In this document: one piece after another, positions 1 to 64,000 of the stretch | Layout of the letters: the number at the start of each line of letters is the position of its first letter | Position numbering within the stretch: the stretch's first letter is position 1 | NCBI GenBank assembly: GCA_964354655.1 | Contig: CAYHAL010000003.1 | Coordinates: forward strand, 3,670-67,669 | Direction: 5' to 3' | From: an uncultured Dehalococcoidales bacterium | GTDB taxonomy: Bacteria > Chloroflexota > Dehalococcoidia > Dehalococcoidales > E44-bin46 | Length of the DNA: 64,000 nucleotides | Made by a program: the position numbers and the translations under genes | The notes under the pieces: generated by a model | Told to the model about the DNA's origin: nothing | The model's database searches: none | What the model saw: the letters and a program-made list of their open reading frames with translations, nothing else

Positions 1-217
1 AGAGCCCTATACATCCTGCTCTCAATATGGCAACATCTGATAGATTGTGTAACTCCACCTCCCTGGTAAAAGCATCTAAAATCTTATTTGCTCCTGAAGC
101 AATGCCACACGTTCCTAGATGTACCTTGACTTGAACCTTCATTTCCTGCTTTGCTAGCCTAGCTTGAGCTTGTTCTCTTAAATTCTTTAACTCTTCTACC
201 GAGCTGAGCGGCTTCAT
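1..217 (-). CDS. NuoF/HymB-like flavoprotein subunit, N-terminal fragment (runs off the window)
   Basis: ATG at 217 (revcomp), 15 nt downstream of the NuoE-like stop. My translation is MKPLSSVEELKNLREQAQARLAKQEMKVQVKVHLGTCGIASGANKILDAF...RAGCIGL. This looks like the thioredoxin-like 2Fe-2S N-domain found on NuoF/HydB-type subunits. Confidence 0.5.
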   Translation of the reverse strand, partial: MKPLSSVEELKNLREQAQARLAKQEMKVQVKVHLGTCGIASGANKILDAFTREVELHNLSDVAILRAGCIGL

Positions 218-231
218 TCTGTGCACCTTCC

Positions 232-744
232 TTAACGGTAAGAATTTAGAACGTCTTTTAGCTGGCTAGGTTTGACCTTTCGGTGAACATCTTCACCAAT
301 AGCCATTACCGGGGATAGCCCACAGCAACCCAGGCAGCGGACGGTTTCCAGAGAGAACCTGCCATCAGCGGTAATCCTTCCAGGCTCCAGTTTCCATTCC
401 TTCCTTAACGCATCCAGAATCCGCTGTCCCCCCTTGACATAGCAACTGGTACCCAGACAGACTTGAATCACATACTTACCCTTGGGCACCATAGAAAAGA
501 AGTGGTAAAAACTGATAATCCCATATAACTCGCTGAGGGGAACCTTTAAATCCCTGGAGATAGTCTTTATTACCGGCGCCGGAAGATAGCCAATTAGTCC
601 CTGTGCCTGCTGTAGAACCCGAATAATGCCGCCAGCTTGCCCGCCAGTGTTATCAATCATTTCCTGAACCTGCTTGAAAATCCTCCCCGTATACCCAATA
701 CTAATTTCCTCTTTTGGGCGTGCCTCAGCATCAATCGGTTCCAT
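232..744 (-). CDS. NuoE/HoxE-type thioredoxin-like [2Fe-2S] ferredoxin (24 kDa subunit family)
   Basis: 170-aa ORF with the Cys pattern CLGTSC...CLGCCG and overall NuoE-like sequence (SELYGIISFYHFF). Confidence 0.8.
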   Translation of the reverse strand: MEPIDAEARPKEEISIGYTGRIFKQVQEMIDNTGGQAGGIIRVLQQAQGLIGYLPAPVIKTISRDLKVPLSELYGIISFYHFFSMVPKGKYVIQVCLGTSCYVKGGQRILDALRKEWKLEPGRITADGRFSLETVRCLGCCGLSPVMAIGEDVHRKVKPSQLKDVLNSYR

Positions 745-963
745 CGTTTACCTCCTGCTGTGACTAATACGGGGTGGCAATAGTGGTAATAGTTAGTAGT
801 CGCTTGGTCAAGTTGAGCTTTCCCAGCGGGGAATTGTAACACAAAGAGGGCATAAACGCAAGCAGTGAAAATATACTTACTTGCGATTCACGCCCTCAAA
901 GTGGCTACTATTAGACAACCGGGTGTTATCGTTACTAGCTGGTGCCAGCCTTAATCTTCTAGT

Positions 964-1605
964 TCACTTGGTAACTGCTATCCCGGTATTGAACCCTTTG
1001 CCACGGAGCTTTATCTCTATCGGCTCACCATGACCATATCTCTTGTAAACTCGACATACCTGACAGATGTCAGTGCTATCACCCCTTTGTCCATAATCGC
1101 ACAGCTTAGAGTAAGTACCTTCAATCTGCCAACACGGCAGAGTCCGATACTTAAATGCCGGACACTCATTTTTCATTGGCTCCGGACAACGAAACATCTC
1201 CCAGCAGGGTGTCTTTCCTTCCCAGAAGCCCAGACCTGGCTCTGCCAGAACCTTCCCTTTCACTTCGTTAATGACCCGCTCTACCTCGGCAATCTCCTCT
1301 ACCGTGGTAACGCCCCTCAGGAGCTCTTCCACCTGTTCAGCCACTTTCGTCTTCACTCTCTCTGCCCCCTCCTTCGTAGCGCTTATCTCCAGCGCCTCAT
1401 ACGCTTTAGGCAGCATCTCCACCTCATTATATTGGAAGCCATAAATCTTGCCCTTACGCTCGCCAGAGGTCATCTTAACCCATAACGGATATACGGCATA
1501 TTTATCGAGCTCTTGGATTTGCATACCTACTATCTCAGCACTTTCGCCTATCACCTGTGGTATTGAATCACATCCCTTAATCTTGACCATATCACCTATT
1601 TTCAT
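964..1605 (-). CDS. Hypothetical protein with a Cys-rich C-terminal module (two CW motifs)
   Basis: 213-aa ORF. The C-terminus reads TPCWEMFRCPEPMKNECPAFKYRTLPCWQIEGTYSKLCDYGQRGDSTDICQVCRVY, with 9 Cys. The overlapping + strand ORFs 1030..1485 and 1448..1651 look like antisense artefacts. Confidence 0.5.
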   Translation of the reverse strand: MKIGDMVKIKGCDSIPQVIGESAEIVGMQIQELDKYAVYPLWVKMTSGERKGKIYGFQYNEVEMLPKAYEALEISATKEGAERVKTKVAEQVEELLRGVTTVEEIAEVERVINEVKGKVLAEPGLGFWEGKTPCWEMFRCPEPMKNECPAFKYRTLPCWQIEGTYSKLCDYGQRGDSTDICQVCRVYKRYGHGEPIEIKLRGKGFNTGIAVTK

Positions 1606-1850
1606 TATCCTTCCCTCCTTTTCTACTACTGTTCATCATTCTTTGCTCTAGCTATATTTAACAATATTAGAAAGCTAACGCCATCCGCCTTAGTGCCTAT
1701 TTCTCGCTTTGCCTTAGCGCAAACATCCCGCCAAAATTAGGCATTTTTGCCTAGGCATCTCCACCTAGCTGATTGCTTTATAACATCCCTATCACTGCGG
1801 TTGAAGATGCTACGGAAACGGCTTATACTGATAGTAGAGAAAGAGCGGCT

Positions 1851-2516
1851 ATGAACACTATCCGGATTCTACTGGCTGAAGACCACGTAGTGGTACGGCA
1901 AGGTACGCGCCAACTCCTAGAGCGGGAGAAAGATTTTGAAATTGTCGGTGAGGCTGGGGATGGTGAGGAGGCTGTCCGAGTAGCCAGCCAACTCAAGCCC
2001 GATGTGGTCATTATGGATGTGGCTATGCCCAAACTTAGTGGCATCGAGGCTACCAAGCAAATCAAGGCTATCTTACCGGCAACCATAGTGCTTGTCCTCA
2101 CCGGCTATGATTATGATGAATATATTTTCAGCATGCTGGAAGCCGGTGCTGCCGGTTATCTACTAAAGAATATAACTGGTGACGAGTTGATTAGCGCTGT
2201 CCGAGCCGTCTATGCTGGTGAGCCGATGATTCACCCGACCGTCCTTCGCAAGTTGATGACCCGGTTCAAAACCCCGGCGGCCAAGCCAGCGCCGGCTCGA
2301 CCATCTCAACCATTGAGTGAACGTGAGATGGAGGTACTCAAGATAGCAGCCAAAGGTATGACCAATAGGGATATCGGCGACAAGCTTTTTATCAGCGAGC
2401 GCACTGTTCAAGCCCATATGAGGAGCATCTTCAACAAGCTGGGGGTGGGTTCACGCTCTGAAGCAATACTTTATGGCTTAAAACGGGGTTGGTTTGCCAT
2501 CGAAGACCTCCCGTGA
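1851..2516 (+). CDS. Two-component response regulator, NarL/LuxR family (REC + HTH_LuxR)
   Basis: The REC domain starts [12 protein letters not shown]...[14 protein letters not shown]. The C-terminal LuxR HTH reads [36 protein letters not shown] chose the ATG at 1851 rather than the track start at 1773. Confidence 0.85.
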
Positions 2517-2542
2517 GAAGCCAGCATTTTTGGGTTGCACCA

Positions 2543-4516
2543 ATGAGGCTTATACGAAACCGTAGTTTTTGGTTTATCGTAGTCTTTTTTATACTTTGTA
2601 GCATACTTCACTACATCGAGCCATTGGGTATCACCGGCACGCCACCCAGCCTTCACTTCGGCTTGACCCGACACACCGTTGACCGCATCCTTTTCCTGGT
2701 GCCCATAATCTATGCCAGTTTCACCTTCAGGCTAAAGGGGGGCTTAATTACCTCTTTTGTCGCTTTAGCGATTATGCTACCCAGAGCCATCCTTATCTCG
2801 CCGGTTCCTAGAGACGCCCTTCTTGAGACCGGAGGCACCCTGACTATAGCTATACTGGCTTCATGGGGGATTTCGACACGAGCTGAAGAAAGGGATAAAA
2901 CCAAAGCCGCTTTAGCCAAACTGCAGTCGGCGCATGAGATTCTGCAACATTATGTTCAGTCGGCGAGGAAGAATGAAAAACGCCAGACTATACTTAATAC
3001 CATCTCTACCCTGCTAAGCGAATCTCTGGAGCTTGATAAAATATTAGACAAAGCCACCCATATGGTATCAGAGCTAATGGAAGCAGAGGTCTCTCTGATA
3101 TTTTCCCTAGATGAAGAAAGCCAAAAATTGAGGCTTGTTGCCTATGAAGGTATATCCGATGAATTTGCCCGAGCGGTAGATGGGATAAAGATTGGCGACG
3201 GCATTTATGGAGAGGTAGCCAAGACGTGCCAACCTATGGTAGCCGACGATACCGCTTATGACCCCAGGCTAGCCATGCCTGAGGTCGGTAAGATGCGAAT
3301 CCAAATCCAGCTTATTGTACCCATGGTTCTTAGAGGCCAAATTAGGGGGATACTTTGCGTAGCTATGCGCCGCCCCAGGCAATTTTCTGTCGAGGATATG
3401 GAACTGCTCACCGCCATTGGCGCTCAAATAGCCACTGCCATGGAAAATGCTCGCCTCTATGAGAAAGAGCGCCTTGTGGCACAACGACTGGCTATCTCAG
3501 AAAGAAACTATCGGCAGCTATTTGAAAATGCCAGTGACGCTATCTGGGTTAATGACTTGGAAGGTAATATTACCGCTGCCAACGAAGCCGCGGCCAGACT
3601 CGTCGGATATAACCTAGAAGAACTGAAAAGGATGAACGTAAGGGAGTTCCTCTCATCGGAAAGCCTTGATTTAACTGGCAAAATTCGTCAGAAACTATTG
3701 GAGAAGGAACCGGTGGAACAGCCCTACGAGCAACATATGGTGAGAAAAGATGGCTCGGGGGTGATTCTGCTATTGTCCACTAATCTAGTTACCGAGGATG
3801 GGAAACCCACCGGTTTTCAGTATATAGCCAGAGATATAACCGAGCAGAGGCGGATGCAGGATAGTCTGCGCTACTACCTCAGCCAGATTACTAAGGCTCA
3901 GGAAGAGGAACGCAAGCGTATTGCTCGCGACCTTCATGATGACACCAGCCAAGCCCTCTATGCCCTTTCTCGCCAGGTAGATAACTTCACCCGCGATAAT
4001 GTGGAGCTGGCACCAAACCAGGCTACATTCCTAAAGGAACTGCGCCAGCAGTTGAACAACACATTGGAGGGGATACGTCGTTTTACCCAGGAATTGCGCC
4101 CACCCATGTTAGATGATTTAGGCCTGTTGGCGGCGCTACGATGGGAGGTTAGCGACCTAGAAAAACGAGCCGGGATAGAAACAGAATTAACCGTGTCTGA
4201 TACTGAGCGACGCTACTCGGCAGAAGTGGAACTAATAATTTTCCGTATCGTTCAAGAGGCATTAAGAAATGTCGAGAAGCATGCCCAAGCTTCAAAAGTG
4301 GCGGTGACGATAGAGTTTACCGAAGGCAAAACAAAGGTATCCGTCTGTGATAATGGTAAAGGGTTTGAACTAAGGGGAGGTTTGTCAGATTTACCTCGTA
4401 CCGGCAAGCTGGGGCTGGCTGGAATGGAAGAGAGGGTGCACCTGCTAAATGGCAGTATGAGAATTGAATCTAAACCAGGTAAAGGCACCAGGGTGATAAT
4501 AGAAGCACCAATATAG
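2543..4516 (+). CDS. Membrane sensor histidine kinase (TM region, GAF, PAS, HisKA_3, HATPase_c)
   Basis: H-box IARDLHDDTSQAL is of the NarX/DegS type, and the ATPase motifs are DNGKGF and GLAGMEERV. GAF-like and PAS-like segments are present. The gene overlaps the regulator's stop and ends in TAG. Confidence 0.85.
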   Translation: MRLIRNRSFWFIVVFFILCSILHYIEPLGITGTPPSLHFGLTRHTVDRILFLVPIIYASFTFRLKGGLITSFVALAIMLPRAILISPVPRDALLETGGTLTIAILASWGISTRAEERDKTKAALAKLQSAHEILQHYVQSARKNEKRQTILNTISTLLSESLELDKILDKATHMVSELMEAEVSLIFSLDEESQKLRLVAYEGISDEFARAVDGIKIGDGIYGEVAKTCQPMVADDTAYDPRLAMPEVGKMRIQIQLIVPMVLRGQIRGILCVAMRRPRQFSVEDMELLTAIGAQIATAMENARLYEKERLVAQRLAISERNYRQLFENASDAIWVNDLEGNITAANEAAARLVGYNLEELKRMNVREFLSSESLDLTGKIRQKLLEKEPVEQPYEQHMVRKDGSGVILLLSTNLVTEDGKPTGFQYIARDITEQRRMQDSLRYYLSQITKAQEEERKRIARDLHDDTSQALYALSRQVDNFTRDNVELAPNQATFLKELRQQLNNTLEGIRRFTQELRPPMLDDLGLLAALRWEVSDLEKRAGIETELTVSDTERRYSAEVELIIFRIVQEALRNVEKHAQASKVAVTIEFTEGKTKVSVCDNGKGFELRGGLSDLPRTGKLGLAGMEERVHLLNGSMRIESKPGKGTRVIIEAPI

Positions 4517-4553
4517 CTATTGAATACTTACTTGGAGCAAGGAAACAGCAATC

Positions 4554-5807
4554 GTGGGTAAGACATTAGCCGAAAAAATACTGAGCGCCAAGTCGGGGGG
4601 TGAAGCCAAGGCTGGAGATATTGTTATTGCTAAGGTAGATTTGGCCTTCGTTCAGGATACTACCGGACCACTAGCGGTGAGGCAATTCCAAGCCATAGGA
4701 TTTGACCACCCAGCCAATTCCCTGAAGGTTGCCCTCTTCCTTGACCATGCCGCCCCCAGTCCAAGTCAGGAGCTGTCTAATGACCACGTGCTCCTGCGGG
4801 ACTTTGCCCGGAAAACTGGCAGTTTGCTTTACGATGTTGCCGAGGGTGTCTGCCACCAAATGGTGGCTGAATCTCTGGCTAAGCCAGGCGATTTAATTGT
4901 TGGCGCTGACTCCCATACGGTAACCGCTGGCGGGCTAGGCGCTTTTGCCACCGGGATGGGCTCCACCGACATAGCTGTTGCCCTCGGACTGGGCAAAACT
5001 TGGTTCCGGATACCGGAAAGTATTAAGGTAGCGCTCTCAGGCAGGTTCTCAAATGGTGTCTACGCCAAAGACCTTATTCTTCACCTGATTGGGCGGATTG
5101 GGGCTGATGGTGCTACCTATAAAGCCCTTGAATTCAGCGGTGATGCCATAAGCACTATGAGTATCCCAGAACGCCTTACCGTAGCCAACATGACAGTTGA
5201 AGCTGGGGCTAAGGTGGGACTTTTCCCCGCTGATAAGGTAACACAGGACTATCTGTCAGCCCAAGGGAGGAGGGCAGATTACCAGCCACTTTCCCCTGAT
5301 GACGGCGCCATCTATGAACAAACCATTAATATTAGTCTGGCTGAGCTTGAGCCGACAGTAGCCAAACCCCACGCTGTGGATAATATCGCCCTGGCTAGAG
5401 AACTCAAGGGGACTAAAATCCACCAGGTATTTATCGGTACTTGCACTAATGGTCGTCTGGACGACCTAGCCGCAGCGGCTAGGATTCTAAAGGGGAAGAA
5501 GATTCACCCCAAGACTAGGCTAATAATCGCCCCGGCATCACGAGGGGTACTGATGGCAGCTATAAGGGCAGGCTATATCCAGACCCTGGTTGAAGCTGGA
5601 GCTGTTATCTTGCCACCAGGGTGCGGACCCTGCCTTGGGCTGCACCAGGGAGTGCTTGGGGCTGGAGAGGCCTGCCTGTCAACAGCTAATCGTAATTTCA
5701 GGGGTAGAATGGGTAATCCCGAGGCATTTATATATCTGGGCAGCCCGGCGACGGCGGCGGCTACTGCCATCAATGGCGAAATCACTGACCCGAGAGAGGT
5801 AATATAG
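4554..5807 (+). CDS. leuC: Aconitase-superfamily dehydratase large subunit (3-isopropylmalate / homoaconitate type)
   Basis: 417 aa with the cluster-ligand context GTCTNGR and PGCGPCLG. GTG start. The TAG stop is directly followed in frame by the small-subunit start. Confidence 0.85.
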   Translation: MGKTLAEKILSAKSGGEAKAGDIVIAKVDLAFVQDTTGPLAVRQFQAIGFDHPANSLKVALFLDHAAPSPSQELSNDHVLLRDFARKTGSLLYDVAEGVCHQMVAESLAKPGDLIVGADSHTVTAGGLGAFATGMGSTDIAVALGLGKTWFRIPESIKVALSGRFSNGVYAKDLILHLIGRIGADGATYKALEFSGDAISTMSIPERLTVANMTVEAGAKVGLFPADKVTQDYLSAQGRRADYQPLSPDDGAIYEQTINISLAELEPTVAKPHAVDNIALARELKGTKIHQVFIGTCTNGRLDDLAAAARILKGKKIHPKTRLIIAPASRGVLMAAIRAGYIQTLVEAGAVILPPGCGPCLGLHQGVLGAGEACLSTANRNFRGRMGNPEAFIYLGSPATAAATAINGEITDPREVI

Positions 5808-6302
5808 GTGCTCACCGGCAGAGCCTTTAAGTTTGGCGATAGCATCTCTACTGACCACATCATACCGGGCAGGTTTGCTCATCTAAGAAGTAATCTCTCT
5901 GAGCTAGCCAAGCACGTTATGGAGGACGTTGACCCCACTTTCGCCCCTAGAGTAAAACCAGGGGATTTTATAGTTGCTGGCACTAACTTCGGGCTTGGCT
6001 CCAGTCGGGAGCATGCACCACTGGTAATCAAGATGGCCGGGGTGAGTGCCATATTGGCTAAGTCGGTAGCCAGGATATTCTTCCGTAACGCCATTAACCT
6101 TGGACTTCCAGTGCTTTTATGCGAGACCGATAATATTAATGATGGTGATGAACTAAAGGTAGACCTTAAAGCCGGTACCATCTGGGATATGACCAATGGT
6201 AATCGGCTGAGGTTTAGCCCAATCCCCGAAATAATGCTCCGTATTCTTGATGACGGCGGGCTTTTGCCTTACATCCAGAAGCACGGTGATTTCAAATTAT
6301 GA
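5808..6302 (+). CDS. leuD: Aconitase-superfamily dehydratase small subunit
   Basis: 164 aa with the GxNFGxGSSREHA motif (GTNFGLGSSREHAP). Confidence 0.85.
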   Translation: MLTGRAFKFGDSISTDHIIPGRFAHLRSNLSELAKHVMEDVDPTFAPRVKPGDFIVAGTNFGLGSSREHAPLVIKMAGVSAILAKSVARIFFRNAINLGLPVLLCETDNINDGDELKVDLKAGTIWDMTNGNRLRFSPIPEIMLRILDDGGLLPYIQKHGDFKL

Positions 6303-6344
6303 CCACTATTAAATAAAGGGAAGGCTAAAAGGAGATTTATCTAA

Positions 6345-7427
6345 ATGGCTTACCGAATTACTCTTATCCCCGGTGACGGTGTCGGGCCTGAGGTGACCGA
6401 AGCCACCAGAAGAGTCCTGGAAGCGACCGGTGTTAGTTTTCACTGGGACTTAGCCTATATCGGGAGCAGTGCTCAGAACACCCTAGGCACACCACTTCCT
6501 GAATCCGTACTTGAATCCATTAGAAGAAACAAGGTCGCTCTCAAAGGTCCAGTTACCACACCGGTAGGCTCGGGCTTTAGAAGCGTTAATGTCGCCCTGC
6601 GTAAGGAATTGGGACTTTACGCCGGTCTGCGTCCATGTAAGACCTACCCGGGGGCTCCCTCACTTTATAAAGACGTAGACATCGTTATTGTCAGGGAGAA
6701 TATGGAGGACCTCTATTGCGGTATTGAGTTTGAACGGGGGACCCCTGAGGCAGCAAGATTAATAGAGCTTATCTCAGAAACTAAAGGTGAGACGGTAAGG
6801 GAGGACTCCGGACTAAGCATAAAGCTAATCTCTGACATGGGCAGCAGAAGAATCGTCAAATTTGCCTTTGAATATGCCCGGAGCCACCACCGAAAAAAAG
6901 TAACCGCAGTGCACAAAGCCAACATTATGAAATTCTCCGACGGAATATTTCTATCGGCAGCCCGAGAAGTAGCCAAAAAATACCCTGATATTGAATTTGA
7001 GGATAGAATTGTGGATAACATGAGTATGCAGTTGGTGCGCAAGCCAAACCAATTTGATGTAGTGGTAGCACCTAACCTTTACGGTGACCTGCTTTCTGAT
7101 TTGTGTGCCGGACTAATCGGGGGGTTGGGACTAGCCCCCGGAACAAACCTGAGCGACGAAGTAGCTGTGTTTGAAGCGGTGCATGGCAGCGCCCCCAAAT
7201 ATGCTGGGCTGAACAGAGTTAACCCTATGGCTATGATGCTCTGTGGAGTAATGATGCTCCGCCACCTTGGTGAAGAAAAAAGTGCCGATAGATTAGAAAA
7301 GGCGATTGCCGAGGTTATTGCCGAAGGTAAAAATGTTACCTATGACCTCAAACCAGAGGCACCAGATACCGCAGTTGGCACCTCGCAGGTGGCTGACGCT
7401 GTAATTGAAAGGCTTAGCCGCCGCTAG
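6345..7427 (+). CDS. Isocitrate / 3-isopropylmalate dehydrogenase family enzyme
   Basis: 360 aa with family-typical segments LRKELGLYAGLRPC, IVRENMEDLY and NLYGDLLSDL. Substrate cannot be assigned from sequence alone. Confidence 0.8.
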   Translation: MAYRITLIPGDGVGPEVTEATRRVLEATGVSFHWDLAYIGSSAQNTLGTPLPESVLESIRRNKVALKGPVTTPVGSGFRSVNVALRKELGLYAGLRPCKTYPGAPSLYKDVDIVIVRENMEDLYCGIEFERGTPEAARLIELISETKGETVREDSGLSIKLISDMGSRRIVKFAFEYARSHHRKKVTAVHKANIMKFSDGIFLSAAREVAKKYPDIEFEDRIVDNMSMQLVRKPNQFDVVVAPNLYGDLLSDLCAGLIGGLGLAPGTNLSDEVAVFEAVHGSAPKYAGLNRVNPMAMMLCGVMMLRHLGEEKSADRLEKAIAEVIAEGKNVTYDLKPEAPDTAVGTSQVADAVIERLSRR

Positions 7428-7548
7428 TTCATATCTAACCACTACCTAATATGCCTTTTAACTATAGACTAACATTATGCTATAATAAGCTAATTTGGCT
7501 TAACAATTATTCGTGTTTTTAGCACGGTAAGTAGAGCGGAGAAGGTTA

Positions 7549-8799
7549 ATGGGTAAAATATATTTCATCGATGTAACCAATCGAGATGGGGTGCAAACCG
7601 CCAAGCTTGGTTTGTCCAAACTGGAAAAGACGTTAATAAACATTTACCTAAATGAGATGGGTGTTTTTCAGTCTGAGTTTGGCTTTCCTACTACCCACCA
7701 CGAGTCGCTTTACCTACAGGCTAATCTTGAATTAGCCCGGATGGGAGTGTTGTACCCCATTCGTTTGGAAGGTTGGATAAGAGCCGTGGCCGAGGATGTG
7801 GAAACCGCTTTCAGGTTGGTCCCGGATATCAAGCACCTTAATCTTTCTATTTCCACATCAGACCAGATGATCTACGGCAAATTTTTGGGCAAAAAAACTA
7901 GACAAGATATACTAATGATGATGGTAGAAGCTGTTGATGCCGCTAAGTCACACCGGGCTGAAAGTATAGGGGTAAATGCTGAGGACTCTTCACGTACAGA
8001 CCCAGATTTCCTTATTAAATTCGGTTTAGCCGCTAAAGAACACGGGGCTGACCGACTAAGATACTGCGACACCCTGGGCTATGATAATCCGTTTACCATT
8101 TATGAAACGGTGAAAAAGCTGGCTGGGAACACAGGGATGCCAATCGAGCTTCACTGCCACGGTGACCTGGGCATGGCGGTAGCCAATTCAATTGCCGGGG
8201 CTAAAGCAGCTATAGATGCTGGGCAAGACGCCTACATCAATACTACCATCAATGGGATTGGTGAAAGGGCTGGCAATGCTGACCTGCTGGCAGTCATTCT
8301 GGCAGCCACCAAATCAAAAGGCTTTGCCCAAGAATATCAACTTGGGAATAAGATTGATTTATCAAAATCGTGGAAGATAGCCAAGTTTGCCGAATACGCA
8401 TTTAAAGTCGACATTCCCATAAACCAGCCGGGCGTTGGGGCTAACGCCTTCGCCCACTCTTCCGGTATCCACGCTGATGGAGTAATAAAGGATCCAGAGA
8501 CCTATGAGCTATATGGCTATCAAGAATTGGGTCGAGGCGAACCAGTAAAAGTTGAAACCGGTAGAGAAATTACTACTGGACAATATAGTGGTATATCCGG
8601 TTTTAGGCATGTTATGGGTCAGATAATGGGCGATGTGGCATTACTGTTCCATGATGATAAAGAAGCCCGGGAGGTTCTGGAACTGGTGAGATATGCTAAT
8701 GTAGAAGCCCAGAAGCCGCTTGTCGAGGAAGAGCTAATCTTTATCGCCAAATACCCAGCAATCGCCAAAAAACTCCTAACCCTAAGGCCTCTAGAGTAA
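7549..8799 (+). CDS. 2-isopropylmalate / homocitrate / Re-citrate synthase family (DRE-TIM HMGL-like), short form
   Basis: 416 aa with DVTNRDGVQ at the N-terminus and HCHGDLGMAVANS. It lacks the long LeuA C-terminal regulatory domain. Confidence 0.75.
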   Translation: MGKIYFIDVTNRDGVQTAKLGLSKLEKTLINIYLNEMGVFQSEFGFPTTHHESLYLQANLELARMGVLYPIRLEGWIRAVAEDVETAFRLVPDIKHLNLSISTSDQMIYGKFLGKKTRQDILMMMVEAVDAAKSHRAESIGVNAEDSSRTDPDFLIKFGLAAKEHGADRLRYCDTLGYDNPFTIYETVKKLAGNTGMPIELHCHGDLGMAVANSIAGAKAAIDAGQDAYINTTINGIGERAGNADLLAVILAATKSKGFAQEYQLGNKIDLSKSWKIAKFAEYAFKVDIPINQPGVGANAFAHSSGIHADGVIKDPETYELYGYQELGRGEPVKVETGREITTGQYSGISGFRHVMGQIMGDVALLFHDDKEAREVLELVRYANVEAQKPLVEEELIFIAKYPAIAKKLLTLRPLE

Positions 8800-8846
8800 T
8801 AAAACTGACAGGACTTAGCCACCAACCAAAGGTAGCCCCAGAAGCT

Positions 8847-9302
8847 ATGGAAATCGGCATAATCTCAGATACCCACGTGAAGACGGTTAATGAGCTCCCA
8901 GCCACAATTGTTACCGCTCTAGCCGGGGTAGACCTGATTGTCCATGCCGGGGATTTCACCGAAAGGCCGGTTCTGGAGGGGCTCAGGCGACTAGGCACGG
9001 TAAAAGCTGTCTGTGGCAACATGGACTCGGGTGAACTTAAGAGAATCCTACCCCAGAAAGAGCTATTTGTTGTTGGCAGAAAGAAAGTTGGACTTATACA
9101 CGGTTGGGGTAACCCTTGGGGAATAGCCAACAGAGTAAGAGAAATGTTCAGTGACGTAGATATTATCATCTTTGGTCACTCGCACCAACCTTGTAATGAA
9201 TACATTAGTGGAAGCCTTTTATTCAACCCTGGCCGAGCCAGCGACTCCTTTGGGCTGTTAACTATCGACGATGAGGTAAGGGCTGAGATAATAAAGGTCT
9301 GA
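8847..9302 (+). CDS. YfcE/MJ0936-type metallophosphoesterase
   Basis: 151 aa with the motifs ISDTH, HAGD and GHSH. Confidence 0.75.
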   Translation: MEIGIISDTHVKTVNELPATIVTALAGVDLIVHAGDFTERPVLEGLRRLGTVKAVCGNMDSGELKRILPQKELFVVGRKKVGLIHGWGNPWGIANRVREMFSDVDIIIFGHSHQPCNEYISGSLLFNPGRASDSFGLLTIDDEVRAEIIKV

Positions 9303-9337
9303 CGGCAAGATAGGAAGATAGTAGGCAAATGTATGGA

Positions 9338-10162
9338 TTACAAAACGTTGGTAAAATGGCTGGCGCGCAGCCGGGATAACCCGAAGGAAATGAGTAACAC
9401 GGTTCCGCCGAAGAGGATGATAGTGGCTCCAGAAGGCAACCCGAGCTCAAAGGATAACCACAGCCCCCCAAAGGTGAACAGGGCACCAAAAAGAGTGGCA
9501 AATAGCATCATCTTTTTCATGTTGTGAGTGCACTGCCGCGCCAGCGCCGCCGGAAAGGTAAGCAGGGCAATCACCAGAATCATCCCCACTACCCTGATAA
9601 GCACCACCACGGTAAGGGCAATCATGCAGAGCAAAAGAAGATAGAGCCTATCAACTGGCACGCCGACGACTGTGCCGAACTCTTCGTCAAAGGACAGGAG
9701 CAAGAACTCCTTGTACAAAGCAGCGACAATCCCGATGATAACCCCATCCAGTATGAGCATCATAAGGATGTCACTAAAGGGAACGACCAGGATATTGCCG
9801 AAGAGGTAGCTCATCAGGTCCGGGGCATAGCCCGGGGTCAGGTTGATGAAAATAATTCCCAGGGCCATACCCATAGCCCAGAGGATGCCGATGGCTGTGT
9901 CTTCGGGGAGCCTGGTCTTGCGGGTGATACCTCCGATTGCCAGACCTGAACCTAGGGAGAAGAACATAGCTCCGATTACGGGGTTTATCCCCAAAAAGTA
10001 GCCGAGGCCGATGCCACCGAAGGAGGCGTGGGCAATGCCGCCGCTAATAAACACCACTTTCTTCACCACCACATAGACACCAACGATGCCGCAGGCGACT
10101 GATGCCAGCAGCCCTGCCAGCAGTGCATTCTGCATGAATTCGTAATGCAGTGCTTCCAGCAT
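9338..10162 (-). CDS. Metal (Zn/Mn) ABC transporter permease, ABC-3 family
   Basis: 274-aa polytopic membrane protein, last gene of the SBP-ATPase-permease operon. Confidence 0.8.
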
Positions 10163-10165
10163 ACT

Positions 10166-10924
10166 CTAGTGCTCCTTGAGCACCCGGTGTGGCACCGGCC
10201 CATGAGCAATCAGCTGCACCGGGCACTGATAGGTGGCTTCAAGCACCTCTGGCGTGATTTCCTTAGAGCCGTGATAAAAGAGCTGGCGGTTCAGACAGGC
10301 AATCTTATCCACGTAGACGGAAACGGCACCAATATCATGAGACACCATCACGATGGCCAGGCTCTGCTTCAGGTCCTGAAGCATCTCGTAGAACTGGGTC
10401 TGCATCGCTGGGTCAATACTAGCCGTCGGTTCATCCAGTAGCAGCAACTTCGGCTCGGCGACCAGCGCCCGGGCAATAAAAACCCTCTGCTGCTGGCCCC
10501 CAGAAAGCCTGCCTATCTGTTCATTACGGTAATCCAGCATGCCCACCTTGATAAGGGACTTCTCCACCGCCGCCCTATCGCTATGGCTGTAGCGCCGGAA
10601 GAGACCGGTTTTGCCGTAGCGGCCCATCATCACTACTTCCCAAACACTCACCGGGAAGTCACGGTCAAAGGCGTAACGCTGGGAAACATAGCCAATCTGG
10701 CTCCGGCTTTGCTCGGGAGGCTGCCCGAAGACGGACACAGAGCCACGGAACGGTTTTACCAGACCCAGAATCACCTTAAGGAGGGTGCTCTTACCGCCGC
10801 CATTGGGTCCGATGATACCTAGGAAGTCATGCTGAAAGACAGAAAGGGCAATGCTTTCCAGCACACTCACATCGTTATACTTTACCCAGATGTCCTTCAG
10901 CCCGACAATCTCTAACTCAGCCAT
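10166..10924 (-). CDS. Metal (Zn/Mn) ABC transporter ATP-binding protein
   Basis: Walker A GPNGGGKST, signature LSGGQQQR, Walker B LLLLDEP. Confidence 0.85.
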   Translation of the reverse strand: MAELEIVGLKDIWVKYNDVSVLESIALSVFQHDFLGIIGPNGGGKSTLLKVILGLVKPFRGSVSVFGQPPEQSRSQIGYVSQRYAFDRDFPVSVWEVVMMGRYGKTGLFRRYSHSDRAAVEKSLIKVGMLDYRNEQIGRLSGGQQQRVFIARALVAEPKLLLLDEPTASIDPAMQTQFYEMLQDLKQSLAIVMVSHDIGAVSVYVDKIACLNRQLFYHGSKEITPEVLEATYQCPVQLIAHGPVPHRVLKEH

Positions 10925-10926
10925 AG

Positions 10927-11874
10927 CTACTGCACCGCCTGTCGCATGGCTAACCCTATAATACGCATATTACCGATGAAGTCCTTAGCCAGCGGGTCAA
11001 TAATGACTACTTTGCCACCTATTTCCTTGGCAATCACCTCAGCGCTTTTGGTGCTGAACTGTGCGGAGACAAAAATGACCCCGACATCGTGCTCCTTAGC
11101 TTCTTCAATCAAGCGGACAATATAGTCGGCGGTTGGCTCCTTGCCAGCCTGCTCAACGGCAAGCTGTCTCAGGTTGTAATCACGAGCGAAATAGCCAAAA
11201 GCCGGGTGAAACACCATGAAACAACGGTTACTCACACCGGCCAGCCACGCCGTGAGGTCGCTATCAAGCTGGTTTAGTTTCTGGAGGTAGATATCGCGGT
11301 TCGCTTCGAAATATGCCTGGTGGGCCGAGTCAACCTGCACCAGCCCCACGCAGATGTTCGCTACCATGACCTCGGCATTCTTCACCGAAAGCCAGATGTG
11401 CGGGTCCAGCCCTTCGTATTCATGATTATCTTCACCAGTCATCTCCATAAGCTCAATGCCCCGCGCGCAATCAACAACTAGTATCGTTTTATTAGCGGCC
11501 ACAAGCTTGTCCATCCAGGCAAGCTCGAACCCCATGCCAGAACCCAGCTTGGCATACATCTTCGCCTGTGACAGCTTAGCCATCTGGTCCGGTTTGAGCT
11601 CATAGGTATGGGGGTCGGCACCGGGCGGCACCATGACAATAGATTCAACCTGGTCACCCCCTACGGCTTCAACAAAGTCAGCCTGGGGCAGGATGGTGAC
11701 CGCCACTAATATCTTACCGGTATCCGCCTCCTCCGGTGCGCAGGAGGTTACCGAAACCACTGCAAGAGCAGTCAACACGACGAGACCTACTACCAGCAAA
11801 AAGAGCCAGTTGAACATCAGTCTCCTCACCTTTCTATCTCTTGACCGCCAAGGCAGATTATTTACTATCACCAT
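10927..11874 (-). CDS. Metal (Zn/Mn) ABC transporter substrate-binding protein (TroA/ZnuA-like)
   Basis: 315 aa with an N-terminal TM/signal segment and DPHIW / DPH metal-site motifs. It is adjacent to the ATPase and permease genes. Confidence 0.8.
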   Translation of the reverse strand: MVIVNNLPWRSRDRKVRRLMFNWLFLLVVGLVVLTALAVVSVTSCAPEEADTGKILVAVTILPQADFVEAVGGDQVESIVMVPPGADPHTYELKPDQMAKLSQAKMYAKLGSGMGFELAWMDKLVAANKTILVVDCARGIELMEMTGEDNHEYEGLDPHIWLSVKNAEVMVANICVGLVQVDSAHQAYFEANRDIYLQKLNQLDSDLTAWLAGVSNRCFMVFHPAFGYFARDYNLRQLAVEQAGKEPTADYIVRLIEEAKEHDVGVIFVSAQFSTKSAEVIAKEIGGKVVIIDPLAKDFIGNMRIIGLAMRQAVQ

Positions 11875-11943
11875 CGTTATTTGATATATATTTTCAATTG
11901 CAAGGCAAAATTACCTCGGCACCGTAATCTTCTTTATAAGAAC

Positions 11944-12423
11944 CTAGAGCGTGGTGGCGACGCGGCAGTCATAGCAAAGCCCATAGAACTCAAGCAGGTG
12001 TCCCTTGATGTCAAATCTTGCCTCCCCGGACAGCCTTTTCTCCAAGTCAGCCAGCCCGCAATCGGCAAAATCCACGACCCGGCCACAACCGGAGCAAATC
12101 AGGTGATGGTGATGCTCCGTAGGTCTTCTCATCATGTAGCTCCGGCACCCGCCTCCGGCATGCACCCGACACACAAGCTTGAGTTCATTGAGCAGGTCAA
12201 GAGTGCGGTAAACAGTAACCCGCCCGATATCAAGATTCTCCAGCCGGGCTCTCTCATATATTGCCCCCGGGGTGAGATGGTCATGGCTGGCAGCGATGAC
12301 TTTCAGCACAGCGTGGCGCTGTGGCGTTAGCTTATATCCGTGCTCCCTCAGGATGCCGGCTATCTTATTTGCCGTTAGACGCATGTAACGCTCCAAATGA
12401 TAATTAGTTTCATTTAACGCCAA
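11944..12423 (-). CDS. Fur-family metalloregulator (Zur/Fur-like)
   Basis: 159 aa with TPQR..., HHHHLIC..C and a C-terminal CxxC (CYDC). It lies immediately upstream of the metal ABC operon on the same strand. Confidence 0.8.
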   Translation of the reverse strand: MALNETNYHLERYMRLTANKIAGILREHGYKLTPQRHAVLKVIAASHDHLTPGAIYERARLENLDIGRVTVYRTLDLLNELKLVCRVHAGGGCRSYMMRRPTEHHHHLICSGCGRVVDFADCGLADLEKRLSGEARFDIKGHLLEFYGLCYDCRVATTL

Positions 12424-12516
12424 TTATAGCAGGGTTTGTAGTACCTGTCAATTAGCTACCAGAGGAGGTTAGCAAAATGTTTGCAAAAGAGGATGAGCCA
12501 GATACGCGCCTAAGGT

Positions 12517-12717
12517 CTGTTTTGCGCCATAGCCCTTGCCATAGCAGGACTGCTGTTGCTATGTGGGCATAAGATTCCGTTTCTGGGAAGGCTCCCCGGC
12601 GATATCTTGGTACAAAAGGAAAACCCCTGCTTCTTTCTTCCTCTCGCTACCTGTCTGCTTATCAGTGCTGGGGGCACTACTATCCTCAACCTAGTTCTCA
12701 GGCTCTTCGGCAAGTAG
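12517..12717 (+). CDS. DUF2905-like small membrane protein (start codon unresolved)
   Basis: My translation is ...AIALAIAGLLLLCGHKIPFLGRLPGDILVQKENPCFFLPLATCLLISAGGTTILNLVLRLFGK*, which matches the remembered DUF2905 pattern (K-IP-LGRLPGDI...F-FPL-TC). There is no ATG/GTG/TTG after the upstream in-frame TAA (12511); CTG at 12517 is the first candidate. Confidence 0.4.
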   Translation: MFCAIALAIAGLLLLCGHKIPFLGRLPGDILVQKENPCFFLPLATCLLISAGGTTILNLVLRLFGK

Positions 12718-12779
12718 AAAGACTTGGACGAGAACCTTGAGGAAGTCCCTGACACTTGAGATATTTTTAAAAAAAGGGC

Positions 12780-12807
12780 TTGACATCTGTGGAGAAATCT
12801 GTAATAC
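12780..12807 (+). promoter_or_regulatory. Candidate sigma70-type promoter for ABC importer unit 1
   Basis: TTGACA (12780-12785), 16-nt spacer, TAATAC (12802-12807). It lies about 320 nt upstream of the SBP start. Confidence 0.35.
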
Positions 12808-12906
12808 TAACTCCAACAAATTTTAACGACCACCTTTATGGCATACGGCAACCGATTGCCATAACTTATGAGAAATATGTGGTAGCTTTTCAAGAGGGCT
12901 TACTAT

Positions 12907-12980
12907 GACGTAATGGAACACTAGGAGGGGTGAATAGAACAGAGAAGAGGTAGTGTTCCACTACGTTTATTAGTTTTTTA
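12907..12980 (+). promoter_or_regulatory. Long leader hairpin followed by a T-rich tract (candidate attenuator / cis-regulatory RNA)
   Basis: 12910-12923 GTAATGGAACACTA pairs with 12951-12964 TAGTGTTCCACTAC, with one A:C mismatch. The stem is extendable by 3 bp. The 27-nt purine-rich loop contains GGAGGGG, and the stem is followed by TTTATTAGTTTTTT. Confidence 0.3.
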
Positions 12981-13127
12981 GGCTTTCTGATAAAAACAGA
13001 TGATATTGTGGGATAAGTACTATATTAGCGAAGGGGGGTGATAGATCGAGTAGAGACAGGTTATACCCGGTTTTCTAGTGGTATGGTTAAGATTAAACAG
13101 GCCAGAACTTAGAAAGGAGGTTTTTGG

Positions 13128-14639
13128 GTGAAGAAGAAAGGGTTCTTAAGACTAATGTTACCTATCTCGTTGATAGTAGCGATGGCAGTAGTGGTACCGT
13201 TCTTCACTGGCTGTCAAGCTGGGACACCAGCCGCTACTCCACCGCCAGTAACACCCGGTACTCCACCAGTAACACCTGGAACTCCAGCGCTACCCGCAGG
13301 GCTTTCGGTAGATGAGGTAGCCGTACTAGGCCACCTACCCGACCAACAGATAGGGGTAGAGTACCCCATAGGGGAGACGATTAATGTTGGCTTCCTCTGC
13401 GCGCTGTCGGGGCCGGACTCCGGATGGGGACTCCCCGGAATCTGCGGAATGAACATCTTTATTGATGCGGTGAATAAGACCGGCGGTCTCCTCGTTGGTG
13501 GGACGAGATACCCGCTGAAGATGTATGAATTCGACGACGAGGCTGTTGCCAGTAAGGCGCTTCAGGGTGCCAGGCAATTGGTGCTGGAAAATGATGTTAA
13601 ATATATCGCCGCCATCGGCGGCAACCCTGCTGACGCTGTGCATCCCTTCCTCACCGAGCACGGGGTGGTCTATGCCTCCCTGATATCCACCGATATCATG
13701 CCCGACAGACCATATTGTATTGCCGGCGGGGATGTTACCCCCAGAATTGACATGCTACGACCGCTGGTGGTCAAAAACTTTCTGCCCAGACCTGAGGAGC
13801 TGGGGAGGAAATTGAGGTGGGCGGTAACCTCCCAGGATGACACCCTCGGCCGCACCTGCCAGGCATGGGAGGTAGGCTGCGCTGTCGCCGAGGGCTGGGA
13901 GATAGTCTATGACAAGCACTTCTCCCTGGAGACTACCGACTTCGCACCGGTAGCAACTGCCATGATGGCGACCAATCCTGATGCCATCAGCCTCAACCTC
14001 TGCTACCCCACATTCCAAACCTTGCTCTGGGAGCAGCTTTACCTGCAGGGCTGGGAGGGCCCAATCTCGCTGAACTACATTGACTGGGAAGCCAACCTGC
14101 AGAAGGTCCCTCCAGAGTATGCTGCCAAATGCTTGGGCATAGACAGCTTCCCCGTCATGGAGGACCCGTGGTGGGGTGAGCCCTCGTGGAACCACTCATT
14201 TACTAGGATATGGAACGCCAGATATGGTCCGGGAGCTCCTGAGGACGTTCACCGCCACATGACCGGGATTGACTTTGACCACATTGTAGCCTTCCTCCCG
14301 TGGTGTGAGTGGGCACAGTACTGGGGCATGGACAATCCAGGCGCTGGACGGTTCCCCAACAACGATGAGATACTTGAGACCGCCAGGGCACTACCCTCTT
14401 TCCCCACTATCCTCGGTCCAGCATACATGTATGGCAAGGACATGTGGGGTATAGACAACATGATTTCGCCGCCTGTTCCGATAGATAAGTTTGATATCGG
14501 GGCCGTGAGCGCAGCTGGTGCTTATGGGGAGAAGCGCATCATGTACGAAATGAGGTTCGAGGACTGGTTCGAGAACATTAAGGACATAGTAATCCCAGTC
14601 GTTGAAGCCCACGGGGCGATGTATTACCAGCGCAAATAA
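13128..14639 (+). CDS. Liv-type (Peripla_BP_6-like) ABC substrate-binding lipoprotein, extended 503-aa form, unit 1
   Basis: GTG start with RBS GAAAGGAGG. Signal peptide plus lipobox FFTGC. Pro/Thr linker TPPPVTPGTPPVTPGTP. It is followed by livH/livM-type permease genes and is paralogous to 33628..35100. Confidence 0.8.
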   Translation: MKKKGFLRLMLPISLIVAMAVVVPFFTGCQAGTPAATPPPVTPGTPPVTPGTPALPAGLSVDEVAVLGHLPDQQIGVEYPIGETINVGFLCALSGPDSGWGLPGICGMNIFIDAVNKTGGLLVGGTRYPLKMYEFDDEAVASKALQGARQLVLENDVKYIAAIGGNPADAVHPFLTEHGVVYASLISTDIMPDRPYCIAGGDVTPRIDMLRPLVVKNFLPRPEELGRKLRWAVTSQDDTLGRTCQAWEVGCAVAEGWEIVYDKHFSLETTDFAPVATAMMATNPDAISLNLCYPTFQTLLWEQLYLQGWEGPISLNYIDWEANLQKVPPEYAAKCLGIDSFPVMEDPWWGEPSWNHSFTRIWNARYGPGAPEDVHRHMTGIDFDHIVAFLPWCEWAQYWGMDNPGAGRFPNNDEILETARALPSFPTILGPAYMYGKDMWGIDNMISPPVPIDKFDIGAVSAAGAYGEKRIMYEMRFEDWFENIKDIVIPVVEAHGAMYYQRK

Positions 14640-14655
14640 GCGCTAAAAAATTATT

Positions 14656-14682
14656 GGGGGCGGTATTTAAAATACCGCCCCC
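14656..14682 (+). terminator. GC-rich intercistronic hairpin (partial terminator / mRNA stabiliser) after the SBP gene
   Basis: GGGGGCGGTATT (14656-14667) pairs with AATACCGCCCCC (14671-14682). There is no T-tract on the + strand, so probably not a full terminator. Confidence 0.4.
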
Positions 14683-14722
14683 AAAAGCAATCCAAGTTTT
14701 AGATCCGAGGTTGAACTAAGAT

Positions 14723-15592
14723 ATGGATTTACAAACTGCGATACAGACAGCGGCTAATGCGGGAGCAGCTAGCTGTATGCTAATGATGATAGCTGTGGGG
14801 CTATCTCTGGCCTTCGGCGTAATGCAAATGGCAAATTACGCTCATGGGGAATTCTTCATGGCGGGCGCTTATACGGTATATGCCCTCTACGCCCTGGGTG
14901 GTGTGCCATTCTGGGTAGCAATAGGAGCGGGAGCCGGGGTAGTATGTGTCATTGGTCTAGCTGTAGAGCGAGTAATTTTCAGGCCAACGCGGGGGAATGT
15001 GCTCGCTGGTTTTATGGCAACCTGCGGCTTTGCTTTTATCGTCCAGGTTTTCTGCGGTGAAGTGTGGGGGTGGGGATTGATGAAGTATCTCCCCAAGCCC
15101 TACATGATTCCCTTTAATGTCATGGGTGCCTCAGTAGACTTCGCCAGAATGCTGATAATACCCTTTGCCATTGCTGGCATAGGAGGGCTCATCTTCTTCA
15201 TGCGCCGGTTTAAGCTGGGGCAAGCACTGCGTGCCGTGGCTCAGGACCCAGAGGCTGCCTCTTTACAGGGGATAAGCATCAATAAAATTACAGCGCTGGC
15301 TATGGGCATCTCCGGTGCTCTTGCTGGCCTAGCCGGTGGATTAATGTCAGTAATATATGCCGTAACTCCCACGCTGGGGCACCAAGTTATCTTGCCCGCC
15401 TTCATCGTAGTTATTGTAGGAGGGATGGGAAGCGTGGAGGGTGCCGTTATCACCTCCATTATCTTCGGCTTTACCCACACCTTCGTCACTACGATATTCG
15501 ACGCCGTTGTCGCCCAGATGGTTATTGTAGCCGTTATGGCTGGCGTACTAATAATGAGACCACAGGGGTTAATGGGCCGTGTTGCAATTTAA
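14723..15592 (+). CDS. livH: Branched-chain-amino-acid-type ABC permease (LivH family), unit 1
   Basis: 289-aa polytopic protein with RAVAQDPEAASLQGI, typical of LivH. Confidence 0.85.
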   Translation: MDLQTAIQTAANAGAASCMLMMIAVGLSLAFGVMQMANYAHGEFFMAGAYTVYALYALGGVPFWVAIGAGAGVVCVIGLAVERVIFRPTRGNVLAGFMATCGFAFIVQVFCGEVWGWGLMKYLPKPYMIPFNVMGASVDFARMLIIPFAIAGIGGLIFFMRRFKLGQALRAVAQDPEAASLQGISINKITALAMGISGALAGLAGGLMSVIYAVTPTLGHQVILPAFIVVIVGGMGSVEGAVITSIIFGFTHTFVTTIFDAVVAQMVIVAVMAGVLIMRPQGLMGRVAI

Positions 15593-16556
15593 TATACGAA
15601 GGTTCAGGATGGGGGCACTACCGGCCTTAATCATAGGGCTCTCTATTATGCCCTTCTTCGCCAGGGAATACGTCGTTGAGGTCGCTATCCTATTTTTTAT
15701 CTACATAATCCTGGCTCAAAGCTACCGCCTGGTAACTACTACACATGACTGGACACTGTGCCATGTTGTGTTGTACGGTGTCGGTGCCTACACCAGTGGC
15801 TTAATAGCCAAGTATTTCGGTATCCCCGTTTGGGTATGCATCCCCATCGGAGGGGTGATGGCAAGCCTAGTAGGCGTAGGGGTCATTCAGCCTTTGCTGA
15901 GAACCGTCGGCTTCGGTTTCTTTATCGCCTCCTATGCTCTGGGGGAATTGATAAGGCTGATCTGGGTCAAGGTTCACACCCCCTTCGGAGGTCCCCGGGG
16001 TATTATAGACATCCCCTACCCTCCGGTAGTAGCCGGGATAGACTTTAGTAAACCTATCCCCTACTACTTCATGTGCCTTGTGGCAATGCTGGTATGCCTA
16101 TACCTTATGTACCGCGTAGACAAGTCGCGTATAGGGGATGCCTTTAAGTCTATCTCCATCCATCCCCTATTGGCGGAATCCATAGGGATAAGCGTTCCCA
16201 AATACAGAACACTAGCCATGGCAATCGGTGCCTTCTTTGCCGGCATCGCCGGTGCCCTTCTGGTTCACCGCCTCGGCGCTGTGGACCCGAGGGTGTTCGA
16301 CATCATCACCATGGTATATCTCGTCATCTGGGTGGTGGTAGGCGGCACCAATACCTTCTTGGGTCCCATAATCGGGGTTGTTGTGATGCAAGCCATCTTC
16401 GAATTCACACGCCCCTTCTTGGAAATGAGACCCATGTTTTTCGGCATCATCTTGATACTGTTCCTAGTCTTCCTGCCCGGCGGCATTGAGAGTATCATCG
16501 CTAAGGCTATGGCCCGATTCCGAGCACGACGACGTGTAGTAGCGAAAACAGGTTAA
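15579..16556 (+). CDS. livM: Branched-chain-amino-acid-type ABC permease (LivM family), unit 1
   Basis: 325-aa polytopic protein that overlaps the livH stop. The start is uncertain; an alternative ATG lies at 15609. Confidence 0.85.
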   Translation: MLQFNIRRFRMGALPALIIGLSIMPFFAREYVVEVAILFFIYIILAQSYRLVTTTHDWTLCHVVLYGVGAYTSGLIAKYFGIPVWVCIPIGGVMASLVGVGVIQPLLRTVGFGFFIASYALGELIRLIWVKVHTPFGGPRGIIDIPYPPVVAGIDFSKPIPYYFMCLVAMLVCLYLMYRVDKSRIGDAFKSISIHPLLAESIGISVPKYRTLAMAIGAFFAGIAGALLVHRLGAVDPRVFDIITMVYLVIWVVVGGTNTFLGPIIGVVVMQAIFEFTRPFLEMRPMFFGIILILFLVFLPGGIESIIAKAMARFRARRRVVAKTG

Positions 16557-16585
16557 GATTGCTCCCGCCAAGCTGGTTATTAAAA

Positions 16586-16630
16586 AATAACCCGAGTAAG
16601 TAGGTCATTACTCGGGTTATTTTTATTTTT
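16586..16630. terminator. Bidirectional Rho-independent terminator between convergent livM and livG
   Basis: AATAACCCGAGTAA (16586-16599) pairs with TTACTCGGGTTATT (16608-16621). An A-tract precedes it and TTTTATTTTT follows. Confidence 0.7.
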
Positions 16631-16671
16631 GTCGTTAAAATAGCCGTTACCGAGCTATAGGTAAGTTGATA

Positions 16672-17442
16672 TTAACCAAGAAGCTCTGCTCTTCCCAGGT
16701 AGGCTTCGATAACCTCTTCATTCGACTGTATTTCCTTGGGTTTGCCTTCAGCAAGCTTCCTCCCGAAACTGAGCACGGTTATGTAGTCGCACACTCCCAT
16801 GACCGTCTTCATATCGTGCTCTACCAGTAGCACGGTTATCCCCTCTTTCCGTATCCTCTTAATTATGCTTAACATATGTGCCTTTTCCGTAGGGTTCATA
16901 CCGGTAACCGGTTCATCTAGCATGAGCAGTTTTGGCTCTGCCGCCAGAGCAACACTAACCCCCAATGCCCGCATATAGCCGTGAGGAAGGTTTATAGCCA
17001 GTTCATCCTTGATGTGCGTCATCTCCATAAAGTCAACTATCTCCTCGGCCTTCTTCAGGGCTTCCCTTTCCACCCTTCTGGTGCTAGGAGTACTACCCAT
17101 CACCCCAAAAACATTTTCCCCGGCATGCAGGTGACGCCCAACGGATATATTTTGCAGCACAGTGAAATTCATAAACAACGCAGTCTGCTGGAAGGTCCGG
17201 ATGAGGCCCCTTCTGGCTACTTTACTTGGCGGGAGGATAGTTATATCCTCGCCCTGATACCATATAGTCCCCGTCGTTGGTAGATAGACCCCACTGATAA
17301 CATTATACAGGGTTGTCTTTCCCGAACCATTAGGGCCAATGAGCCCTCTGATTTCCCCTTCGTTCACCTCCATATCAAAATCGCTTAGAGCAGCCAAACC
17401 GCCGAAATACTTACTCACCCCTTTGACTTCAAGTAGAGCCAT
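16672..17442 (-). CDS. livG: Liv-type ABC ATP-binding protein (LivG family), unit 1
   Basis: Walker A GPNGSGKTT, Walker B LLMLDEP, and the LivG-type C-terminus VIEAYLG. I chose the ATG at 17442, which is preceded by GGAAAGGAGGG. Confidence 0.85.
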   Translation of the reverse strand: MALLEVKGVSKYFGGLAALSDFDMEVNEGEIRGLIGPNGSGKTTLYNVISGVYLPTTGTIWYQGEDITILPPSKVARRGLIRTFQQTALFMNFTVLQNISVGRHLHAGENVFGVMGSTPSTRRVEREALKKAEEIVDFMEMTHIKDELAINLPHGYMRALGVSVALAAEPKLLMLDEPVTGMNPTEKAHMLSIIKRIRKEGITVLLVEHDMKTVMGVCDYITVLSFGRKLAEGKPKEIQSNEEVIEAYLGRAELLG

Positions 17443-17836
17443 AAACCAGCCCTCCTTTCCTACCATGGTATGAATAAAAAGCAGAGCTACTGGTGTGAAT
17501 TTAGCATAGGTGGCTTAGTTTGTCAATAGAGTGTGGGTGGTGGTTCTGTTCGGCTGACGTTGATAACCCTAGAATAGATTAAGCAATTATCACCTTCAAA
17601 AGGCCTCATTAGCTGTCGGCAAAGCTTGTGCCTGTGGGATTTTATCAGCTTACGCCGCTCTTCATCCTCGCTAATGGTCCCCTCCTTCCACTTCTCGGCA
17701 ACAATGCTTGACACGAGGGCAGGCGTGTGCTACACTTCCCGCCGTAAGCTGGTAGTGGGCTGAAAAATAGCCGGCTTTTAAGCGTAACCACAATCGTTTA
17801 TTTTTGCTGCTCTAACAATAGCCAGAATTTTTATTT

Positions 17837-18673
17837 ATGATGTCTATTACATTAACAGAAACTCAAAAACAACGCCTGCGAGAATTGGATGCTGATACAA
17901 ACTTGGTAGAAAAGGTATTCAGCAATGCCCAAGAGAGGGACGCAAGTTTCAAGATGATAGAGAAAAGGTTGATTGGAGAGGAAAAACAGCGTTTACAAAA
18001 CCTCCGCAACTATCATCGCTACCCCATGATTTGCCAAGTAGAGAGGACCCTTGTAGATAAGCTTACAGAAGAAGGTTTTGTACAAGTCATTACTCCGATA
18101 ATAATAACTAAAAGGTTTTTAGAAAAGATGTCTATCACCGCCAACAATCCCCTGATAAATCAGGTTTTTTGGCTCAGTAAGAATAAATGTTTACGGCCTA
18201 TGCTGGCACCGAATCTTTATCATCTCTTAAGACGGCTTGTTCGCTTATGGGAAAAACCTATTCGTATTTTTGAAATAGGCCCATGCTTTCGCAAAGACTC
18301 TAAAGGGAGTGAGCATCTAAATGAGTTTACCATGTTAAACCTTGTTGAGTTGGGCTTATCCCAAGAAAGCAGACTTGAGCGGTTAAAAGAGTTGATTTCC
18401 CTCTTAATGGAGGCTGTAGGTATAAATGAGTACCAATTGGTTTCGAAGCCGTGTGAAGTCTATGGGGAAACAGTGGACATCATGGCTGGTACCGAACTCT
18501 GTTCGGCAGTCGTGGGTCCCCATCCATTAGATGACGCCTGGGGAATAGTCGACCCGTGGGTGGGATTAGGGTTTGGTTTGGAGAGGCTGGTGATGGTGAG
18601 ACAGGGATATCAAAATATTCAGAGAGTGGGACGCAGCCTCATATATCTTGATGGAATTAGACTGAACATTTAA
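17837..18673 (+). CDS. pylSc: Pyrrolysyl-tRNA synthetase, catalytic C-terminal protein (bacterial split form)
   Basis: 278 aa of class II aaRS core with PylRS-like segments: RPMLAPNLY, EIGPCFRKDSKGSEHLNEFTMLN and GLGFGLERL. It is followed by pylB and pylC. Confidence 0.9.
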   Translation: MMSITLTETQKQRLRELDADTNLVEKVFSNAQERDASFKMIEKRLIGEEKQRLQNLRNYHRYPMICQVERTLVDKLTEEGFVQVITPIIITKRFLEKMSITANNPLINQVFWLSKNKCLRPMLAPNLYHLLRRLVRLWEKPIRIFEIGPCFRKDSKGSEHLNEFTMLNLVELGLSQESRLERLKELISLLMEAVGINEYQLVSKPCEVYGETVDIMAGTELCSAVVGPHPLDDAWGIVDPWVGLGFGLERLVMVRQGYQNIQRVGRSLIYLDGIRLNI

Positions 18674-18715
18674 GTAATCTGATAAGTAATCTGATAAGAA
18701 GTTGATATTAAGATT

Positions 18716-19831
18716 GTGATAAGAAACAATAGCTGTTTTTTGATAGAGGAAATATTAGATAAAGCACTCTGCGAGGAGCCTCTAAGCAGGGGGGAGATTC
18801 TTTATCTACTTAGATTAAATAAAGCTGAAGAAGTAAACAAACTTTTTACAGTAGCACAAAGATTAAGACGTCGATACTTTGGTAATAACATTTTTCTTTA
18901 TGGGTTCTTGTACTTCTCCACGTGGTGTCGCAATAACTGCGCTTTCTGCTGTTATCGCGCCTCCAATAGATTATGCCAGCGGTATCGAAAGACTGACCGC
19001 CAAATAATTGAGGTAGCCCTCGACATGGCAGCATCCGGTGTTCACTTGCTCGATTTAACCATGGGGGAGGACCCTTTTTATTACGAAAAAGAGGATGGTT
19101 TTGAACCACTGTTGCATTTGATAAAAGAAGTTAAAAGGGAAACATCTTTACCTATAATGATTTCCTTTGGAGCTATTCCCGACGAAGTTTTAAAGGAACT
19201 ATTTGAGACAGGGGCGGAATGGTATGCTTGCTATCAGGAAACCCATAATGAAAAACTCTTCTATCAGCTTCGGTTGGGCCAGAGTTACAGTGATAGGCTT
19301 AACAAAAAATATAAGGCGGCTAGGTTGGGCCTACTCATAGAGGAGGGGATATTGAGTGGGGTGGGGGAATCATTAGATGATGTAGCTGACTCCATGGAAG
19401 AGATGCGGAAGATGGGGGCTCATCAGGTACGGGTTATGAATTTTATTCCTCAACAGGGAACCCCCATGCAGGATTTCCCACCGCCCCCCAAAATGCGTGA
19501 GCTGCTGATTATTGCTGTTCTGCGTCTACTATTTCCCCGTAGGTTGATACCTGCCTCTCTCGATGTATATGGCATTGATGGGCTCAAGGGAAAGCTAGAA
19601 GCCGGAGCTAATGTAGTGACTTCATTGATTCTTCCCCATTCGGAAATGGTGGGTGTAGCCCAAAGTACTTTGGATATCTGTGAAGGTTATCGAACGGTAA
19701 AAGGAATAACCCCTATACTCAATGAATTGGGATTAACCAAGGCAGAGCTTCATGATTATGTCTCATGGATTGAGAATGAAAGGAAAAGCTATATAAACAC
19801 ATACCGCTTCAGGGAAAAGGTGTTATTGTGA
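18716..19831 (+). CDS. pylB: Radical SAM methylornithine synthase
   Basis: 371 aa with the radical SAM motif CRNNCAFC. It sits between pylSc and pylC. GTG start. Confidence 0.9.
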   Translation: MIRNNSCFLIEEILDKALCEEPLSRGEILYLLRLNKAEEVNKLFTVAQRLRRRYFGNNIFLYGFLYFSTWCRNNCAFCCYRASNRLCQRYRKTDRQIIEVALDMAASGVHLLDLTMGEDPFYYEKEDGFEPLLHLIKEVKRETSLPIMISFGAIPDEVLKELFETGAEWYACYQETHNEKLFYQLRLGQSYSDRLNKKYKAARLGLLIEEGILSGVGESLDDVADSMEEMRKMGAHQVRVMNFIPQQGTPMQDFPPPPKMRELLIIAVLRLLFPRRLIPASLDVYGIDGLKGKLEAGANVVTSLILPHSEMVGVAQSTLDICEGYRTVKGITPILNELGLTKAELHDYVSWIENERKSYINTYRFREKVLL

Positions 19832-21009
19832 GAGTAGCCATTGTTGGGGGGAAACTGCAGGGAGTTGAAGCGGCTTTCCTAGCTCGTGAAGCAGGGTGGG
19901 AAGTAATTCTTATCGATAGGAAACAGAGCCCACCAGCAGCCAGATTATGCCAATCTTTTTATCACTGTGATGTTGTTAGAGATGTTTCATCTTTACCTCG
20001 GTTATTAGAAAAAGTTGATTTGATTATCCCGGCAGTTGAGGATGTTATTGCCCTTAGAGCTTTACAGAAATGTGCTGCCGAGATAAACATCCCTTTAGCT
20101 TATGATGCCAAAGCATATTTTATCAGCCATTCCAAGAAGCGTTCTAACCGCCTATTTGAAAAATTGGGCATTCCCTTGCCCCAAAGTTGGCCCCAGTGTG
20201 GACTGCCACTTATAGTAAAACCATCTGCCTCAAGCGGGAGTCATGGAGTATCCAAGCTATGCACTGAACAGGAACTGGGTGATTTTATTAAACGGGTAGG
20301 TTCAGGGCTGAAACACTGGATTTTACAGGAATATGTGGAGGGTCCGTCCTATTCTATCGAGGTCTTGGGTTTAGTTGGACGTTACGTAGCTCTCCAGGTC
20401 ACCGAGCTCGAGATGGATGGCGACTATGACTGTGAACGGGTTCTCGCCCCTGCCGAAATTCCAGAGTCTTTAGATAGGCAAATTAAAGAAATTGCCCTCA
20501 CTATTGCCAAGAGCCTTCGTTTGAAAGGAATTATGGATGTTGAGGTTATCCTTGACCATGGTGGTGTTCCTAGGGTGTTAGAAATTGATGCCCGACTTCC
20601 AAGTCAGACTCCTACCGCAGTTTATGAGTCCACAGGGATTAATATGTTGGAACTATTAGGGCACATATTTGTCACAGATACGATGCCTGTAATCCCTGAA
20701 ATAAAAGCATTAAGAGGAGTTGTCTACGAGCATATTAAGGTTTCCCAAAATGGTTTAGAATTTCTGGGAGAACATATTATAGGAGAAGTCGATTCCCTTG
20801 AAATTGTCCACGATTTTTTTGGAGCCGACGTAAGTCTGACAAACTTTAATTCATCGTCATTTCCTTGGGTAGCTACGTTGATTACTACCGGAGAAAGCCG
20901 AGAACAAGCGTGGCTTAAACGTCAGCAAGTTATTGAAAATATTAAAAGTTATCTTGGAAGACCCACTCGCTTCCAAAGCCAGCCTGAAGAGATGGTAAAA
21001 ACGGGTTAA
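19828..21009 (+). CDS. pylC: ATP-grasp 3-methylornithine--L-lysine ligase
   Basis: 393-aa ATP-grasp fold protein that overlaps the pylB stop by 4 nt. Its last 6 codons lie inside the pylT-derived repeat. Confidence 0.85.
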   Translation: MRVAIVGGKLQGVEAAFLAREAGWEVILIDRKQSPPAARLCQSFYHCDVVRDVSSLPRLLEKVDLIIPAVEDVIALRALQKCAAEINIPLAYDAKAYFISHSKKRSNRLFEKLGIPLPQSWPQCGLPLIVKPSASSGSHGVSKLCTEQELGDFIKRVGSGLKHWILQEYVEGPSYSIEVLGLVGRYVALQVTELEMDGDYDCERVLAPAEIPESLDRQIKEIALTIAKSLRLKGIMDVEVILDHGGVPRVLEIDARLPSQTPTAVYESTGINMLELLGHIFVTDTMPVIPEIKALRGVVYEHIKVSQNGLEFLGEHIIGEVDSLEIVHDFFGADVSLTNFNSSSFPWVATLITTGESREQAWLKRQQVIENIKSYLGRPTRFQSQPEEMVKTG

Positions 21010-21067
21010 TCGGGAAGATCACGCAGACTCTAAATTTGTGTAGCCGAGTGTAACTCTTGCCCCGCCA
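21003..21067 (+). pseudogene. Degenerate pylT copy (tRNA-Pyl-like; acceptor and T stems disrupted)
   Basis: The sequence is GGGTTAATCGGGAAGATCACGCAGACTCTAAATTTGTGTAGCCGAGTGTAACTCTTGCCCCGCCA. The D arm, the 6-bp anticodon stem, the CUA anticodon loop and the T loop are all retained. The 5' acceptor is shortened (GGG versus GGGGGG), and 4 nt are missing from the 3' T-stem/acceptor region relative to 29854..29925. Confidence 0.55.
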
Positions 21068-21071
21068 TGAC

Positions 21072-21099
21072 TTGACTAGAATAACAGGGGAGGTATAAT
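21072..21099 (+). promoter_or_regulatory. Candidate sigma70-type promoter for the mtbC-mtbB pair
   Basis: TTGACT (21072-21077), 16-nt spacer, TATAAT (21094-21099). Confidence 0.5.
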
Positions 21100-21266
21100 A
21101 ATTTAATAATTGGATAAGAGACAAGGGAAGATTCAGTGTGGTAGGTGGGTTGCGTTTAACACTGGGCTGATGAGTTGATTTCAAAGTAGTGAAAGGGGGT
21201 TAAAATGTTTTAATACGTGAGTGTTGTTACCAGCAGGCATTTTATCCAATAAAGGAGGTCGATACT

Positions 21267-21920
21267 ATGGGAAAAGAGCAACAAGAATTATTAAAAGAGG
21301 CAAAAAATTCAATTATTAATTTCGATGTAGATAAGGCTAAGGAAACAGCCAAGAAAGGCTTGGCGCTTGGGATTACGCCGGCTGTAATAATAAGTGAGGG
21401 ATTTGTTCCTGGGATAACTGAGGTCGGTGATCTTTTTGATAGGGGACAATTATTCTTGCCGGAGTTGATATTGGCGGCCGAAGCCATGAAAGCCGGAACA
21501 ACTATATGTGAGGCTGCACTCCCCAAAAGTGAACTTAAGGCGAAGAAGAAGGTTGTAATAGGGACTGTAGAAGGAGATATTCACGACATTGGAAAATCAA
21601 TTGTCGTATCCTTCTTAATGGCCAACGGCTTTGAAGTCTATGATATAGGTAGAGATGCCCCAATTGAGAATTTTATTAATAAGGCTCGTGAGGTAAACGC
21701 AGATGTGATTGGAAGCAGTGCTTTATTGACGACAACTATGGAGGGGCAGAAGAAGATAGAGGAGGAGCTAAGGGAAGCCGGGTTGCGAGATAAAGTCAAG
21801 ACAATTGTGGGTGGAGCGCCGTGCAGCCAGGGATGGGCTGATCGGATAGGAGCCGATGCCTATGCTGAAAATGCTGTGGATGCAGTAATAAAGATAAAAG
21901 AATTAACCGGTTTAAGTTAA
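21267..21920 (+). CDS. mtbC: Methylamine-specific corrinoid protein (B12-binding, MtbC/MttC family)
   Basis: 217 aa with the B12-binding motif GDIHDIGK (DxHxxG) and ...GGAP. It lies directly upstream of mtbB and is a close paralogue of 32716..33366. Confidence 0.85.
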   Translation: MGKEQQELLKEAKNSIINFDVDKAKETAKKGLALGITPAVIISEGFVPGITEVGDLFDRGQLFLPELILAAEAMKAGTTICEAALPKSELKAKKKVVIGTVEGDIHDIGKSIVVSFLMANGFEVYDIGRDAPIENFINKAREVNADVIGSSALLTTTMEGQKKIEEELREAGLRDKVKTIVGGAPCSQGWADRIGADAYAENAVDAVIKIKELTGLS

Positions 21921-21944
21921 AAATATGTAGAAAGGAGGTGATTG

Positions 21945-23363
21945 ATGATGGCAAAGACGCTACAGCGCATGGGAGATGGTCGTATGGTGGAGATGACCGA
22001 GGCTGAGGTGAGGAAAGACATAGAAGAGGGGACTAAAGATGCTGCTAGCAGAGCCAAGGTTCCCCCGCTTTCTGAAGATGAGATAAAGCATATATTGGAT
22101 ATTTACACTCGGCCAGAAAGGGTTGTCAGCGTAGAGCCGGGGAACGAAGTTGTTCTATCCCATGATGAGGGTACCGTTAAAATAAATGCTGGTGTGTGTG
22201 GTGGAGCCGGATTAGGGATAGATTGCGGCAGGACGGTTGCCTCTGAGCTTTACGAGAGGGCGCTAGGTGCTGATATTATAGAATACGGCCATATTGACTA
22301 CAGCTTTAAGCCAATAAGGCCTATTTTGGCTGATGAGCGAATATTGGTGGAGCGAGCCTTATTGGTTACTACTGCCCCCTTCCTTTACGGGGCGATGCCC
22401 AACTTAGGCTTATATACTCAACCTGAAGGGCCCTTCCCCAATCCAACAGAACTGTTAAACAAGGGCCTTATAAAAGAAGCCAGGGAAAGCGGTGAAAGGA
22501 TGGTCGAGCAGGCGACTAACGATATGGTTTATATAGCCAGTGGTATCTATGAAGCTGGAGCCGATGCAATCAACTTTGATACTACAGGAGCGTTTGGAGA
22601 TCTAGACTTTGCCGCCGCTTTGACAGCAACTGAGCGCCTTAAGAAAAAGTATCCTGATATGTGTATAGAGATGGGGATGGCAGGGGAGTTTGTTCTAGGA
22701 ATACACGGAACGATAACCTATGATGGGGTGCGTTTGGCAGGTTTATACCCTCATCAACAGGTTAAATTAGCCGAGAAAGCTGGGGTTACTATTTTCGGAC
22801 CGGTGTGCAATATCGTCACTTCTAGGTCGTGTGCCTGGAATATAGCCCGTGTCATTACCTTCACCAAAGCCTGTGCTAAAGCTTCAAAGATACCAATCCA
22901 CAATAATATGGGAATGGGGGTTGGTGGCATTCCCTTGAATGATACCCCACCGGTAGATGCTGTAACCAGGGCGTCAAAAGCAGCTGTGGAAATCTGCCAG
23001 TTAGATGGGGTGTAGGTAGGCATTGGAGACATTCATGGCATGCTCGAAGCTCACGCCATGGCCTCAGGTATGGGTGGAATGCGTACCGCCGGAGATCTGG
23101 TGGCACGTATGGAAATGGCCAGAGGCATGAGAATTAAAGAAGCGAAAGAGTATGTCGCCAGCAAATTGAAGGTCTCGTTGAGGGAGCTCTCTGACCCGAT
23201 AGTCATGGGTGAGGTGAGAGATGAGCTTAAGCTAGGCCTCATTGCCCAGATGCCTAATCGTCCTAAGGGGATAGAGGCCAAGTTCCGTATTGCTGAACTA
23301 TTAGGAATCGAAATTAACTCGGTGAATAGATTCAAAGAAAAAGCCGGGCTTCCTGTTCGTTAA
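21945..23363 (+). CDS. mtbB: Dimethylamine:corrinoid methyltransferase with an in-frame UAG (pyrrolysine) codon at 23013-23015
   Basis: Track ORFs 21942..23015 and 23040..23363 share one frame and are separated by only a TAG. The joined product is about 472 aa and matches my recollection of Methanosarcina MtbB throughout (GHIDYSFKP, LYGAMPNLGLY, GMGVGGIP, DAVTRASKA, then TAG, then MRTAGDLVARME...KEAKEYVA). Confidence 0.88.
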
Positions 23364-23388
23364 ACCGAATAACTAATAGTGGGGGTGG

Positions 23389-23427
23389 AAAAAGACATCC
23401 ACCACCCCATATGGGGTGGTGGATGTC
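23389..23427. terminator. Perfect 15-bp hairpin between convergent mtbB and mtmB (terminator, T-tract on the - strand side)
   Basis: GACATCCACCACCCC (23394-23408), loop ATAT, GGGGTGGTGGATGTC (23413-23427). GGAAAAA precedes it, giving a U-tract for the minus-strand transcript. Confidence 0.7.
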
Positions 23428-23446
23428 TAGTGAGTTAAGCAACCTT

Positions 23447-24847
23447 TTACAGCTTAAACTCGAACCCAATTTTCTCCATGGTTTTCATTGCCTGCCCCAG
23501 CACTTGTAGATGCTCATCGGTGGGCTTCAGAGTGATAACGTTGTAGCACTCCTGGAAGGTCTTTCCTAAGGGTGCCGTGTTGAAGTTCCTCTTTGGCCCT
23601 GTCCCCTCGTAGTGGGTCACCAGCTTATCAAGTAAGTAGTTCACCTTTTCTGTCTCCATGCCGGCTACAGCTCGGGCGGCATAAGCCATCATGCGTGCTT
23701 CTATTGGGGTGGTGTAGTCTAGTCTCGTGCCTTTGGCCGAGGCGCAACCGCTCATAATCTCACGACCGCTAGCAGTATCGGTAATAGCCTGCCCAGCCGC
23801 CTCCAGCAAGCACATCTCAGTGCATGGTCCAGCGGCAGTATAATACTGGTTACCGGTGATAAAGTGTGAGTGGCGCTCAATAGCCATATTGGCATGCCCA
23901 GCGATCAACAACGTCTCCCTAGCCGTTGTGATTCCCCAGCGCACATGAGTTGGTCCATCCAGATGCCAGTCTGCTCCCACCAGTACGGGAGAGTTTAGAT
24001 GAGTGGCGGTGCAAACGATGGTGGTCTCTTCGAGCCCTCCGGCCCAGCCTCCCATGATAGGCATCTGCTCACACATAACAATATCGCCGTTCATCCTGTA
24101 ATGAGCAACAAAGGTAAGCGCCTCGAGATCAATCTTGAGCTCGCATAGCTGACTTACCTCATGATTATCACATGGTCTCATTCCTTCAGGAAAATCGGCA
24201 GCGATAACTCCCGCCGTGGTAAGCGGAGTCTCAGGGCCCTAGAAGCCCATCCCGGGGCGACCAGCTCGCCGTACTGCTTCACGAAGCGCCATTGCTTCTG
24301 CTTTAGCCGCCAAAATATCCCATGGGGTATTGGATGCCAAGGGGTGTCCATAGATAGTATTCCAAACCCCGTTGACGATGCAGTCTACCAAGGGCTCCCT
24401 GGCGAATGCTTCATGCGTCTCAATAAAGATATCCTCACTGACTGGGGCTCCAGTCGGCCCACCTTGGCACAGGGGTGGGCAGGGGTCATCAAAACTTCGG
24501 CCAGTCACACGCCGGGCATCCCGTCCCTCACCGATGACGATCTCACGAGGGACACCAGCCATAGTGTTCAGTATCTCCTCTTCGGTGTACTTGATGACAC
24601 GGCCGGTATCGATGCATAAAGTCCCACAGGTGACCAGCATCTCAAGGCCGGCCTGGAATAGGCGGTCTATCATATCCATATCAGTGGGGATAATCTTGGT
24701 CTTGTCGAACTTAAGATTATACTTTTCCTTTAATTTCCTTGCTGTTTCGGGGATGATTTTTCGATCCCATTCCGCCTCATCTACTTTGGGACCGGTAAGT
24801 GCCCGATCATAACTCTCGAACACATCACCCCTCTCTTTAACTACCAT
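23447..24847 (-). CDS. mtmB: Monomethylamine:corrinoid methyltransferase with an in-frame UAG (pyrrolysine) codon at 24241-24239
   Basis: Track ORFs 24239..24847 (202 aa) and 23447..24181 are in frame, and only a TAG interrupts them. The context is GRPGMG-TAG-GPET. Downstream segments NHEVSQLCELKIDL, WHLDGP, AAGPCTEMCLLEA, ITDTASGREI and GKTFQECY match remembered MtmB. Confidence 0.88.
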
Positions 24848-24962
24848 TTTCGCCTCCTTTATTTTGATTAAATCTTAGTTCATCACAGCTAAAAACTAAC
24901 CTGATATACCACCTCCTTTCTCTTAATTTGACAACACTATCTCACCGTATAAAGTTATAGTA

Positions 24963-24991
24963 TATTAAGTTAAGTATCATCGGCTTGTCAA
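24963..24991 (-). promoter_or_regulatory. Candidate promoter for mtmB
   Basis: On the minus strand: TTGACA (24991-24986), 17-nt spacer, TTAATA (24968-24963). Confidence 0.3.
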
Positions 24992-25149
24992 ATAAATGTT
25001 ATGGCTCATTAATCTTTGGTGATAACTTCTGGAGGCGATAGAGCTATTGAGGCGGCAAGAACCGTAAGTATTCCATAGAGGAGGAGATAAGGAAGGATAG
25101 TATTGGACGGGCATTGGAATTATACTTGATTGGACTATCAAAATGGCTA

Positions 25150-25857
25150 TTAGCCACCTAAATAGGCTTTCTTCACCTGTTCGTTTTCACGTAAGTCTTT
25201 GGCATCGCCCTTTAAGACAATGCTACCTGTCTCTAAGACATAGGCCTTTCGAGCCAGACTGAGAGCGAGGCGGGCATTCTGCTCCACTAAAACAATAGTT
25301 TTGCCCCCTTGGCTAATATCCTTTATGATTTTGGCGATCTCCATGACTAATATAGGCGACAAGCCCAGCGAGGGTTCATCCAAAAGGAGCAATTTAGGAT
25401 TGGACATCAGGCCACGCCCCATAGCCAGCATCTGCTGCTCACCACCGCTTAAGGTGCCGGCATATTGCTTCTGCCTTTCCTTTAGAACAGGAAAATGCCT
25501 AAAAACTTCTTCCAGGTCTCGGTTTACCCCGTCTTTATCTTCCCGCAGAAAGGCCCCCATGTAGAGGTTCTCCATCACCGTCATTTGGGGGAAGACCCTT
25601 CTTCCTTCGGGAACCTGAGCAATCCCCAGCTTATTGATTTTTTCGGGTGCTAATCTATCTATTCTCTGGCCTTCAAACCAGATTTCCCCCGAGGTGGGGT
25701 GCTTTAAGCCGGAGATAGCCCTCAAGGTGGTGGTTTTGCCTGCCCCATTGGAACCGATAAGGGTAACAATACTACCCTCTTCCACCTCCATGGAGACATC
25801 CCTAACGGCGGCTACCTTGTGATAATAAACCGTAACGTCCTTTACATTAAGCAACAC
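25150..25857 (-). CDS. livF: Liv-type ABC ATP-binding protein (LivF family), the only livF in the window
   Basis: Walker A GSNGAGKTT, signature LSGGEQQM, Walker B LLLLDEP. GTG start. It is preceded in frame by a 12-codon relic of a LivG C-terminus (EDAIEVYLGAEE, 25858-25893). Confidence 0.85.
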   Translation of the reverse strand: MLLNVKDVTVYYHKVAAVRDVSMEVEEGSIVTLIGSNGAGKTTTLRAISGLKHPTSGEIWFEGQRIDRLAPEKINKLGIAQVPEGRRVFPQMTVMENLYMGAFLREDKDGVNRDLEEVFRHFPVLKERQKQYAGTLSGGEQQMLAMGRGLMSNPKLLLLDEPSLGLSPILVMEIAKIIKDISQGGKTIVLVEQNARLALSLARKAYVLETGSIVLKGDAKDLRENEQVKKAYLGG

Positions 25858-25967
25858 TTCTTCTGCTCCTAAGTAGACTTCGATAGCATCTTCTCATTGA
25901 TGCCACTTTAGTAGTTAGGATACTACAAAATTATCTTCTTGTCAATATAGCCGAAGGAGGAACGAGG

Positions 25968-27800
25968 TTACTCCAAATGGGGATGCCTAGGGAAGTGCAT
26001 ACTCTCTATGAAGACCCGGCTGAAGTCCTTTAGATAGGAAAGCTCGAAGTATTCCACCTGCTCCGTCAGTCTTTGAATCTCTTCCCACTTCCCTCGATTT
26101 AGAAGGCAGAGCTTCGCTCCCTGTCCCGCCGTATTACCCACTGGCTTAATCTTGTTTAAGGGGAACTCGGGTAGCATTCCGATCCGAAGGACACTCTCCT
26201 TACTGACATAATTTCCAAAAGCCCCTGCCAAGTAGACCTTCTCCACCTCATTCAGGGTCACTCCCAACTCCCGCAACGCGATCTCTACCCCTGAGCGAAT
26301 AGCTCCCTTGGCCAACTGTAGCTCTCTCACATCCTGCTGGGTCAGGTAAATGGGTTTACTCCCATCACTCACCAGGAACTGAAGTTGGCCTTTCTCCCCC
26401 CGATGGATGCGATCACTGATGGGGAGGTTCGTCCGTTTCCCAAAGTTTCCCTTCTCATTGATTAACCCTACTTTGCAGAGCTCCCCCCCCAAGTCTATCA
26501 GTCCCGAACCACAGATCCCTTTTGGGACCCCATCCCCAATTATTTCCAGCCTTAAATCCTTGTCGTCTAGGAAAACGTGAGCCACTGCTCCAGGAAAAGC
26601 ACCCATTCCATACTTGATCCGTGCCCCCTCAAATGCTGGCCCCGCTGGTGTGGAGCATGCCAGTAAACGGTCTTTGTTTCCTAAAACAATTTCAGCGTTA
26701 GTTCCTATATCCACAAAGAGCTGGATACCTTTAGCTTGGTGAAGCCTGGTATAGAGAATACCGGCTGTGATGTCTGCTCCCACATAGCCTGAGATGCTGG
26801 GTAGGATGTGCACTTGCCCTTCTGGGTTCATGTCCAAGCCCAGCTCTAGCGCTGGCAGTATTAAGTTATCCCTCAGCACCGGGATGAAGGGGCTATGGTC
26901 AATGTTGGAGGGGTCTATGCCCGTGAAGAGGTGAATCATAGTGGGGTTCCCTGCCACAGTGGCTTTGTAGATATGGACAGGGCTCACCCTAGCTGCTTGA
27001 CACAACTGCTTAATCACCATGTTGATCCCTGAAGTTACCGCCATTTGCAGCTCCCTTAAACCCTCTTCTCCCTGCTCATGGACTTTTTTGATTCGACTGA
27101 TGACATCGTCCCCAAAGCTTCGCTGGGGGTTCATCCGGGAACGTACTGCAAGCTCCACACCTGTGTTTAGGCTTAAGAGATAGCCAGCTAGGGTTGTCGT
27201 CCCAATGTCTATAGCCACACCATACTGGGCTTCGGTTGTGTCCCCTGGTTCCAGGTCTAATACATGGTTTGCTGCCCAGGTTACCGTAAATTTAAAATCC
27301 CCTTCCCTAAGGAGGTTTGGGGCTTTCCTCAGAACTTGTAGGGGGAAAGTCAGTTGACCTTCCCCGAGTTCTTCTTGGAAACGAACGGTATCCGGGCGTT
27401 GGTCCTCTTGGCTTGGCGTGGGAAGCTCTAAATAAGCCTTTTTAACTCCGCTGTCCAAGGGGATACGAAGTACCTTGTTTAGTAGTTCCTTGGCGCGGAC
27501 AAGCTCTTCTACTTCAGGAATCTCCAGAACCAAATCCCGGTCAATATGCTGGATACAGGAAAGACGCCAGCCGGCTTCAAGCTCTGCCTCTGTCAGGTGC
27601 ACTCGCTCTGATTCAGCAGGCGCTCTAGCCCCCTTTGTGAAGAGGGCTCGACACTTCCCGCAGGTTCCCATCCCTCCACAAGCACTTGGCACGGAATAAC
27701 CCTGCCTGACAAGAAAGTGGAAAAGGTTCTCCCCTTCTTTAGCTTTTAACCTTTTCTTCTGGGGAAGGATGACGATGTTATATGTCTTTTCCTTCATCAT
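25968..27800 (-). CDS. RamA-like reductive activase of corrinoid enzymes (N-terminal 2Fe-2S ferredoxin + ASKHA/DUF4445 domain)
   Basis: 610 aa. The N-terminus has the plant-type ferredoxin motif CGGMGTCGKCR...C, followed by a long ASKHA-like region (DIGTTT, DIGTNAE). Confidence 0.75.
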   Translation of the reverse strand: MMKEKTYNIVILPQKKRLKAKEGENLFHFLVRQGYSVPSACGGMGTCGKCRALFTKGARAPAESERVHLTEAELEAGWRLSCIQHIDRDLVLEIPEVEELVRAKELLNKVLRIPLDSGVKKAYLELPTPSQEDQRPDTVRFQEELGEGQLTFPLQVLRKAPNLLREGDFKFTVTWAANHVLDLEPGDTTEAQYGVAIDIGTTTLAGYLLSLNTGVELAVRSRMNPQRSFGDDVISRIKKVHEQGEEGLRELQMAVTSGINMVIKQLCQAARVSPVHIYKATVAGNPTMIHLFTGIDPSNIDHSPFIPVLRDNLILPALELGLDMNPEGQVHILPSISGYVGADITAGILYTRLHQAKGIQLFVDIGTNAEIVLGNKDRLLACSTPAGPAFEGARIKYGMGAFPGAVAHVFLDDKDLRLEIIGDGVPKGICGSGLIDLGGELCKVGLINEKGNFGKRTNLPISDRIHRGEKGQLQFLVSDGSKPIYLTQQDVRELQLAKGAIRSGVEIALRELGVTLNEVEKVYLAGAFGNYVSKESVLRIGMLPEFPLNKIKPVGNTAGQGAKLCLLNRGKWEEIQRLTEQVEYFELSYLKDFSRVFIESMHFPRHPHLE

Positions 27801-27812
27801 TTGTTGGGTGGC

Positions 27813-28565
27813 TTATCTAGCCTTAAGACCCCGCTGGATCCATTCCCTTTCCCCCTCAACGCACTTTTGGGTTGACTTCTCTCGCACCGTGCCAAGGGGC
27901 ATAGCACAGGCATAAGACTTCCGCGGGTCCATCATGCACGACTCAGTGAGGTGCACTCCGATGTGGCTTCCGTCGACAACGGTGAATAACTTCTTCTGTT
28001 CCCGCGTGTCCCAATCTCCGTAACCAGGACTCCACCAGTAGACTACTACCCCACCGCAATCTCTATATGCCGGACACTTCTTGCCGATACAGATGCCGTG
28101 GGTGATTGCTTGATAGCCCTCGGGGCGGACATGGTCTTGGATTATCTCCCTCACCTTATAGGCCATGATATCCACAGCCGCTGAGCCAAACATATCCAAA
28201 ATATATCCCAGAACAGAATCCCCACCCTGGATAAGCTTCATAGCCTCCTCCTCCACACGCGGTCCAATGGTGATTATAAAAGCGGCTAGCTCTTTTGCCT
28301 CACGATGGCGAAGCGCCAAATCCCGGCTGTCAAATGAAACACCACCCTCGACCTCTACAGAAGAAGAGGTTACTCTCCCTATTTGGGAAATACCGTAACA
28401 CGCTACCGGCTCTAGTAGGGTCGGCCCAATCTCCATTGCCTGGTGAAAGACTTTTTGAATAGCCGGTGATGCTTGACTCGAGTTAGGATAGCCCAAATAA
28501 CGCCACACCTCATCTGAGCTTACCTCCACGTTTGAGAACTCAGCCTCAGGTACTATCTGAAGCAT
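27813..28565 (-). CDS. MetH activation-domain-like protein (vitamin B12-dependent methionine synthase activation region family)
   Basis: 250 aa with EVWRYLGY near the N-terminus and SPGYGDW...LF...IGVHLTESCMMDPRKS near the C-terminus. Both resemble the Met_synt_B12 domain, as recalled from memory. Confidence 0.5.
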   Translation of the reverse strand: MLQIVPEAEFSNVEVSSDEVWRYLGYPNSSQASPAIQKVFHQAMEIGPTLLEPVACYGISQIGRVTSSSVEVEGGVSFDSRDLALRHREAKELAAFIITIGPRVEEEAMKLIQGGDSVLGYILDMFGSAAVDIMAYKVREIIQDHVRPEGYQAITHGICIGKKCPAYRDCGGVVVYWWSPGYGDWDTREQKKLFTVVDGSHIGVHLTESCMMDPRKSYACAMPLGTVREKSTQKCVEGEREWIQRGLKAR

Positions 28566-28586
28566 AGCCCCCTCCTTTATCTCACT

Positions 28587-29390
28587 TTAACTCATTTTGC
28601 TTCTTACATACCGAACATATTGAAGACAGTGGGCATCAATCCCTAATAGAGCTTCTGAGGCTCGCAGGATGTTTTTCATTTCTTCATCCTTGGGATTAAT
28701 AACAGCCATATCCAATCCTGCCTCAAGAAGCATGGCTAAAAAGGCTTGGTTGAGCAGGGTGCGGCTGGGTAATCCAAAGGAGACATTGGATAACCCTGTT
28801 GTTGTCTTCACCCCTCGGCTCCCATAGCACCTCTTGATCTCCCGTATGGTATTGATGACAACACGGGCTTGGTCTGGATTACTCCCGATGGACATCACTA
28901 AAGGGTCTATGAACAACCGCTGCAGACTTACTCCGGCTTCTTCTAGAGTATTAATTAGCTGTTCGACTTCCTGAAGGCGCTCCTCCACGGTGTTAGGCAT
29001 CCCCGTCTTTCCCCCCATGGTCAGACCGATAATATCGGCATCGTACCCTTTAACAATGGGGATGAGCCCCTGTTGTAGTCTAGGGTCATTATTGATGGAG
29101 TTGATAACAGGGCGGGCTCGACAAAGCTTTAGTCCTGCTGCCATAGCCTCAGGTTTAGGGGTGTCGATGGCTAGGCGTACCTCTCCCACCTCATCATAAA
29201 TAAGCCCAATCACCCACTTCATGTCATCAATCTCCTGCTCCATGCTGGTAGCAGTATTAATATCAAGAATGTCAGCCCCAGCCTCTACCTGCTCTCGGGC
29301 AAGACGCCGGATAGTAGCTTCATCCTTGGCTTGAAGAGCCTCCTTGACCGCTTTTCGCGTCGAGTTCAATAATTCTCCAATAATTAACAC
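28587..29390 (-). CDS. Pterin-binding methyltetrahydrofolate:corrinoid methyltransferase (MeTr/MtgA/AcsE-like)
   Basis: 267 aa of DHPS-like pterin-binding barrel: IIGELLNSTRK, GADILDINT and TTGLSNVSFGLP. Confidence 0.75.
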   Translation of the reverse strand: MLIIGELLNSTRKAVKEALQAKDEATIRRLAREQVEAGADILDINTATSMEQEIDDMKWVIGLIYDEVGEVRLAIDTPKPEAMAAGLKLCRARPVINSINNDPRLQQGLIPIVKGYDADIIGLTMGGKTGMPNTVEERLQEVEQLINTLEEAGVSLQRLFIDPLVMSIGSNPDQARVVINTIREIKRCYGSRGVKTTTGLSNVSFGLPSRTLLNQAFLAMLLEAGLDMAVINPKDEEMKNILRASEALLGIDAHCLQYVRYVRSKMS

Positions 29391-29461
29391 TTCGTCCCTC
29401 CTTTAATCGGTATCGGCTATTTTACTCTCTCTCCGTTTTCCTATTCCTCGTCCTCATTATC

Positions 29462-29824
29462 TTAATCCTTAGCCCCCACCTCTCGTGTCTTTCCCCCCAA
29501 ATTGTCTAAATAGGCAATCCGGCGACGCTTAAAAACTGTTGCCGAATATTTTTCAATCTTCCATTTAGGAATTCCACATTTCTCGCATGTCCTAGAAAAC
29601 CATTTATTACGAAGCCATCGGGCAGCACGACTATTTCTAGAATCGTGTATCACCATCTGTTTATTACAATGAGTAACCACATAAGCATAAGAATCACTGG
29701 TAATTTCAAAGGTTTTGATTCCATGGAGAACTCCCCGCCGGGAAGGCCATAGTTTTATCTTTTCTACCAATTTAAAAAGGGGGACTCGTCTCCAATAGAT
29801 TTTTTTTCGTGTCTTACCCGACAA
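29462..29824 (-). CDS. pylSn: Pyrrolysyl-tRNA synthetase N-terminal tRNA-binding protein (bacterial split form)
   Basis: 120 aa with a TTG start behind GGGGGAGAGAG. Segments KLWPSRRGVLHGIK..., NSRNSRAARWLRNKWFSRTCEKCG resemble the PylRS N-domain (zinc-binding, basic). It lies immediately downstream of pylT. Confidence 0.8.
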   Translation of the reverse strand: MSGKTRKKIYWRRVPLFKLVEKIKLWPSRRGVLHGIKTFEITSDSYAYVVTHCNKQMVIHDSRNSRAARWLRNKWFSRTCEKCGIPKWKIEKYSATVFKRRRIAYLDNLGGKTREVGAKD

Positions 29825-29853
29825 CTCTCTCCCCCATTATTTTGATCAAATTG

Positions 29854-29925
29854 TGGCGGGGGGTCCGAGAGTTACACTCGGCTACACAAATTTAGAGTCT
29901 GTGTGATCTTTCCGATTAACCCCCC
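29854..29925 (-). tRNA. pylT: tRNA-Pyl (anticodon CUA), CCA encoded
   Basis: The minus-strand sequence is GGGGGGT-T-AATC-GGAAA-GATC-A-CACAGA-CTCTAAA-TTTGTG-TAG-CCGAG-TGTAACT-CTCGG-ACCCCCC-G-CCA. It has a 7-bp acceptor, one nucleotide between acceptor and D stem, a 5-nt D loop without GG, a 6-bp anticodon stem, a 3-nt variable loop and a non-canonical T loop. These are the published hallmarks of tRNA-Pyl. Confidence 0.9.
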
Positions 29926-29940
29926 GTTTTTACCATGCCT

Positions 29941-30771
29941 TCACTGAACACAACTGGCATGAACAAACATGGTAGCCACACCAATCTCCAGCACATCATG
30001 AATCAAACGCTCTTTGACCAAGAAATAAGCCTCTTCACTTAATCCCAGCGGTATCCCGGGAGCAGCAATAAAAGTTTCTGGCTTGATATGTCTTGCCTGT
30101 ATAATATTAGCCGAAGGTGAAGCATCAAAAAATACTGTATATCGCCTAAGTGCCTCTTCTAGATTCCTTTCCACTGTAATTTCATGCCCTTTAACCAGTG
30201 ACTCCATTCTATCTTGATTAGGGTCAAAAGCTGCTACCTTCGCTCCCTTCTTTTTAAGAGATAAAACTGCATTCCAGCCCACCCGACCTGCTCCCCCAAT
30301 CACTAACACCTGGCGCTGGCTTAAATCTCCTGCCATGGCTTCTAATGCCGAAACATATCCTTTTGCTGTTGCCTCTACATTATCAATAATCCTCCTTAAG
30401 GGAAAGTTCAGGGCAATAAACCGGTTATCATCAGCCAAAAAAACAATGTCTGCGCCTTTCTCAATCCCTTCCGCCAGTCCAGCTATATCGCTATCCCTTG
30501 TTTTAAAAGCATTAACTCCAATGTGAATCAAAATTCCTTCAACCGCCTCAACAAAGTTTTCAATAACTCCTTGTCCCGAGGTTATGGGAACCACAGCTAC
30601 CGTATGGGAACCGATGGCAGCTCTTACCTTTTCTTCGCTGTCTTCTATAGAGCGACTGGCAATCTCTTTGAGTGACAAACCTGTTTTTCGAACTAACTCA
30701 GCCTCATAGGCAGGAAGTTTCTGTATTATATCCATTATATCTTCTTTTTTCAGGCGCGTCACCTCATTCAC
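29941..30771 (-). CDS. pylD: Pyrrolysine synthase (NAD-dependent dehydrogenase)
   Basis: 276 aa with the Rossmann motif VLVIGGAGRVGWNA. It is adjacent to pylT/pylSn and completes the pylBCD set. Confidence 0.85.
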   Translation of the reverse strand: MNEVTRLKKEDIMDIIQKLPAYEAELVRKTGLSLKEIASRSIEDSEEKVRAAIGSHTVAVVPITSGQGVIENFVEAVEGILIHIGVNAFKTRDSDIAGLAEGIEKGADIVFLADDNRFIALNFPLRRIIDNVEATAKGYVSALEAMAGDLSQRQVLVIGGAGRVGWNAVLSLKKKGAKVAAFDPNQDRMESLVKGHEITVERNLEEALRRYTVFFDASPSANIIQARHIKPETFIAAPGIPLGLSEEAYFLVKERLIHDVLEIGVATMFVHASCVQ

Positions 30772-30966
30772 CCTCTGGACGATGAAAATATACCAGCAAG
30801 ACCCACCCCTTCAGACTGGCTTTGGAAGCAGTGGGTCTTCCAAGGTAACTCTATCTTGAAACTTGCATCCCTTTCTTGGCTATCGAAAATTCTAACATAC
30901 CCCGCTCGCTCCTTGTCAAGCGCAGTAGCTTTCCCCCCTGATTCAACTCCTAGCTTTCTGAAGAGT

Positions 30967-30997
30967 TTGACAAAATCGATTCTAACGGTGTTATAAT
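30967..30997 (+). promoter_or_regulatory. Candidate promoter for mttB-mttC (extended -10)
   Basis: TTGACA (30967-30972), then TGTTATAAT ending at 30997. The spacer is 19 nt, which is long, so confidence is low. Confidence 0.3.
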
Positions 30998-31205
30998 GAA
31001 GCCAAACTGGTTAGTATTCCCTTCCTTTATAAGCCTGGTGCTGCGCTAGCACTGGGGAAATTTATAGCATAATCGGTCTTGCTGACGCTAGTGTAAAGGC
31101 AAAAGAGTGGATCCCAAAATGGTGAAAGGAGGTGAGAAATTAGGGTTAGGATTAATTTAGTTTCAAAATAGTGAGGTTAAAAAAATTAAAGGAAGGAGGG
31201 GAAAA

Positions 31206-32678
31206 ATGATTAGAGGAACGAGAGCCTCATATACACAACTTTCAGGCTGTGGTCTCAATATGTTTACCGATGATGAATTAGCTGAGCTGCATAGAGCCAC
31301 ACTGGATGTTCTAGAAGATGGCGGCATCATGGTGCTCAATGATGAAGCGCAGGAGATTTTCTACTCCCACGGCTGTAAAGTCGATAAGAAAACTAACATC
31401 GTCAAGATACCCCCTTACCTCGTCAATGAGGCAATAAATTCAGCTCCATCAAAGGTACTGCTTGCCGGTCGAAATCCCAAGTATGACATCGTCTTGGAAG
31501 GCACCAGGGTGGCAAACACCACCTTTGGTGTAGGCATAAAGGTGCTTGATTTAGACACGGGCAAACACAGAAACTCGACAAACAAAGATCTGGCTGAATC
31601 CGCAATATTAGCCGATGCTATTGAGGGAGTAGATGTTTTTACCCAGTCAGTGGTCCCCAGAGATGCACCTAGTCAGGTGGAAGACCTTATTGCTGCCGAG
31701 ACATGTCTTAGCAATTGTAGCAAACACTTCCACCATGTTGATATATTGTCTACCGAGAGTGTCAGAAGGTATTTTGACATGGGTGCTGCCATAGCCGGAA
31801 GCGCTGAGGAGATGAGGCGGCGACCGGTTTGTTCTATTCTAATCTGCCCGGTCAGCCCGTTGCAGCTTAGTCCTGAAGCCTGCGAGGTTATTATTGAATC
31901 GGCAAGGTTAGGCATACCCTGTAACATTTTGTCAATGGCGCTATCTGGGGGTACTGCCCCAGTCACCAATGCAGGAACACTGATAGTCCATAATGCCGAG
32001 GTGCTGGGGGGCATAACTTTAAGCCAGCTTACTAAGAAGGGAGCACCGGTAATCTATGGCAGCTCCACCACCATGTTCGATCTAGCCCTGGCCATCGCAC
32101 CGGTGGGAGCACCGGAAATGGGCATGATAAGCGCAGCGGTAGCCAAGCTTGGCCAGTATTACAACCTGCCGACTTATGTCTCCGGGACCTAGGCAGATTC
32201 TAAGGTACCTGATGCGCAGGCAGCTCACGAAAAAACGATAACAAATCTGCTGCCGGCCATCGCTGGGGCTAATCTGATTTATGGCATGGGTATGTTAGAA
32301 TCAGGACAGACTTGGAGTCATGAGCAACTGGTAATTGATAACGACATTGTAACTATGGTTAAACGGGTGATTCAGGGGATCGACGTTACCGATGATACAA
32401 TGGCCGTTGACATCGTAAAGCAGGCTCATAAGATAAAAGACTTCTTACATCAGAAACACACCATTCAGTTTATGAGAAGTCAATCAAGACCAAAATTGAT
32501 TGACCGCACTACCCGGGGAACTTGGGAGGCTAAGGGAGGCAAAGATTTAACCCAGAGGGCAAAAGAAGAAGCACGCAGGATCATAAAGACCCATCAACCT
32601 GAGCCTTTAAGCGATGATGTAAAGAAGACGCTACGCGAAATTGTTGACAGTGCTAGAAAAGAACTTGTACCTGATTGA
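31206..32678 (+). CDS. mttB: Trimethylamine:corrinoid methyltransferase with an in-frame UAG (pyrrolysine) codon at 32190-32192
   Basis: Track ORFs 31206..32192 and 32286..32678 share one frame. The only interruption is the TAG in ...YVSGT-TAG-ADSKVPDAQAAHEKT.... The joined product of about 490 aa has an MttB-family sequence (LNDEAQEI, ANLIYGMGMLESG). Confidence 0.9.
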
Positions 32679-32715
32679 TAACTTTCTAATAACCAGAAGA
32701 AAGGAGAGCACTACT

Positions 32716-33366
32716 GTGGCAAAAGCACAAGAGATATTAGCAGCGGCAAAAAAAGCCATTATTGACTACGATGTGGTTAAGGCTGAGGAGGTTGCCAGGG
32801 AGGCTTTGGCTAGTGGTGTTGATCCGGTGGCACTGATAGAAAAGGGGTTTACTGCTGGAATAGCTGAGGTTGGTGACCGTTTTGATAAGGGGGAGGCATA
32901 CTTGCCAGAATTAATATTGGCGGCTGATGCCATGAAAGCAGGAACAGCAGTATGTGAGGCGGCACTCCCTAAAGGAACAATTAAGGAAAAGAAGAAGGTA
33001 GTAATAGGGACGGTGGAAGGAGATATTCACGACATCGGGAAGTCAATTGTTGCTTCCTTTTTAGCCGCCAACGGATTTGAGGTTCACGACATCGGTAGAG
33101 ATGCTCCTGCTGAGAAATTTGTGGAAACAGCTCGTGAGGTAAAAGCAGATGTGGTTGGGGCTAGCGCTCTATTGACAACAACTATGGAGCAGCAGAAGAA
33201 GATAGTGGAAGCGCTGAAAGAAGCCGGGCTGCGAGATAAAGTTAAAATAATTGTCGGTGGAGCACCAACCAGCCAGGAATGGGCTGAACAGATCGGAGCC
33301 GATGCCTATGCTGAAAATGCTGCGGAGGCAGTAGCTAAGGTAAAGCAATTAACCGGTTTGCAATAA
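32716..33366 (+). CDS. mttC: Trimethylamine-specific corrinoid protein (B12-binding)
   Basis: GTG at 32716 behind AAGGAGAG. The GDIHDIGK motif is present. It is highly similar to 21267..21920. The track start at 32641 overlaps mttB and is unlikely. Confidence 0.85.
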   Translation: MAKAQEILAAAKKAIIDYDVVKAEEVAREALASGVDPVALIEKGFTAGIAEVGDRFDKGEAYLPELILAADAMKAGTAVCEAALPKGTIKEKKKVVIGTVEGDIHDIGKSIVASFLAANGFEVHDIGRDAPAEKFVETAREVKADVVGASALLTTTMEQQKKIVEALKEAGLRDKVKIIVGGAPTSQEWAEQIGADAYAENAAEAVAKVKQLTGLQ

Positions 33367-33513
33367 GGAAATCTTAGTTAAAGCACTCTGTGAGAGAATG
33401 GAGGGATTGCTATAGGCTTTAAGGCTGGCTAATTTGGGCTGGCCAGAAGCTATGAGGTCCGAAGAGGTCTTCCCATGATTAACAGCCTATAAATTTGTTG
33501 AATGGCTCGTGGA

Positions 33514-33541
33514 TTGACATTTTATAATAATATGGTATTAT
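33514..33541 (+). promoter_or_regulatory. Candidate sigma70-type promoter for ABC importer unit 2
   Basis: TTGACA (33514-33519), 16-nt spacer, TATTAT (33536-33541). Confidence 0.4.
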
Positions 33542-33627
33542 GAGAGGAATTATAAACGGAGGGAATGCCTATGATGGAATGAATAATATTGGGGTGTTGA
33601 GGATAGAAATTTTAGAGGAGGTTTTAG

Positions 33628-35100
33628 GTGAAAAGAAGAGAAACATTGAGACAAATGATTGTTGTTTCTTTGGTAGCAGCGGTGGCAATAATAATGATAA
33701 CTGGTTGTATGCCAACAGCAGCGCCAGTAACTCCACCGCCAGTAACTCCACCACCAGTAACTCCACCACCAGTAACTCCACCACCAGTAACTCCACCAGA
33801 GAAGGTAATCACAGCCAAGATAGGCTTCCTCGCCCCACTCACCGGACCAGTTGCCGGGTGGGGTCTCCCTGGACTTTACGGCGACTATATCTGGTGTGAA
33901 CAACTCAATGCGCAGGGTGGTATTGAACTCTCTGACGGTACCCATGTTTTGGTCGAGATGGTCCCCTACGATGATGAGTATGTCACAGAAAAGGCGGTAA
34001 CCGGTGGCAAGAAGCTGGTTCTTGAGGACAAGGCAGTCTTGGTTCAGATGCTGGGCGGAGCTGACGCTGCTGCCATTGTCCCCTGGTTTACCGACCAGAT
34101 GATGCTGTCTACTACGCTACTGCCCAGCGACCTTACCCCAGCCACACTCTACCACCTCGCTCCGATTGAGGTCTGTCCGTTCTACAATGCGGGCCATGTT
34201 GAGTGGCTGGCCGAGCATCTCCACGAATTTCGCCCTGACCTAACGGCAGATGGCATAACATTTGCCCAGGTGGCTCAGGACGACGAGCTGGGGCGACCGG
34301 GCATGGCGACGATGAACGCCGCTGCCGAGGCTGCCGGTATGGAGATTGTCTACTGGGAGCTGTTTGACCCCGAGACCACCGATTTCGCCCCCATCGTGAG
34401 CGAGATGATAGCCTCAGGGGCTGACATCCTCGACTGGGGCATCTCTTATCCCGACTATGTCAACCTGCTGACCCTACAGGCTTACCAGCAGGGCTTTACG
34501 GGACAGCTCGCATCGTGCACCCTTGATTTCTACGACGCTATCATTGAGAAGACCAGCGTCGAGTTCATGGAGAACTTTATCTGGCAGTTCCCCGACCTCG
34601 ACGACCCCATGCTGAATCCAAACCCCAACCCCTACGCCTTGATGAAGAACGAGGACTTCTGGGATGAATACCAGACGAAATATCCCGGCACTTGGAGCGC
34701 GGTGTCATATGAGTACATGTGCCAACTAGATGAGTGGATGCAGGCGGTAAAAGCGGCTGATTCCATTGACCCCATGGACGTATTCAAGGCTTGGAAGCAC
34801 CCAGAGGAAAACAACATCTACCACGTATTTGGTCGCCCAGCTACCTGGTGGGGCAAGCCCTTCTGGGGGATAGACAATGCCTTTATGGCTCCCTGGCCTG
34901 TGGTCCGGATGACAAATGGCAAGTCTCGCATCGTGGAATACCGCGACCAGCTTGACTGGTGGGAGAGAAACAAAGAGGTCATGGTAAAGTGGAACATGGA
35001 CCTTGGCGAAATGTGGTGGCAACGTATGGGCATCGACATGAAGGCAGGCATAAAGCTGTGGGGGCTGGAGGACGAATTCGACTGGCTGCTAGAGGAATAA
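33628..35100 (+). CDS. Liv-type ABC substrate-binding lipoprotein, extended 490-aa form, unit 2
   Basis: GTG start behind AGAGGAGG. Lipobox ITGC. The linker is (PVTPP)x5. It is paralogous to 13128..14639, including the Trp-rich C-terminal extension (WWGKPFWGIDN versus MWGIDN). Confidence 0.8.
   Translation: MKRRETLRQMIVVSLVAAVAIIMITGCMPTAAPVTPPPVTPPPVTPPPVTPPPVTPPEKVITAKIGFLAPLTGPVAGWGLPGLYGDYIWCEQLNAQGGIELSDGTHVLVEMVPYDDEYVTEKAVTGGKKLVLEDKAVLVQMLGGADAAAIVPWFTDQMMLSTTLLPSDLTPATLYHLAPIEVCPFYNAGHVEWLAEHLHEFRPDLTADGITFAQVAQDDELGRPGMATMNAAAEAAGMEIVYWELFDPETTDFAPIVSEMIASGADILDWGISYPDYVNLLTLQAYQQGFTGQLASCTLDFYDAIIEKTSVEFMENFIWQFPDLDDPMLNPNPNPYALMKNEDFWDEYQTKYPGTWSAVSYEYMCQLDEWMQAVKAADSIDPMDVFKAWKHPEENNIYHVFGRPATWWGKPFWGIDNAFMAPWPVVRMTNGKSRIVEYRDQLDWWERNKEVMVKWNMDLGEMWWQRMGIDMKAGIKLWGLEDEFDWLLEE
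33724..33798 (+). repeat. Coding tandem repeat, 15 bp x 5 (CCAGTAACTCCACCR), encoding (PVTPP)5
   Basis: Read directly from the sequence. Five head-to-tail units differ only at the last base of the first unit. The repeat creates the spurious antisense ORFs 33550..33945, 33569..33796 and 33624..33842. Confidence 0.95.
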
Positions 35101-35186
35101 GCCAGGTATAAGCTAGACAGAGCAGTACCTAGCCGGGGTGACAGGGATTAGTTACCAGCCCCGGCTAGGTTTGATAGGAAGTTTAT

Positions 35187-36062
35187 ATGGAACTTGCTCT
35201 ACAACAAGCACTAAATGGTGCGCTCCTCAGTGTTTTTTACGCCCTGATGGCGGTAGGGTTTACCCTCATCTTCGGCGTTATGGGCATAGTGAATCTAGCC
35301 CATGGCGAGCTCTATATGATCGGGGCTTATGTGGTATGGCTTACCTACGCCCAGGGCATCTTACCCTTCCCAGTAGCAATACTAGCCGGCGCTGGCATCG
35401 TCGCTGGCATCGGGATGGGCATGGAGCGCGCCCTGTTTAGACCGATGCGAGGGAAAGTGCTGATGGGCGCTATGCTGTCGGTAGGGATGATATTTATCCT
35501 GCAGGTATTTGTAGCCACCACCTGGCACGTTGGCTTGATGAAGAACATTCCCCCGGCGATAAAAGGGTCAGTTACTATTTTAGGTGCTATAGCTCCGTGG
35601 CAGAGGCTGATAGTAATCCCGGCGGCTGTTGCCTTGATTGGAGGGCTTTGGTTCTTCCTGAGACGGACCAAGCAAGGGCGGTCACTCCGCGCTGTCGCTC
35701 AGGACCCGGAAGCAGCCGCCTTACAGGGGATAAGCATAGACAGGGTAGGGCTTATTGCCATGGCAATAGCAGCGGCTCTTGCCGGAACGGCTGGTGGTCT
35801 GATGGGACCAATAATGAGGGTAGACCCCTATATGGGGCATACTGCCCTTATCATGGCTCTTTTTGTAACCATTGTCGGGGGACTGGGCAGCATTGAAGGA
35901 GCCGCGATTGCTTCCTTCATCTACGGCTTTATGATTGCTTTCATCACCGCCTACTTTCCTCCAGAAATTTGCAGCCCGGCAACCATGGCCATCATAGCCG
36001 GCGCCCTGTTTATGTTCACCATGCTAGCAGTCAGACCAAGGGGGATACTGGGCCGTGGCTAA
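35187..36062 (+). CDS. livH: LivH-family ABC permease, unit 2
   Basis: 291-aa polytopic protein with RAVAQDPEAAALQGI. Paralogue of 14723..15592. Confidence 0.85.
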   Translation: MELALQQALNGALLSVFYALMAVGFTLIFGVMGIVNLAHGELYMIGAYVVWLTYAQGILPFPVAILAGAGIVAGIGMGMERALFRPMRGKVLMGAMLSVGMIFILQVFVATTWHVGLMKNIPPAIKGSVTILGAIAPWQRLIVIPAAVALIGGLWFFLRRTKQGRSLRAVAQDPEAAALQGISIDRVGLIAMAIAAALAGTAGGLMGPIMRVDPYMGHTALIMALFVTIVGGLGSIEGAAIASFIYGFMIAFITAYFPPEICSPATMAIIAGALFMFTMLAVRPRGILGRG

Positions 36063-37023
36063 AATCAGAGGCGGTTATCTTGGCTTGGCTATCCTCTTTG
36101 CGGTGATGGCAGCAATGCCCTTTGCCCTCGCTGAATACCGACTTACCACTATGCTGATGATGCTAATCTGGATTATTGTCGCCGTAAGCTACCGCCTCCT
36201 GGCAACTACCGGGGAATTCTCCCTGGGACACGTAGTGGTTATGGGTATCGGAGCTTACTCCAGTGGCATAATGGGGCGCCAAATGGGCATACCCTTCTGG
36301 GTTAGCGCGCCCCTGGGAGGCTTGATCGCAGCTGGCTTCGCTGCGGCAACAGCACGTCCCCTGTTTAGAATGAAGGGATTCTACTTCCTCCTCGGCTCCT
36401 TTGCTCTGGGAGAAGCGGTACGGTTATGCTTCAGAGGGTTTAAGTTTCCCTTCGGAGGTGAAGGCGGGTATTGGTATATCCCCACTCCCTCAATAGGGTC
36501 ATTCACCTTTCATAGCACCTTTTCCTATTTCTACCTAACGTTAGGGGTAGCAGCGGCGTGTCTCTTGGTTATGTATCTAATAGACCAGAGCCGCATCGGC
36601 AAGGCTATGGTGGCTATCCATTCCCAAGACTTATTATGTGAAAGCCTAGGGATAAACATCCTGGGATACAAAACCCTGGCTTATATCGTCGCCTCCTTCT
36701 TCGCCGGCATCGCTGGCGCTCTGCTAGCCCACTACATGACGACGGCGAGCCCACCTCAGTTCGCTATAGGCAACATGTTACTTGTTCTGGTCTGGGTAGT
36801 CGTGGGCGGAGTGAACACCTTCTGGGGGCCAATAGCCGGAGTCTTCACCCTGTATTCCATCCAGGAGCAGTTACGTGGCGTCTTGATAGAATATATGCCC
36901 ATGTTCTATGGCATTGTCCTGATAGCAATGGTATTCGCCCTGCCTGGTGGTCTGGAGAGTTTGCCAGCTAGGATTACTGAATGGCGAAGAGCCAGGAGGG
37001 AAAGGCTAGGAACGGTTGGGTAA
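36055..37023 (+). CDS. livM: LivM-family ABC permease, unit 2
   Basis: 322-aa polytopic protein that overlaps the livH stop. Paralogue of 15579..16556. Confidence 0.85.
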   Translation: MAKIRGGYLGLAILFAVMAAMPFALAEYRLTTMLMMLIWIIVAVSYRLLATTGEFSLGHVVVMGIGAYSSGIMGRQMGIPFWVSAPLGGLIAAGFAAATARPLFRMKGFYFLLGSFALGEAVRLCFRGFKFPFGGEGGYWYIPTPSIGSFTFHSTFSYFYLTLGVAAACLLVMYLIDQSRIGKAMVAIHSQDLLCESLGINILGYKTLAYIVASFFAGIAGALLAHYMTTASPPQFAIGNMLLVLVWVVVGGVNTFWGPIAGVFTLYSIQEQLRGVLIEYMPMFYGIVLIAMVFALPGGLESLPARITEWRRARRERLGTVG

Positions 37024-37056
37024 GAGAAATCCACACTAAATCAACACTGAGGAATA

Positions 37057-37095
37057 GAAAAAGCCTGAGTAATTATAATTACTCAGGCTTTTTCT
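37057..37095. terminator. Bidirectional Rho-independent terminator between convergent livM and livG (unit 2)
   Basis: AAGCCTGAGTAATT (37061-37074) pairs with AATTACTCAGGCTT (37077-37090), flanked by an A-tract and a T-tract. Confidence 0.75.
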
Positions 37096-37125
37096 AAACT
37101 GGTACCGTAAAAGTCTATTACCTAA

Positions 37126-37893
37126 TTAAACTGCAAGTTCGCCTGCACCTAAGTAAGCTTCAATAACACGCTCATCCCGTGAAATCTCTTTCGGTGTGCC
37201 TTCAGCAATCTTCTTGCCAAAGTCGAGCACAGTTATCTGGTCTGATATACCCATAACCGCCCTCATATCATGCTCCACCAGTAACACGGTTACCCCTTGG
37301 TCGCGTATCTTCCTTATCAACCCCATAAAATGATCAGTTTCTACCGGGTTCATCCCCGTAACCGGCTCATCTAGACACAGCAGTTTGGGCTCAGTAGCTA
37401 CAGCCAAGGAAACCCCCAACGCTCTCTGATAGCCATGAGGGAGATTCATCGCCAGTTCATCCTTGAATTTGGCCAGTCCAAAGAAGTCAATTAACTCTAG
37501 GCATTTCCTCTTGTTCTCCGCCTCTATCTTCCCAGCAGTACCCATGAGCTTAGTGATAAAGTTCATCCCCGCGTGCAAATGGCGTGCCACCATCATCCCT
37601 TGTAGCACGGTATGGTCGGCAAAGAGGACACTGGTGGCTTGAAAAGTCCGCACCAGACCCCTTTCGGCTATTTCATGTGGTGTAAGACCAGTTATATCCT
37701 CCCCATCATACCTAATCTTTCCTGCTGTTACCGGGTAAACCCCGGTGATAAGGTTATACATGGTTGTTTTACCAGCACCGTTGGGACCGATAAGCGCCCT
37801 AATCTCCCCCTTTTCAACATCCATATCAACATCACTTACCGCTGCCAAACCACCAAAGTACTTAGTTACCCCTCTTAATTCAAGTAAAGCCAT
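37126..37893 (-). CDS. livG: LivG-family ABC ATP-binding protein, unit 2
   Basis: Walker [10 protein letters not shown], Walker B LLCLDEP, C-terminus VIEAYLG. Paralogue of 16672..17442. Confidence 0.85.
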
Positions 37894-38000
37894 AAACCTC
37901 CTCCAGCCAAAGATAAACGGGAATTTTTATAGGAGAAAAGGCAATTTTATTGAATTAACCTAACATAGCTGCCCAAGGTTGTCAAGTTCTTTTGATTTTC

Positions 38001-38046
38001 GGCGGTGGCATAGCGGGGATAACTTCAGCATTAGAATTAGCCAATA
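38001..38046 (+). repeat. 46-bp perfect duplicate of the 5' coding end of the HdrA-like gene (FAD-binding GGGIAGITSALELAN segment); the second copy is at 38583..38628
   Basis: GGCGGTGGCATAGCGGGGATAACTTCAGCATTAGAATTAGCCAATA occurs identically at both positions in the same orientation. The upstream copy sits in a short dead-end ORF (...VLLIFGGGIAGITSALELANIGNSWLLLGIRGKQE*, stop at 38091). Confidence 0.9.
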
Positions 38047-38552
38047 TAGGAAATTCTTGGTTGCTTTTGGGAATTCGAGGTAAACAGGAATGATATTAGC
38101 GAACGTGGTTCTGCACAGGTGTCCAATGTGTCTAAGGGTGTGCGTCTTAACAGCTCCGAACCAGGCCCACATCAGATGCATACTCGAGTCAGGGTGTCTT
38201 GACAGATCGCGTAGTAAAGCTCTGATATCGGAGACCAGTTGAGTTCTATCAGCCATCAAAGAATAGAAGCTCAACACCCGGGCTTACCCTTGCACTTGCA
38301 AACTTATAGTGATAGGACGGTGGTAGCAAACAAACCGATGTTTTGCTGGCAAGAAAGTGATATAATAGCCCTCTGGGAGACAAGACTTTTGACTCTGAAG
38401 CATTCATCTATTTCCGGCCTAAAATGTCACCATTTTGCTGATTACATACAGAGTAATACTGAGAAGATGGCTGATTTAACAGAACCCGGTGTTTCGCAAA
38501 GGTCTCTCACCCCTAGCGATATTACCATCAAATATGATAGTATCTATAGAAT

Positions 38553-39806
38553 ATGAAAGCAGATAGGTCTATTGTAGTTATTGGCGGTGGCATAGCGGGG
38601 ATAACTTCAGCATTAGAATTAGCCAATAGTGGTTTCACAGTATACTTAATAGAGAAGGAGGCACGAATTGGAGGGCAAGCAGCCTCCTTCTGTTGCAAAG
38701 CCACGGAAGTTTGCTCTAAATGCTCCGCCTGCCTCCTCCCTCAAAGGATTAGTGAGATAGCAAGTTATCCCCAAATCTCAATCCTGACTAATTCAACGGT
38801 GGTGGGGGTAAATGGCGAACTGGGCAACTTTCAGGTGGAGGTTTGCCAAAAGCCCCAATATATCTCCCCTAAAAAATGCATCGCCTGTGGAATGTGCATC
38901 GGGGTTTGCCCCACCACGCCTAAGGCAATCCAGTCCCCTCCCCCCGAGGCAGTTCCTTATTCCTATTCCATTAGTGAATCCCAGTGCCTCTACCTCAAAA
39001 GGGAGGAGTGCAACCTCTGCCGGGAAATATGCCCCACCAACGCTATAATCTTTGGGCAAAAACCCGAAAGGCAAAAACTGAATAATGTGGGGGCAATCAT
39101 TGTGGCCACCGGCTTTGACGTCTTTAATGCTCGAGAACTTGGCTGCCTGGGTTATGGCAGATACCCTAATGTTTTAACTGGTTTTGACCTGGAGAAGATT
39201 TTCAGAAATCAGGGCTCTCTTAAGCTTCCCTCAAATGCAAAGGAACCGAAGAAGGTCGCCTTTATCCAATGTGTCGGCTCAAGGGACGAAAATCATGGCT
39301 ATTGCTCCCAAGTATGCTGCAAATATGCCATGAGACTGGCTCGACTTATCACATATCAAAATCCTGATGCTGAAGTTACTATCTTTTACATTGATCTTCA
39401 AACCGCGGGAAAGGGCTTTGCCCAGTTTTATAAGGAATATCAGGAAAGTATCCGATTTATCCGGGGCGTGCCAATCGAAATCTCAGAGGCTCCCTCTGAT
39501 GAAGTTGAGGTGAAATTTGAGAATATTGCAGAAGGAAGGGTTGAGCGAGAAAACTTTGACCTTGTAACTCTTTCAGTAGGTATCGCCCCCAGAAAAGACT
39601 CTTGGGAGCTGGCCAAAGTTTTGGGAATAAATCTAGAAGATGATGGCTTCTTCGACATCAAGGGGCCGCTCAATACCACAGAAACCAACGTTGACGGGGT
39701 CTTCCTTGCCGGAGCTTGTCAGAGTCCCAAGGATATCCCTGATTCAATCGCTCACGGAATCTCGGCAGCAGAAAGAGCGATGGAGGTTTTACAGAGATGC
39801 AAGTAA
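38553..39806 (+). CDS. HdrA-like FAD-dependent oxidoreductase with an inserted 2x[4Fe-4S] ferredoxin domain (short form)
   Basis: 417 aa with the FAD motif VIGGGIAGITSALELANSG, the clusters CIACGMCIGVCP and CNLCREICP, and the HdrA-typical IQCVGSRDENHGYCSQVCC. Confidence 0.75.
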   Translation: MKADRSIVVIGGGIAGITSALELANSGFTVYLIEKEARIGGQAASFCCKATEVCSKCSACLLPQRISEIASYPQISILTNSTVVGVNGELGNFQVEVCQKPQYISPKKCIACGMCIGVCPTTPKAIQSPPPEAVPYSYSISESQCLYLKREECNLCREICPTNAIIFGQKPERQKLNNVGAIIVATGFDVFNARELGCLGYGRYPNVLTGFDLEKIFRNQGSLKLPSNAKEPKKVAFIQCVGSRDENHGYCSQVCCKYAMRLARLITYQNPDAEVTIFYIDLQTAGKGFAQFYKEYQESIRFIRGVPIEISEAPSDEVEVKFENIAEGRVERENFDLVTLSVGIAPRKDSWELAKVLGINLEDDGFFDIKGPLNTTETNVDGVFLAGACQSPKDIPDSIAHGISAAERAMEVLQRCK

Positions 39807-41428
39807 AGATGGGCGTTTTTCTCTGCGACTGTGGGGGGAGTTTAAAGAACATAGATTTCCCTAAAGTTAGGGAGAATTTAGAGGACCTTGAAGACGTCGC
39901 CTTTGTAGACATAAGCCATAATCTGTGCCTTGAAGAAGGGGAAAAAGCGATAACTTCAAGGACCCTGACTGAGAACATCGATAGAGTGGTAATCGCTGCT
40001 TGCTCACCAGAGTTCTGTGAGCGTAATTTTGCCAGGCTTCTAGAAAAGCTTAGGCTTAACCCCAATCTTCTTTCCCTGGCAAATATCAGAGAGCAATGTT
40101 CATGGGCTCATGAAGGAGATGTCACTAGGAAGGCGCTGGAACTGATAATGATGGCCGTGGATAAAGCTCGGCTGCTTCAGCCAGTGGAGAGAAAGGAAGT
40201 TGCGGTAAACAAAGAGGTCCTAGTGGTAGGTGGAGGATTCTGCGGGATGAAATCCTCTCTTGAGCTTTCCCAGCTTGGGATTAGGACTACTCTAGTGGAA
40301 AGAGAGCCGACCTTGGGGGGAAAGCTTAAGGAGCTTGAAGGATTTTATGGCTCCCAAAGAGAGGCGATGATAAAAGCAGTAGAAAAAGAGGAAAACATTG
40401 AGATTCTCACCTCTGCTGAAGTGATAGGGGTAGAAGGGAAGATAGGGGATTTCAGGGTAAGGATAAGGAGGGAGACAAAGGAAATCTTGCGAACTTTTGG
40501 AGCCATAGTTTTCGCCACTGGGTATAAAACCGAGATCACTGCTGGGGACTTCCCGCTTAAGCCGGGCATTAACATCATTTCGCAAAAGAGACTGGCCCAG
40601 ATGCTTCAAACTCCAACTCTAGAAGCAAGCCCCGAAACCATAGGTTTTATATTTGACCTCTCCGACGAGAACTCTCGTTTCCCAACACTGGCCACCTTAA
40701 ATAATGCCTTAGCAGTTAAACAGAGGTGGGGCAGCGAAGTTTATGTCTTCTGCAAGAACGTCAAAGTGGATAGCGAAGGAGTGGAAAAACTGTACCGGGA
40801 GGCAAGAGAGAAGGGAGTGATGTTCTTAAAGTTTGACAAGAATCCCAAGATTTCAGCAGATGACAGCCGAGTGAGAATCGATGCGGGAGATACTCTACTC
40901 GGGGAAGAGATAGCACTAACCTGCGACCTTGTGGTTGCCGAGGAGAAATTGTTGCCTGCCGAAGGTACTGAAGGTTTAAGCTCCGTGCTAAAGATAAGAA
41001 CCGACTCCCAGGGTTTTTACCAGGAGGAAAATGTGCACCTTTATCCTGTTTCCTCAGAGAGGAAAGGGATATTCTTTGTTGGAAATTGTCGAGGGGATTT
41101 AGACCTTGGCCGAGTGTTAGCAGATATTTCCAGCGTTGTTGCCATAGTCCACGAACTGTTATCTCTGGGGAAGATTATGGTGGAGGTAGAGCGGGTTAAG
41201 GCAGATCCCCAAAAGTGTGTGGCATGCCTCACTTGCATCCGTGCCTGCCCGCACCGTGCCGTCCAACTGGTTCACATAGATAGCGAGAAAGTGGCGGCTG
41301 AAATTTCCCAGCTTGCCTGTGATAAATGCGGTATTTGCGCTGCTATTTGCCCGGCCAAGGCTATAAAATTTGAGGGCTATAGTGATGACCAAATCTTGGC
41401 TCAAATTGAAGCAATAGGGGTATCATGA
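39797..41428 (+). CDS. HdrA-like flavoprotein, second unit (N-terminal CxCGG domain, FAD domain, C-terminal 2x[4Fe-4S])
   Basis: 543 aa with GVFLCDCGGSL, REQCSWAH and VVGGGFCGMKSSLELSQLG. The C-terminal clusters are CVACLTCIRACP and CDKCGICAAICP. The internal CVGSRD...CC cysteines are replaced by FDLSDENSRF. It overlaps the upstream gene by 10 nt. Confidence 0.7.
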   Translation: MQVKMGVFLCDCGGSLKNIDFPKVRENLEDLEDVAFVDISHNLCLEEGEKAITSRTLTENIDRVVIAACSPEFCERNFARLLEKLRLNPNLLSLANIREQCSWAHEGDVTRKALELIMMAVDKARLLQPVERKEVAVNKEVLVVGGGFCGMKSSLELSQLGIRTTLVEREPTLGGKLKELEGFYGSQREAMIKAVEKEENIEILTSAEVIGVEGKIGDFRVRIRRETKEILRTFGAIVFATGYKTEITAGDFPLKPGINIISQKRLAQMLQTPTLEASPETIGFIFDLSDENSRFPTLATLNNALAVKQRWGSEVYVFCKNVKVDSEGVEKLYREAREKGVMFLKFDKNPKISADDSRVRIDAGDTLLGEEIALTCDLVVAEEKLLPAEGTEGLSSVLKIRTDSQGFYQEENVHLYPVSSERKGIFFVGNCRGDLDLGRVLADISSVVAIVHELLSLGKIMVEVERVKADPQKCVACLTCIRACPHRAVQLVHIDSEKVAAEISQLACDKCGICAAICPAKAIKFEGYSDDQILAQIEAIGVS

Positions 41429-41811
41429 ACGGGGAAATTATAGCTTTCTGTTGTGAACATTCCGCCTATGCTGCTGCTGATGCGGCGGGGAAGCAAGGAC
41501 TTCACTACCCAGAAAACCTGCGAGTTATCCGGGTTCCCTGTGCTGGGAGGGTGGATATAATCCATATGCTGAAGGCCTTAGAGGAAGGCGCTGCAGCGGT
41601 ACTAGTGCTCGGCTGTGAAGATGGACTTTGCCAACATCTAACCGGAAATGTAAGGGCAAAGGAGAGGGTAAAATATTCCGAGACGCTATTGAAAGAGGTC
41701 GGGATAGATGGCGGGCGTGTGGAAATGTTCAACCTTGCCGCCAATGCCCCTCATAAGTTCATCAAGATAATAAATGAAATGAATGAAAGAATAAAGGAGC
41801 GGGAGAGGTAA
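41425..41811 (+). CDS. mvhD: MvhD-like [2Fe-2S] electron-transfer protein
   Basis: 128 aa with IIAFCCEHSAY...IRVPCAGRVD...GCEDGLCQH, typical of the FlpD/MvhD family. Confidence 0.8.
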   Translation: MNGEIIAFCCEHSAYAAADAAGKQGLHYPENLRVIRVPCAGRVDIIHMLKALEEGAAAVLVLGCEDGLCQHLTGNVRAKERVKYSETLLKEVGIDGGRVEMFNLAANAPHKFIKIINEMNERIKERER

Positions 41812-41812
41812 A

Positions 41813-42472
41813 ATGATAATCGCTGAAAGAAAACCTATGGAAGAAATCCTCCAGATGATAGCCCCCTATAAGAAGGTACTTCTGGCCGGTTGTGGGACAT
41901 GTGTTGCCATCTGCTGGACGGGAGGAGAAAAGGAGGTCGGAATACTGGCTTCACAACTTCGGCTTGCCCGAGGTAAGGAGGGGGACAAGACCAATACTGT
42001 TGAAGCTACGGTTGAGAGGCAGTGTGAAAAGGAGATGGTAGAAGAGCTTAGAGACAAAGCCGAGGGAGTTGAAGCAGTTCTTTCTCTAGCCTGTGGGGCT
42101 GGGATACAAACCCTGGCTGAGGTATTTGAGGACAAGCCAGTTTTTCCAGCCGTGAATACCACCTTCCTCGGCAGTCCTGAAGGAGAGGGGGTGTGGCTGG
42201 AGAATTGTGGCGCCTGCGGGGATTGCTTCCTTGACCGAACCGGGGGTATCTGCCCCATGGTTCGCTGCGCCAAAGGGATTCTCAACGGTCCCTGTGGGGG
42301 CACAAGGAAGGGAGGGAAGTGTGAGATAGACCCAGATAAAGACTGTGGTTGGGTTCTCATCTACCGTAGGCTGGAGAAACAGGGAAGGCTTGACCTAATG
42401 CGGAAATATTATCCACCGAAAAACTTCCGGGCGGTGAAGAGACCGGGCAAGATGAAGGCGATAAAAGCTTAG
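41813..42472 (+). CDS. metV: Methylene-THF reductase accessory zinc-ribbon/FeS subunit
   Basis: 219 aa with CPMVRCAKGILNGPCGGTRKGGKCEIDPDKDCGW (MTHFR_C-like). It lies directly upstream of metF and ends in TAG. Confidence 0.8.
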   Translation: MIIAERKPMEEILQMIAPYKKVLLAGCGTCVAICWTGGEKEVGILASQLRLARGKEGDKTNTVEATVERQCEKEMVEELRDKAEGVEAVLSLACGAGIQTLAEVFEDKPVFPAVNTTFLGSPEGEGVWLENCGACGDCFLDRTGGICPMVRCAKGILNGPCGGTRKGGKCEIDPDKDCGWVLIYRRLEKQGRLDLMRKYYPPKNFRAVKRPGKMKAIKA

Positions 42473-42482
42473 GAGGCGAAGG

Positions 42483-43376
42483 ATGGCAAGGGATTTTAGA
42501 GAAACACTCAAAACAAAAGACTTTGTCGTAACTGCTGAGGCAGCTCCGACCAAAGGCTCTAGTGTAGAGAGGTCGCTGGAGCATATCGAGCTTCTCAAGG
42601 ATAAGGTAGATGCTCTCAATGTGACTGACAACCAGAGCTCGGTAATGCGCTATCCCTCTGTAGGCATCTGCCTTTTAATCAAAGAACACGGCGGGGAGGC
42701 AGTGCTTCAGGTCACCTGCCGGGACCGAAATCGCCTGGCAATTCAAGCGGATCTCCTCTTCGCCTGGTCTCGAGGGGTACGCAACGTCCTCTGTCTTACC
42801 GGTGATTCTATAGACGTTGGCGACCATAAGGAAGCAAAACCGGTCTTTGATCTCGAATCAGTGCAGCTTATCCACCTTGTCCATGCCTTGAACTCGGGCA
42901 AGGACATGGCGGGTAACGAGCTCAACGGAGGCACTGACTTCTGTATTGGGACTACTGCCACCCCTTCAGCCGACCCCATCGAGCCCCAGCTGGTTAAAGT
43001 GCAGAAGAAGCTGGAAGCCGGGGTAGACTTCATTCAAACACAGGCAGTTTACGACCTTGACGAGCTTAAGAGATTTGTGGAATTTGTGCGCAAACACGAC
43101 CAAAAGGTCAAAGTCCTATTGGGAATAGTGCCTGTTATTGGAGCAAAGATGGCACAATATATGAATGAGAACGTTCCCGGCATTTTTGTCCCTCAATATA
43201 TTATTGACGAACTGGCCCAAGCTCCGAAAGGCACAGGCATTAATAAAGGAATAGAGATAGCCGCCAGGTTAATAAGGAAAGCTAAGGAAGACAAACTATG
43301 CGATGGAACCCATATCATGTTCATTGGGAAAGAGGAGAGGGTTCCTGAGATTCTGGAAGCTGCCGGACTACTGTAA
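42483..43376 (+). CDS. metF: 5,10-methylenetetrahydrofolate reductase
   Basis: 297-aa MTHFR TIM-barrel sequence (VTAEAAPTKG, LQVTCRDRNR, LCLTGD, QTQAVYD). Confidence 0.85.
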   Translation: MARDFRETLKTKDFVVTAEAAPTKGSSVERSLEHIELLKDKVDALNVTDNQSSVMRYPSVGICLLIKEHGGEAVLQVTCRDRNRLAIQADLLFAWSRGVRNVLCLTGDSIDVGDHKEAKPVFDLESVQLIHLVHALNSGKDMAGNELNGGTDFCIGTTATPSADPIEPQLVKVQKKLEAGVDFIQTQAVYDLDELKRFVEFVRKHDQKVKVLLGIVPVIGAKMAQYMNENVPGIFVPQYIIDELAQAPKGTGINKGIEIAARLIRKAKEDKLCDGTHIMFIGKEERVPEILEAAGLL

Positions 43377-43399
43377 AAGAGTTAGCAAGGAGGGGAAAG

Positions 43400-43879
43400 A
43401 TGACCATAGTACTGAATGAACTAGATACCAAATTCAAATATGATATTGCTGCTGAACCGGGAGGGGAAAATATTAAGCTCTGCTTTGCTTGCGGGCTATG
43501 CACTGCTAGTTGCCCCGTTGCTGATATCGACCCTGAATTTAATCCACGGAGGATAATCCGCATGGTGCTTTTGGGGATGAGAAAGGAGGTTCTCTCCTCT
43601 TACGTTCCTTGGCTTTGCATCCAGTGTCATACCTGTCAGGCGCACTGCCCCCAGAATGTTAATTTCGCCGACCTGATGAAACCGCTAAGGAATATGGCAG
43701 TAAGGGAAGGGTATATCCACCCTTCCTTCGCCAAGAAGATAAAGGAGATTGATGCCTTCTCTCAGCGGCTGCGCAACCAAATGGTACGATCCATTGTAGA
43801 CAAGAAATCCGAGGAAACAAAAGTAGATGTGGCAAGACTTGCTGAGGAGACGCTGGGAAAAGAGAAGGCGAAGATTTAA
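43400..43879 (+). CDS. HdrC-like 2x[4Fe-4S] ferredoxin
   Basis: 159 aa with CFACGLCTASCP and CIQCHTCQAHCP, spaced as in HdrC/4Fe-4S dicluster proteins. Confidence 0.6.
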   Translation: MTIVLNELDTKFKYDIAAEPGGENIKLCFACGLCTASCPVADIDPEFNPRRIIRMVLLGMRKEVLSSYVPWLCIQCHTCQAHCPQNVNFADLMKPLRNMAVREGYIHPSFAKKIKEIDAFSQRLRNQMVRSIVDKKSEETKVDVARLAEETLGKEKAKI

Positions 43880-43893
43880 ATAAGGATTTAAAG

Positions 43894-46800
43894 ATGGCAG
43901 AATGTGTAGAGAGGTCTAAAGATAAGCATGTAGGAGCAGTGATGGTAGTGGGGGGAGGAATTGGTGGAATTCAAGCCTCACTTGACCTAGCTGAGTCTGG
44001 GTACAAGGTCTATTTGGTGGAGAAAACTCCAGCTATAGGTGGGGTTATGGCTCAGCTGGATAAGACCTTCCCCACTTTAGACTGTTCCATGTGTATACTC
44101 TCTCCAAAACTGATTGAATGTGGAAGACACCCTAATATTGAGCTACTTACCTGTTCAGAGCTTCTAGAGGTTGACGGAGAGCCAGGAAATTTCACCGCTA
44201 AGGTTTTACGGCATCCGAGATTTGTCGATATTAGTAAGTGCACTGGGTGTGGAGAGTGTGCTCCAGTTTGCCCCATAGCATGTGCCAGTGAATTTGAAGG
44301 GGGCTTGATAGAAAGAAAAGCGATATTTAGACCATTTGCTCAAGCCTATCCCAATGCTTTCGCTATCGATAAGAGACAGAGGGCCCCGTGTGTGTTGACT
44401 TGCCCTGCGGGGACCAACGTTCAGGGATATGTAGCTTTATGTGCCGAGGGCAAGTATGAAGAGGCACTCTCAGTAATAAAGGAAAAACTCCCTATCCCCA
44501 GGGTACTAGGAAGAATCTGCCCTGCCCCCTGTGAAGAGAAATGCAATCGCCGACTTTTAGAAGAGCCTCTTGCTATTCGAGCGATAAAGAGGTTCGTCGC
44601 TGATACCGCCAAAGGTAAGGCTTCATTGCCTGAAATAAAGGAGAAAGAGGAAAAGGTAGCCATCATTGGCTCAGGGCCAGCAGGACTTAGCTGTGCCTAC
44701 TGGCTGCGACTTGAGGGATATAAGGTTACCATATTTGAGGCGCTCCCTGTAACTGGAGGGATGCTTCATGTTGGCATTCCTGGATACCGTTTGCCCAAGG
44801 ACGTCGTTGAGGAAGAGATAAAAGAGATCGAAGCCTTAGGAGTGGAGATAAAGACCAACACTCCTATCGGCAAGCAGCTAACCCTCGATGACCTGCTACA
44901 GCAGGGATATAAAGCTGTGTTTATCGGTGTAGGAGCCCACCGAAGTCAGCAACTTGGTGTTCCCGGGGAGGATGCCACGGGAGTAATTCATGGTGTCGAT
45001 CTGCTCAGGGATATTAATCTAGGGAAAGAGGTGAAGACCAAAGGAAAGGTGGTGGTAATAGGTGGCGGAGATGTTGCTATAGATTCAGCCCGCTCCGCTC
45101 TCCGCTCACGCGCCGATGAAGTTAGCATTCTTTATCGCAGAACAAGGGTGGAAATGCCTGCCAGAGAGGAGGAGGTGCAGGCAGCCGAAACTGAGGGGAT
45201 AAAAATAGAATTTTTGGTAGCCCCTGTAGAAATTCTAACCAAAAATGGGAAGGTTAGTGGAATAAGGTGTATTCGCATGGAACTTGGTGAGCCAGATGCC
45301 AGCGGAAGAAGGCGCCCCATTCCTATCAGGGACTCCGAGTTCGATTTGAAGGTCGACGTGGTGATTCCAGCAATTGGGCAGGCCCCTGACCTATCGCCAT
45401 TAGAAAGTAGCGGGATAAATATTACCAGACGAGGCACCATTGAAGTTGACGCGGTAACCTTGGAAACATCCCGAAAAGGAATCTTTGCTGGCGGGGATTG
45501 CCAGACTGGCCCCTCCATTGCTGTTGAGGCTGTAGCCGCCGGTGCCCGGGCAGCAGAATCAATTATCAGATACCTGAACCATCAGGATATTAAAGAAGGA
45601 AGGCTACCTCCCCAAAGGGAGCCCTCCGATGTCACTTTTATTCCTTTGGGTCAAGCCAGAGAGCCGAGACAGAAGATGCCTACTATCCCTATAGAAGAAA
45701 GAACTTCTGGGTTTAAAGAGATAGAACTCGGCTTCCCTGAGGAACTGGCAACCAGGGAGGCGAGTCGCTGCCTGGCTTGTGGAATCTGCTCTGAGTGCAT
45801 GCAGTGTGTTGCCGCTTGTAAAGCCAATGCTATCGTTCACTCTATGAAGGAAGAGGTTACAGAATTAAAAGTGGGCTCGGTAATCCTCAGCCCTGGCTTT
45901 GATGAATTTGACCCACGTCCTCTCTTCCACTACGGATACAGGAGGTACCCCAACGTGGTAACCAGCATAGAATTTGAAAGGATGCTCTCAGCTTCAGGAC
46001 CATACCAGGGTAAGCTGGTAAGACCCTCGGATAGGAAACCACCTCAAAGAATCGCCTGGATTCAATGTGTTGGCTCTAGGGATGAAAGTTTGAATCGTGG
46101 ATATTGCTCTTCTGTCTGTTGCACTTACGCTATCAAAGAAGCTATTATCGCCAAAGAGCATACTCCCTTTGAATTGGAAGAAACTATCTTCTACATGGAT
46201 ATAAGAACTCATGGGAAGGATTTTGATAAGTTCTATGAACGGGGAAAGGCAGCAGGGATAGAGTTTATAAGAGCGAAGGTGTATGGAGTTGAGGAGGTAG
46301 ATGGCACAGGGAACTTGCTCCTCAAGTATCTTAGCGAGGATGACAAGCCGAGCACCCGTGAGTTTGATCTAGTTGCCCTGTCGGTAGGACTTGAGCCTTC
46401 CCCAGCAAGTGTTACTCTGGCAAAGAGACTTGGCATCCAAGTTAATAAATATGGATTTTGCCACACCAATGTCTTCTCCCCGTTGGAAACTTCTAGGCCC
46501 GGAATCTACGTCTGTGGGGCCTTTCAAGGCCCAAAGGACATCCCTGAGACAGTGATGCAGGCAAGTGGAGCAGCCGGAAGCGCATCTGCTTTGCTTGCTC
46601 CAGCACGAAATACCCTTATCACCAAAAAGGAATACCCACCGGAGAAAGATGTCACCGAGGAAGAGCCCAGAGTTGGTGTGTTTATCTGCCACTGTGGCAT
46701 CAATATCGGGGGATATGTGGACGTACCTCGAGTTACTGAATATGCGAAGACCCTTCCCAATGTAGTTTATGCCGAAAATAACCTCTACACTTGCTCTCAG

Positions 46801-48351
46801 GACACCCAGGAGAGAATAAAGGCTACCATCAAGGAACACAGTCTAAACCGTGTTATAGTTGCTTCATGCACGCCAAGAACCCATGAGCCCTTGTTCCAAG
46901 AAACTATGAGAGAAGCAGGCTTGAACAAATACCTCTTTGAAATGGCCAACATCCGTGACCAGTGCTCTTGGGTTCATATGCATGAGCCGGAGAAAGCCAC
47001 TGAGAAAGCGAAGGATTTGATTAGCATGGCAGTGGCAAAGGCAAGGCTTAAGGAGCCACTAAAGCCTCTGCTTATCCCAGTTAATCACTCCGCTTTGGTC
47101 ATCGGGGGAGGAGTGGCCGGGATGGTGAGCGGTTTAAACTTAGCGGAGCAGGGTTTCAAAGTCCATCTTATCGAAAGGACTGGCGACCTCGGTGGAATAG
47201 CGAGGAGGATGCACTATACCCTCGGTAGTGATGGCGTTCAAACCTTCCTTGCTGATTTGATTAATAGGGTTAAAGAACACCCTAACATTAAGGTCTACTG
47301 CGATACCGGGATTGTAGACGCCTACGGATATGTAGGGAACTTCACCACCGAGATAATGAGATATCCAGGTATGACCATAGAGAAGATAGACCACGGCGTC
47401 ACTATCATCGCTTGTGGGGCTGAGGAGTATAAACCGGAGGAATACTTCTACGGCAGGTACCCCAGGGTGCTCACTCAGCTCGAGCTTGAGGAGAAGATAG
47501 TCAAGGGAGAACCAGACATCATCAACTGCGACAACTTGGTTATGATCCAGTGTGTAGGCTGCCGAAATGATGAGCGACCCTATTGTGGCCGCGTATGCTG
47601 CAATGAGGCAATCAACAATGCCCTCAAGCTTAAAGAGGCAAAGCCCGATATGAATATCTATGTCTTCTATCGAGATATGAGGACCTATGGATTCTATGAG
47701 GACTACTATCACGAGGCAAGACGAAAAGGGGTTATATTCCTGTGCTACGACCCAGAAAATAAACCTAAAGTGAGCCAAGTGAGAAAGGATTCACGGTATC
47801 TAATAAGGGTTGAGGGTAAAGACCCAGTCATTGGGGAGAAAGTAGCTATTGATGCCGATATCGTTACCCTATCTGTGTCCATGATTCCTACGGAAGAAGC
47901 AAGAGAACTAGCAAAGTTCTACAAAGTGCCCTTAAACGAAGATGGCTTCTTCCTGGAAGCACATGTAAAGCTTCGGCCAGTGGACTTTGCCACAGATGGG
48001 GTCTTCATCTGTGGGCTTGCCCATGCTCCAAAGTCAATCGAGGAGATAATTGCGCAGGCTAGTGCTGCTGCTTCTCGGGCCACCACAGTATTGTCCAAGG
48101 AAACTATCATGGCTGAGGGCATCGTCGCCTCAGTAAACGAGGATATTTGCTCAGGTTGTGGCACCTGCGAAACGGTATGTCCTTACGGTGCTATTGCTGT
48201 GAATAAGCAAAAGGGAGTGGCTGAGGTTAACGAAACTTTGTGTAAGGGCTGTGGCACCTGCTGCGCTGCTTGTCCTTCAGGGGCTGCCCAACAGAGAGGC
48301 TTCACCACAAGGCAAATCTCAGCCATGGTGAGAGCTAGTTTGGGGGTTTGA
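43894..48351 (+). CDS. Giant HdrA-like / NAD(P)H-oxidoreductase (GltD/NfnB-like) / HdrA-like fusion flavoprotein (HdrL-like)
   Basis: 1485 aa. The N-terminus is an HdrA FAD domain (VVGGGIGGIQASLDLAESG, CSMC, CTGCGECAPVCP). Residues ~165-590 are GltD-like (CPAGTNVQGY..., CPAPCEEKC, VAIIGSGPAGLSCAYWL, VVVIGGGDVAIDSA). An HdrA core follows (CLACGICSECMQC, IQCVGSRDESLNRGYCSSVCC). A second complete HdrA unit comes next (GVFICHCGINIGG, RDQCSWVH, VIGGGVAGMVSGLNLAEQG, IQCVGCRNDERPYCGRVCC). The protein ends in 2x[4Fe-4S]. Confidence 0.75.
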   Translation: MAECVERSKDKHVGAVMVVGGGIGGIQASLDLAESGYKVYLVEKTPAIGGVMAQLDKTFPTLDCSMCILSPKLIECGRHPNIELLTCSELLEVDGEPGNFTAKVLRHPRFVDISKCTGCGECAPVCPIACASEFEGGLIERKAIFRPFAQAYPNAFAIDKRQRAPCVLTCPAGTNVQGYVALCAEGKYEEALSVIKEKLPIPRVLGRICPAPCEEKCNRRLLEEPLAIRAIKRFVADTAKGKASLPEIKEKEEKVAIIGSGPAGLSCAYWLRLEGYKVTIFEALPVTGGMLHVGIPGYRLPKDVVEEEIKEIEALGVEIKTNTPIGKQLTLDDLLQQGYKAVFIGVGAHRSQQLGVPGEDATGVIHGVDLLRDINLGKEVKTKGKVVVIGGGDVAIDSARSALRSRADEVSILYRRTRVEMPAREEEVQAAETEGIKIEFLVAPVEILTKNGKVSGIRCIRMELGEPDASGRRRPIPIRDSEFDLKVDVVIPAIGQAPDLSPLESSGINITRRGTIEVDAVTLETSRKGIFAGGDCQTGPSIAVEAVAAGARAAESIIRYLNHQDIKEGRLPPQREPSDVTFIPLGQAREPRQKMPTIPIEERTSGFKEIELGFPEELATREASRCLACGICSECMQCVAACKANAIVHSMKEEVTELKVGSVILSPGFDEFDPRPLFHYGYRRYPNVVTSIEFERMLSASGPYQGKLVRPSDRKPPQRIAWIQCVGSRDESLNRGYCSSVCCTYAIKEAIIAKEHTPFELEETIFYMDIRTHGKDFDKFYERGKAAGIEFIRAKVYGVEEVDGTGNLLLKYLSEDDKPSTREFDLVALSVGLEPSPASVTLAKRLGIQVNKYGFCHTNVFSPLETSRPGIYVCGAFQGPKDIPETVMQASGAAGSASALLAPARNTLITKKEYPPEKDVTEEEPRVGVFICHCGINIGGYVDVPRVTEYAKTLPNVVYAENNLYTCSQDTQERIKATIKEHSLNRVIVASCTPRTHEPLFQETMREAGLNKYLFEMANIRDQCSWVHMHEPEKATEKAKDLISMAVAKARLKEPLKPLLIPVNHSALVIGGGVAGMVSGLNLAEQGFKVHLIERTGDLGGIARRMHYTLGSDGVQTFLADLINRVKEHPNIKVYCDTGIVDAYGYVGNFTTEIMRYPGMTIEKIDHGVTIIACGAEEYKPEEYFYGRYPRVLTQLELEEKIVKGEPDIINCDNLVMIQCVGCRNDERPYCGRVCCNEAINNALKLKEAKPDMNIYVFYRDMRTYGFYEDYYHEARRKGVIFLCYDPENKPKVSQVRKDSRYLIRVEGKDPVIGEKVAIDADIVTLSVSMIPTEEARELAKFYKVPLNEDGFFLEAHVKLRPVDFATDGVFICGLAHAPKSIEEIIAQASAAASRATTVLSKETIMAEGIVASVNEDICSGCGTCETVCPYGAIAVNKQKGVAEVNETLCKGCGTCCAACPSGAAQQRGFTTRQISAMVRASLGV

Positions 48352-48352
48352 A

Positions 48353-48781
48353 ATGGCTGAAAAAAAGAATTTTGAGCCAAAAATAATAGGATTTTGTTGC
48401 AACTGGTGCTCCTATGCTGGTGCTGACCTTGCCGGTGTTTCACGGCTTCAATATCCCCCCAATTTAAGGATGATAAGAGTGATGTGTTCTGGGTCAGTAA
48501 ATCCAGAGCACATCCTTGAATCCTTTCGCCAAGGCGCTGACGGAGTATTTATAGGAGGGTGTCACCCCGGAGATTGTCACTACATATCGGGAAACTATAA
48601 GATGCGGAGGAGGGTTTCGCTCTTAAAGAAGCTTCTGTCACAGTTTGGGCTGGAACCTGAAAGACTGAGACTTGATTGGGTCTCCGCCGCGGAGGGACAG
48701 AGGTTTGCCCAGATAATGACTGATTTTACCGAAGAAATTAAGAAATTAGGGCCGATTACCGCTACCTCCCTACCATGCTGA
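48353..48781 (+). CDS. mvhD: MvhD-like [2Fe-2S] electron-transfer protein (second copy)
   Basis: 142 aa with IIGFCCNWCSYAGADLAG...IRVMCSGSV...GCHPGDCHY. Confidence 0.8.
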   Translation: MAEKKNFEPKIIGFCCNWCSYAGADLAGVSRLQYPPNLRMIRVMCSGSVNPEHILESFRQGADGVFIGGCHPGDCHYISGNYKMRRRVSLLKKLLSQFGLEPERLRLDWVSAAEGQRFAQIMTDFTEEIKKLGPITATSLPC

Positions 48782-48840
48782 TTGGTGCTTTGCACTGTGC
48801 CTAGGCTCACTACATGATTTGTGAGCTACAAAGCCGTCGC

Positions 48841-48913
48841 CTGAACGCTTTGGTAAGTTCCTTAAGCCCTGGCTGAGTGAGAAGGATGTTGGCAACAGGG
48901 GAAGATTCAGATA
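48841..48913 (+). pseudogene. Relic of a tyrosine-integrase 3' end (older integration scar)
   Basis: CTGAACGCTTTGGTAAGTTCCTTAAGCCCTGGCTGAGTGA... aligns with the 3' end of the integrase fragment at 55547-55620 (peptide ERFGKFLKPWL versus ERFDKLLKPWL). Confidence 0.5.
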
Positions 48914-48956
48914 CGCGCCTAGAGGGATTCGAACCCACGACCCTCGATTCCGAAGA
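48914..48956 (-). repeat. Partial tRNA-Arg 3' half (att-like direct repeat of 55631..55673)
   Basis: GCGCCTAGAGGGATTCGAACCCACGACCCTCGATTCCGAAGA matches the acceptor 3' strand, T arm, variable region and anticodon loop of the intact tRNA-Arg, with one mismatch. It diverges inside the anticodon stem. Confidence 0.75.
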
Positions 48957-49382
48957 TGAAAGTGATATGTAATCCCCGGTGTCATTGAGTGCTAGAGAGT
49001 GTCCTCTGGATAGGTATCAAGATGCAATTCGTATCTGACAGTGACACTACATGCCGTTGGGTGCTAAGCAGTTTGTCGGCAAAAACAAGCCTAATCCAAA
49101 CTGGTTAGGGGCTTCTTCAAGTTAGAGGCCTGCACCTTCCGATGTTTTGTTCATTCAAACCACAGTAGGCTTTTAATTTATGTAGAAGGCCGTACTTCCA
49201 GTAAAACACCACTCAGGTACACGCTTATCCGAATAGTCAGGCAGAATGTAATCTCTTGACATGAAATAAAGCCTTGTATGATTTACCCATAAATACGATA
49301 AGGCCAGGTCAGACCAACCTTCCAGCTTTGGTAATGGAGCGGGTAACAAGAACTCAAATTGTGTCCCATTTTCGCTGACGAT

Positions 49383-49490
49383 TCACACTACTTTAGAGCC
49401 AAGAGATGACAGCTTGAGGGTAATAGCTTTGCCAATGCCTCTATAGGCAACGGTTACTAGTGATACCTTGCCCTCTAGCTCAGAAGATGT
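49383..49490 (-). pseudogene. N-terminal fragment of a FabG-like short-chain dehydrogenase
   Basis: My translation is SSELEGKVSLVTVAYRGIGKAITLKLSSLGSKVV*. It resembles the SDR cofactor motif (GKVALVTGASRGIGKAIA), but the Gly/Ser are replaced, no start codon is present, and the frame stops after 35 codons. Confidence 0.4.
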
Positions 49491-49491
49491 C

Positions 49492-50730
49492 TTATTTTTC
49501 ATCCTTAAATCGTTTGAAAACGAGGCAGCAGTTCTGTCCACCAAGCCCGAAGCTATTTTTCAGGCAGACGTTTACCTCGGCTTTACGAGCCACATTGGGT
49601 ACATAGTCTAGATCGCATTCTGGATCAGGGGTCTCATAATGTATGGTTGGTGGGATAATCCCGTTCATTAGGGTTAGTACCGCACCAATAGACTCCGCAG
49701 CACCACTCGCGGTTATCATGTGCCCGTACATAGATTTATGGGCGCTTATCGGGATTTGGTATGCCCTGTCCCCAAAGACCATCTTGATAGCTCTGGTCTC
49801 GGTGACATCGTTCAGCTTAGTGCTGGTGCCGTGGGCGTTGATATAGTCAACCTCTTCTGGCTTCACCCCGGCATTTTCAAGGGCGGTTCTCATCGCTACC
49901 GCCTCTGTTTCCGCCTGGGGAGCGGTGGCATCATAGGCATCAAACGTCCAGGCGGCTCCAGCCACCTCAGCTAGAATGGGGGCTCCTCGTTTCTTGGCGT
50001 GCTCGTAGCTCTCCAGTATCATTGCCCCAGACCCTTCCCCGTAGACAAAACCGTTTCGGTTGAGGTCAAAGGGTCGGCAAGCTTTATCGGGGTCTGGCTC
50101 TGTGGATAGAGCCCCCACCCTGGCCATAGCTGCTATGGTCATGGCATCCATTGAGGCATCGGTGGGAGCAGCTATCATGACATCAGCATAGCCTAGGTGG
50201 ATAAAGTTCAGACAAGTCCCTATGGCATCAGCACCGCTGGCACAGAGGCTATTGACGCTGGTGTTGGGTCCTCTTGCCCCCAGTAACATCCCCACGCGCT
50301 GGGATACGATACTGGGTGCCGACTTAGCAAAGAACAGCGGGTCTATCCTTCTTGGGCCTCGTTTCTGGAGCGTCTCCCACCCTTCTGCGATAGGTGCGCA
50401 TTCTGTCATGTGGCTGGTTACAACTCCTATCCGCTCCGCCTTCTCCTTGCTCATATCTAAGCCAGCTGCTTCCGTCGCTTGCTTAGCTGTTGCTATAGCG
50501 AAGTGGGTGGACCTCTGCGTGCGCTCCACCGTTTTTAGATCCATATATTTTGTCGGGTCAAAGCCATCTACCATAGCGGCTACCTTCACTGTGTAGTTGC
50601 TGGTATCAAAACGGGTGATAAGACTGACGCCTGATTTCCCTGCCTGCAAACTCGCCCAGAACTCCTCTATGTTTAAGCCTATAGGGCAAACAATGCCCAT
50701 GCCGGTAACTACTACTCGCTGTTTATTCAA
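49492..50730 (-). CDS. fabF: Beta-ketoacyl-ACP synthase II-like ketosynthase
   Basis: 412 aa with a TTG start. The active-site context is SLCASGADAIG (Cys), HGTSTKLND (His) and KSMYGHMITASG (His). Confidence 0.85.
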   Translation of the reverse strand: MNKQRVVVTGMGIVCPIGLNIEEFWASLQAGKSGVSLITRFDTSNYTVKVAAMVDGFDPTKYMDLKTVERTQRSTHFAIATAKQATEAAGLDMSKEKAERIGVVTSHMTECAPIAEGWETLQKRGPRRIDPLFFAKSAPSIVSQRVGMLLGARGPNTSVNSLCASGADAIGTCLNFIHLGYADVMIAAPTDASMDAMTIAAMARVGALSTEPDPDKACRPFDLNRNGFVYGEGSGAMILESYEHAKKRGAPILAEVAGAAWTFDAYDATAPQAETEAVAMRTALENAGVKPEEVDYINAHGTSTKLNDVTETRAIKMVFGDRAYQIPISAHKSMYGHMITASGAAESIGAVLTLMNGIIPPTIHYETPDPECDLDYVPNVARKAEVNVCLKNSFGLGGQNCCLVFKRFKDEK

Positions 50731-50742
50731 CGTCCTCCTCCT

Positions 50743-50907
50743 TTATCCTCCCTTATTTGTAAAACTAAAAGGTACTAGGGTAGTACCTCCATCAGTAGTG
50801 ATTATCTGTCTTCTTATCATAAAAGCCTCCTCACTACACAGAAAAGCTACTACATTGGCTATATCTTCAGGGATTACTAATCTACCTGCCGGTGTCGGTT
50901 GCGCTAC
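50743..50907 (-). pseudogene. C-terminal fragment of an SDR (FabG-like) upstream of fabF
   Basis: My translation is ...GRLVIPEDIANVVAFLCSEEAFMIRRQIITTDGGTTLV..*. It matches the SDR C-terminal consensus (PEEIANAVAFLASD.ASYITGQ...VDGG). An in-frame TGA at 50910-50908 cuts it off. Confidence 0.4.
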
Positions 50908-51074
50908 TCAGGCTCTCTCAGCGAGCATAGTTAGTATAGTAGAGGACATAATAACTGTCAATAAAGACTAATTAGAATAGAGAGCACTAGTTAATGCGCC
51001 GGCATCTATTGCTTGACTACCCTAAAGTTTTTAATGTAGGCTAACTTGATACCGGTGTGTCGCTTTGGTAGAGA

Positions 51075-52121
51075 TTGGAGGTTGTTGTTTCATTGCTTGC
51101 TACTAAAAGATCGAAGGAGATTCAGGAGGTTATCTCCGATTTGGAGTCATTAAGGCATGACCCCGAATACAAGGAGGCGGCGGAGATCAATATCCAGTTC
51201 TTTAAGGCTGCCCGTTCCATATTCAGCTTTATCCATTGGCTGACCTTTACCGCCCCTAAACTCAGAAAGAGGCGGGATGAGCTGCTTGAGCTGGGGGATC
51301 TGCCGCTAGAGAAGTGGCAGCAACGTGCCTACCAGGCACTTGCTGGCGTGGAGAGGCACAGCTTCGGCAGGAGGGTATCAGGCGGATTTACTCTGGAGCT
51401 TTCTCGGGCAATCCTAAGAGTCAAAAGGATTAAGGATAGCGGTGAGGCTATGGTTTTGCTTGATGTGGGCTTTGGTGGTGGGGAATTGGGGTATCGGGTT
51501 GTTGAGCGGCTTCACCGTGTCCCCCTGGTCTATATAGGGCTTGATAGCACCCCGGCCAACATAGGGGTGGCTCAGGAGGTTTTCCGACCTCTGTATGAGG
51601 CAGGGGAGATTATCTTCCGTGAGGTCCCGACATTGAACGATGAGGTCATAGATTTCCTTCGCCGGGAAGCCAGCGATACCTCCAAGAAGGTGGTGGCGGT
51701 GTGTCTGGGGGATATCTTTGACCTGGATAAGCATGTCTCGCCAGGGAAGATAGACCTTATCTGCCACTCCAGGGTCCTCCATCATATCAAGGCTGCCCTC
51801 AGGCCTCGCCTTGAAGATATCTGCCGCAGGCTGTCCCCGGTAACCTTGGAGATGGATGACCGTTACTGTTTTGGCTTCATGTTCTGGTCTATAGTGGGCA
51901 CCTGGATAATCTATCCCAGCGTCACTCTGCTCAATGGGGGTATTATAAGCTGGCTTAGGGACCCGGCTGAGGAGGAGTTGACCGGGTATTACAAGCTGGA
52001 GTCGCCCTTCTGCTATGCCCGCTTAATCCTAGGCCAGGATGCCTTTTTCCAAGAGGCGAAGTGGAAGACGGCAGCAAGGACGTTGACCCGGGGTTTCTCA
52101 TTCAGGGAGGGCTTAGGTTAG
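51075..52121 (+). CDS. Class I SAM-dependent methyltransferase-like protein
   Basis: 348 aa with a motif I-like VLLDVGFGGGELG and motif-like VVAVCLGDIFD. TTG start; the true start is uncertain. Ends in TAG. Confidence 0.45.
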   Translation: MEVVVSLLATKRSKEIQEVISDLESLRHDPEYKEAAEINIQFFKAARSIFSFIHWLTFTAPKLRKRRDELLELGDLPLEKWQQRAYQALAGVERHSFGRRVSGGFTLELSRAILRVKRIKDSGEAMVLLDVGFGGGELGYRVVERLHRVPLVYIGLDSTPANIGVAQEVFRPLYEAGEIIFREVPTLNDEVIDFLRREASDTSKKVVAVCLGDIFDLDKHVSPGKIDLICHSRVLHHIKAALRPRLEDICRRLSPVTLEMDDRYCFGFMFWSIVGTWIIYPSVTLLNGGIISWLRDPAEEELTGYYKLESPFCYARLILGQDAFFQEAKWKTAARTLTRGFSFREGLG

Positions 52122-52131
52122 CCCCTTTCGC

Positions 52132-53622
52132 CTATAGATTGGAGTGCGTGAGCTGGCAGCGGTTGATCTTCCCTGAGCCGGTCTTAGGGATACTGACCAA
52201 GAACTGGTATCTCTTGGGCAGTTTAAAGTCAGCCAGGTTCTGACGGCAAAAGTTGGCTATATCTTCGGTGGCAGTTCTCTGCCCCTCTTTGAGCGCGATG
52301 AAGGCGGTAGGTACCGCTGTGCCGTCTGCTTCCTTAACTCCCACATAGGCTGCTTCGGCAACAGCGGGATGCCTTAAGAGCACCTCCTCGACCTCCCAAG
52401 GAGAAATTTTTAGCCCTGAGGTGGTGACTATGATGAACGACTTCTTTTCCATATACTCAAGGTAACCATCTTTATCCATCCTGACCAAGTCCCCGGTATG
52501 AAACCAGCCGTCTCTGATGACCTGAGCGGTGAGTTCGGGGGCCTTGTAGTATTCCTTCATCATCCAGGGCGGTTTGAACAAAGCCTCGCCTATCTCGCCC
52601 ACAGCCACCTCGCCGCCGTTGTCATCCGCTATTTTGAAGTCGCAAATGGGCTTGCCCACTGTCCCCAGCCTCTGGTCCTTGATAGTGCTCATGGAGACTA
52701 CTGAGAGCTCGGAGAGACCATATGTCTCACAAAGGGTTATATTGAACTTGTCCTCCAGTGTCTTCATCAGGCGGACTGAGGTCTTGGCCCCGGCGGTAGA
52801 GGCTACACGAAATGACTTGAGGTCATAGTCCTTAATAATCTCCTCTCGAAGCATGGCTAGAGAGTTGTGGATTGCCGGAACCCCGAAGAGGATGCTTCCC
52901 CTCTCCCTCTCTATAGTTTCCAGAGTAACCCTGGGAGTGAATTGGGGGATTATCACCACCGTGGCTCCTTTCATGATGGAGCCGAACAGAACCTCGCCCA
53001 ATCCAAAAAGGTAGAAGAAAGGAACGGTATCCATAACTACATCGTCTCTACCCCGTCCTATGCCCTCGGAGACTATGTTGGGAGTCCCCAGAAGGGAGGC
53101 GTGGGTATGCACCACTCCCTTCTGCCTCCCCAGCACACCCGAGGTGTAGATGATGGTAGCGTTGTCCTTATCATTTATATCAATATTGGGGCAGAGTGTG
53201 GAGCTGTCCGCCAGCATTGTCTTGTAGGAATCTCCGTTGACCTCCAGAACCTGCTCCAGCAGGGGGATGTCAGGCATGAGGGGGGTGAGCATCTGGGGGA
53301 AGTCCCCTTCCGTTATGAGAAATTTGGCATCGGAATCGCGTAAGAGGGGAGCAAGCTCGGGCGCTTTGAGCTTGGAGCTGAGGAGAACGGCAACGCCACC
53401 AGCCTTGATAACCCCGAAGTAATTTATCACCCACTCAGGGCTGGGGGACATTAAGATGGTGGCATGGTCACCATATTCTAATCCCAGCCCTAGTAGGGCA
53501 TTTGCCACTCGGTTCGAGGCTTGGTCTAGCTCGCTGTAGGTAACCCGCTGGGGTCCGAGAACCAGGACGGTCTTCTCTGGCACCTCGCTGGCAGTTATCT
53601 CCAGAATCTGCCTTAGGTTCAT
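52132..53622 (-). CDS. AMP-dependent acyl-CoA synthetase/ligase (ANL family)
   Basis: 496 aa with IIYTSGVLGRQKGVVHTH (A3), ETYGLSE, WFHTGDL and the C-terminal PKTGSGKI. Confidence 0.8.
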   Translation of the reverse strand: MNLRQILEITASEVPEKTVLVLGPQRVTYSELDQASNRVANALLGLGLEYGDHATILMSPSPEWVINYFGVIKAGGVAVLLSSKLKAPELAPLLRDSDAKFLITEGDFPQMLTPLMPDIPLLEQVLEVNGDSYKTMLADSSTLCPNIDINDKDNATIIYTSGVLGRQKGVVHTHASLLGTPNIVSEGIGRGRDDVVMDTVPFFYLFGLGEVLFGSIMKGATVVIIPQFTPRVTLETIERERGSILFGVPAIHNSLAMLREEIIKDYDLKSFRVASTAGAKTSVRLMKTLEDKFNITLCETYGLSELSVVSMSTIKDQRLGTVGKPICDFKIADDNGGEVAVGEIGEALFKPPWMMKEYYKAPELTAQVIRDGWFHTGDLVRMDKDGYLEYMEKKSFIIVTTSGLKISPWEVEEVLLRHPAVAEAAYVGVKEADGTAVPTAFIALKEGQRTATEDIANFCRQNLADFKLPKRYQFLVSIPKTGSGKINRCQLTHSNL

Positions 53623-53672
53623 ATTACCTCATCGTAAGAAAAGGGGAATGGGGAGATTCCCCCTTTTATCTA

Positions 53673-53701
53673 TTGACAAATTCGCTGAGTCCATATAGTA
53701 T
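53673..53701 (+). promoter_or_regulatory. Candidate sigma70-type promoter in the divergent ligase / U32-like intergenic region
   Basis: TTGACA (53673-53678), 17-nt spacer, TAGTAT (53696-53701). Confidence 0.35.
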
Positions 53702-53926
53702 ATCACAAGGCTTAGTGTTAAGCATAAGTAATCTTTGAGTTCCAGCCGGTACCAGCCTCAAAGTTGATATATTTTTGTTGGGTAATTAAAGGCTACATGC
53801 GAGCTACAGCACTATATCTTGGTCGAGCTTAAGCAGTAGCTATAACTATATAAAAAGAATTCTAGGGCTCGACTAATCGGTGTACCGCTTCGGTATATTG
53901 AGGTCTAGCCAGAAAGTGAAATAAAT

Positions 53927-55063
53927 ATGCATTTATTAGTGCCCGCGAACTGGGATAGGGAACTTATATCTCCTCTAAGCCAGATTAAGGCAGATATCGA
54001 AGTATATGGCGTTTTACCCATCTCCATGATGGGTAGCGGAGGCTCAGGGCCGAATATCCCCCAGATGACACCAGAGCAGGCGGAGGAATACATCAACATG
54101 GTTCATTCCGCAGGCTTAACCTTTAATTACCTTCTTAATGCTCCATGCATGAATAACATGGAGTGGCAGGAGGATACTAATCGGGAATTAGTCCAACATC
54201 TGGAGTGGCTCAGCAATGCCAAGGTGGACAGCGTCATTGTGGCTATCCCATACTTGCTAGAGCTTATAAAGACTCAGTTTCCTCATCTTAGAGTAGAGGT
54301 ATCAACCATAGCTCACGTAGAGAGCGTAGCCCGGGCTAAGTTTTTTGAATCTCTGGGAGCTGACTCCATTAACCTGCACTCCAACATAAACCGGGATTTC
54401 AAACTACTCAAGGCTATTAGAAGTGCGGTAAACTGTGAGCTCGGTGTACTGACAAACACCAGCTGTCTCTATCAGTGCCCTTACGAGTACTATCACAACA
54501 ATACCCTGGGGCATGCTAGTCAAAGCTACAACCCGCTTAATGGCTTCTATATGGACTACTGTGTACTTCACTGTGCTTTGAGCAGTATCAGTGATACCTC
54601 TCAATTTATTAAATCTCGTTGGATAAGACCTGAAGACATACATATTTATCAAGAAATGGGCATTGATTTCTTCAAAATCGGCGGTAGAGCAATGCCTACG
54701 AAGTGGATTATAAATGTTGCTACGGCATATTCCTCACTTCGTTACCAAGGAAACCTGCATGATATTTTAAACAACTTTAGCCCGAAGACCAGTAACGCAA
54801 AATCAAATCTATCCAGCACACAAATCACTACAATGGCTTCGCCGCCCAGTGTTTATTTTGACAACCAGGCTCTGGAAGGTTTTATCGATTTCTTTAAGAC
54901 AAAGGATTGCCTATCTGGGTGCAGTAATTGCCATTACTGCCAAGAGGTAGCTGATAAGGTGGTCAAGTTCGACCGCCATGAGATAGATAAATACATGTCT
55001 GCGCTCAAAAAGTTCCTAGATGACCTCGTCAGTAGCAGGATATTCCACCCGGTCTCAGCATAA
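53927..55063 (+). CDS. U32-peptidase-family-like protein (function unknown)
   Basis: 378 aa. The N-terminal half (LLVPANWD..., DSVIVAIPYLLELIK, LRVEVSTIAH, INLHSNINRDFKLLKAI) resembles the U32 TIM-barrel region as I remember it. The canonical ExFxHGAxCxxxSGxC motif was not seen. Confidence 0.35.
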   Translation: MHLLVPANWDRELISPLSQIKADIEVYGVLPISMMGSGGSGPNIPQMTPEQAEEYINMVHSAGLTFNYLLNAPCMNNMEWQEDTNRELVQHLEWLSNAKVDSVIVAIPYLLELIKTQFPHLRVEVSTIAHVESVARAKFFESLGADSINLHSNINRDFKLLKAIRSAVNCELGVLTNTSCLYQCPYEYYHNNTLGHASQSYNPLNGFYMDYCVLHCALSSISDTSQFIKSRWIRPEDIHIYQEMGIDFFKIGGRAMPTKWIINVATAYSSLRYQGNLHDILNNFSPKTSNAKSNLSSTQITTMASPPSVYFDNQALEGFIDFFKTKDCLSGCSNCHYCQEVADKVVKFDRHEIDKYMSALKKFLDDLVSSRIFHPVSA

Positions 55064-55138
55064 TTGAACATTAGCTTGAATCCTTACCTCATTGCACGAT
55101 TTAATCTTTTGTTATATGTGATAACCTAGCTAGATAAT

Positions 55139-55166
55139 CCTCCCTCCCCCACTGGGAGGCATTTTT
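55139..55166 (+). terminator. Rho-independent terminator after the U32-like gene
   Basis: CCTCCC (55139-55144) pairs with GGGAGG (55154-55159), followed by CATTTTT. Confidence 0.45.
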
Positions 55167-55171
55167 CAGGT

Positions 55172-55203
55172 AAAAGAAAAAGCCCCGCCATGAAAGCGGG
55201 GCT
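55172..55203 (-). terminator. Rho-independent terminator on the minus strand (downstream of the tRNA pair / integrase relic)
   Basis: AGCCCCGC (55181-55188) pairs with GCGGGGCT (55196-55203). On the minus strand the stem is followed by TTTTCTTTT. Confidence 0.45.
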
Positions 55204-55272
55204 GCTAATGAGAGGGGTAGCGACAAAGAAACAGTTTGAATCGGACGTTATGCCGGTCTTGTCCTGCGACTT

Positions 55273-55620
55273 TTGTTAGACAAGCTTTTAACCGACAACG
55301 ATTTTGTATTTGCCCATCCTGATGGCACTCCTTTAGATCCAAGTAGTATTACTCATGTGTTTATCAAAGTGATCCGTGAAGCCGGGTTAAAGTTGAGGTT
55401 GCACGATTTGCGGCACAGCTATGCCTCCATCATGCTGGCGGCAGGGGTAAATGTGAAGGCAATCAGTGAGAGCTTGGGGCATGCAAACATCGGGATTACG
55501 CTTGATATTTATAGCCATCTTTTGCCTGGTGTGGGTAGGACAGCGGCTGAACGCTTTGATAAACTCCTTAAGCCCTGGCTGGGTGACATAGATGTCGGCA
55601 AAATGTCGGCAAAGGGCGAC
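55273..55620 (+). pseudogene. Truncated tyrosine recombinase (phage-type integrase), C-terminal catalytic part only
   Basis: Only about 110 aa of the catalytic domain remain: LHDLRHSYAS (HxxR) and LGHANIGITLDIYSH (catalytic Tyr). No N-terminal domains are present. The ORF reads on into the tRNA-Arg gene without its own stop. Confidence 0.7.
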
Positions 55621-55630
55621 GATTTAGGTG

Positions 55631-55703
55631 CGCGCCTAGAGGGATTCGAACCCACGACCCTCGGTTCCGAAGACCGATGCTCTATCCGCTGAGCTATAGG
55701 CGC
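55631..55703 (-). tRNA. tRNA-Arg (anticodon UCG)
   Basis: The minus-strand sequence is GCGCCTA-TA-GCTC-AGCGGATA-GAGC-A-TCGGT-CTTCGGA-ACCGA-GGGTC-GTGGG-TTCGAAT-CCCTC-TAGGCGC-G. It forms a cloverleaf by hand folding, with one U:U pair in the T stem. CCA is not encoded. Confidence 0.85.
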
Positions 55704-55711
55704 TAGATTAT

Positions 55712-55789
55712 TGGGGTGGGTGGAGGGATTCGAACCCACGCTCTCCAGGGCCACAACCTGGCGCCTTAAACCACTAGGCGACACCCACC
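55712..55789 (-). tRNA. tRNA-His (anticodon GUG) with G-1 and encoded CCA
   Basis: The minus-strand sequence is G-GTGGGTG-TC-GCCT-AGTGGTTTA-AGGC-G-CCAGG-TTGTGGC-CCTGG-AGAGC-GTGGG-TTCGAAT-CCCTC-CACCCAC-C-CCA. The extra 5' G pairs with C73. Confidence 0.85.
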
Positions 55790-55869
55790 ACAAAGTATAA
55801 ACATTATAGCTAAAAAACCTTATCCTGGCAATGTGTTGGGGGTTGTTTGTTAACCTATTACCAGACCAG

Positions 55870-56160
55870 TCACAACCTTCGAACTAGCTCTACCACAGTA
55901 ACCCCGGCTCCTCCCTCCCCATATTCACCAGCTCGGAATGATTTGACTAGAGGGTGTTTGGCAAGCTGTTCCCTGATTACTTGGCGTAGAGTGCCCGTCC
56001 CCTTACCATGGATTACCCTTACTTGGTATAAACCAGCCATAAAGGCATCGTTTAGATATTTATCTAATTTGGGCAGGGCTTCATCCACCGTCAGCCGACG
56101 AAGGTGTATCTCGCCTATTATCGGTGTTACATTGCCCCCAGATGTGCTCTTGTTTGCCAT
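55870..56160 (-). CDS. Smr-domain protein
   Basis: 96 aa with LHGLTVDEA-like LRRLTVDEAL and VIHGKGTGTLR (the Smr signature). Confidence 0.75.
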   Translation of the reverse strand: MANKSTSGGNVTPIIGEIHLRRLTVDEALPKLDKYLNDAFMAGLYQVRVIHGKGTGTLRQVIREQLAKHPLVKSFRAGEYGEGGAGVTVVELVRRL

Positions 56161-56246
56161 GGCTTATACCCTCTGGCTGATTTCAAAATCAGGCCCATAC
56201 CCCGCCAAAACTTCCTGAGTTTCGGCAGATGATAGAGGTTGAGCAT

Positions 56247-56927
56247 TTAACTGATAGAGATCAAGCCCTGCTTTATAGCCAGAACCACCGCCTCAGTGCG
56301 AGCATTGGCATTCAGTTTACGCAAGATGGAAGTAACGTGATTCTTAATAGTTTGCTCGCTAATGCCAAGTTTAACTGCAATCTGCTTATTAAGGTAGCCC
56401 TGAGCCATGTAATTGAGGATTTCTGTCTCCCTTAGGGTTAGCGGAGAGATGAAGGCTTCGGCTTCGTATCGCTGAGACAGCTCATGAAACTGTTGTAACA
56501 CTTGTTCAGCTACTTTTGGTCGGGTAACCAGGCCTTCATTAATAGGGTGCTCGCCACAAGCCACACGCCTGATGGTATCGACTAGCTGGTCAGCAGTAAT
56601 TTCCTTCTCCAAGTAGGCTGCAGCTTGGGCTTTGAGTGCCAGAAAGAGTTGGGCATCACTGGCGTTGGAAGTAAGCACAATTACGCCGATGCTGGGCGAG
56701 TGTTGTTTTATCTTGCGCGCCAAGGCTAAGCCGTTGTCAGTAGGACCATCAATATCCACTAGGGCTACGTCAGGCGGTAGGTTGCCTATGGTTGATAGCA
56801 CTCCGCTATCGAGCTCAGCAGCACCTGAAATTTCTATATCTTCCACAGAGGAGAGTGAATGCTCTATTCCCTGCCGAAGCAAGAATTGCTGACTAAGTAT
56901 AAAGACCTGTATTTTATTTTTCTTCAA
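56247..56927 (-). CDS. Response regulator, LuxR family (REC + HTH_LuxR)
   Basis: 226 aa with a REC acidic pocket (DVALVDID) and the C-terminal HTH LTLRETEILNYMAQGYLNKQIAVKLGISEQTIKNH. It overlaps the upstream sensor gene by 14 nt. Confidence 0.8.
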   Translation of the reverse strand: MKKNKIQVFILSQQFLLRQGIEHSLSSVEDIEISGAAELDSGVLSTIGNLPPDVALVDIDGPTDNGLALARKIKQHSPSIGVIVLTSNASDAQLFLALKAQAAAYLEKEITADQLVDTIRRVACGEHPINEGLVTRPKVAEQVLQQFHELSQRYEAEAFISPLTLRETEILNYMAQGYLNKQIAVKLGISEQTIKNHVTSILRKLNANARTEAVVLAIKQGLISIS

Positions 56928-59900
56928 AGGGGTTCACCTCCTCATATTCTGCCTTGCGATAAGGAGGGGTAGTAATTTTTGCCAGATGCAGAAAAACCTC
57001 AACTAGGTCAGGGTCAAATTGCGTGCCAGCACCCCGTTTTATTTCCTCCCGTGCTTGCTCGTAGGATAAGGTATCAGAGTATCGTCGTTCGGAAGTCATA
57101 GCGGCGAAGGCATCAGCTATAGCCAAAATTCGGGCTTCTAGTGGAATATCTTTGCCCTTCAGCCCTTTGGGATAGCCACTCCCATCGTACTTCTCATGGT
57201 GGTGCAGGATACCAGGGACACAAGGGGCTAACTCACGAACACGCCTAACAATAGTTGCTCCCAGTTGAGGATGATTCTTGATCGCTTCCCATTCCTCATC
57301 GGTCAGCTTGCCCGGCTTATTAAGTATCCCGTCAGTGATGCCAATCTTGCCAATATCATGCAGCAAGGCACAGGTACTCAGCCGAGTTATTTCCAGCGGC
57401 TCCAGATTAAGAGCTTCAGCTAGAGCCACAGCATACTGATTAACCTTCCCGGAGTGGCTACGAGTATAGTGATCCCTAGCATCTACAGTAGCTGCCAGGG
57501 CATAGATGGTGCTTAAGGCTTCGCTGCCTCCATTACTGCCAAAACCAACCATGGCTTCATCTAGAGTAAGCAAAGTCCCAGAGGCACGATAACTCCGATT
57601 ACCGCCGCTGCGTTTAGCCTCATAAAGCGCAGCGTCAGCAGCAGCGATAATCTCATTCGGTCCTATACCATCAGCCGGCCAACTAGCCAAACCGAAACTG
57701 GCGGTGATTGGGATATAGCCTGCTTTCACTTCCAAAGCGATGCATTGGCGGACTCGTTCCGCTACTTGGTAGGCAGCATCAATAGTCGTCTGGGGCAAAA
57801 GAATAGCAAACTCATCCCCGCCATAGCGAAACGGCTGGTCAGCATTCCTTATCGCCCCTTTTATAATACCACCGATTTGCCTCAGCATTTTATCACCGGC
57901 TAAATGCCCATAGTTATCGTTATAGACCTTAAACGTGTCAAGGTCAAGGATGATTATTGAGAATATGCCGCCATAGCGAGAGTGCCGCCCAATTTCACTG
58001 GCAACAAGTTCATCTAGAGAACGGCGGTTTAGTAATCCGGTAAGTTCATCAATGCGCGCCCTATGCTCTGCTTCAGCATAAAGCCGAGAATTTTCGACAG
58101 ATGCCGTAATCCGCGAAGCCAGCTCCTCAAGAAGTTCTATGTGCCTTTTGCGGTACGCATTGGGGTGACAGCTAGCCACAATTAGACTGCCAATAGCTTC
58201 ATCACGCGCTATTAACGGAAAGTAAGCAATCGAGCGCACCCCCTGCCCAAGATGGTATTTCCCAGTAACAAACTTGCATTCCTGGGCTAGGTCAGACTCA
58301 ATCATGGGCTTCTTGTGGCTGACTACCCATTCTGTAGCTGTACCCTTGATTGGTATTCGCTCCCCCGCCTGCCAGGCTGAACCAATATCAGAGGATAGCG
58401 CCAGAAAGCAAAGCTCGTTCTCTTCAATCAGAACAATCGCCGCCCAACTAACATCGACCGCTTTCTTTAGCTCGGTTATAAAGCTATCGTACGTTCTCTG
58501 AATATCCAGACTGGAGGTGATAATGGCGCTTGAGCGATTGATTATTGATAGCTCCTCTTGACGCTCTCTGAGTTGCTCACGAAGGTATTCCTTCTCCATA
58601 CTTACCGCTACCTGCTTGGCAACATCCTCAAGAAGACGCAAATCTCCGAGTAAGTATCTTCCTAATTGCTTTTTGTCCAGCACCAGAATGCCTATTAACC
58701 TATCACGGCTTACCAACGGGATAAATAACTCTATGCCCATTGACTCAATTTCCTTCTTTTCTGACCCCCATAGACTGAGAAATTCGGGTAGAATAGCTAA
58801 ATTCTGTCTAGTCAATGGCTTACGTTCCCGTCTCAGATACTCCGCAATGGGATTGGCTTTTTGCAATTGCAGATTAGATAAGGGATTGTCTTCCGAGTTA
58901 GGCTCAACAAACTGGGCAGTGAAATCTCCATTGCCAGCCTCAGGGAACAGCAGGCATGCCTTACTACAGCCCATGGCTTTAGTGGCCAGCGTTAGCAGCT
59001 CTCCACCCTGTTCTCTAAAGCTGAAAACATTATGGATTCTGCTGGCAAAATTAGACAATTCCTGGCGGTAATCGTAGCTTCGCCCATAAAAAAATTTACT
59101 TAACTTCTCAAAGAGACGCCTGGCAAAGAGAAAGCCGCGCAGGTTATAGATAAATATGGCAACCAAAACAGCAAGCGTAGTAGCTATGAAGGTGGCGGTA
59201 AAATCAATCTCAAAGTGGAGCAAAGTATGAAGGGCAACCAGCAAAAGCCAGTAGCTAGCAGCACCAATAGTCCCCAGGGTTGCCCATACCAGCGTTCGCC
59301 GTAAAACAGACCTGATATCAAGCAACTGATGCTGAATAATGGCATAACTCAGAACGAAGGCACAAATTAGGTTACCAAAATGGCTTACCGGGTATTCTTT
59401 CCACGGGAGGAAGACGCCAGCGAAGGTAAAAACAGCCAAAACAAAGATACTAAGCAGCAGGGAAATGATTTGATTGTGCAATACCGGGTTATCTAAAATC
59501 CTCAGTCTCCTCCAGAAGACATAAACAGTCCTAACCAGCAAGGTCAGGAGGGGAATGGCTATGAACACCCATCCTTCACCATATACAGGATAAAGCTTGT
59601 CACCATTAACAATAACATCTTTGGGAACATAACCCAGCACTACTAGAGCGATGACAAATGCCAGTGAACCATAAGCAGCCGGTAGCCAGCGCCCCCTACC
59701 TGGCGGGTAGAAGGCAGAAGCAAAGCAATAGAATTGCACTATCACCAAGGTGAATACAATGACAATGATTTGAAATAAAAGGAAATTATGCTGCGGGAAG
59801 AAGTTGCTACGGAAGAGGAAATCAACAAGACTCCACATCATAGCAACACTTAGGAACACGGTGAAGAGCCTGTGCTCCACCCGCCACGGACGGCTCCTAG

Positions 59901-59991
59901 TAGTGGTGATGAATAGCGGGATATAAGCAATGGTAGCAATTAAAGGAAATAGAGCATAAATACTTATATGAGGAATGTTCATACGAGGCAA
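56914..59991 (-). CDS. Membrane sensor with 7TM-like N-domain, two GAF domains, GGDEF diguanylate cyclase and HD-GYP phosphodiesterase domains
   Basis: 1025 aa with about 8 N-terminal hydrophobic helices. An intact GGDEF is present (FRYGGDEFAILL). The HD-GYP region reads ALLHDIGK...HHEKYDGSGYPKGL. Confidence 0.85.
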   Translation of the reverse strand: MPRMNIPHISIYALFPLIATIAYIPLFITTTRSRPWRVEHRLFTVFLSVAMMWSLVDFLFRSNFFPQHNFLLFQIIVIVFTLVIVQFYCFASAFYPPGRGRWLPAAYGSLAFVIALVVLGYVPKDVIVNGDKLYPVYGEGWVFIAIPLLTLLVRTVYVFWRRLRILDNPVLHNQIISLLLSIFVLAVFTFAGVFLPWKEYPVSHFGNLICAFVLSYAIIQHQLLDIRSVLRRTLVWATLGTIGAASYWLLLVALHTLLHFEIDFTATFIATTLAVLVAIFIYNLRGFLFARRLFEKLSKFFYGRSYDYRQELSNFASRIHNVFSFREQGGELLTLATKAMGCSKACLLFPEAGNGDFTAQFVEPNSEDNPLSNLQLQKANPIAEYLRRERKPLTRQNLAILPEFLSLWGSEKKEIESMGIELFIPLVSRDRLIGILVLDKKQLGRYLLGDLRLLEDVAKQVAVSMEKEYLREQLRERQEELSIINRSSAIITSSLDIQRTYDSFITELKKAVDVSWAAIVLIEENELCFLALSSDIGSAWQAGERIPIKGTATEWVVSHKKPMIESDLAQECKFVTGKYHLGQGVRSIAYFPLIARDEAIGSLIVASCHPNAYRKRHIELLEELASRITASVENSRLYAEAEHRARIDELTGLLNRRSLDELVASEIGRHSRYGGIFSIIILDLDTFKVYNDNYGHLAGDKMLRQIGGIIKGAIRNADQPFRYGGDEFAILLPQTTIDAAYQVAERVRQCIALEVKAGYIPITASFGLASWPADGIGPNEIIAAADAALYEAKRSGGNRSYRASGTLLTLDEAMVGFGSNGGSEALSTIYALAATVDARDHYTRSHSGKVNQYAVALAEALNLEPLEITRLSTCALLHDIGKIGITDGILNKPGKLTDEEWEAIKNHPQLGATIVRRVRELAPCVPGILHHHEKYDGSGYPKGLKGKDIPLEARILAIADAFAAMTSERRYSDTLSYEQAREEIKRGAGTQFDPDLVEVFLHLAKITTPPYRKAEYEEVNPFEEK

Positions 59992-60062
59992 TTATTACCT
60001 CAAATAGGAAGGCTGTCAAGTGAAACTAAAGTAGGTAACCTAAAGTACGGCAGACTAAAGTA

Positions 60063-61721
60063 CTAGTGGATAGCTGCGGCTTCAGCCGCTACCTTAACCT
60101 CCGGTACAGCTTCTGGCTTAGCTAGCAGGAGCGAAAGCACTTTGTCTGAGGGATTAATATGGGATGGTTTCAGGTGAGCTAAGTCAGCGCCTTCGGCTTG
60201 CCTTTGAGAGGTGTAATTAGCAAAAGCACCACAAGGCAGCAAATTAGCCTCTACCCTAAAATTAATCATGTCAGTTAAATCATCGTGAACCGCTGATGCG
60301 GTATAACTATCATTATCTGAGTTTAGAATCTGTCCACACACCGCTGCGGCTATATCCGTCTCACTGGCTTGGTATCCATCTTTAAGCTCAACAAAGAGCT
60401 GCAACACTGGCTCTCCGACTTTCTTACGGGCTGTCCAATCCTTATAAGCGATGCCAGCATTCTCTATTGCCTGCCAGATTGACTTTTCCGACAGCCGAAG
60501 GGTGACAAAATCGAGAAGGTCATCAGCCCGCCTCTCAAAAACCATTTGCGGGATACTAATGCCCAGCTTCTCATTCCGTAGCGAGGTTATCTTGACCATA
60601 TCGCCAATCCTATACCTGACCATAGCCCCGCCATGAAAGTTGGTGAGAACTACCTCATAATTCTTCCCAGCCTCAACCTCATCAAGTAAAACTGTCTTTG
60701 GCTGGTAACTATGGTCTAACTGCCATTTCCAATGTTCCGCTTCAGGTATAAACTCCAGGAAGTTAAGGCTAGGGACGAAGGTCATGCCATCATAGTCCCA
60801 GGTCTGGGTAGCGATGACGCCGCCTTCAGTACTGGAATAGATATCCAAAGGACACTTCCCCCAAAGCTCGTTTATTCTATCTTTGTAAACCATGCTATCA
60901 AGGCCACTGCTTATAATTCCCTTTACCGACCACAGGTCTTTAGGTAACAGATGGCGCCTAGCTAATTTGCTCTTAACCAGCCCCTTAGTCAAACGAAGTA
61001 GTGCTTTAGGCTGGGAGAGGAAGGGACGAATATCTACCTTATTTGAGGACTGGCTAAACTTGTCCCCAACGGCAGCTAGAACCAGAGACAGACCAAAAAA
61101 GTAATCGAGCCCTTGGGATAGAGCTTGCTGAAAACCAAGTTTAACCCTTTCCTCAAAAGGCAGGCCTTCGGCTTCGTCCAAGGGCGGTAAATAATCTGCG
61201 GTGACTTGTTCCTGCAACAAACTGGCAAGGGCACCTGAAATGTAGGGTCTGGGGGCTACGGTATAGACAATCTTGGGGTGGTCGTGGAGCGCAGAGATAT
61301 CACCCCACCCTTTACAACCGGAGAATATTGCCAGACCACACATTACTTCGGTCAATACGTGAGCATACTCTGGGGTTATCGGCACCCACTTACAGGGGTA
61401 TTCGCCAGACCTGCCCGAAGTGTGCACCCACAAGGCGGGCTTCCTCGGTAATATGTCCTCTCTCTTCTCTGCCAGCTCAGGGCAATAATCAGCATAGGTG
61501 GTTAACGGCACCTGCTGCCTAAACTGTTCTATGGTCTCCGGCCGCGCCCCACGCATAATCTTATTGCCGAAGGTACAGTGGTTCAATAGTTCTATCTGTT
61601 CCAACAGCAGCCGTTCCTGGATAGACATGAATTGCTCAGTATTAAGGCTGATGAAGCCACAACCCAACTGCCATAGCTCTTCATTCCTGCCCTGCTGCAA
61701 AAGCTCAATCGCTGTTGGCAT
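60063..61721 (-). CDS. GH3-family (acyl-acid amido synthetase-like) adenylating enzyme
   Basis: 552 aa with an HTSGRSGEYPCKWVP P-loop-like motif and YSSTEGG. The length and layout resemble bacterial GH3 (PF03321) proteins as recalled from memory. Confidence 0.5.
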   Translation of the reverse strand: MPTAIELLQQGRNEELWQLGCGFISLNTEQFMSIQERLLLEQIELLNHCTFGNKIMRGARPETIEQFRQQVPLTTYADYCPELAEKREDILPRKPALWVHTSGRSGEYPCKWVPITPEYAHVLTEVMCGLAIFSGCKGWGDISALHDHPKIVYTVAPRPYISGALASLLQEQVTADYLPPLDEAEGLPFEERVKLGFQQALSQGLDYFFGLSLVLAAVGDKFSQSSNKVDIRPFLSQPKALLRLTKGLVKSKLARRHLLPKDLWSVKGIISSGLDSMVYKDRINELWGKCPLDIYSSTEGGVIATQTWDYDGMTFVPSLNFLEFIPEAEHWKWQLDHSYQPKTVLLDEVEAGKNYEVVLTNFHGGAMVRYRIGDMVKITSLRNEKLGISIPQMVFERRADDLLDFVTLRLSEKSIWQAIENAGIAYKDWTARKKVGEPVLQLFVELKDGYQASETDIAAAVCGQILNSDNDSYTASAVHDDLTDMINFRVEANLLPCGAFANYTSQRQAEGADLAHLKPSHINPSDKVLSLLLAKPEAVPEVKVAAEAAAIH

Positions 61722-61858
61722 ATATCACCCCAAACTAACCTTTGTGGAAATACTATGGCAGGCATAGGTTAGCCTGGGAAGTGATTGTGTTCTAGAAGAT
61801 AGTTCTATTTAATAATTGGGGCTTAAAAGAGGGGAATGGTGGGGTGCTAAGAGGGCAC

Positions 61859-62173
61859 TTAGCGTTTCTTGGCTTTGCTATCCAGAGCTTGTAGCTTCTG
61901 GCTCAGTTCCTCAAAAGCCTTGTCTTTAGGTTGCTTGCCTAGCTCCAGTCCATAGCTGAGAAAGAATTCGAGGAAATTGCGTAGCAGTTCCCTTATTCCC
62001 TGGGCAAATTGGTAGAATTCTTCCTTATCTACATAGTTTTCACGCCCGGTATCTTCTTTCAACGGGCTATCAATAAGAAAGTTGAGAAATTCGGAGCGGC
62101 TCATGTCACCACGATTTTCATCTATTTTCCTGACCAGTTCGGCATCAACGATTAACATCCTTTTATCTGCCAT
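61859..62173 (-). CDS. Hypothetical small protein (possible ribbon-helix-helix N-terminus)
   Basis: 104-aa ORF. The N-terminus MADKRMLIVDAELVRKIDENRGDMSRSEFLNFLI has a beta-alpha-alpha pattern. There is no further support. Confidence 0.3.
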   Translation of the reverse strand: MADKRMLIVDAELVRKIDENRGDMSRSEFLNFLIDSPLKEDTGRENYVDKEEFYQFAQGIRELLRNFLEFFLSYGLELGKQPKDKAFEELSQKLQALDSKAKKR

Positions 62174-62268
62174 GCCACTCCCTTCGGTAATTCCTGATTC
62201 AAAATAAAGAATAACCTGAAGACTATATTGCCCTCAGGTTACTCTTCACACTAGCCGTCCATAAACGG

Positions 62269-62547
62269 TCAAAATTCGTCATCATTTAGACCGAGCATTT
62301 CTATTACGCTATTTATACTGTTGAGTAACCTTAGACCACTCTCTGTCACCCGATAGGTCACCGATGGATTACCTACCTCCGGCTTGTTAATAAAGCCTTG
62401 ACTAATTAAGTAACCAAGATACTTCTGTATCTGACTATAGCTAAGATTGGCGTTGTACATTATCTTAGTCTTGCCAGCGCCGTTTTCGCCTACCTTCAGC
62501 ATCTCGGCGATTATCTCAATGTTGGAACGCCGCTGATTTACTTTCAT
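62269..62547 (-). CDS. Small winged-helix DNA-binding protein
   Basis: 92 aa. RSNIEIIAEML...GKTKIMYNANLSYSQIQKYLGYLISQGFI resembles archaeal-type wHTH regulators. Confidence 0.45.
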   Translation of the reverse strand: MKVNQRRSNIEIIAEMLKVGENGAGKTKIMYNANLSYSQIQKYLGYLISQGFINKPEVGNPSVTYRVTESGLRLLNSINSVIEMLGLNDDEF

Positions 62548-62650
62548 TGGCTAAACTCACCCCCATATTATCTAGGACTATAGTACTATCTATTAGACAA
62601 GTTGTCAATAGGTAGCCAACATTTTACACAAAAAAGGCACAGCTAGAAGA

Positions 62651-63478
62651 CTACAATAATCCCAGGTGCCAAAATCCCAGGTACCAACTGAGGATGTTAT
62701 TCCCCCATAGCAGGGTGGCTATGGTTGCCACTGCCAGAAAAGGACCAAACGGGATAGGCTCTTTCCGTGTCTTTTTTCTAAGTAGGAGAAGAATTCCAGC
62801 CACCAACCCACCGACAATTACTCCCATAAGCAAAGCGACAAATACCAAGGGGAAGCCGGTAACCAGCCCTATCAGTCCCGCCATTTTAACATCCCCCCAC
62901 CCCATTCCACCCCGGTAGACAAGGGCGGGAATTAACAGCAAGACGAAGCCAACGGCGCCGCCGATAACACCGTCAACAGCCTCCGGCCAAGGGAGGGGGA
63001 TAATCCTTGACTGGGGTAAGAAGATACTGATAATCAGGGCTACTACCATTGCCGGATAGACTATCTTGTTCAGGATGAGTTTGTGTTCTAGGTCGATAAC
63101 CATAATCACAATGAAGAGGTAGCAATAACCGGCGGTAACTGCAAAATCAACGCTAAAACCATATCGCCAGTAGACAAAGGCAAGCAGCAGTCCGCTACCA
63201 AGCTCCACCCAGAATAGACGCCAGGGAATAGTTGCCTGGCAATACCGACAGTGGCGACGTAGCCGTATGAAGCTAAATACCGGGACATTGTCTTTCACCG
63301 CCAGGCGATGATCACAGGCATCGCAGTGAGACGGTGGCTTGACCAGCGATTTTCCAGCCGGGATGCGGTCAATACAGACGTTTAGGAAACTGCCAATAGC
63401 AGCACCGAGTAAGCCAAAGACAACCATTAATACAACTTCCATTTGAGACATTTTGCCTGTTTTTGAAATGAACGTCAA
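62651..63478 (-). CDS. pilD: Prepilin peptidase (A24 family)
   Basis: 275 aa with the zinc-ribbon-like CDACDHRL...CRYCQ and the conserved GWGDVK and PFGPFL motifs. Confidence 0.85.
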   Translation of the reverse strand: MTFISKTGKMSQMEVVLMVVFGLLGAAIGSFLNVCIDRIPAGKSLVKPPSHCDACDHRLAVKDNVPVFSFIRLRRHCRYCQATIPWRLFWVELGSGLLLAFVYWRYGFSVDFAVTAGYCYLFIVIMVIDLEHKLILNKIVYPAMVVALIISIFLPQSRIIPLPWPEAVDGVIGGAVGFVLLLIPALVYRGGMGWGDVKMAGLIGLVTGFPLVFVALLMGVIVGGLVAGILLLLRKKTRKEPIPFGPFLAVATIATLLWGNNILSWYLGFWHLGLL

Positions 63479-63625
63479 TAGCTCTAGCTTTGAAGCAGCA
63501 CTACTCCTTCAATCTACACAGGACTTTCTTCTCATGCTAAAGGGTTACTAATAACCCATTGTAGTCTATAGACCTGAGATTTTAAATAGAAGTACAGCCT
63601 AAATAAGGACGAAAGGAGGTGAGAA

Positions 63626-64000
63626 ATGGTGAAAAAATTCCTCAAGCATTTCCGCTATGGGCAGAAGGGCTTTACTCTGATTGAGTTGCTGGTGGTAATC
63701 GGTATCCTCGGTGCTATCGCGGCTATCGTTGTCCCCAATGTCGGCAAGTACATCGGTCGAGGCAAGACTGAATCTTATGAGACTGAACTGCACAATATCC
63801 AGACATCAACGATGGCAATGATGGTCGATAGCCTAACCGGTAAATTGGATGCGGCAGTAGGTCCTACTTCGGACATGAGCACTGTACTGGCCACTAGTTT
63901 AGGTGGCACAGCAGGGGATTTGCAACTAAGCGATTACTGTACTGGACTCGGGGATGACCCAACCACGCCTCTACCAGAGACGACATGTGTCAAGACTGGC
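63626..64000 (+). CDS. Type IV pilin / pseudopilin with prepilin N-terminal cleavage-methylation motif (3' end beyond the window)
   Basis: ATG at 63626 behind GAAAGGAGGTGAG. My translation is MVKKFLKHFRYGQKGFTLIELLVVIGILGAIAAIVVPN.... The frame stays open to the end of the window, so it is absent from the ORF track. Confidence 0.8.
   Translation, partial: MVKKFLKHFRYGQKGFTLIELLVVIGILGAIAAIVVPNVGKYIGRGKTESYETELHNIQTSTMAMMVDSLTGKLDAAVGPTSDMSTVLATSLGGTAGDLQLSDYCTGLGDDPTTPLPETTCVKTG

Follow-up and report, generated by a model that had tools for sequence, protein, structure and literature searches.

The window analysed here (a stretch of 64,000 nucleotides from an uncultured member of the Dehalococcoidales) very probably carries a functional pyrrolysine (Pyl)-decoding and methylamine-demethylation locus, whose pyl genes, as far as can be read from the sequence, were split into two halves by an inversion accompanied by a duplication of the junction.

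Pyrrolysine genes and tRNAPyl

The presence of all six Pyl components, put forward in the original prediction, was borne out by the analysis. The protein calls were made with NCBIfam equivalog models, each score being read against the curated cut-off, and all five Pyl proteins (PylSc, PylB, PylC, PylD and PylSn) exceeded it; the sixth component is a tRNAPyl-shaped tRNA(CUA) encoded between pylD and pylSn.

17837..18673, + strand: pylSc, PylRS catalytic subunit (TIGR02367, 360 against a cut-off of 178 bits)
18716..19831, + strand: pylB, methylornithine synthase, radical SAM (TIGR03910, 482 against 348 bits)
19828..21009, + strand: pylC, 3-methylornithine--lysine ligase (TIGR03909, 433 against 248 bits)
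29462..29824, - strand: pylSn, PylRS tRNA-binding subunit (TIGR03912, 127 against 51 bits)
29854..29925, - strand: pylT, tRNAPyl (CUA), CCA end encoded (cloverleaf fold)
29941..30771, - strand: pylD, dehydrogenase of the last step of Pyl synthesis (TIGR03911, 267 against 150 bits)

In the PDB comparison, the best solved relative of PylSc was the Desulfitobacterium hafniense PylSc (3dsq/2zni, E 1e-96). The TIGR03909 match spans residues 2-374 of the 393 residues of the pylC product, whose C-terminal tail of 16 aa is missing in relatives (377 aa); the pylC stop codon falls inside a decayed copy of pylT (pseudo-pylT) described below.

The pylT gene was detected neither by ARAGORN nor by the Rfam tRNA model, and its sequence folds compactly as a cloverleaf whose anticodon is CUA (-27.2 kcal/mol, z -3.05). 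The hallmarks of tRNAPyl are the CUA anticodon, an anticodon stem of at least 6 bp, a 5-nt D-loop, a short variable loop and the lack of a T-psi-C motif (PMC3941956). The predicted fold places CUA in a 7-nt loop on an anticodon stem of 6-7 bp, with a GGAAA D-loop, a variable region of 2-3 nt and a UGUAACU T-loop; it thus has the features listed, but its D-loop contains GG, so that a lack of G18G19 is not evident. Positions A10/C25 are mismatched in the window and form a G-C pair in two related loci (L014 and L016; related loci are given L numbers here), and the basal pair of the anticodon stem varies among loci, from A-U to G-U to G-C. Copies of pylT that are 93-100% identical occur in eight related loci (first set) and copies that are 92-96% identical in five loci that are more distant; in all of these the gene is flanked by pylD and pylSn.

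Methyltransferase genes and their in-frame TAG codons

21942..23363, + strand: mtbB, dimethylamine methyltransferase, TAG at 23013-23015 (TIGR02368, 538 against a cut-off of 369 bits)
23447..24847, - strand: mtmB, monomethylamine methyltransferase, TAG at 24239-24241 (Pfam PF05369, 658 bits)
31206..32678, + strand: mttB, trimethylamine methyltransferase, TAG at 32190-32192 (TIGR02369, 724 against 525 bits)

Each of the three genes contains a single internal stop, which is a TAG every time, as had been proposed. The TIGR02368 and TIGR02369 matches of mtbB and mttB run across it, and that of mtmB aligns with residue 202 (Pyl202) of Methanosarcina barkeri MtmB1 (1tv2/1l2q, E 2e-160). No NCBIfam model matched MtmB, which was assigned via PF05369. 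In relatives, each TAG occupies the same alignment column, with no further internal stop, and is kept down to 64% identity; that of mttB is kept in L012 and L022. Past the TAG, dN/dS ranges from 0.05 to 0.23 over the methyltransferases (0.05-0.23 for mtbB, the TAG column of which is conserved, and 0.12 for mtmB) and resembles the values before it. Because of this purifying selection after each TAG, we do not consider mtmB, mtbB and mttB to be pseudogenes, and the possibility of truncated genes raised in the original prediction is not upheld.

The Rfam models PYLIS_3 (mttB, 93 bits) and PYLIS_2 (mtbB, 65 bits) matched above their gathering scores, both starting at the TAG, and PYLIS_1 reached 43.8 bits, under its gathering score of 70. 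The alignments contain many non-canonical pairs, and conserved coding sequence, rather than structure, may be the source of these matches.

TAG is not avoided as a true stop, since it terminates 11 of the 49 genes in the window (22%); hence, UAG decoding must be either conditional or tolerated.

Corrinoid, tetrahydrofolate and accessory genes

21072..21099, + strand: promoter-like site 5' of mtbC (TTGACT-16-TATAAT, consensus match only, 11/12)
21267..21920, + strand: MtbC-like corrinoid protein (TIGR02370, 248 against a cut-off of 215; Pfam B12-binding, B12-binding_2)
25150..25857, - strand: LivF-type ABC ATPase (best NCBIfam match LivF, E 3e-77, under cut-off)
25968..27800, - strand: RACo/RamA-like reductive activase of corrinoid proteins (Pfam Fer2, RACo_linker, Raco_middle, RACo_C_ter)
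27813..28565, - strand: conserved 250-aa protein X (PF02965, MetH activation domain, weak, 25.6 against 25 bits)
28587..29390, - strand: methyl-THF:corrinoid methyltransferase, MeTr/MtxA-like (NF005719, 276 against 259; Pfam Pterin_bind)
32713..33366, + strand: MttC-like corrinoid protein (TIGR02370, 250 against 215 bits)

The two corrinoid proteins and the tetrahydrofolate (THF) acceptor module named in the original prediction passed the respective models (TIGR02370 for both, NF005719 for the latter). We took GTG (32713) as the start codon of the MttC-like gene, the mechanically called ORF beginning at 32641, and all 217 aa of its product are matched in L012 and L019. The cluster encodes two corrinoid proteins for three methyltransferases. 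The AcsV and RamA family matches of the activase were both under cut-off. Protein X is encoded between MeTr and RACo in L004, L011, L012, L013, L022, L023 and L024; in L010, MeTr is followed by X, after which the contig ends. In L003, L004 and L011 the LivF-type ATPase gene is kept at the same place, and a TTGATT/TATAAT equivalent of the promoter-like site is retained. Genes for MetF and MetV with HdrA-like partners lie 8 kb downstream.

Split layout and its probable origin

The window holds no contiguous one-strand pyl cassette of the order pylT-Sc-B-C-D-Sn or pylSn-Sc-B-C-D, nor a 5' pylT: pylSc-pylB-pylC lie on the + strand (17.8-21.0 kb) and pylD-pylT-pylSn on the - strand (30.8-29.5 kb). 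The original prediction placed these components correctly and overestimated the gap between pylC and pylSn, which measures 8.45 kb instead of 8.8 kb and includes the LivF-type ATPase, the RACo-type activase and the conserved 250-aa protein. The same split layout recurs in independent assemblies (L004, L011, L012, L013 and L018). Two relics at the junctions, overlooked in that prediction, explain how the split arose.

20947..20989, + strand: pylC 3' tail, copy 1 of an inverted duplicate (partner 30809-30850; 40/43 identical, E 2e-11)
21003..21067, + strand: pseudo-pylT, decayed tRNAPyl gene copy (acceptor and T arms carrying deletions)
30809..30850, - strand: relic of the pylC 3' end (about 42 nt) upstream of pylD (40/43 identical to 20947-20989)

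In its central part, pseudo-pylT is identical to pylT at 53 of 55 positions (E 2e-23), and its fold is no better than that of shuffled sequences (-13.1 kcal/mol, z +0.66); an independent Logan contig, L001, carries it too, at its end. When a possible degenerate extension is taken in, local alignment of the pylC relic gives a score of 42.5, the highest value among shuffles being 19. The relic shares homology with the genuine pylC-pylD junction of L014 and L017, collinear loci in which pylD directly follows pylC, as it does in L015. The relic between pylC and mtbC occurs only in the window and in identical Logan contigs and is missing from L003, L004 and L011; either these three share a later deletion or the segment was gained secondarily in the window.

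The more distant locus L024 (PylSc 70% identical) is collinear, with the order pylSc>C>B>C>D>T>Sn>MeTr>X>RACo (the first C being a corrinoid gene), and L025 and L026 are similar. L022 and L023 show pylSc-pylB-pylC followed immediately by an inverted RACo-X-MeTr-pylSn-pylT-pylD block. We therefore consider it likely that the cassette of the Chloroflexota was originally collinear, in the order pylSc-(corrinoid)-pylB-pylC-pylD-pylT-pylSn-MeTr-X-RACo, and that the block from pylD onwards was inverted in the clade of the window. During this inversion the junction (pylC tail, pylD and pylT) would have been duplicated, the redundant pylD being afterwards lost by deletion and the redundant pylT decaying. 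Identities do not order the layouts cleanly, L017 (PylSc 85%) being collinear and L022 (82%) split; since this order rests on percent identities rather than on a phylogeny, there may have been recombination or repeated inversion.

Alternative explanations

The split might instead derive from an inverted duplication of the whole or most of the pyl cluster, with no single inversion that duplicated a short junction, followed by reciprocal gene loss in which one copy retained pylSc-pylB-pylC and the other pylD-pylT-pylSn. Each side does carry a remnant of the other half (pseudo-pylT after pylC and the pylC tail before pylD), and the frameshifted pylD fragments downstream of livK2 in the relatives L019 and L020 imply that pyl gene copies do duplicate and decay in this clade. 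However, the pylC detectable upstream of pylD amounts to its last ~50-90 nt, the rest of the 434-nt spacer has no similarity to PylC at either the DNA or the protein level, and L022/L023 resemble a clean inversion of exactly the collinear block of L024, so that we regard this scenario as rather unlikely. If, on the other hand, the system were decaying, the TAG-interrupted methyltransferase genes would be pseudogenes and the pyl genes would have been split since the cassette was unused. The clear degeneration of one pyl component, pseudo-pylT, and the frequency of TAG as a true stop within the window would fit such a decay; it is nevertheless very improbable in view of six intact components, Pyl proteins above equivalog cut-offs, one stop per methyltransferase that is always a TAG at the known Pyl position and kept in relatives to 64% identity, and a purifying selection equally strong beyond it.

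It is hardly credible that the split layout or the Chloroflexota placement is an artefact, be it of a mis-join between the inverted copies of pylT or of a cassette of Firmicutes or Deltaproteobacteria that was mis-binned or recently acquired by transfer. An assembler could be misled by the near-identical 55-nt inverted repeat, within which the Logan contig L001 breaks, and the GC content across pylSc-pylC is 0.43, the remaining 2-kb bins of the window lying at 0.45-0.55. Yet L004 and L011, which have no pseudo-pylT, show the identical orientation over the whole region, that of L012, L018 and L022 agrees too, and leuCD-leuB and other housekeeping genes stand in the same order on the same contigs. 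Moreover, the housekeeping protein LeuC of the window points to Chloroflexi/Dehalococcoidia, its 76-80% matches being so named, though one 82% match is labelled Omnitrophota.

Host lineage and relation to known systems

The sequence comparisons assign the contig to Dehalococcoidales/Chloroflexota. Among GTDB genomes, the closest is a MAG of an uncultured Dehalococcoidales (PylC 89% identical), and the nearest named PylSc homologues (NCBI names) belong to Chloroflexota (75%) and Dehalococcoidales (70%); together with LeuC, they agree with the affiliation guessed originally. The accompanying claim of a new Pyl-decoding lineage is not supported (Mukai et al. 2017; Borrel et al.); by the criterion set in the original prediction itself, the contig bins to a lineage already known to encode Pyl. 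Mukai et al. 2017 (mBio, PMC5424206, Fig. 3 and Fig. S6) recovered from metagenomes a Chloroflexi PylRS clade, which co-occurs with SepRS, and NCBI already names such proteins; Pyl in Chloroflexota is therefore not new. Interrupted pyl clusters are likewise known already. The known taxonomic range of pyrrolysine is not extended and no new mechanism is involved. The portions of the text and supplements of Mukai et al. consulted contain no description of the inverted split gene order or of the relics. The window resembles that clade as a metagenome-derived locus combining Chloroflexi/Dehalococcoidia-affiliated pylSc and pylSn with Pyl-dependent methyltransferases; no SepRS gene was found among the window ORFs scanned.

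The D. hafniense-type cassette (pylT-pylSc-pylB-pylC-pylD-pylSn) has the same six components, the same division of PylRS into PylSc and PylSn, and the same coupling to methylamine/corrinoid methyltransferases and a THF acceptor. There, however, pylT lies upstream of pylSc, whereas in the window it stands between pylD and pylSn, and the window differs further in its two opposed halves 8.45 kb apart, its pseudo-pylT and its Chloroflexota host. L024 (GCA_964627215.1) and L025 (Dehalococcoidales MAG GCA_018399795.1) share the gene set of the window, a pylT 92-96% identical to its own and the unit pylD-pylT-pylSn-MeTr, extended in L024 by X-RACo. Both have all their genes contiguous on one strand, pylSc and pylB being separated by a corrinoid gene; in the window, by contrast, pylD and the genes that follow it form an inverted block, set apart by mtbC-mtbB-mtmB-livF. 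Methanosarcina, with pylTSBCD and mtmB/mtbB/mttB, has the three Pyl-dependent methyltransferases in common with the window, but its PylS is one fused gene and its acceptor coenzyme M, in contrast to the split PylRS and pterin-binding, THF-type methyltransferase module found here.

Proposed function and significance

On the basis of the known biochemistry of the protein families, pyrrolysine would be made from two lysines by PylB, PylC and PylD, and tRNAPyl(CUA) would be charged by PylSc with the help of the tRNA-binding PylSn. This tRNA would read the single in-frame UAG of mtmB, mtbB and mttB, so that every active site receives a Pyl; the methyltransferases would methylate the corrinoid proteins, and the pterin-binding methyltransferase would pass the methyl group to THF, the RACo-type activase re-reducing oxidised corrinoid. 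Methyl-THF could then be oxidised by MetF/MetV with their HdrA-like partners. With its locus complete, this lineage of Dehalococcoidales is in principle able to use mono-, di- and trimethylamine, directing their methyl groups to THF, which bears on the competitors of methanogens for methylamines in anoxic sediments. The locus would also exemplify a code-expansion cassette that was rearranged, not lost, through inversion, junction duplication and decay of a redundant tRNA.

Since TAG is still a normal stop, recoding would need control, and we propose only tentatively, as a rather unlikely idea, that it is conditional and tied to the uptake of methylamines. As a result of the split, pylD-pylT-pylSn and the THF module may be transcribed as one unit, whose start would be divergent from that of mttB, while pylSc-pylB-pylC lie just upstream of the promoter-like site of mtbC-mtbB. 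The leaders of mtbC and mttB have the motif TTTCAAARTAGTGA in common, possibly an operator for both. The Liv/Urt-type ABC systems on the two flanks, which would share the single livF gene of the cluster, could act as methylamine importers; if so, methylamine import would be a new substrate class for this family.

Gene content of the pyl and methylamine cluster

All five Pyl proteins claimed by the original prediction exceeded the curated cut-offs of their NCBIfam equivalog models, and the accessory genes it had described were borne out as well. An exact database look-up with the PylD sequence gave no match, probably because gene callers chose a different start.

Features of the pyl/methylamine cluster (window coordinates, strand where assigned, identity and basis)
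17837-18673, +, PylSc, equivalog model above cut-off
18716-19831, +, PylB, equivalog model above cut-off
19828-21009, +, PylC, equivalog model above cut-off
21267-21920 and 32713-33366, two corrinoid proteins, TIGR02370
21942-23363, +, MtbB, TAG at 23013, TIGR02368 end to end
23447-24847, -, MtmB, TAG at 24239-24241, Pfam PF05369, 658 bits
25968-27800, RACo-type reductive activase, profile matches
28587-29390, pterin-binding methyl-THF:corrinoid methyltransferase (MeTr), profile matches
29462-29824, -, PylSn, equivalog model above cut-off
29854-29925, -, pylT, between pylD and pylSn, found by eye and folding
29941-30771, -, PylD, equivalog model above cut-off
31206-32678, +, MttB, TAG at 32190, TIGR02369 end to end

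In the window, pylT was called neither by ARAGORN nor by the Rfam tRNA model. Its 72 nt form a cloverleaf in which the CCA end is encoded, the anticodon is CUA, the anticodon stem has 6-7 bp, the D-loop has 5 nt, the variable region is very short and the T-loop lacks the T-psi-C motif; these features match the tRNAPyl hallmarks listed in PMC3941956. The folding energy is -27.2 kcal/mol (z = -3.05).

A conserved 250-aa protein (X, 27813-28565), with a weak match to the MetH activation domain (PF02965, 25.6 bits), is placed between MeTr and RACo in the related loci spanning this region (56-86% identity). The GC content over pylSc-pylC (18000-22000) is 0.43, versus 0.45-0.55 in the remaining 2-kb bins, which would fit an ancient horizontal acquisition of the cassette.

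In-frame TAG codons

The translation of mtbB, mttB and mtmB through stops revealed one internal stop apiece, always TAG, as had been predicted. No NCBIfam model matched MtmB, which was recognized by Pfam; in the alignment with the solved M. barkeri MtmB1 its TAG corresponds to residue 202, the Pyl position. In all the orthologues compared, which came from four related loci (L004, L012, L025 and L022) and are close relatives down to 64% identity, the TAG occupies the identical alignment column, no second internal stop occurs, and the dN/dS after the TAG is 0.05-0.23, as low as before it. On these grounds we rejected the possibility, raised with the original prediction, that the three genes are truncated pseudogenes. 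The Rfam families PYLIS_3 and PYLIS_2 scored above gathering, with matches beginning exactly at the TAG of mttB and mtbB, respectively, and PYLIS_1 matched at the mtmB TAG with a score under the gathering threshold; the alignments contain many non-canonical pairs, so that the matches may merely reflect conserved coding sequence.

TAG is not avoided as a stop codon in the window, where the 49 gene ends comprise 29 TAA, 11 TAG and 9 TGA; its decoding must therefore be tolerated or conditional, as in other Pyl bacteria. TMA-dependent expression has reportedly been described in Acetohalobium arabaticum. A scan of the window for long frames reading through TAG yielded the three methyltransferases as the only plausible recoded genes. 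Two other arrangements were rejected as recoded genes, their neighbours being in frame by chance: leuC stops at a TAG (5805-5807) with leuD directly after in the same frame, and an ABC ATPase (10166-10924, -) stops at a TAG (10166-10168) followed by a permease in frame. If tRNAPyl reads these codons, fusion proteins would result.

Host lineage

The guess of a Chloroflexota/Dehalococcoidia host proved right. Among GTDB species genomes, a scan of genome contigs found a close PylC (89%) in only one, an uncultured Dehalococcoidales MAG, so that the taxonomy rests on this MAG and on the named homologues. The latter include PylSc proteins from Chloroflexota (75%) and Dehalococcoidales (70%), as well as matches at 76-80% to the housekeeping protein LeuC named Chloroflexi, Chloroflexota or Dehalococcoidia; one LeuC match at 82% is labelled Omnitrophota. 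Collinearity between the window and the 36-kb JGI contig L004 runs from leuB across the pyl genes, which implies that the pyl region is integral to this chromosome.

Pyl decoding is not new for this lineage. Fig. S6 of Mukai et al. 2017 (PMC5424206) contains a 'Chloroflexi PylRS clade', and NCBI pipeline names for these proteins already exist in Chloroflexota MAGs. The locus is a complete known system in a lineage with reports since 2017; what our analysis adds is the reconstruction of its rearrangement and a pseudo-pylT.

Gene order and probable origin of the split layout

We placed the window proteins and pylT on 26 related loci (L001-L026), which show two layouts. The collinear one is exemplified by L024 (a 251-kb NCBI contig, PylSc 70%), with the order pylSc, corrinoid, pylB, pylC, pylD, pylT, pylSn, MeTr, X, RACo; L025/L026, from a Dehalococcoidales MAG, keep this order up to pylSn and continue with mtbB and MeTr, and in L014, L015 and L017 pylD directly follows pylC. 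In the split one, seen in L022/L023 (PylSc 82%), pylSc-B-C is immediately followed by the reverse complement of RACo-X-MeTr-pylSn-pylT-pylD, so that the block collinear in L024 is here cleanly inverted. The same inversion is present in the window, L004, L011, L012, L013 and L018, where it encloses methylamine genes and livF (a LivF-type ATPase gene). Percent identities fail to separate split from collinear loci cleanly. In every locus named here, whichever its layout, pylT lies between pylD and pylSn, a Chloroflexota-type order that differs from that of D. hafniense. In the Dehalococcoidales MAG of L025/L026 (GCA_018399795.1), prfA and prmC immediately precede the collinear pyl cluster on its upstream side (L025 5764-7682, L026 1375-3293); prfA encodes RF-1, the factor reading UAG.

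The rearrangement left two relics. The last ~42 nt of pylC (20947-20989, +) are repeated inverted upstream of pylD (30850-30809, -; 40/43 identical, E 2e-11), and in the collinear L014 and L017 the homologue of this copy is the true junction between pylC and pylD. A degenerate, inverted copy of pylT comes directly after the pylC tail (21003-21067, +; central part 53/55 identical, E 2e-23). Its 5' acceptor arm is three bases short, the 3' T-stem and acceptor arm are mostly gone, and its fold (-13.1 kcal/mol, z +0.66) is no more stable than that of shuffled sequence. This copy is a pseudo-pylT that now contains the stop codon of pylC.

The simplest reading of these relics is a four-step history. 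An inversion would have duplicated the pylC-tail-pylD-pylT segment at its left breakpoint; the redundant pylD would have been lost at a junction with a shared TGAAG, which is seen directly in the sequences; the redundant pylT would then have decayed; and the entire relic of ~118 nt would have been deleted between two CTTG repeats in L003, L004 and L011, where PylC has 377 aa, versus 393 aa in the window. A larger duplication followed by reciprocal loss might instead have produced the split, which we regard as improbable; a blastn and tblastn search of the 434-nt spacer upstream of pylD for a longer pylC remnant found only the last ~50-90 nt. An assembly artefact was also considered. The independent Logan contig L001, identical to the window, ends inside the pseudo-pylT, as expected of an assembly break at a repeat; since L004 and L011 share the orientation without the repeat, the layout is not such an artefact. 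Frameshifted pylD fragments (residues 166-260, 69-73% identity) occur downstream of livK2, the binding-protein gene of a second ABC set, in L019 (3844-4133) and L020 (1607-1896), and are more evidence for the duplication and decay of pyl gene copies in this clade.

Proposed pathway, leaders and transport genes

On the basis of family biochemistry, the Pyl enzymes would demethylate methylamines onto Co(I) corrinoid proteins, the pterin-binding methyltransferase would pass the methyl group to THF, and the RACo-type protein would repair oxidised corrinoid. MetF/MetV (41813-43376), together with the HdrA-like flavoproteins next to them (38553-41428, 43894-48351), could oxidise methyl-THF. These genes belong to the region 38553-48351, which closely follows the second ABC set on its downstream side and encodes MetV (DUF5981) and MetF, a protein resembling ferredoxins, and large flavoproteins of the HdrA/GltD type (417, 543 and 1485 aa). 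The region resembles a methylene-THF reductase module of the electron-bifurcating type, which could oxidise the methyl-THF that the cluster produces.

When the sequences upstream of mtbC, mttB, mtmB, pylSc and both livK genes were compared by BLAST, no significant similarity emerged. The sole sequence common to the mtbC and mttB leaders is a 14-nt motif, TTTCAAARTAGTGA, picked by eye, with two copies in 64 kb (21179-21192 and 31161-31174), 45-75 nt upstream of the start codons; the chance expectation is 0.02, but the choice of pattern was post hoc. In L003, L004 and L011 the mtbC/mtbB genes are preceded by CTTCAAARTAGTGA, which departs from the motif at its first base. We regard the motif as a candidate for an operator or leader element.

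On either side of the cluster is a Liv/Urt-type ABC set (13128-17466 and 33628-37893) made up of a binding protein, two permeases and a LivG-type ATPase. The only LivF-type ATPase gene (25150-25857) lies within the cluster, 8 kb from either set. The two sets may form a methylamine uptake system with one common LivF. The mttC-livK2 adjacency is kept in L012, L018 and L019; L020 has livK2, with no mttC mapped. At its N-terminus LivK2 has a repeat linker of the (V/T)PPP type, PVTPPPVTPPPVTPPP (33700-33800), with simple-repeat ORFs in other frames and strands.

Follow-up and report, generated by a model that had tools for sequence, protein, structure and literature searches.

A pylT pseudogene within a probable decayed second copy of the pyl cassette in a Dehalococcoidales bacterium

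Introduction

Pyrrolysine (Pyl) is already known in Dehalococcoidia-type bacteria. In Salmonella, Kugelberg, Reams and Roth have reportedly described tandem inversion duplications that are remodelled by junction deletions between short repeats, and these duplications are said to be transient intermediates that arise in the laboratory when copy number is selected for. The canonical bacterial cassette is that of Desulfitobacterium hafniense, with the order pylTScBCDSn (order as given in PMC3941956). In Methanomassiliicoccus luminyensis, a third copy of pylC and pylT is found at a distance of about 15 kb and on the opposite strand, and this extra pylT, which lacks a tRNA fold, was called a likely pseudogene (Borrel et al. 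2014, PMC3941956). One archaeon is reported to have two PylRS/tRNA-Pyl pairs that are orthogonal to each other (Zhang et al. 2022, PMC9071458). We describe here a stretch of 64,000 nt from an uncultured Dehalococcoidales bacterium (contig CAYHAL010000003.1; the window), in which the pyl genes lie in two arms, arm A on the plus strand and arm B on the minus strand, each with a copy of pylT (copy A and copy B).

Results

A repeat search of the window returns one arm pair at 21003-21066 and 29859-29922 (64 nt, 91% complementary) and a second at 20985-21005 and 29923-29943, which gapped blastn merges into 20985-21092 (+) versus 29943-29829 (-) (115 columns, 82.6%, E = 2.5e-24). The inverted repeat of about 76-83 nt in the initial annotation therefore exists but extends further, starting 7 nt earlier and ending 25 nt later. 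The longest exact run common to both arms is a core of 34 nt (21024-21057 = 29901-29868), for which by our estimate about 1e-11 occurrences are expected by chance in 64 kb. The repeats bracket the genes first listed, namely mtbC, mtbB, mtmB, livF, the activase, the methyltransferase and pylSn, with a 250-aa Met_synt_B12-like ORF in addition. The mtbC and mtbB genes (21267..23363, +; NCBIfam), the latter with an in-frame TAG at 23013, are Pyl-dependent (PYLIS_2, 64.8 bits), and mtmB (23447..24847, -), matched by Pfam MtmB on both halves, has an in-frame TAG read at 24241-24239. The livF gene, the corrinoid activase, the 250-aa ORF and the methyl-THF:corrinoid methyltransferase (25150..29390, -; NCBIfam, Pfam) are unique sequence lying between the two arms.

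Two points might favour an assembly chimera: the window is of metagenomic type, and repeats such as this one break short-read graphs. Logan contigs do end inside the core, those on the left of copy A stopping at 21053 and those on the right starting at 21028. However, these break points are the ones predicted for a true second copy, because a k=31 graph must branch on the 34-nt shared core. The left junction of copy A is present in Logan contigs of ERR4334735, ERR4334731 and ERR3804378 and the right junction in those of ERR4334734, ERR3804377 and ERR4334731, so that A-specific junctions are found in five independent read sets overall. A 12-kb contig of a relative, L023, crosses its own copy A unbroken with the same gene order as the window, L024 and L025 likewise cross theirs, gene order is the same in L012 and L027, and three 90%-identity clusters contain PylC proteins that end in MVKTG. 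With both junctions confirmed by the five read sets and the L023 contig, a chimera, to which we assign a negligible chance, is already effectively refuted.

Arm A contains intact pylSc, encoding the PylRS catalytic subunit (17837..18673, +; TIGR02367, 360 bits, cut-off 178, full model length), intact pylB (18716..19831, +; TIGR03910, 482 bits, cut-off 348) and pylC (19828..21009, +; TIGR03909, 433 bits, model positions 1-372 of 374 on residues 2-374). The catalytic body of pylC is intact, while its C-terminal tail has been cut short and now terminates within copy A (..QSQPEE/MVKTG*). The last codons and the stop of pylC come from the repeat, as originally noted: the protein ends ..PEEMVKTG*, the TAA is at 21007-21009, and the first 7 nt of copy A overlap these codons and the stop. 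The MVKTG terminus is likewise present in the homologues P0001-P0003, and P0008 has the ancestral tail ..SEGVGLAGIPSLSRG. Because homologous C-termini vary (SYIA, SYLD, SYLERPTCF, ..SLSRG, MVKTG) and the family model stops at residue 374, the PylC tail is probably dispensable.

The junction itself is TGAAGAGATGG (20985..20995, +), a microhomology that joins the pylC tail to pylD-end sequence and sits in both repeat blocks (20947-20995 = 30850-30803 and 20985-21092 = 29943-29829). The direct repeats concerned, 11 nt long with the pattern TGAAG..TGG, are TGAAGGGGTGG at the pylC end and TGAAGGCATGG at the pylD end, merged to TGAAGAGATGG in copy A, and about 860 nt is missing between them (the last 12 pylC codons and pylD; the gap on the contiguous cluster L026 is 3665-4523). 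The breakpoint placed inside the end of pylC is thus a real junction, but one left by deletion between short direct repeats and not by inversion or insertion. The sequence ATGGTAAAAAC, given as the start of the repeat, does lie upstream of the tRNA but is the native pylD-pylT spacer, conserved before intact pylT in relatives; of this spacer TAAAAAC (20996..21002, +) remains, and it is found before intact pylT in L012, L013, L014, L016, L018 and L019.

Copy A is followed by a remnant of the pylT-pylSn spacer with about the first six pylSn codons (21068..21119, +; 20991-21119 = L026 4524-4651), of which the pylSn part is a weak match of ~62% over ~30 nt. A promoter scan finds a promoter-like TTGACT-16-TATAAT at 21072-21099 (11/12 matches). 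Between 21119 and 21139 lies the pylSn deletion (~350 nt), and after it a leader (21139..21266, +; 21139-21274 = L026 5005-5148) that is directly 3' of pylSn in relatives and here precedes mtbC; it is also matched in L007, L008 and L019. L026 is a contiguous pylB-C-D-T-Sn cluster with a 92% identical PylC, to which arm A aligns in three collinear blocks, interrupted only by the absence of pylD (859 nt) and pylSn (353 nt). Arm A is therefore the contiguous cluster minus two clean deletions, which suggests that the whole cassette was once present as two inverted copies.

Arm B carries intact pylSn, encoding the PylRS N-terminal subunit (29462..29824, -; TIGR03912, 127 bits, cut-off 51), copy B and intact pylD (29941..30771, -; TIGR03911, 267 bits, cut-off 150). 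All five retained pyl genes (pylSc, pylB, pylC, pylD and pylSn) are above NCBIfam cut-offs at full model length and look intact. Upstream of pylD lies a remnant of the pylC 3' tail (30772..30850, -; 30850-30803 = 20947-20995, 90%), which has a 1-nt deletion and runs up to the ancestral stop abutting the pylD start; its translation, ..FQSQSEGVGLAGIFSSSRG*, matches the intact PylC tails of P0008 and L016. Fused to it is a 5' remnant of pylSc, codons ~17-40 (30853..30920, -; 30879-30853 = 17929-17955, 93%), which as protein, LDKERAGYVRIF-DSQERDASFKI, aligns with PylSc residues 17-40; this remnant is short, 27 nt at 93% giving E = 1e-3 alone and the extension to 24 codons giving 46% identity. The same junction recurs in L001, L012, L013 and L019. 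Missing from arm B is ~3 kb, namely pylB, most of pylC and the remainder of pylSc.

The pylSc and pylC remnants upstream of pylD are collinear with the pylT repeat, so that the arms share three inverted collinear blocks (pylSc 5' fragment, pylC 3' tail, spacer-pylT-spacer), and at least ~4.2 kb, from pylSc to the pylSn start, would once have been present twice. An inverted duplication of pylT was correctly recognised at first, but pylT is not the sole duplicated piece. In the initial reading, a single inversion or insertion split a contiguous cassette between pylC and pylD and duplicated only pylT. The convergence of both arms, the pylT repeat at the pylC end and L015, which resembles a plain inversion of pylD..activase without remnants, would all agree with this. 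A single inversion, however, duplicates nothing, whereas four ancestral segments (pylSc 5', pylC tail, pylT with spacers, pylSn start) are here present twice and collinear; moreover, deletion between direct repeats fully explains the pylC/copy-A junction, and the native post-pylSn leader is still in arm A. We regard this origin as improbable.

Copy B (29854..29925, -; 72 nt including CCA) deserves its description as a textbook tRNA-Pyl. Its minimum-free-energy fold is a cloverleaf (-28.3 kcal/mol, z = -3.3) with a 7-bp acceptor stem, G73, a 6-bp anticodon stem, a CUA anticodon and a 3-nt variable loop, and a tRNA-Pyl covariance model trained on sequences of this clade gives it 102.9 bits. Identical pylT sequences occur in L001, L009, L013, L014 and L018, even though PylD identity is only 91-96%. 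Intact pylT sequences, fifteen in all, reach 92.6-102.9 bits, including that of L026, which is outside the training set, versus 62.8 bits for the pseudo copy of the window and 67.3 bits for those of L023-L025; the scores separate intact from pseudo copies cleanly. Both copy A and copy B escape ARAGORN and the Rfam tRNA model, so that the tRNA-tool check first suggested is uninformative without a dedicated model.

Copy A (21003..21067, +; 65 nt) is degenerate as initially described, retaining the D arm, the CUA anticodon arm, the variable loop and the T loop. As noted, 3 G are gone from its 5' end and 4 nt from its 3' end, where there is also a C-to-T change, leaving 3 bp of acceptor stem, which is not workable, and 4 bp of T stem. 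The anticodon arm has an A-U to G-U change, and an A-to-G change in the D loop is to be added to the original list. Its score of 62.8 bits is 40 bits under that of copy B, and its fold is not better than that of shuffled sequence (z = +0.95). Between the window and L023, the pseudo-pylT copies differ by 5 substitutions in 65 nt (7.7%, on few sites) and an indel, and third-codon divergence is 8.4-9.1%. The L023 copy lacks 3 nt at the 5' end and 2 nt at the 3' end, and its substitutions strike the D stem, position 32 and the T loop among others. In L012 and L027, the tail and pseudo-pylT are deleted between CTTGA repeats. Thus the sister-lineage copy has extra lesions and two other lineages no longer have the copy, while functional pylT is invariant; copy A appears to evolve at the neutral rate and unconstrained, as judged over few sites (65 nt).

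Copy A might be imagined as a functional element, whether a tRNA with a short acceptor stem, a tRNA-like structure at the 3' end of the pylScBC mRNA, or a decoy for PylSn, which binds the T-loop and variable-loop side of tRNA-Pyl, since the arms and loops above are preserved in the window copy, it persists across lineages with PylC 94-97% identical, and the L023 losses still permit a 4-bp acceptor helix. Against this stand the neutral-rate substitutions with the L023 changes at structural sites, the outright deletion in two lineages, the fold and the low covariance score, and we consider such a role highly improbable. Copy A is real and is predicted to be a non-functional pylT pseudogene within a decayed copy of a whole bacterial pyl cassette.

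A contiguous pylC-pylD-pylT-pylSn order is also present in L002, L011 and L016, whose loci match the arm-B junction of pylC tail to pylD; by this comparison, the contiguous order is probably ancestral. In 18/18 intact loci of the clade, pylT lies between pylD and pylSn. L007 has an internal pylD deletion with pylT intact, and L003 has a truncated pylD, no pylT or pylSn, and a pylC remnant with a different left end, so that deletions of a similar kind seem to recur in the clade. We found no genome that carries two complete inverted cassettes, and the duplication is deduced from remnants. The repeat had also been proposed as a substrate for further inversion, but it is a poor one, because recombination within the 34-nt core would leave two chimeric tRNAs, both of them with defects in the acceptor stem; L012, L023 and L027, all the relatives spanning the region, have the same orientation as the window.

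L019 matches arm B exactly as far as the T stem of pylT, after which come a pylSn of only 70% identity, a leader of arm-A type and mtbB. This mosaic, with its breakpoint in pylT, indicates that inter-lineage recombination occurs at this locus. Such recombination of diverged cassettes would suit an origin of the second cassette by horizontal transfer from a related organism, with inverted integration and reciprocal decay, as would the different genes 3' of pylSn in the two arms and the view that pyl cassettes are mobile (PMC5424206). In contrast, the shared fragments, now neutral, are still 90-93% identical, so that the two cassettes were very similar at origin, and no mobile-element genes are seen adjoining either arm. 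We think transfer the less likely origin of the second cassette.

Discussion

The explanation we favour, and hold to be quite probable from the gene remnants, is that two inverted copies of the pyl cassette decayed complementarily and that copy A is a relic pylT pseudogene. An ancestor of the Dehalococcoidia-type lineage would have had two inverted cassettes with the order pylSc-pylB-pylC-pylD-pylT-pylSn, whose redundancy would have allowed complementary loss. Arm A would have kept pylSc, pylB and pylC and lost pylD by the ~860-nt deletion between 11-nt direct repeats and pylSn by the ~350-nt deletion, after which its useless pylT could decay by small deletions in the acceptor-stem G and C runs and by point changes. 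Arm B would have kept pylD, pylT and pylSn and lost the ~3 kb between pylSc codon 40 and the pylC tail. With pylD deleted, pylC would read through the old pylD-pylT spacer to the TAA in the dead tRNA, 12 non-conserved C-terminal residues being swapped for MVKTG. The repeat was correctly taken at first for a scar of the split cassette, but the mechanism would be duplication and complementary deletions instead of inversion or insertion.

We infer that the present system is a two-part convergent set without redundancy within the window, and that copy B is the only tRNA there able to decode the UAG of mtbB, mtmB and mttB. Copy A probably has no function of its own; it records how the cassette was split and is otherwise an ordinary pseudogene.

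As in M. luminyensis, a pyl cluster appears duplicated in one genome with a pylT pseudogene adjoining a pylC. However, M. luminyensis is an archaeon with pylTSBCD order, whereas the window is bacterial, with split pylSc/pylSn and the order pylSc-B-C-D-T-Sn. Redundancy is retained in M. luminyensis, which has two further complete clusters; the window has no complete cluster, its arms are complementary, and its pylC stop is supplied by the pseudo-tRNA. The archaeon with orthogonal pairs also has two pylT-derived sequences per genome, but its tRNAs and synthetases are all intact and told apart by the discriminator base, while both window copies have G73, there is only one PylRS (pylSc and pylSn), and one tRNA is structurally dead. 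With D. hafniense the window shares the gene set, including the split PylRS, and the linkage to mtmB, mtbB and mttB genes, but pylT of this clade lies between pylD and pylSn, and in this genome the set forms two convergent halves separated by 8.8 kb. Inverted copies followed by microhomology deletions and asymmetric junctions also recall the Salmonella tandem inversion duplications; in contrast to these, the structure in the window appears to be old, common to several species-level lineages and resolved by complementary gene loss.

Gene content of the region and the two pylT copies

The plus-strand half of the split pyl cassette (arm A) carries pylSc, pylB, pylC and a degenerate tRNA-Pyl gene (copy A, 21003-21067), followed by mtbC and mtbB (TAG at 23013). 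The minus strand carries mtmB (TAG at 24241-24239), livF, a corrinoid activase gene, a 250-aa ORF, a methyl-THF methyltransferase gene and the other half of the cassette (arm B), namely pylSn, the intact pylT (copy B, 29925-29854) and pylD, past which mttB (TAG at 32190) and mttC lie on the plus strand. Each of the five pyl protein genes scores above its NCBIfam cut-off over the full model length, and a tblastn search of the window finds no further pyl copies. Rfam PYLIS_2 (64.8 bits, 23013-23112) matches from the UAG codon of mtbB onward, and PYLIS_3 (93 bits, 32190-32289) from that of mttB. Branched-chain-type ABC transporter genes are scattered over the region, with livH and livM on the plus strand and, immediately ahead of pylSc, livG on the minus strand (14723-17466), livF (25150-25857) at a distance of 7.7 kb, flanked by mtmB and the activase gene, and a periplasmic binding-protein gene at 33628-35100; this scatter suggests more rearrangement around the pyl arms. 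The 5' part of the binding-protein gene contains five 15-nt tandem repeats (33699-33798) in a proline/threonine-rich linker.

A repeat search of the window identifies two inverted pairs, 21003-21066/29859-29922 (64 nt, 91%) and 20985-21005/29923-29943, which gapped blastn merges into one alignment of 20985-21092 with 29943-29829 (E = 2.5e-24). The longest run identical between the two tRNA copies is 34 nt (21024-21057). Reading and aligning both loci confirms the inverted repeat with pylT at either end that the initial annotation had described, as well as its account of the two copies. Copy B folds into a cloverleaf (-28.3 kcal/mol, z = -3.3) whose 7-bp acceptor stem (GGGGGGU/ACCCCCC) adjoins a 5-bp T stem and precedes G73 and an encoded CCA; the CUA anticodon is borne on a 6-bp stem, and the variable loop has 3 nt. 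Copy A likewise has the CUA anticodon in a 7-nt loop, the 6-bp anticodon stem, the 3-nt variable loop and G73, and the A-to-G change in its anticodon stem is indeed neutral for pairing, having turned an A-U pair into the G-U pair also present in a relative (L002). However, copy A lacks GGG of the 5' end and 4 nt where the T stem meets the acceptor stem on the 3' side, 7 nt in all, and has three point changes. Its acceptor pairing is limited to GGG/CCC, the T stem contains a C-C mismatch, and the fold (z = +0.95) is no better than that of shuffled sequence. The pylC gene (19828-21009) ends in ..PEEMVKTG*, and its last codons and TAA stop fall within the repeat, the stop inside copy A, as originally noted.

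A clade-specific covariance model separates the two copies

Two general tools are blind to both copies: over the whole window ARAGORN reports only tRNA-Arg and tRNA-His, and the Rfam tRNA model has no match at copy A or copy B, either at the gathering threshold or at E <= 10. Because neither copy was detected, we built a dedicated covariance model from ten distinct intact tRNA-Pyl sequences of the clade. The structure of its alignment is 96.8% paired, and compensatory changes in relatives (G-C to A-U at pair 5:67 and U-A to C-G at 7:65) back the 7-bp acceptor stem. Intact pylT genes from 15 loci, including the contiguous-cluster reference L026 outside the training set, score 92.6-102.9 bits with this model. 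Copy B scores 102.9 bits, copy A 62.8 bits and the copy A orthologues in L023-L025 67.3 bits, so copy A does not score as a functional tRNA. The tRNA-finder comparison first proposed for these loci is thus uninformative with the general tools and discriminating with the clade model. In practice, a naive sequence search would tally two pylT genes, only one of them usable, and automated annotation of such genomes would list none, since both ARAGORN and the Rfam model miss the functional tRNA-Pyl of this clade. Three otherwise intact tRNA-Pyl genes of relatives have a non-standard acceptor pair, G4-G69 in L015 (10911-10982) and L017 (1374-1445) and U6-C67 in L008 (449-520).

Deletion junctions and collinear remnants

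The loci of relatives came from a PylD-based scan of species genomes (only L001-L003, from Dehalococcoidales/Dehalococcoidia MAGs other than the genome of the window), a search of metagenome contigs for the tRNA core (13 loci) and PylC homologues with their contigs (L023-L028). Exact-sequence look-ups of the window PylD and PylSn return no record, probably due to differing start-codon calls. In this clade intact pylT always lies between pylD and pylSn, the native pylD-pylT spacer being ATGGTAAAAAC, and pylB-pylC-pylD-pylT-pylSn is unbroken in L002, L011, L016 and L026. Deletion junctions were mapped against L026, L016 and L002. Three arm A blocks correspond to L026 (PylC 92% identical), 20900-20994 to 3569-3664, 20991-21119 to 4524-4651 and 21139-21274 to 5005-5148. 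From this block map, arm A is the contiguous cluster minus 859 nt (the end of the pylC tail and pylD) and minus 353 nt (pylSn). The pylD junction sits within TGAAGAGATGG, and its arm B counterparts are TGAAGGGGTGG in the pylC tail and TGAAGGCATGG at the pylD end, an arrangement that fits a deletion between short direct repeats. A rearrangement junction does therefore lie inside the end of pylC, as had been proposed, and these counterparts make it one of deletion type.

Arm B retains the complementary traces. Upstream of pylD on the minus strand, 30850-30803 is an inverted match to the pylC 3' tail (20947-20995, 90%) and 30879-30853 to the pylSc 5' region (17929-17955, 93%), the latter extending at the protein level over PylSc residues 17-40. 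The minus-strand order is thus pylSc codons about 17-40, pylC tail, pylD, spacer, pylT, spacer and pylSn. The pylC remnant runs into ..FQSQSEGVGLAGIFSSSRG*, abutting the pylD start, and this C-terminus exactly matches that of intact PylC in relatives (..SEGVGLAGIPSLSRG in the homologue P0008, ..SLSRG* in L016), as does the pylC-pylD junction. Together with the tRNA repeat as the third block (20985-21092/29943-29829), the remnants follow the order of arm A in inverted orientation, which means that two copies of at least the stretch running from pylSc up to the beginning of pylSn once existed. Each arm keeps intact the genes missing from the other, pylSc, pylB and pylC in arm A and pylD, pylT and pylSn in arm B. 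The repeat is accordingly a scar of cassette splitting, as first suggested, although the three collinear blocks and the mapped deletions speak against inversion or insertion as the cause. The two remnants form a single open frame at 30765-30923 (-), ..ALDKERAGYVRIFDSQERDASFKIELPWKTHCFQSQSEGVGLAGIFSSSRG*, which ends at the pylD start and includes a TTGACA-19-TAGAAT motif (30911-30881). This frame is probably not a gene, because a TAG interrupts it in L001.

The arm B remnant junction is identical in L001, L012, L013 and L019, so the 3-kb arm B deletion predates the divergence of these lineages. In L003 the left end of the pylC remnant differs, and the sequence upstream of it (5800-7470) contains no more pyl pseudogene fragments. 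None of the 28 loci has two complete cassettes, most contigs being too short for both arms, and no similarity marks an outer end of the duplication between the sequence upstream of pylSc in arm A and that beyond the pylSc remnant in arm B. The second copy would have arisen by inverted duplication. It could conceivably have been acquired instead as a related cassette, since such exchange does occur: L019 (690-835, -) matches arm B identically from pylD through the T stem of pylT and then continues with a divergent tRNA 3' end, a pylSn just 70% identical, an arm-A-type leader and mtbB, and is a recombinant with its breakpoint inside pylT.

Other relatives show further losses. In L003 (7458-7960) and L023 (11816-11983) an arm-B-type locus lacks pylT and pylSn, with a junction ..AAAACGG|AGAG.. 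directly before a methyltransferase gene, and pylD of L003 has an internal deletion as well. Because of this loss L023 has no intact pylT on 12 kb, yet its mtbB and mtmB retain in-frame stops. In L007 (640-990, -) the order is pylB-pylC-pylD-pylT-pylSn-mtbB with pylD cut internally to about 40 codons; here pylD has been lost independently, with a live pylT next to it. The pylSc call of L023 (291-1001) is 236 aa against 278 in the window and the pylB call of L024 (1142-2134) 330 aa against 371, which may reflect continuing decay or sequencing error.

Divergence and loss of copy A

Copy A combines clear homology to a functional tRNA gene with structure-breaking lesions. Like its orthologue in L023, it lacks GGG at the 5' end and CC on the 3' side and has two substitutions in common with it; the L023 copy alone has four more substitutions, in the D stem, at position 32 and in the T loop, and the window copy alone has an additional 2-nt loss and a C-to-T change. 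Over these few sites the two pseudo-tRNAs differ by 7.7% substitutions plus an indel, compared with 8.4-9.1% divergence at third codon positions of pylB and pylC. Functional pylT shows no differences among six loci with PylD identities of 91-96%. Copy A thus appears, within its small number of sites, to evolve neutrally while its functional paralogue is conserved. It also seems dispensable, as the related lineages L012 and L027 keep the split layout and have lost the pylC tail and pseudo-tRNA by deletion between CTTGA repeats. Neutral divergence, the extra L023 lesions and this deletion together argue for an unconstrained relic that is being lost.

Selection on the copy A core was considered, as identity to copy B is 96% in the core and 68-90% in the flanks, and rejected because total events per site resemble those of the flanks and the L023 comparison yields a neutral rate. 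Homopolymer sequencing error behind the lost G and C runs was also rejected: eight independent contigs show the same 3-G state, and the lesion on the 3' side takes in non-homopolymer bases. Copy A might otherwise be active as a tRNA-like element ending the pylScBC message and presenting the PylSn-binding face (D arm, variable loop and T loop), in which case it would titrate PylSn or tie the fate of the pylScBC mRNA to the level of free PylSn. We regard this as very improbable, since copy A changes at a neutral rate and is entirely gone from sister lineages, although both observations would still allow a lineage-specific role. A second orthogonal PylRS/tRNA-Pyl pair was rejected as well, the window having one intact tRNA, one pylSc, one pylSn and G73 in both tRNA copies. 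We are confident that copy A is a nonfunctional relic, more so than of the overall scenario of inverted cassette copies with complementary loss, which we nevertheless consider likely.

The structure itself is real and not an assembly artefact. Logan contigs from five read sets contain the left or the right junction specific to copy A, three 90%-identity clusters include PylC proteins ending in MVKTG, and the L023-L025 contigs run unbroken through the diverged copy A. Logan contigs break at 21053 and 21028 because the 34-nt shared core forces such breaks in a k=31 graph. All contigs spanning the region (L012, L023 and L027) have one orientation. A programmed inversion switch was rejected, with no recombinase between or beside the arms, and the repeat is a poor substrate for the further inversion initially envisaged, since after crossover in the core neither tRNA would have matching acceptor halves and no functional pylT would remain.

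Putative promoter and leader sequences beside copy A

Directly after the pseudo-tRNA lies a near-consensus sigma-70-type promoter, TTGACT-16-TATAAT (21072-21099, +; 11/12 matches), whose -35 box is formed by the relic spacer that once followed pylT. By its consensus match this putative promoter may drive mtbC-mtbB, and a promoter-like element similar to it is kept in L012, L023 and L027. A leader of about 130 nt follows (21139-21266), with counterparts in L026 (5005-5148), L007, L008 and L019; in several relatives it comes after pylSn and before methylamine methyltransferase or corrinoid genes. Its conservation exceeds that of the neighbouring genes (92.6% in the comparison with L019); it matches no Rfam family, has a single copy in the window and could be an operator or leader RNA. 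The palindrome TTAAAATGTTTTAA lies inside it (21200-21213), and a repeated operator (GTTAAAATGTTTTAATA) was rejected on account of the palindrome's single occurrence in the window.

Discussion

The alignments show two collinear cassette copies, mapped deletions, microhomologies and, judged by sequence divergence, neutral decay. We propose that redundancy after the duplication would have allowed reciprocal loss, and that both arms would be required today. The new C-terminus of PylC is probably harmless, because the family model stops at residue 374 and the tails of homologues vary freely; PylC annotations with the ..MVKTG end represent read-through into a dead tRNA. With its mapped junctions, the window documents step by step one way in which a genetic-code-expansion cassette can come apart, by duplication and complementary decay rather than by cutting, and it suggests that pylSc-B-C and pylD-T-Sn can work as separate transcription units in Dehalococcoidia-type bacteria. 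It opens no new mechanism and has no bearing on a long-standing question.

Pyl systems have been described in Chloroflexi/Dehalococcoidia (Mukai et al. 2017, PMC5424206). One archaeon is reported to have two functional, mutually orthogonal PylRS/tRNA pairs (PMC9071458); in contrast to the pairs described there, the window has one synthetase and one live tRNA. In Methanomassiliicoccus luminyensis, the pyl cluster is duplicated, and an additional pylC accompanied by a pylT pseudogene lies on the complementary strand (PMC3941956). The present case adds a new and well-resolved instance to a known kind, that of a pseudogene in a decaying duplicated cluster. Particular to it are the splitting of the cassette through complementary loss and a protein gene with its stop inside a dead tRNA.

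Follow-up and report, generated by a model that had tools for sequence, protein, structure and literature searches.

Genes and features of the mtbB locus

The window, i.e. the whole stretch of 64,000 nucleotides analysed here from an uncultured Dehalococcoidales bacterium, carries on its + strand, at positions 21945..23363, a gene (mtbB) that would encode a dimethylamine:corrinoid methyltransferase (MtbB) of 472 codons, including one predicted pyrrolysine (Pyl) codon. The start is assigned to the ATG at 21945 (an alternative ATG is located at 21948), a GGAGG is found at 21934-21938, 6 nt 5′ of this ATG, and the frame ends with the TAA at 23361-23363. Translation of 21942-23366 displays a sole internal stop, the in-frame TAG at 23013..23015 (+ strand), which is residue 357 counted from ATG 21945 and the candidate for the Pyl codon. 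The C-terminal 115 codons (23016..23360, + strand) are read only past this TAG, and their coding character is indicated by dN/dS values and invariant residues (see below).

A first-pass annotation of this DNA had joined two open reading frames, 21942..23015 and 23040..23363, into one gene. Its coordinates are confirmed: both frames lie on the + strand, their starts are 1098 nt (23040-21942) or 366 codons apart and thus share one frame, the TAG is the single stop between them and is codon 357 from ATG 21945, and the eight codons from the TAG to ATG 23040 translate to VGIGDIHG. The same annotation expected an ordinary gene caller to split the gene, which is what a public assembly with identical sequence displays, where mtbB is called as two genes of 356 aa and 107 aa.

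The read-through product matches the Pfam family Dimeth_Pyl (PF09505) with 670 bits over profile positions 5-462 of 463, and the TIGR02368 equivalog model with 538.2 bits (cutoff 369.1). Both scores agree with the earlier proposal of a full-length MtbB. From membership in this family we infer a specificity for dimethylamine (DMA). To our knowledge, no bacterial MtbB has been characterised. An AF2 model of MtbB, computed from 30 sequences, reaches a pLDDT of 86 and a pTM of 0.89; its Foldseek matches in the PDB are generic TIM-barrel enzymes (BHMT, UroD, the MtaA-like 4ay8, and HisF) with TM values of at most 0.4, and sequence search returned no solved structure with detectable similarity to MtbB. 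The methylamine methyltransferases comprise three families that are unrelated in sequence; the solved structures of MtmB and MttB are TIM barrels, and an MtbB structure was then still being pursued (PMC9842639).

Directly 5′ of mtbB and in one operon with it, a gene at 21267..21920 (+ strand) encodes an MtbC-like corrinoid protein, the presumed cognate partner, with matches to TIGR02370 (247.9 bits, cutoff 215.3) and to the Pfam domains B12-binding and B12-binding_2. Its score against the MtbC equivalog NF041607 (243.8) stays under the cutoff of 350. A corrinoid partner is thus encoded next to mtbB, and the MtbC-type (DMA-specific) subtype is a candidate assignment for it. MtbB is known to methylate MtbC from DMA (PMC9842639). 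A promoter-like TTGACT-16-TATAAT at 21072..21099 (+ strand), with 11 of 12 consensus positions matched, is located upstream of mtbC-mtbB and just past a pseudo-tRNA (see below), and is to be read as a consensus match only.

The other methylamine pathway genes are close by. The gene mtmB (24847..23447) runs convergent with mtbB and contains its own TAG (24241-24239), and mttB (31206..32678) contains one at 32190-32192, together with an Rfam PYLIS_3 match of 93 bits. A methyl-THF:corrinoid methyltransferase (MeTr-like) is encoded at 28587..29390 on the - strand (NF005719, 276 bits, cutoff 259) and is likely the enzyme on the acceptor side. The - strand gene at 25968..27800 encodes a RACo/RamA-like reductive activase with the Pfam domains RACo_C_ter, Raco_middle, RACo_linker, and Fer2, whose match to TIGR04270 is under the cutoff of that model; a cluster mate of this protein at 90% identity or above is annotated as from a Dehalococcoidia bacterium. 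Altogether, mtmB, mttB, two corrinoid proteins, the RACo/RamA-like reactivase and the MeTr-like enzyme are found within one 15-kb stretch. Between the convergent mtbB and mtmB there is a perfect 16-bp hairpin with an ATAT loop and devoid of a T-run (23393..23428; -37 kcal/mol, z -4.8), which likely acts as a bidirectional terminator or as an mRNA 3′ stabiliser.

Pyrrolysine decoding machinery

Genes for the synthesis and decoding of Pyl are located on both sides of mtbB. Upstream on the + strand are pylSc (17837..18673; TIGR02367, 360 bits, cutoff 178), encoding the catalytic PylRS subunit of the bacterial split form, pylB (18716..19831; TIGR03910, 482.5 bits, cutoff 348) for methylornithine synthase, and pylC (19828..21009; TIGR03909, 433 bits, cutoff 248) for 3-methylornithine--L-lysine ligase. 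Downstream on the - strand are pylD (29941..30771; TIGR03911, 266.7 bits, cutoff 150) and pylSn (29462..29824; TIGR03912, 127 bits, cutoff 51), the latter for the small, tRNA-binding PylRS subunit.

An intact tRNA-Pyl gene (pylT) with a CUA anticodon and an encoded CCA was found at 29854..29925 (- strand) by motif search and a relaxed ARAGORN run. It displays the atypical tRNA-Pyl architecture, with a short D-loop (5 nt), a long anticodon stem (6-7 bp) and a short variable region (2-3 nt), and adopts a cloverleaf fold (-27.2 kcal/mol, z -3.05). It shares 96% identity with the pylT of relatives, where the gene likewise lies between pylD and pylSn. Default ARAGORN and the Rfam tRNA model both missed this gene; these tools commonly miss tRNA-Pyl. 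A region after pylC that contains CTCTAAA (21000-21067) was considered as a further pylT and rejected as a decayed copy, because it has lost 3 nt from the 5′ acceptor strand, is damaged in the T-stem and in the 3′ acceptor strand, and does not adopt a cloverleaf (z +0.63). An Rfam E-value scan of 20900-21300 for pylT returned no match.

This inventory bears on the question of which amino acid is inserted. The UAG might be read through with a canonical residue, by a near-cognate tRNA or another suppressor, and one homolog (L080) with TTG (Leu) at the Pyl position suggests that the fold tolerates such a residue. Against this stand the five pyl protein genes and the intact tRNA(CUA), all within 9 kb of mtbB, and a default tRNA scan that found no other suppressor tRNA within the window. 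Moreover, Pyl is the catalytic residue of this enzyme class (PMC9842639, PMC2933860). We regard insertion of a canonical amino acid as extremely improbable, and pyrrolysine as the expected residue at position 357.

TAG is at the same time in regular use as a stop: it is the genuine terminator of 11 of 53 likely genes in the window and is not depleted in this role. For 9 of these 11, the next stop in frame comes 4-20 codons later. Because TAG ends this share of the genes, UAG is ambiguous here and would be subject to competitive suppression, and is not a reassigned codon. For methanogens, recent work supports such an ambiguity of UAG, which depends on the supply of Pyl relative to the demand for it and not on any general sequence-specific signal (PMC12626013).

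Conservation of the TAG codon and selection on the downstream sequence

The aligned codon is TAG in 90 of 90 distinct homologous genes from at least six phyla; their sources include Dehalococcoidia, Desulfobacterales, Aminicenantes, Firmicutes, Thermoleophilia, Acidobacteriota, and others. These 90 genes are those with a locatable motif, including the window gene and a Methanosarcina-type gene (L081), with one locus (L042) left unscored; 79 genomic loci for codon reading were taken from GTDB species representatives. The stop in mtbB homologs is always TAG and never TAA or TGA. The nearest mtbB genes belong to Dehalococcoidales MAGs with 82-83% identity.

Protein databases reflect the same codon indirectly. 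Among 5.8 billion proteins searched, the 120 best homologs include about 115 that stop near 75% of the query length (348-356 aa), which is the signature of gene callers halting at a conserved TAG. Full-length database homologs number three (P0033, P0048, P0105), and the Methanosarcina-type gene L081 is one of these. The glutamine that two of them (P0033 and P0048) display in the Pyl column was rejected as a true substitution, being a gene-caller recoding of a genuine TAG.

The first-pass annotation had placed Pyl at about position 356 of Methanosarcina MtbB and had proposed an alignment with known sequences. The alignment supports this position: the read-through product is collinear with full-length MtbB, and L081, which adjoins mttB and corrinoid genes, carries its TAG at codon 356, in the alignment column of the window TAG. 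The M. barkeri genes mtbB1-3 contain one amber codon each, and Pyl was identified at that position by mass spectrometry (PMC2933860). A link between the window gene and the biochemically characterised M. barkeri MtbB is supported by that review (PMC2933860) and the TIGR02368 equivalog model.

Sequence downstream of the TAG is under purifying selection. Threaded alignments with 8 relatives yield dN/dS values of 0.04-0.25 over 111-115 codons 3′ of the TAG, and the C-terminal part retains 84-89% amino-acid identity with close relatives. The part upstream of the TAG has dN/dS values of 0.04-0.11. As the earlier annotation had proposed, the sequence past the TAG corresponds by homology to the C-terminus of MtbB, and the Pfam match reaches profile position 462 of 463.

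These data are difficult to reconcile with a pseudogene, in which a nonsense mutation would have inactivated mtbB and the 3′ frame would be a decaying remnant. A lone in-frame stop does resemble a fresh nonsense mutation, and the locus displays rearrangement and decay elsewhere (the pseudo-pylT and cassette fragments). On the other hand, the TAG occupies the exact same codon in every scored homolog, the downstream codons evolve as a constrained protein sequence, and mtbB contains neither a second stop nor a frameshift. The conservation of the TAG together with the purifying selection downstream effectively refutes the pseudogene reading, whose remaining probability is negligible.

A natural split gene deserves separate consideration. 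Here the TAG would terminate the first polypeptide, and the enzyme would be assembled from this piece and a second polypeptide initiated at ATG 23040. This ATG is itself conserved, a GGAGA is located 10 nt upstream, and TAG works as a stop elsewhere in the window. However, the GGAGA coincides with Gly-Asp codons, and the third position of its Gly codon varies freely across the family; hence there is no conserved Shine-Dalgarno sequence, and re-initiation is not conserved either. The codons between the TAG and ATG 23040 are conserved as protein, with invariant G359, G361, D362 and G365. Further arguments against a split gene are the exclusive use of TAG, never TAA or TGA, the complete Pyl system at the same locus, and the identification of Pyl at the same position of archaeal MtbB by mass spectrometry (PMC2933860). 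Two separate polypeptides thus seem very unlikely.

Based on this dataset, we conclude that the locus very probably contains one continuous mtbB gene, which is predicted to encode a pyrrolysine-containing dimethylamine:corrinoid methyltransferase with the TAG as its Pyl codon.

A conserved stem-loop downstream of the TAG codon

The region following the TAG matches the Rfam family PYLIS_2 (RF02509) at 23013..23112 (+ strand) with 64.8 bits (gathering score 36), and the match begins exactly at the TAG. The two helices of this model behave differently. Helix 1 (23019-23050, columns 7-38) has 10 non-canonical pairs here and is not formed; among the 90 genes, 72% of its cells are paired and its pair counts are no higher than in shuffles. 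The inner 7 bp of helix 2 (columns 73-92) are intact here, as they are in 88-100% of bacterial homologs, and pairs 75-90 and 78-87 covary. For the whole model with both helices, pair counts in the 90 genes are barely above shuffles, and double-change pairs number 3 as against 2.9 in shuffled alignments (419 of 500 shuffles reach 3). The 100-nt fold from the TAG is unremarkable (z -1.69). PYLIS_2 as a whole was rejected as evidence for a functional insertion element on account of its helix 1 and this fold.

What is conserved is a longer hairpin around helix 2, a 13-bp mRNA stem-loop with an AGAU loop at 23079..23110 (+ strand; +67..+98 from the TAG, columns 67-98) and a folding energy of -17.4 kcal/mol (z -3.5). 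When the 90 genes are aligned by codon threading, the strongest synonymous-site constraint of the gene is found 20-31 codons past the TAG (GCC GGA GAT CTG). Paired cells of the stem-loop amount to 90.8% compared to 85.2% in shuffled alignments, double-change pairs to six compared to 3.2 expected, and further pair types to 21 compared to 16.2 expected, the last two counts being matched by 0 of 500 shuffles each. Parsimony on a neighbour-joining tree yields 13 independent compensatory events for pair 72-93 and 12 for pair 75-90, and each of these pairs connects two synonymous third positions. Of the 66 sequences in the purely synonymous subset, 50 are paired where 28 are expected (p<1e-4), and covariation remains significant when shuffling is restricted to clades (p = 0.014, 0.0006, and 0.04).

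The stem-loop is intact in genes of Natroniella, Thermincola and Thermoleophilia, whereas the Methanosarcina-type gene lacks it (7 of 13 pairs). The homolog with TTG in place of TAG has mostly kept it (11 of 13 pairs). The hairpin at 23079-23110 is hence real as an RNA element and belongs to the bacterial-type mtbB clade; it is neither universal among mtbB genes with Pyl nor strictly coupled to UAG. Relative to RF02509, model helix 2 covers the 7 inner base pairs of the stem-loop, while helix 1 is unformed and the supported element is longer, with an extra outer 6-bp helix.

PYLIS_2 downstream of the mtbB UAG, and with it the inner helix of the stem-loop, was predicted previously by Theil Have et al. 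2013 (PMC3639795). In the literature, mtbB has been described as devoid of a PYLIS and the PYLIS of mtmB as non-essential (PMC2933860), and the literature argues against a required Pyl-insertion element (PMC2933860, PMC12626013). That the stem-loop at +67..+98 has a function in cis that is specific to mtbB of the bacterial type is a tentative idea, to which we attach a low probability. In such a role, it might increase the amount of full-length protein, for instance through slower ribosome traffic downstream; alternatively, it might protect the mRNA against Rho or RNase action during ribosome pausing or termination at the UAG. If this were true, the hairpin would be the first sequence-specific aid to bacterial Pyl decoding, none being currently established. 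The conserved hairpin is a testable candidate for the question of whether mRNA context assists Pyl insertion.

Proposed mechanism

The gene content described above is observed, while the pathway chemistry is drawn from characterised archaeal enzymes. Judging from the gene content, the UAG at 23013-23015 would be read by Pyl-tRNA(CUA) from pylT (29925..29854). The split PylSc/PylSn synthetase would charge this tRNA, and Pyl itself would be made from two lysines via PylB, PylC and PylD. Pyl-tRNA would compete with the release factor, such that the full-length enzyme of 472 aa is accompanied by some truncated product of 356 aa. This competition is probably tolerable by virtue of a high or induced expression of the pyl and methyltransferase genes, and not by an obligatory insertion element.

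MtbB is predicted to be a TIM-barrel enzyme whose active-site Pyl would bind and activate dimethylamine, as established for the family and applied here by analogy. The methyl group would be transferred to Co(I) in the corrinoid protein encoded next to mtbB (21267-21920), giving methyl-Co(III)-corrinoid. From there, the genomic context of a non-methanogen suggests tetrahydrofolate (THF) as the acceptor, most likely via the MeTr-like enzyme (28587-29390), and oxidised cobalt would be re-reduced by the RACo/RamA-like protein (25968-27800). The presence of mttB, mtbB and mtmB, with a TAG in each, further suggests a stepwise demethylation of tri-, di-, and monomethylamine.

Comparison with known systems

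MtbB of the window resembles M. barkeri MtbB1/2/3 in its membership in the PF09505/TIGR02368 family, in being collinear over the full length with about 50% identity, in the single TAG at a shared column (356 in L081, 357 here), and in the adjacent corrinoid partner. It differs in its bacterial host and in the methyl acceptor, which is probably THF via the MeTr-like enzyme, in place of coenzyme M via MtbA.

The cassettes of Desulfitobacterium hafniense and Acetohalobium arabaticum have the order pylT-pylSc-pylB-pylC-pylD-pylSn and a split PylRS. Bacterial split-PylRS cassettes share with the window the PylSc/PylSn split and the clustering of PylB, PylC, PylD, pylT and methyltransferases; the window cassette differs from them by consisting of two inverted partial copies, and from pylT-led operons by the location of pylT between pylD and pylSn. 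Chloroflexi-type pylSc/pylSn and a Pyl-using Dehalococcoid lineage were described by Mukai et al. 2017 (PMC5424206). The closest relatives of the window are MAGs of Dehalococcoidales/Dehalococcoidia.

Bacterial mtbB genes with in-frame Pyl have been reported from marine Deltaproteobacteria/Desulfobacterales (PMC8318568) and from an Olavius symbiont (PMC1976440). These genes belong to the same bacterial-type clade, with 56-63% identity, the same TAG codon and the same stem-loop; they differ in phylum and often occur as several mtbB copies per locus.

Significance for annotation and layout of the pyl cassette

The mtbB gene with its Pyl TAG is a correct yet ordinary instance of a feature type that is already known, and the main weight of the finding is for annotation. 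Since gene callers split or truncate mtbB, the metabolic potential for using methylamines is under-counted in Dehalococcoidia and in other sediment bacteria. Taken as a whole, the locus is predicted to provide a complete gene set for methyl transfer from tri-, di-, and monomethylamine to THF, together with a genetic-code-expansion cassette, in a Chloroflexota MAG.

The cassette itself is rearranged. A relative with 84% MtbB identity has the colinear order prfA-prmC-pylSc-mtbC-pylB-pylC-pylD-pylT-pylSn-mtbB-MeTr. The + strand of the window carries pylSc-B-C and the decayed pylT, the - strand pylD-pylT-pylSn. This layout points to an inverted duplication with subsequent complementary decay. A decay of the Pyl system as such would be compatible with the rearranged cassette and the decayed pylT, yet is not suggested by them. 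The decayed pylT at 21000-21067 and the true pylT form an inverted repeat of 91%. Upstream of pylD there are short pieces of pylC (3′-end) and of pylSc (5′-region), and a fragment of the pylB 5′-end is found after mttC.

Organization of the pyl cassette

The pyl cassette of the window is made up of two inverted partial copies, pylSc-pylB-pylC on the forward strand and pylD-pylT-pylSn on the reverse strand. A decayed pseudo-pylT (21000-21067, +) is located 3′ of pylC; its counterpart is the pylT of the second copy (29854-29925, -). In the pseudogene the 5′ strand of the acceptor carries a 3-nt deletion, the T-stem is damaged, and the cloverleaf fold is absent. Further short fragments of the cassette occur as matching pairs: upstream of pylD lie pieces of the pylSc 5′ region (17929-17955 matching 30853-30879) and of the pylC 3′ end (20969-20995 matching 30803-30829), and 3′ of mttC lies a pylB 5′ fragment (18747-18775 matching 33366-33394). 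Unlike the window, the relatives represented by loci L083, L084 and L085 have a single colinear cassette. The split arrangement looks like the outcome of an inverted duplication after which the two copies decayed in complementary fashion.

In these same close relatives prfA and prmC directly precede pylSc and share its orientation (L083, 2584-5472). The product of prfA is release factor 1, the reader of UAG, and prmC encodes the release factor 1 methylase.

TAG-interrupted methyltransferase genes

Beyond mtbB, the window holds two further methyltransferase genes interrupted by TAG: mtmB (23447-24847, -), with TAG at codon 203 (24239-24241), and mttB (31206-32678, +), with TAG at codon 329 (32190-32192). 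The latter gives a match to the Rfam family PYLIS_3 (93 bits), and a corrinoid protein gene of its own comes next (about 32700-33366). Between the convergent mtbB and mtmB lies a perfect inverted repeat of 16 bp with a 4-nt loop (23393-23428; -37 kcal/mol, z -4.8), which is missing from the terminator-scan list because it is without a T-run.

In the mtbB family alignment, the codon preceding TAG is nearly invariably one particular Leu codon (diversity of 0.09 vs 0.78 expected), and at least 90% of the genes have G directly after TAG. In the window this preceding codon (23010-23012) is GTG (Val), as it is in the closest relative (L001), and Ile is found in L002. These biases may reflect a codon-context effect on suppression.

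A full-length MtbB-family gene at locus L080 (3001-4401; NCBI GCA_016278615.1, contig JADQBM010000005.1) has TTG (Leu) at the position that is TAG in all others. No corrinoid gene or pyl gene is present nearby, and the downstream hairpin is mostly kept. Either this is an MtbB homolog that does not use Pyl, or the change from TAG to TTG is of recent date; both are possible readings.

TAG-ended genes abutting in-frame reading frames

The gene for the isopropylmalate/homoaconitate isomerase large subunit (4554-5807, +) ends with TAG (5805-5807), and the small-subunit reading frame (5808-6302, +) begins in the same frame at the very next codon; Logan contig L088 displays the identical layout. Read-through of this TAG in a Pyl-decoding cell would join the two subunits. 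A second potential fusion of this kind involves a Znu-type ABC ATPase gene (10924..10166, -) ending with TAG and a permease frame (10162..9338, -) that is in frame with it one codon past the stop (junction 10162-10168).

Neighbouring gene clusters

The methylamine genes are flanked by two Liv/Urt-type ABC transporter sets (13128-17466 and 33628-37893). Near the 5′ end of a periplasmic-binding-protein gene (33628-35100), a 15-nt unit, AACTCCACCACCAGT, occurs in about six tandem copies (33699-33798, +), which probably code for a repetitive linker. An HdrA-like flavoprotein cluster (38553-48351, +) includes a 1485-aa fusion (43894-48351) of a GltD-like and two HdrA-like modules.

Follow-up and report, generated by a model that had tools for sequence, protein, structure and literature searches.

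An mtmB gene without a corrinoid-protein gene at its side is found in the window, by which we mean the whole stretch of 64,000 nucleotides from an uncultured Dehalococcoidales bacterium that was analysed, and this orphan state is a conserved trait of the Dehalococcoidales-type clade. To judge from its sequence, the region is almost certainly a functional, intact and canonical mtmB of the pyrrolysine (Pyl) type, with a predicted Pyl insertion and a predicted substrate. Given that Pyl systems were reported in Chloroflexi in 2017 (PMC5424206), Pyl-type mtmB genes are not new to this phylum. The canonical Pyl codon is thus expected and already known; what is mildly unusual is that mtmB is uncoupled from a corrinoid gene throughout the clade. 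We regard it as fairly probable that the proposal holds as a whole, namely that a functional, Pyl-decoded mtmB would work with a trans-encoded carrier from the same island in a pathway comprising an MT2 enzyme and a RACo-type activase.

The mtmB reading frame

23447..24847, minus strand: mtmB, monomethylamine:corrinoid methyltransferase, 466 codons plus TAA with a single TAG read through
24241-24239, minus strand: in-frame TAG, predicted pyrrolysine codon (codon 203), context GRPGMGF-TAG-GPETPL

Translation of the mtmB frame yields 467 codons including the terminal TAA at 23449-23447, with a single internal stop, and according to the ORF list the segments 24847..24239 (202 aa) and 24181..23447 (244 aa) lie in one common frame. 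The initial annotation, which had described two in-frame ORFs of the minus strand split by a TAG in the context given above, is borne out by both. Its naming of the gene as mtmB is confirmed by a full-length match of the joined product to the Pfam MtmB family PF05369 (658 bits against a cut-off of 25, profile positions 2-449 of 450) and by 55% identity over 451 residues to MtmB1 of Methanosarcina barkeri in an independent pairwise alignment; NCBIfam holds no MtmB model. The joined product also matched the structures of MtmB1 (1l2q, 1nth and 1tv2) with an E value of 2.5e-160. The TAG had further been assigned to the Pyl202 position of Methanosarcina MtmB, and the column proved to be the same when the alignment to MtmB1 was run: in two alignments, residue 203 of the window protein is placed opposite residue 202 of the chain, given as X in 1l2q and 1nth and as K in 1tv2. 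The Pyl codon has the number 203 here instead of 202 because the window protein contains one extra upstream residue.

Conservation on both sides of the TAG

For comparison, 20 related loci from species-representative genomes and 28 from metagenomes were taken in. All 28 intact MtmB homologues, which span four phyla (Dehalococcoidales, Bacillota, Spirochaetes and Thermoleophilia), contain exactly one in-frame TAG, always at this alignment position. One further mtmB locus in the collection (L018) is frameshifted. Relative to four orthologues with 73-82% protein identity, dN/dS was 0.09-0.18 ahead of the TAG (codons 1-202) and 0.10-0.12 past it (codons 204-466). As the values before and after the TAG are alike, the second half of mtmB is evidently translated, and the equal protein-level constraint on either side renders a pseudogene or a truncated product of 202 residues very unlikely.

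The closest MtmB relatives, at 72-98% identity, come from Dehalococcoidales MAGs or metagenome contigs and form three subclades, to which three arrangements of the genes correspond. Dehalococcoidales MAGs are likewise the source of the nearest relatives of the methylamine genes and of a syntenic substrate-binding protein. The housekeeping protein LeuB of the window has Chloroflexota relatives at 81-82% identity and one relative at 84% that is labelled Omnitrophota and is probably misbinned.

Decoding machinery

17837..21009, plus strand: pylSc, pylB and pylC (NCBIfam TIGR02367, TIGR03910 and TIGR03909, each above cut-off)
17837-18673, plus strand: pylSc (NCBIfam equivalog)
30771..29941, minus strand: pylD (TIGR03911, above cut-off)
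29854..29925, minus strand: pylT, tRNA-Pyl with anticodon CUA, between pylD and pylSn (ARAGORN, relaxed threshold)
29824..29462, minus strand: pylSn (TIGR03912, above cut-off)

The window thus holds a complete bacterial Pyl set, consisting of pylT, the split pylSn/pylSc, pylB, pylC and pylD. Default ARAGORN and Rfam tRNA scans of the window and a guessed anticodon-arm pattern did not detect tRNA-Pyl, while a relaxed ARAGORN run combined with a scan for the CTCTAAA loop returned pylT plus a degenerate second copy. The fold predicted for pylT is a cloverleaf whose D arm is short and whose anticodon stem is long, with the loop sequence CUCUAAA (z = -3.6). SepRS was not found among the window ORFs scanned. 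The UAG of codon 203 would be read as pyrrolysine by pylT together with the split pylSn/pylSc synthetase and pylBCD of the same island, giving a product of 466 residues.

A PYLIS-like element for mtmB finds no support: over the 100 nt past the TAG, the Rfam model PYLIS_1 (RF01982) aligns in register with 43.8 bits, below its gathering score of 70, and this segment shows no extra stability compared with shuffled sequence (z = 0.02). A dedicated downstream RNA element appears unneeded for the decoding of mtmB. TAG is also the terminal stop of 11 of the approximately 52 other ORFs in the window. Since it is still a common ordinary stop here, Pyl insertion probably competes with termination or is conditional.

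Transcription unit of mtmB

24853..24857, minus strand: Shine-Dalgarno sequence GGAGG, 5 nt before the ATG at 24847, conserved in all aligned leaders
24896..24922, minus strand: conserved leader box GAGAAAGGAGGTGGTATATCAGGTTAG, about 73 nt before the start codon
24962..24991, minus strand: sigma-70-like promoter TTGACA-18-TAATAT (consensus scan, 10/12; a pattern match only)
23389..23428, minus strand: intrinsic-terminator hairpin, 16-bp stem and U run, directly 3' of the mtmB stop and between the convergent mtmB and mtbB

With its promoter-like site, conserved leader and strong terminator, mtmB appears to be monocistronic and to form its own transcription unit. The terminator hairpin has a predicted stability of -33.6 kcal/mol (z = -5.7), which none of 200 shuffled sequences equalled. 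The leader box is kept in 11 Dehalococcoidales-type mtmB leaders and the remaining intergenic sequence diverges. RNAalifold gave no consensus RNA structure for this box. Its interpretation as a -10 promoter element was rejected because the TAnnnT hexamer is missing. A small upstream ORF containing a TAG was rejected too, since it would lack a canonical start and its TAG is not conserved. Except for Shine-Dalgarno-like purine runs, no 10-mers were common to the upstream regions of the island.

The methylamine island and its corrinoid-protein genes

21267..21920, plus strand: 'mtbC', corrinoid protein, upstream of mtbB and 1.5 kb from mtmB (Pfam B12-binding and B12-binding_2; TIGR02370, 248 bits, cut-off 215)
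21942..23363, plus strand: mtbB, dimethylamine methyltransferase, TAG at 23013-23015, convergent with mtmB (Pfam PF09505; Rfam PYLIS_2, 64.8 bits, exceeding the gathering score)
25968..27800, minus strand: RACo/RamA-type reductive activase of corrinoid proteins (Pfam RACo_C_ter, Raco_middle, RACo_linker and Fer2)
28587..29390, minus strand: pterin-binding methyltransferase for the methyl-corrinoid:tetrahydrofolate (MT2) step (Pfam PF00809; NCBIfam NF005719, 279 bits, cut-off 259)
31206..32678, plus strand: mttB, trimethylamine methyltransferase, TAG at 32190-32192 (Pfam PF06253; Rfam PYLIS_3, 93 bits)
32716..33366, plus strand: 'mttC', corrinoid protein, downstream of mttB, GTG start with Shine-Dalgarno sequence (TIGR02370, 251 bits)

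The direct neighbours of mtmB are a gene for a LivF-like ATPase upstream and the convergent mtbB downstream. Upstream on the same strand lie pylD, pylT, pylSn, the MT2 gene, a gene for a 250-aa protein with a weak match to the MetH activation domain, the RACo-type activase gene and the LivF-like ATPase gene; genes for HdrA-like proteins, MvhD, MetV and MetF follow downstream in the window. By homology and known family roles, this gene content fits a route from methylamine via methyl-corrinoid to methyl-tetrahydrofolate (methyl-THF) and its further processing. MtmB would transfer the methyl group to a trans-encoded corrinoid protein in its Co(I) state, most likely the product of 'mtbC' (1.5 kb off) or of 'mttC' (8 kb off), from which the pterin-binding methyltransferase would pass the methyl group to tetrahydrofolate. 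RACo would re-reduce oxidised corrinoid, and the methyl-THF could be processed by MetFV, HdrA and MvhD.

Across the 64 kb, both tblastn and a profile HMM search of the six-frame translation returned the two corrinoid-protein genes listed above and no others; neither of them flanks mtmB. The statements of the initial annotation that mtmB has no adjacent corrinoid gene and that only two corrinoid proteins are available in the window for three Pyl methyltransferases therefore stand.

Similarity does not tie either of the two proteins to one methyltransferase. Their sequences are 71% identical, compared with 41% between MttC and MtmC of Methanosarcina (PMC9842639). Both score about 240 with the NCBIfam MtbC equivalog, under its cut-off of 350, and both match M. 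barkeri MttC (7xcn) better than MtmC (3ezx). Typing the two proteins as MtmC or MttC from their resemblance to solved structures was given up as not discriminating, because bacterial corrinoid proteins encoded right beside mtmB also match MttC better than MtmC. In a tree, the corrinoid proteins group by lineage and not by the neighbouring methyltransferase; two Thermoleophilia paralogues, one encoded beside mtmB and the other beside mtbB, cluster together. According to this tree, 'mtbC' of the window is a paralogue restricted to the subclade that shares the gene arrangement of the window, and 'mttC' is the orthologue of the sole corrinoid gene visible in most related loci.

Gene arrangements in related loci

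Relatives were viewed over at most ±10 kb each, the source genome over 64 kb. Three arrangements were distinguished:

Type A: mttC<-mttB<- ->mtmB <-mtbB, with no corrinoid gene before mtbB (L001, L003, L009, L026, L027, L029)
Type B: mttC<-mttB<- ->mtmB (L002, L022, L025, L028, L041)
Type C, the arrangement of the window: livF->mtmB-> <-mtbB<-mtbC<-pylC (L021, L023, L024)

For type A, an ORF-by-ORF inspection of L003 and L009 confirmed that a corrinoid gene is missing before mtbB, with surE following at this place. Each of these two loci comprises mttC-mttB, mtmB and mtbB, so that a single corrinoid gene is visible alongside three methyltransferase genes. The ratio of carriers to methyltransferases in types A and B is even lower than in the window. 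Within ±10 kb, a corrinoid gene was found beside mtmB in none of approximately 20 Dehalococcoidales-type loci. Since mtmB lacks a flanking corrinoid gene in every one of them, its orphan state is not an accident of the window.

Two genomes indicate where a corrinoid gene can be placed instead. In L049, it separates pylSc from pylB within a pylSc-C-pylBCD-pylSn-MT2-X-RACo module, and in L050, a Dehalococcoidales MAG, it is found beside MT2 only, after prfA/prmC; in both cases it is located away from the MT1 genes. The products of these stand-alone genes are 68% and 73% identical to that of the window 'mtbC', whose family has more than 8000 homologues in metagenomes.

Discussion

M. barkeri MtmB1 is the founding pyrrolysine protein, and the window protein resembles it (1L2Q, 1NTH, 1TV2) in having the UAG in the Pyl202 column and in the conserved motif GRPGMG-x-Pyl-GPET. 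The window differs in its bacterial host, in a synthetase divided between pylSn and pylSc, and in the probable fate of the methyl group, which M. barkeri transfers to coenzyme M via MtbA and which the pterin-binding MT2 would here deliver to tetrahydrofolate. In contrast to M. barkeri mtmB, the PYLIS_1 match in the window is sub-threshold and a stable structure after the UAG is missing. Unlike in the Methanosarcina mtmCB operon, no mtmC accompanies mtmB in an operon, which is a trait of operon organisation and not of the protein family. Loci with mtmC-mtmB or mtmB-mtmC in Bacillota (Pelosinus, Selenomonadaceae, Syntrophomonadaceae), Spirochaetes and Thermoleophilia share the TAG column and likewise possess pylSc, pylB, pylC, pylD, pylSn and RamA-like genes. 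They differ from the window by an MtmB identity of 54-62% and by a corrinoid gene directly abutting mtmB in 18 of the 26 loci from these other phyla. The host phylum is shared with the Chloroflexi/Dehalococcoides-lineage systems of Mukai et al. 2017 (mBio), who report split pylSn/pylSc together with Pyl methyltransferases from metagenomes; their paper maps the co-occurrence of PylRS and SepRS and, in the sections drawn on here, does not describe the architecture of methyltransferase and corrinoid genes (PMC5424206).

A pseudogenic copy, raised in the initial annotation as a possible outcome, has to be weighed against this reading of mtmB as an intact gene. The TAG would then terminate translation, and the gene would be decaying or split, encoding a fragment of 202 residues and possibly a separate product of 244 residues from the ATG at 24181. 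The use of TAG as an ordinary stop by other ORFs of the window, the sub-threshold PYLIS_1 score and the lack of a stable RNA structure 3' of the TAG would agree with this, but dN/dS is close to 0.1 on both sides of the TAG and the codon is invariant in all 28 homologues from four phyla. Moreover, the mtmB frame is free of frameshifts and further stops, the 19 codons from the TAG to the ATG at 24181 stay in frame and align to MtmB1 without gaps, and the full Pyl machinery is adjacent, so that we consider termination at this codon highly improbable. A Pyl-containing MtmB homologue with a physiological methyl donor other than monomethylamine is improbable as well, if less extremely so. Non-Pyl MtmB homologues with other substrates are reported in the title of one paper (PMC13044021), and the ligands of the ABC transporters adjoining mtmB are unassigned; set against this are the full-length similarity to MtmB1, the conserved Pyl codon with its motif, and the co-occurrence with mtbB and mttB, whose products yield and use up the successive methylamines.

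Under the reading of mtmB as an intact monomethylamine methyltransferase gene, the question is which carrier its product methylates. We give a little less than an even chance to one of the two island corrinoid paralogues. The gene counts bearing on this are two corrinoid genes for three MT1 genes in the window and one for three visible in L003 and L009, and they make the sharing of a corrinoid protein by MtmB plausible. The proposed model for the orphan mtmB is Eubacterium limosum, in which one corrinoid protein, MtqC, serves several methyltransferases (PMC8604678). In its MtqC/MtqA/RamQ system (Ellenbogen et al. 2021, PMC8604678), substrate-specific MT1 genes are likewise located apart from those for a common corrinoid protein, a THF methyltransferase and an activase. 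Unlike the enzymes sharing MtqC, which are non-Pyl members of the MttB superfamily, the enzymes that would share a carrier here are the Pyl proteins MtmB, MtbB and MttB, none of which is homologous to another. Our data would fit a modular organisation as in E. limosum and, just as well, a carrier gene located beyond the window.

A dedicated MtmC-type corrinoid protein may indeed be encoded elsewhere in the genome, in which case mtmB would be orphaned genomically and not functionally. In relatives, corrinoid genes are known to lie apart from the substrate methyltransferase genes (L049, L050), the family is represented by thousands of metagenome homologues, and the methylamine methyltransferases of Methanosarcina are specific for their cognate carriers, with MtbB methylating MtbC and not MtmC (PMC9842639). 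Because of this carrier specificity, sharing by three non-homologous enzymes would depart from the only biochemically studied system. However, no such gene is present in the 64-kb window or within ±10 kb of mtmB in approximately 20 related loci, and the stand-alone corrinoid genes are located with shared components. As these genes adjoin pyl, MT2 and RACo, a general carrier fits better than an MtmB-specific one, and we rate a dedicated carrier elsewhere as rather unlikely. Extended to the lineage, a shared carrier is a tentative suggestion: in this Dehalococcoidales lineage, one lineage-specific carrier (or two near-identical paralogues) may accept methyl groups from the non-homologous Pyl enzymes MtmB, MtbB and MttB. 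If so, the Methanosarcina rule of one cognate carrier for each methylamine methyltransferase would fail, and mtmB-like genes would represent exchangeable single-gene cassettes on a common pyl/MT2/RACo module.

Methylamines are major methane precursors, and in anoxic sediments, bacteria that channel them to tetrahydrofolate are competitors of the methanogens. The Chloroflexota lineage concerned is abundant in the subsurface, and the locus described here constitutes a complete and compact Pyl-dependent system of this lineage for mono-, di- and trimethylamine. If the orphan mtmB depends on a corrinoid protein borrowed from another methyltransferase, the specificity for partners would be more plastic than the biochemistry of Methanosarcina suggests. 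The parts needed would then come down to three MT1 enzymes with a single carrier, a single MT2 and a single activase, which would simplify both the reconstitution of such systems and the rules for their annotation.

Exchange of mtmB, and a different gene in its slot

The part of the window from approximately 25200 to 23450, which holds the Pyl-type monomethylamine methyltransferase gene mtmB, was compared at the nucleotide level with L023 and L024, two metagenome contigs with an identical gene order. While the regions flanking the mtmB segment were 95–100% identical to those of the two contigs, identity dropped to 81–90% across mtmB and its upstream intergenic region, the intergenic part reaching only 35–71%. 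The divergent segment is bounded by the end of livF, the LivF-like ATPase gene upstream, and by the mtmB stop codon with the terminator. The allele of the window was also present in a third contig of the same arrangement, L021 (98% protein identity). With the identity drop confined to mtmB and its upstream intergenic region, mtmB behaves as a single-gene cassette exchanged separately from its flanks.

A different occupant of this slot was found in the metagenome contig Ga0315314_1010082 (L048:1800-5100), a close relative of the island with 93–96% identity for the corrinoid activase RACo, livF and pylC. Here, mtmB is gone save for its last 44 codons, and its place, with the same upstream region in front, is taken by a corrinoid-protein gene whose product shares 75–76% identity with that of mtbC in the window. 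The convergent mtbB-like gene, with just 59% identity, now lies directly 3' of the former mtbC upstream region.

A leader box common to the methylamine genes

The mtmB leader contains a box that was kept, approximately 73 nt 5' of the start, in all 11 Dehalococcoidales-type mtmB leaders compared. In the window, mttB and mtbC are likewise preceded by related boxes, at a distance of 76–82 nt:

24922-24896, minus strand: leader box GAGAAAGGAGGTGGTATATCAGGTTAG, approximately 73 nt 5' of the mtmB start
near 31124-31151, plus strand: GTGAAAGGRGGT-type box upstream of mttB
near 21191-21210, plus strand: GTGAAAGGRGGT-type box upstream of mtbC

Neither a consensus RNA structure nor a promoter hexamer nor a conserved small ORF explained the leader box. 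These boxes may represent a regulatory signal common to the methylamine genes.

A possible rearrangement of the pyl genes

Two copies of the tRNA-Pyl gene pylT, inverted relative to each other, are located at either end of an 8.8-kb segment that comprises mtbC, mtbB, mtmB, livF, RACo, the pterin-binding methyltransferase gene MT2 and pylSn:

29854-29925, minus strand: true pylT
20997-21067, plus strand: degenerate second pylT copy, overlapping the 3' end of pylC

Over approximately 100 aligned nucleotides including the flanks, the copies are 87% identical. Deletions of 3 and 4 nt destroyed the acceptor and T stems of the second one, in which the cloverleaf fold is lost (z = -0.4). A degenerate copy is also present in L023, and the related locus L049 carries unsplit pyl genes in the order pylSc-C-pylBCD-pylSn-MT2-RACo. 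A rearrangement separating pylSc-B-C from pylD-pylT-pylSn appears to have left the inverted pair behind as its scar.

TAG usage

TAG terminates 11 of the approximately 52 other long ORFs counted window-wide (about 21%), showing that, at least within the window, this codon is not depleted in the Pyl-decoding organism studied here. UAG is read by release factor 1, the product of prfA. In the Dehalococcoidales MAG GCA_028716225.1 (L050:8042-11520), corrinoid-protein and MT2 genes lie immediately 3' of prfA and prmC, a proximity that may be coincidental.

Transporter genes and further neighbours

The following genes accompany those for methylamine conversion:

13128-17466, 25150-25857 and 33628-37893: Liv-type ABC transporter genes, interleaved with methylamine genes
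27813-28565, minus strand: gene of a 250-aa protein between MT2 and RACo, weak match to PF02965, methionine-synthase activation domain (E 1e-5)
38553-48351, plus strand: genes after the methylamine island for HdrA-like flavoproteins, MvhD, MetV, MetF and a flavin/FeS oxidoreductase

Each of the two Liv-type sets encodes a lipoprotein-like substrate-binding protein, two permeases and a LivG-like ATPase, complemented by one LivF-like ATPase. The binding protein adjoining mttC is syntenic in related loci (63–76% identity), and neither binding protein passed any NCBIfam cut-off. As candidate methylamine importers, these transporters may fill the role that the MttP/MtbP/MtmP permeases have in archaea. 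The 250-aa protein, with a protein of similar size (252 aa, no recorded Pfam match) at the same position in L049, may be a conserved, uncharacterised member of the common module. Of the HdrA-like flavoproteins, whose ends overlap, one has 417 aa and the other 543 aa, and the multi-domain flavin/FeS oxidoreductase has 1485 aa. The set of genes after the island fits a methylene-THF reductase complex of the electron-bifurcating type, which would handle the methyl-THF produced.
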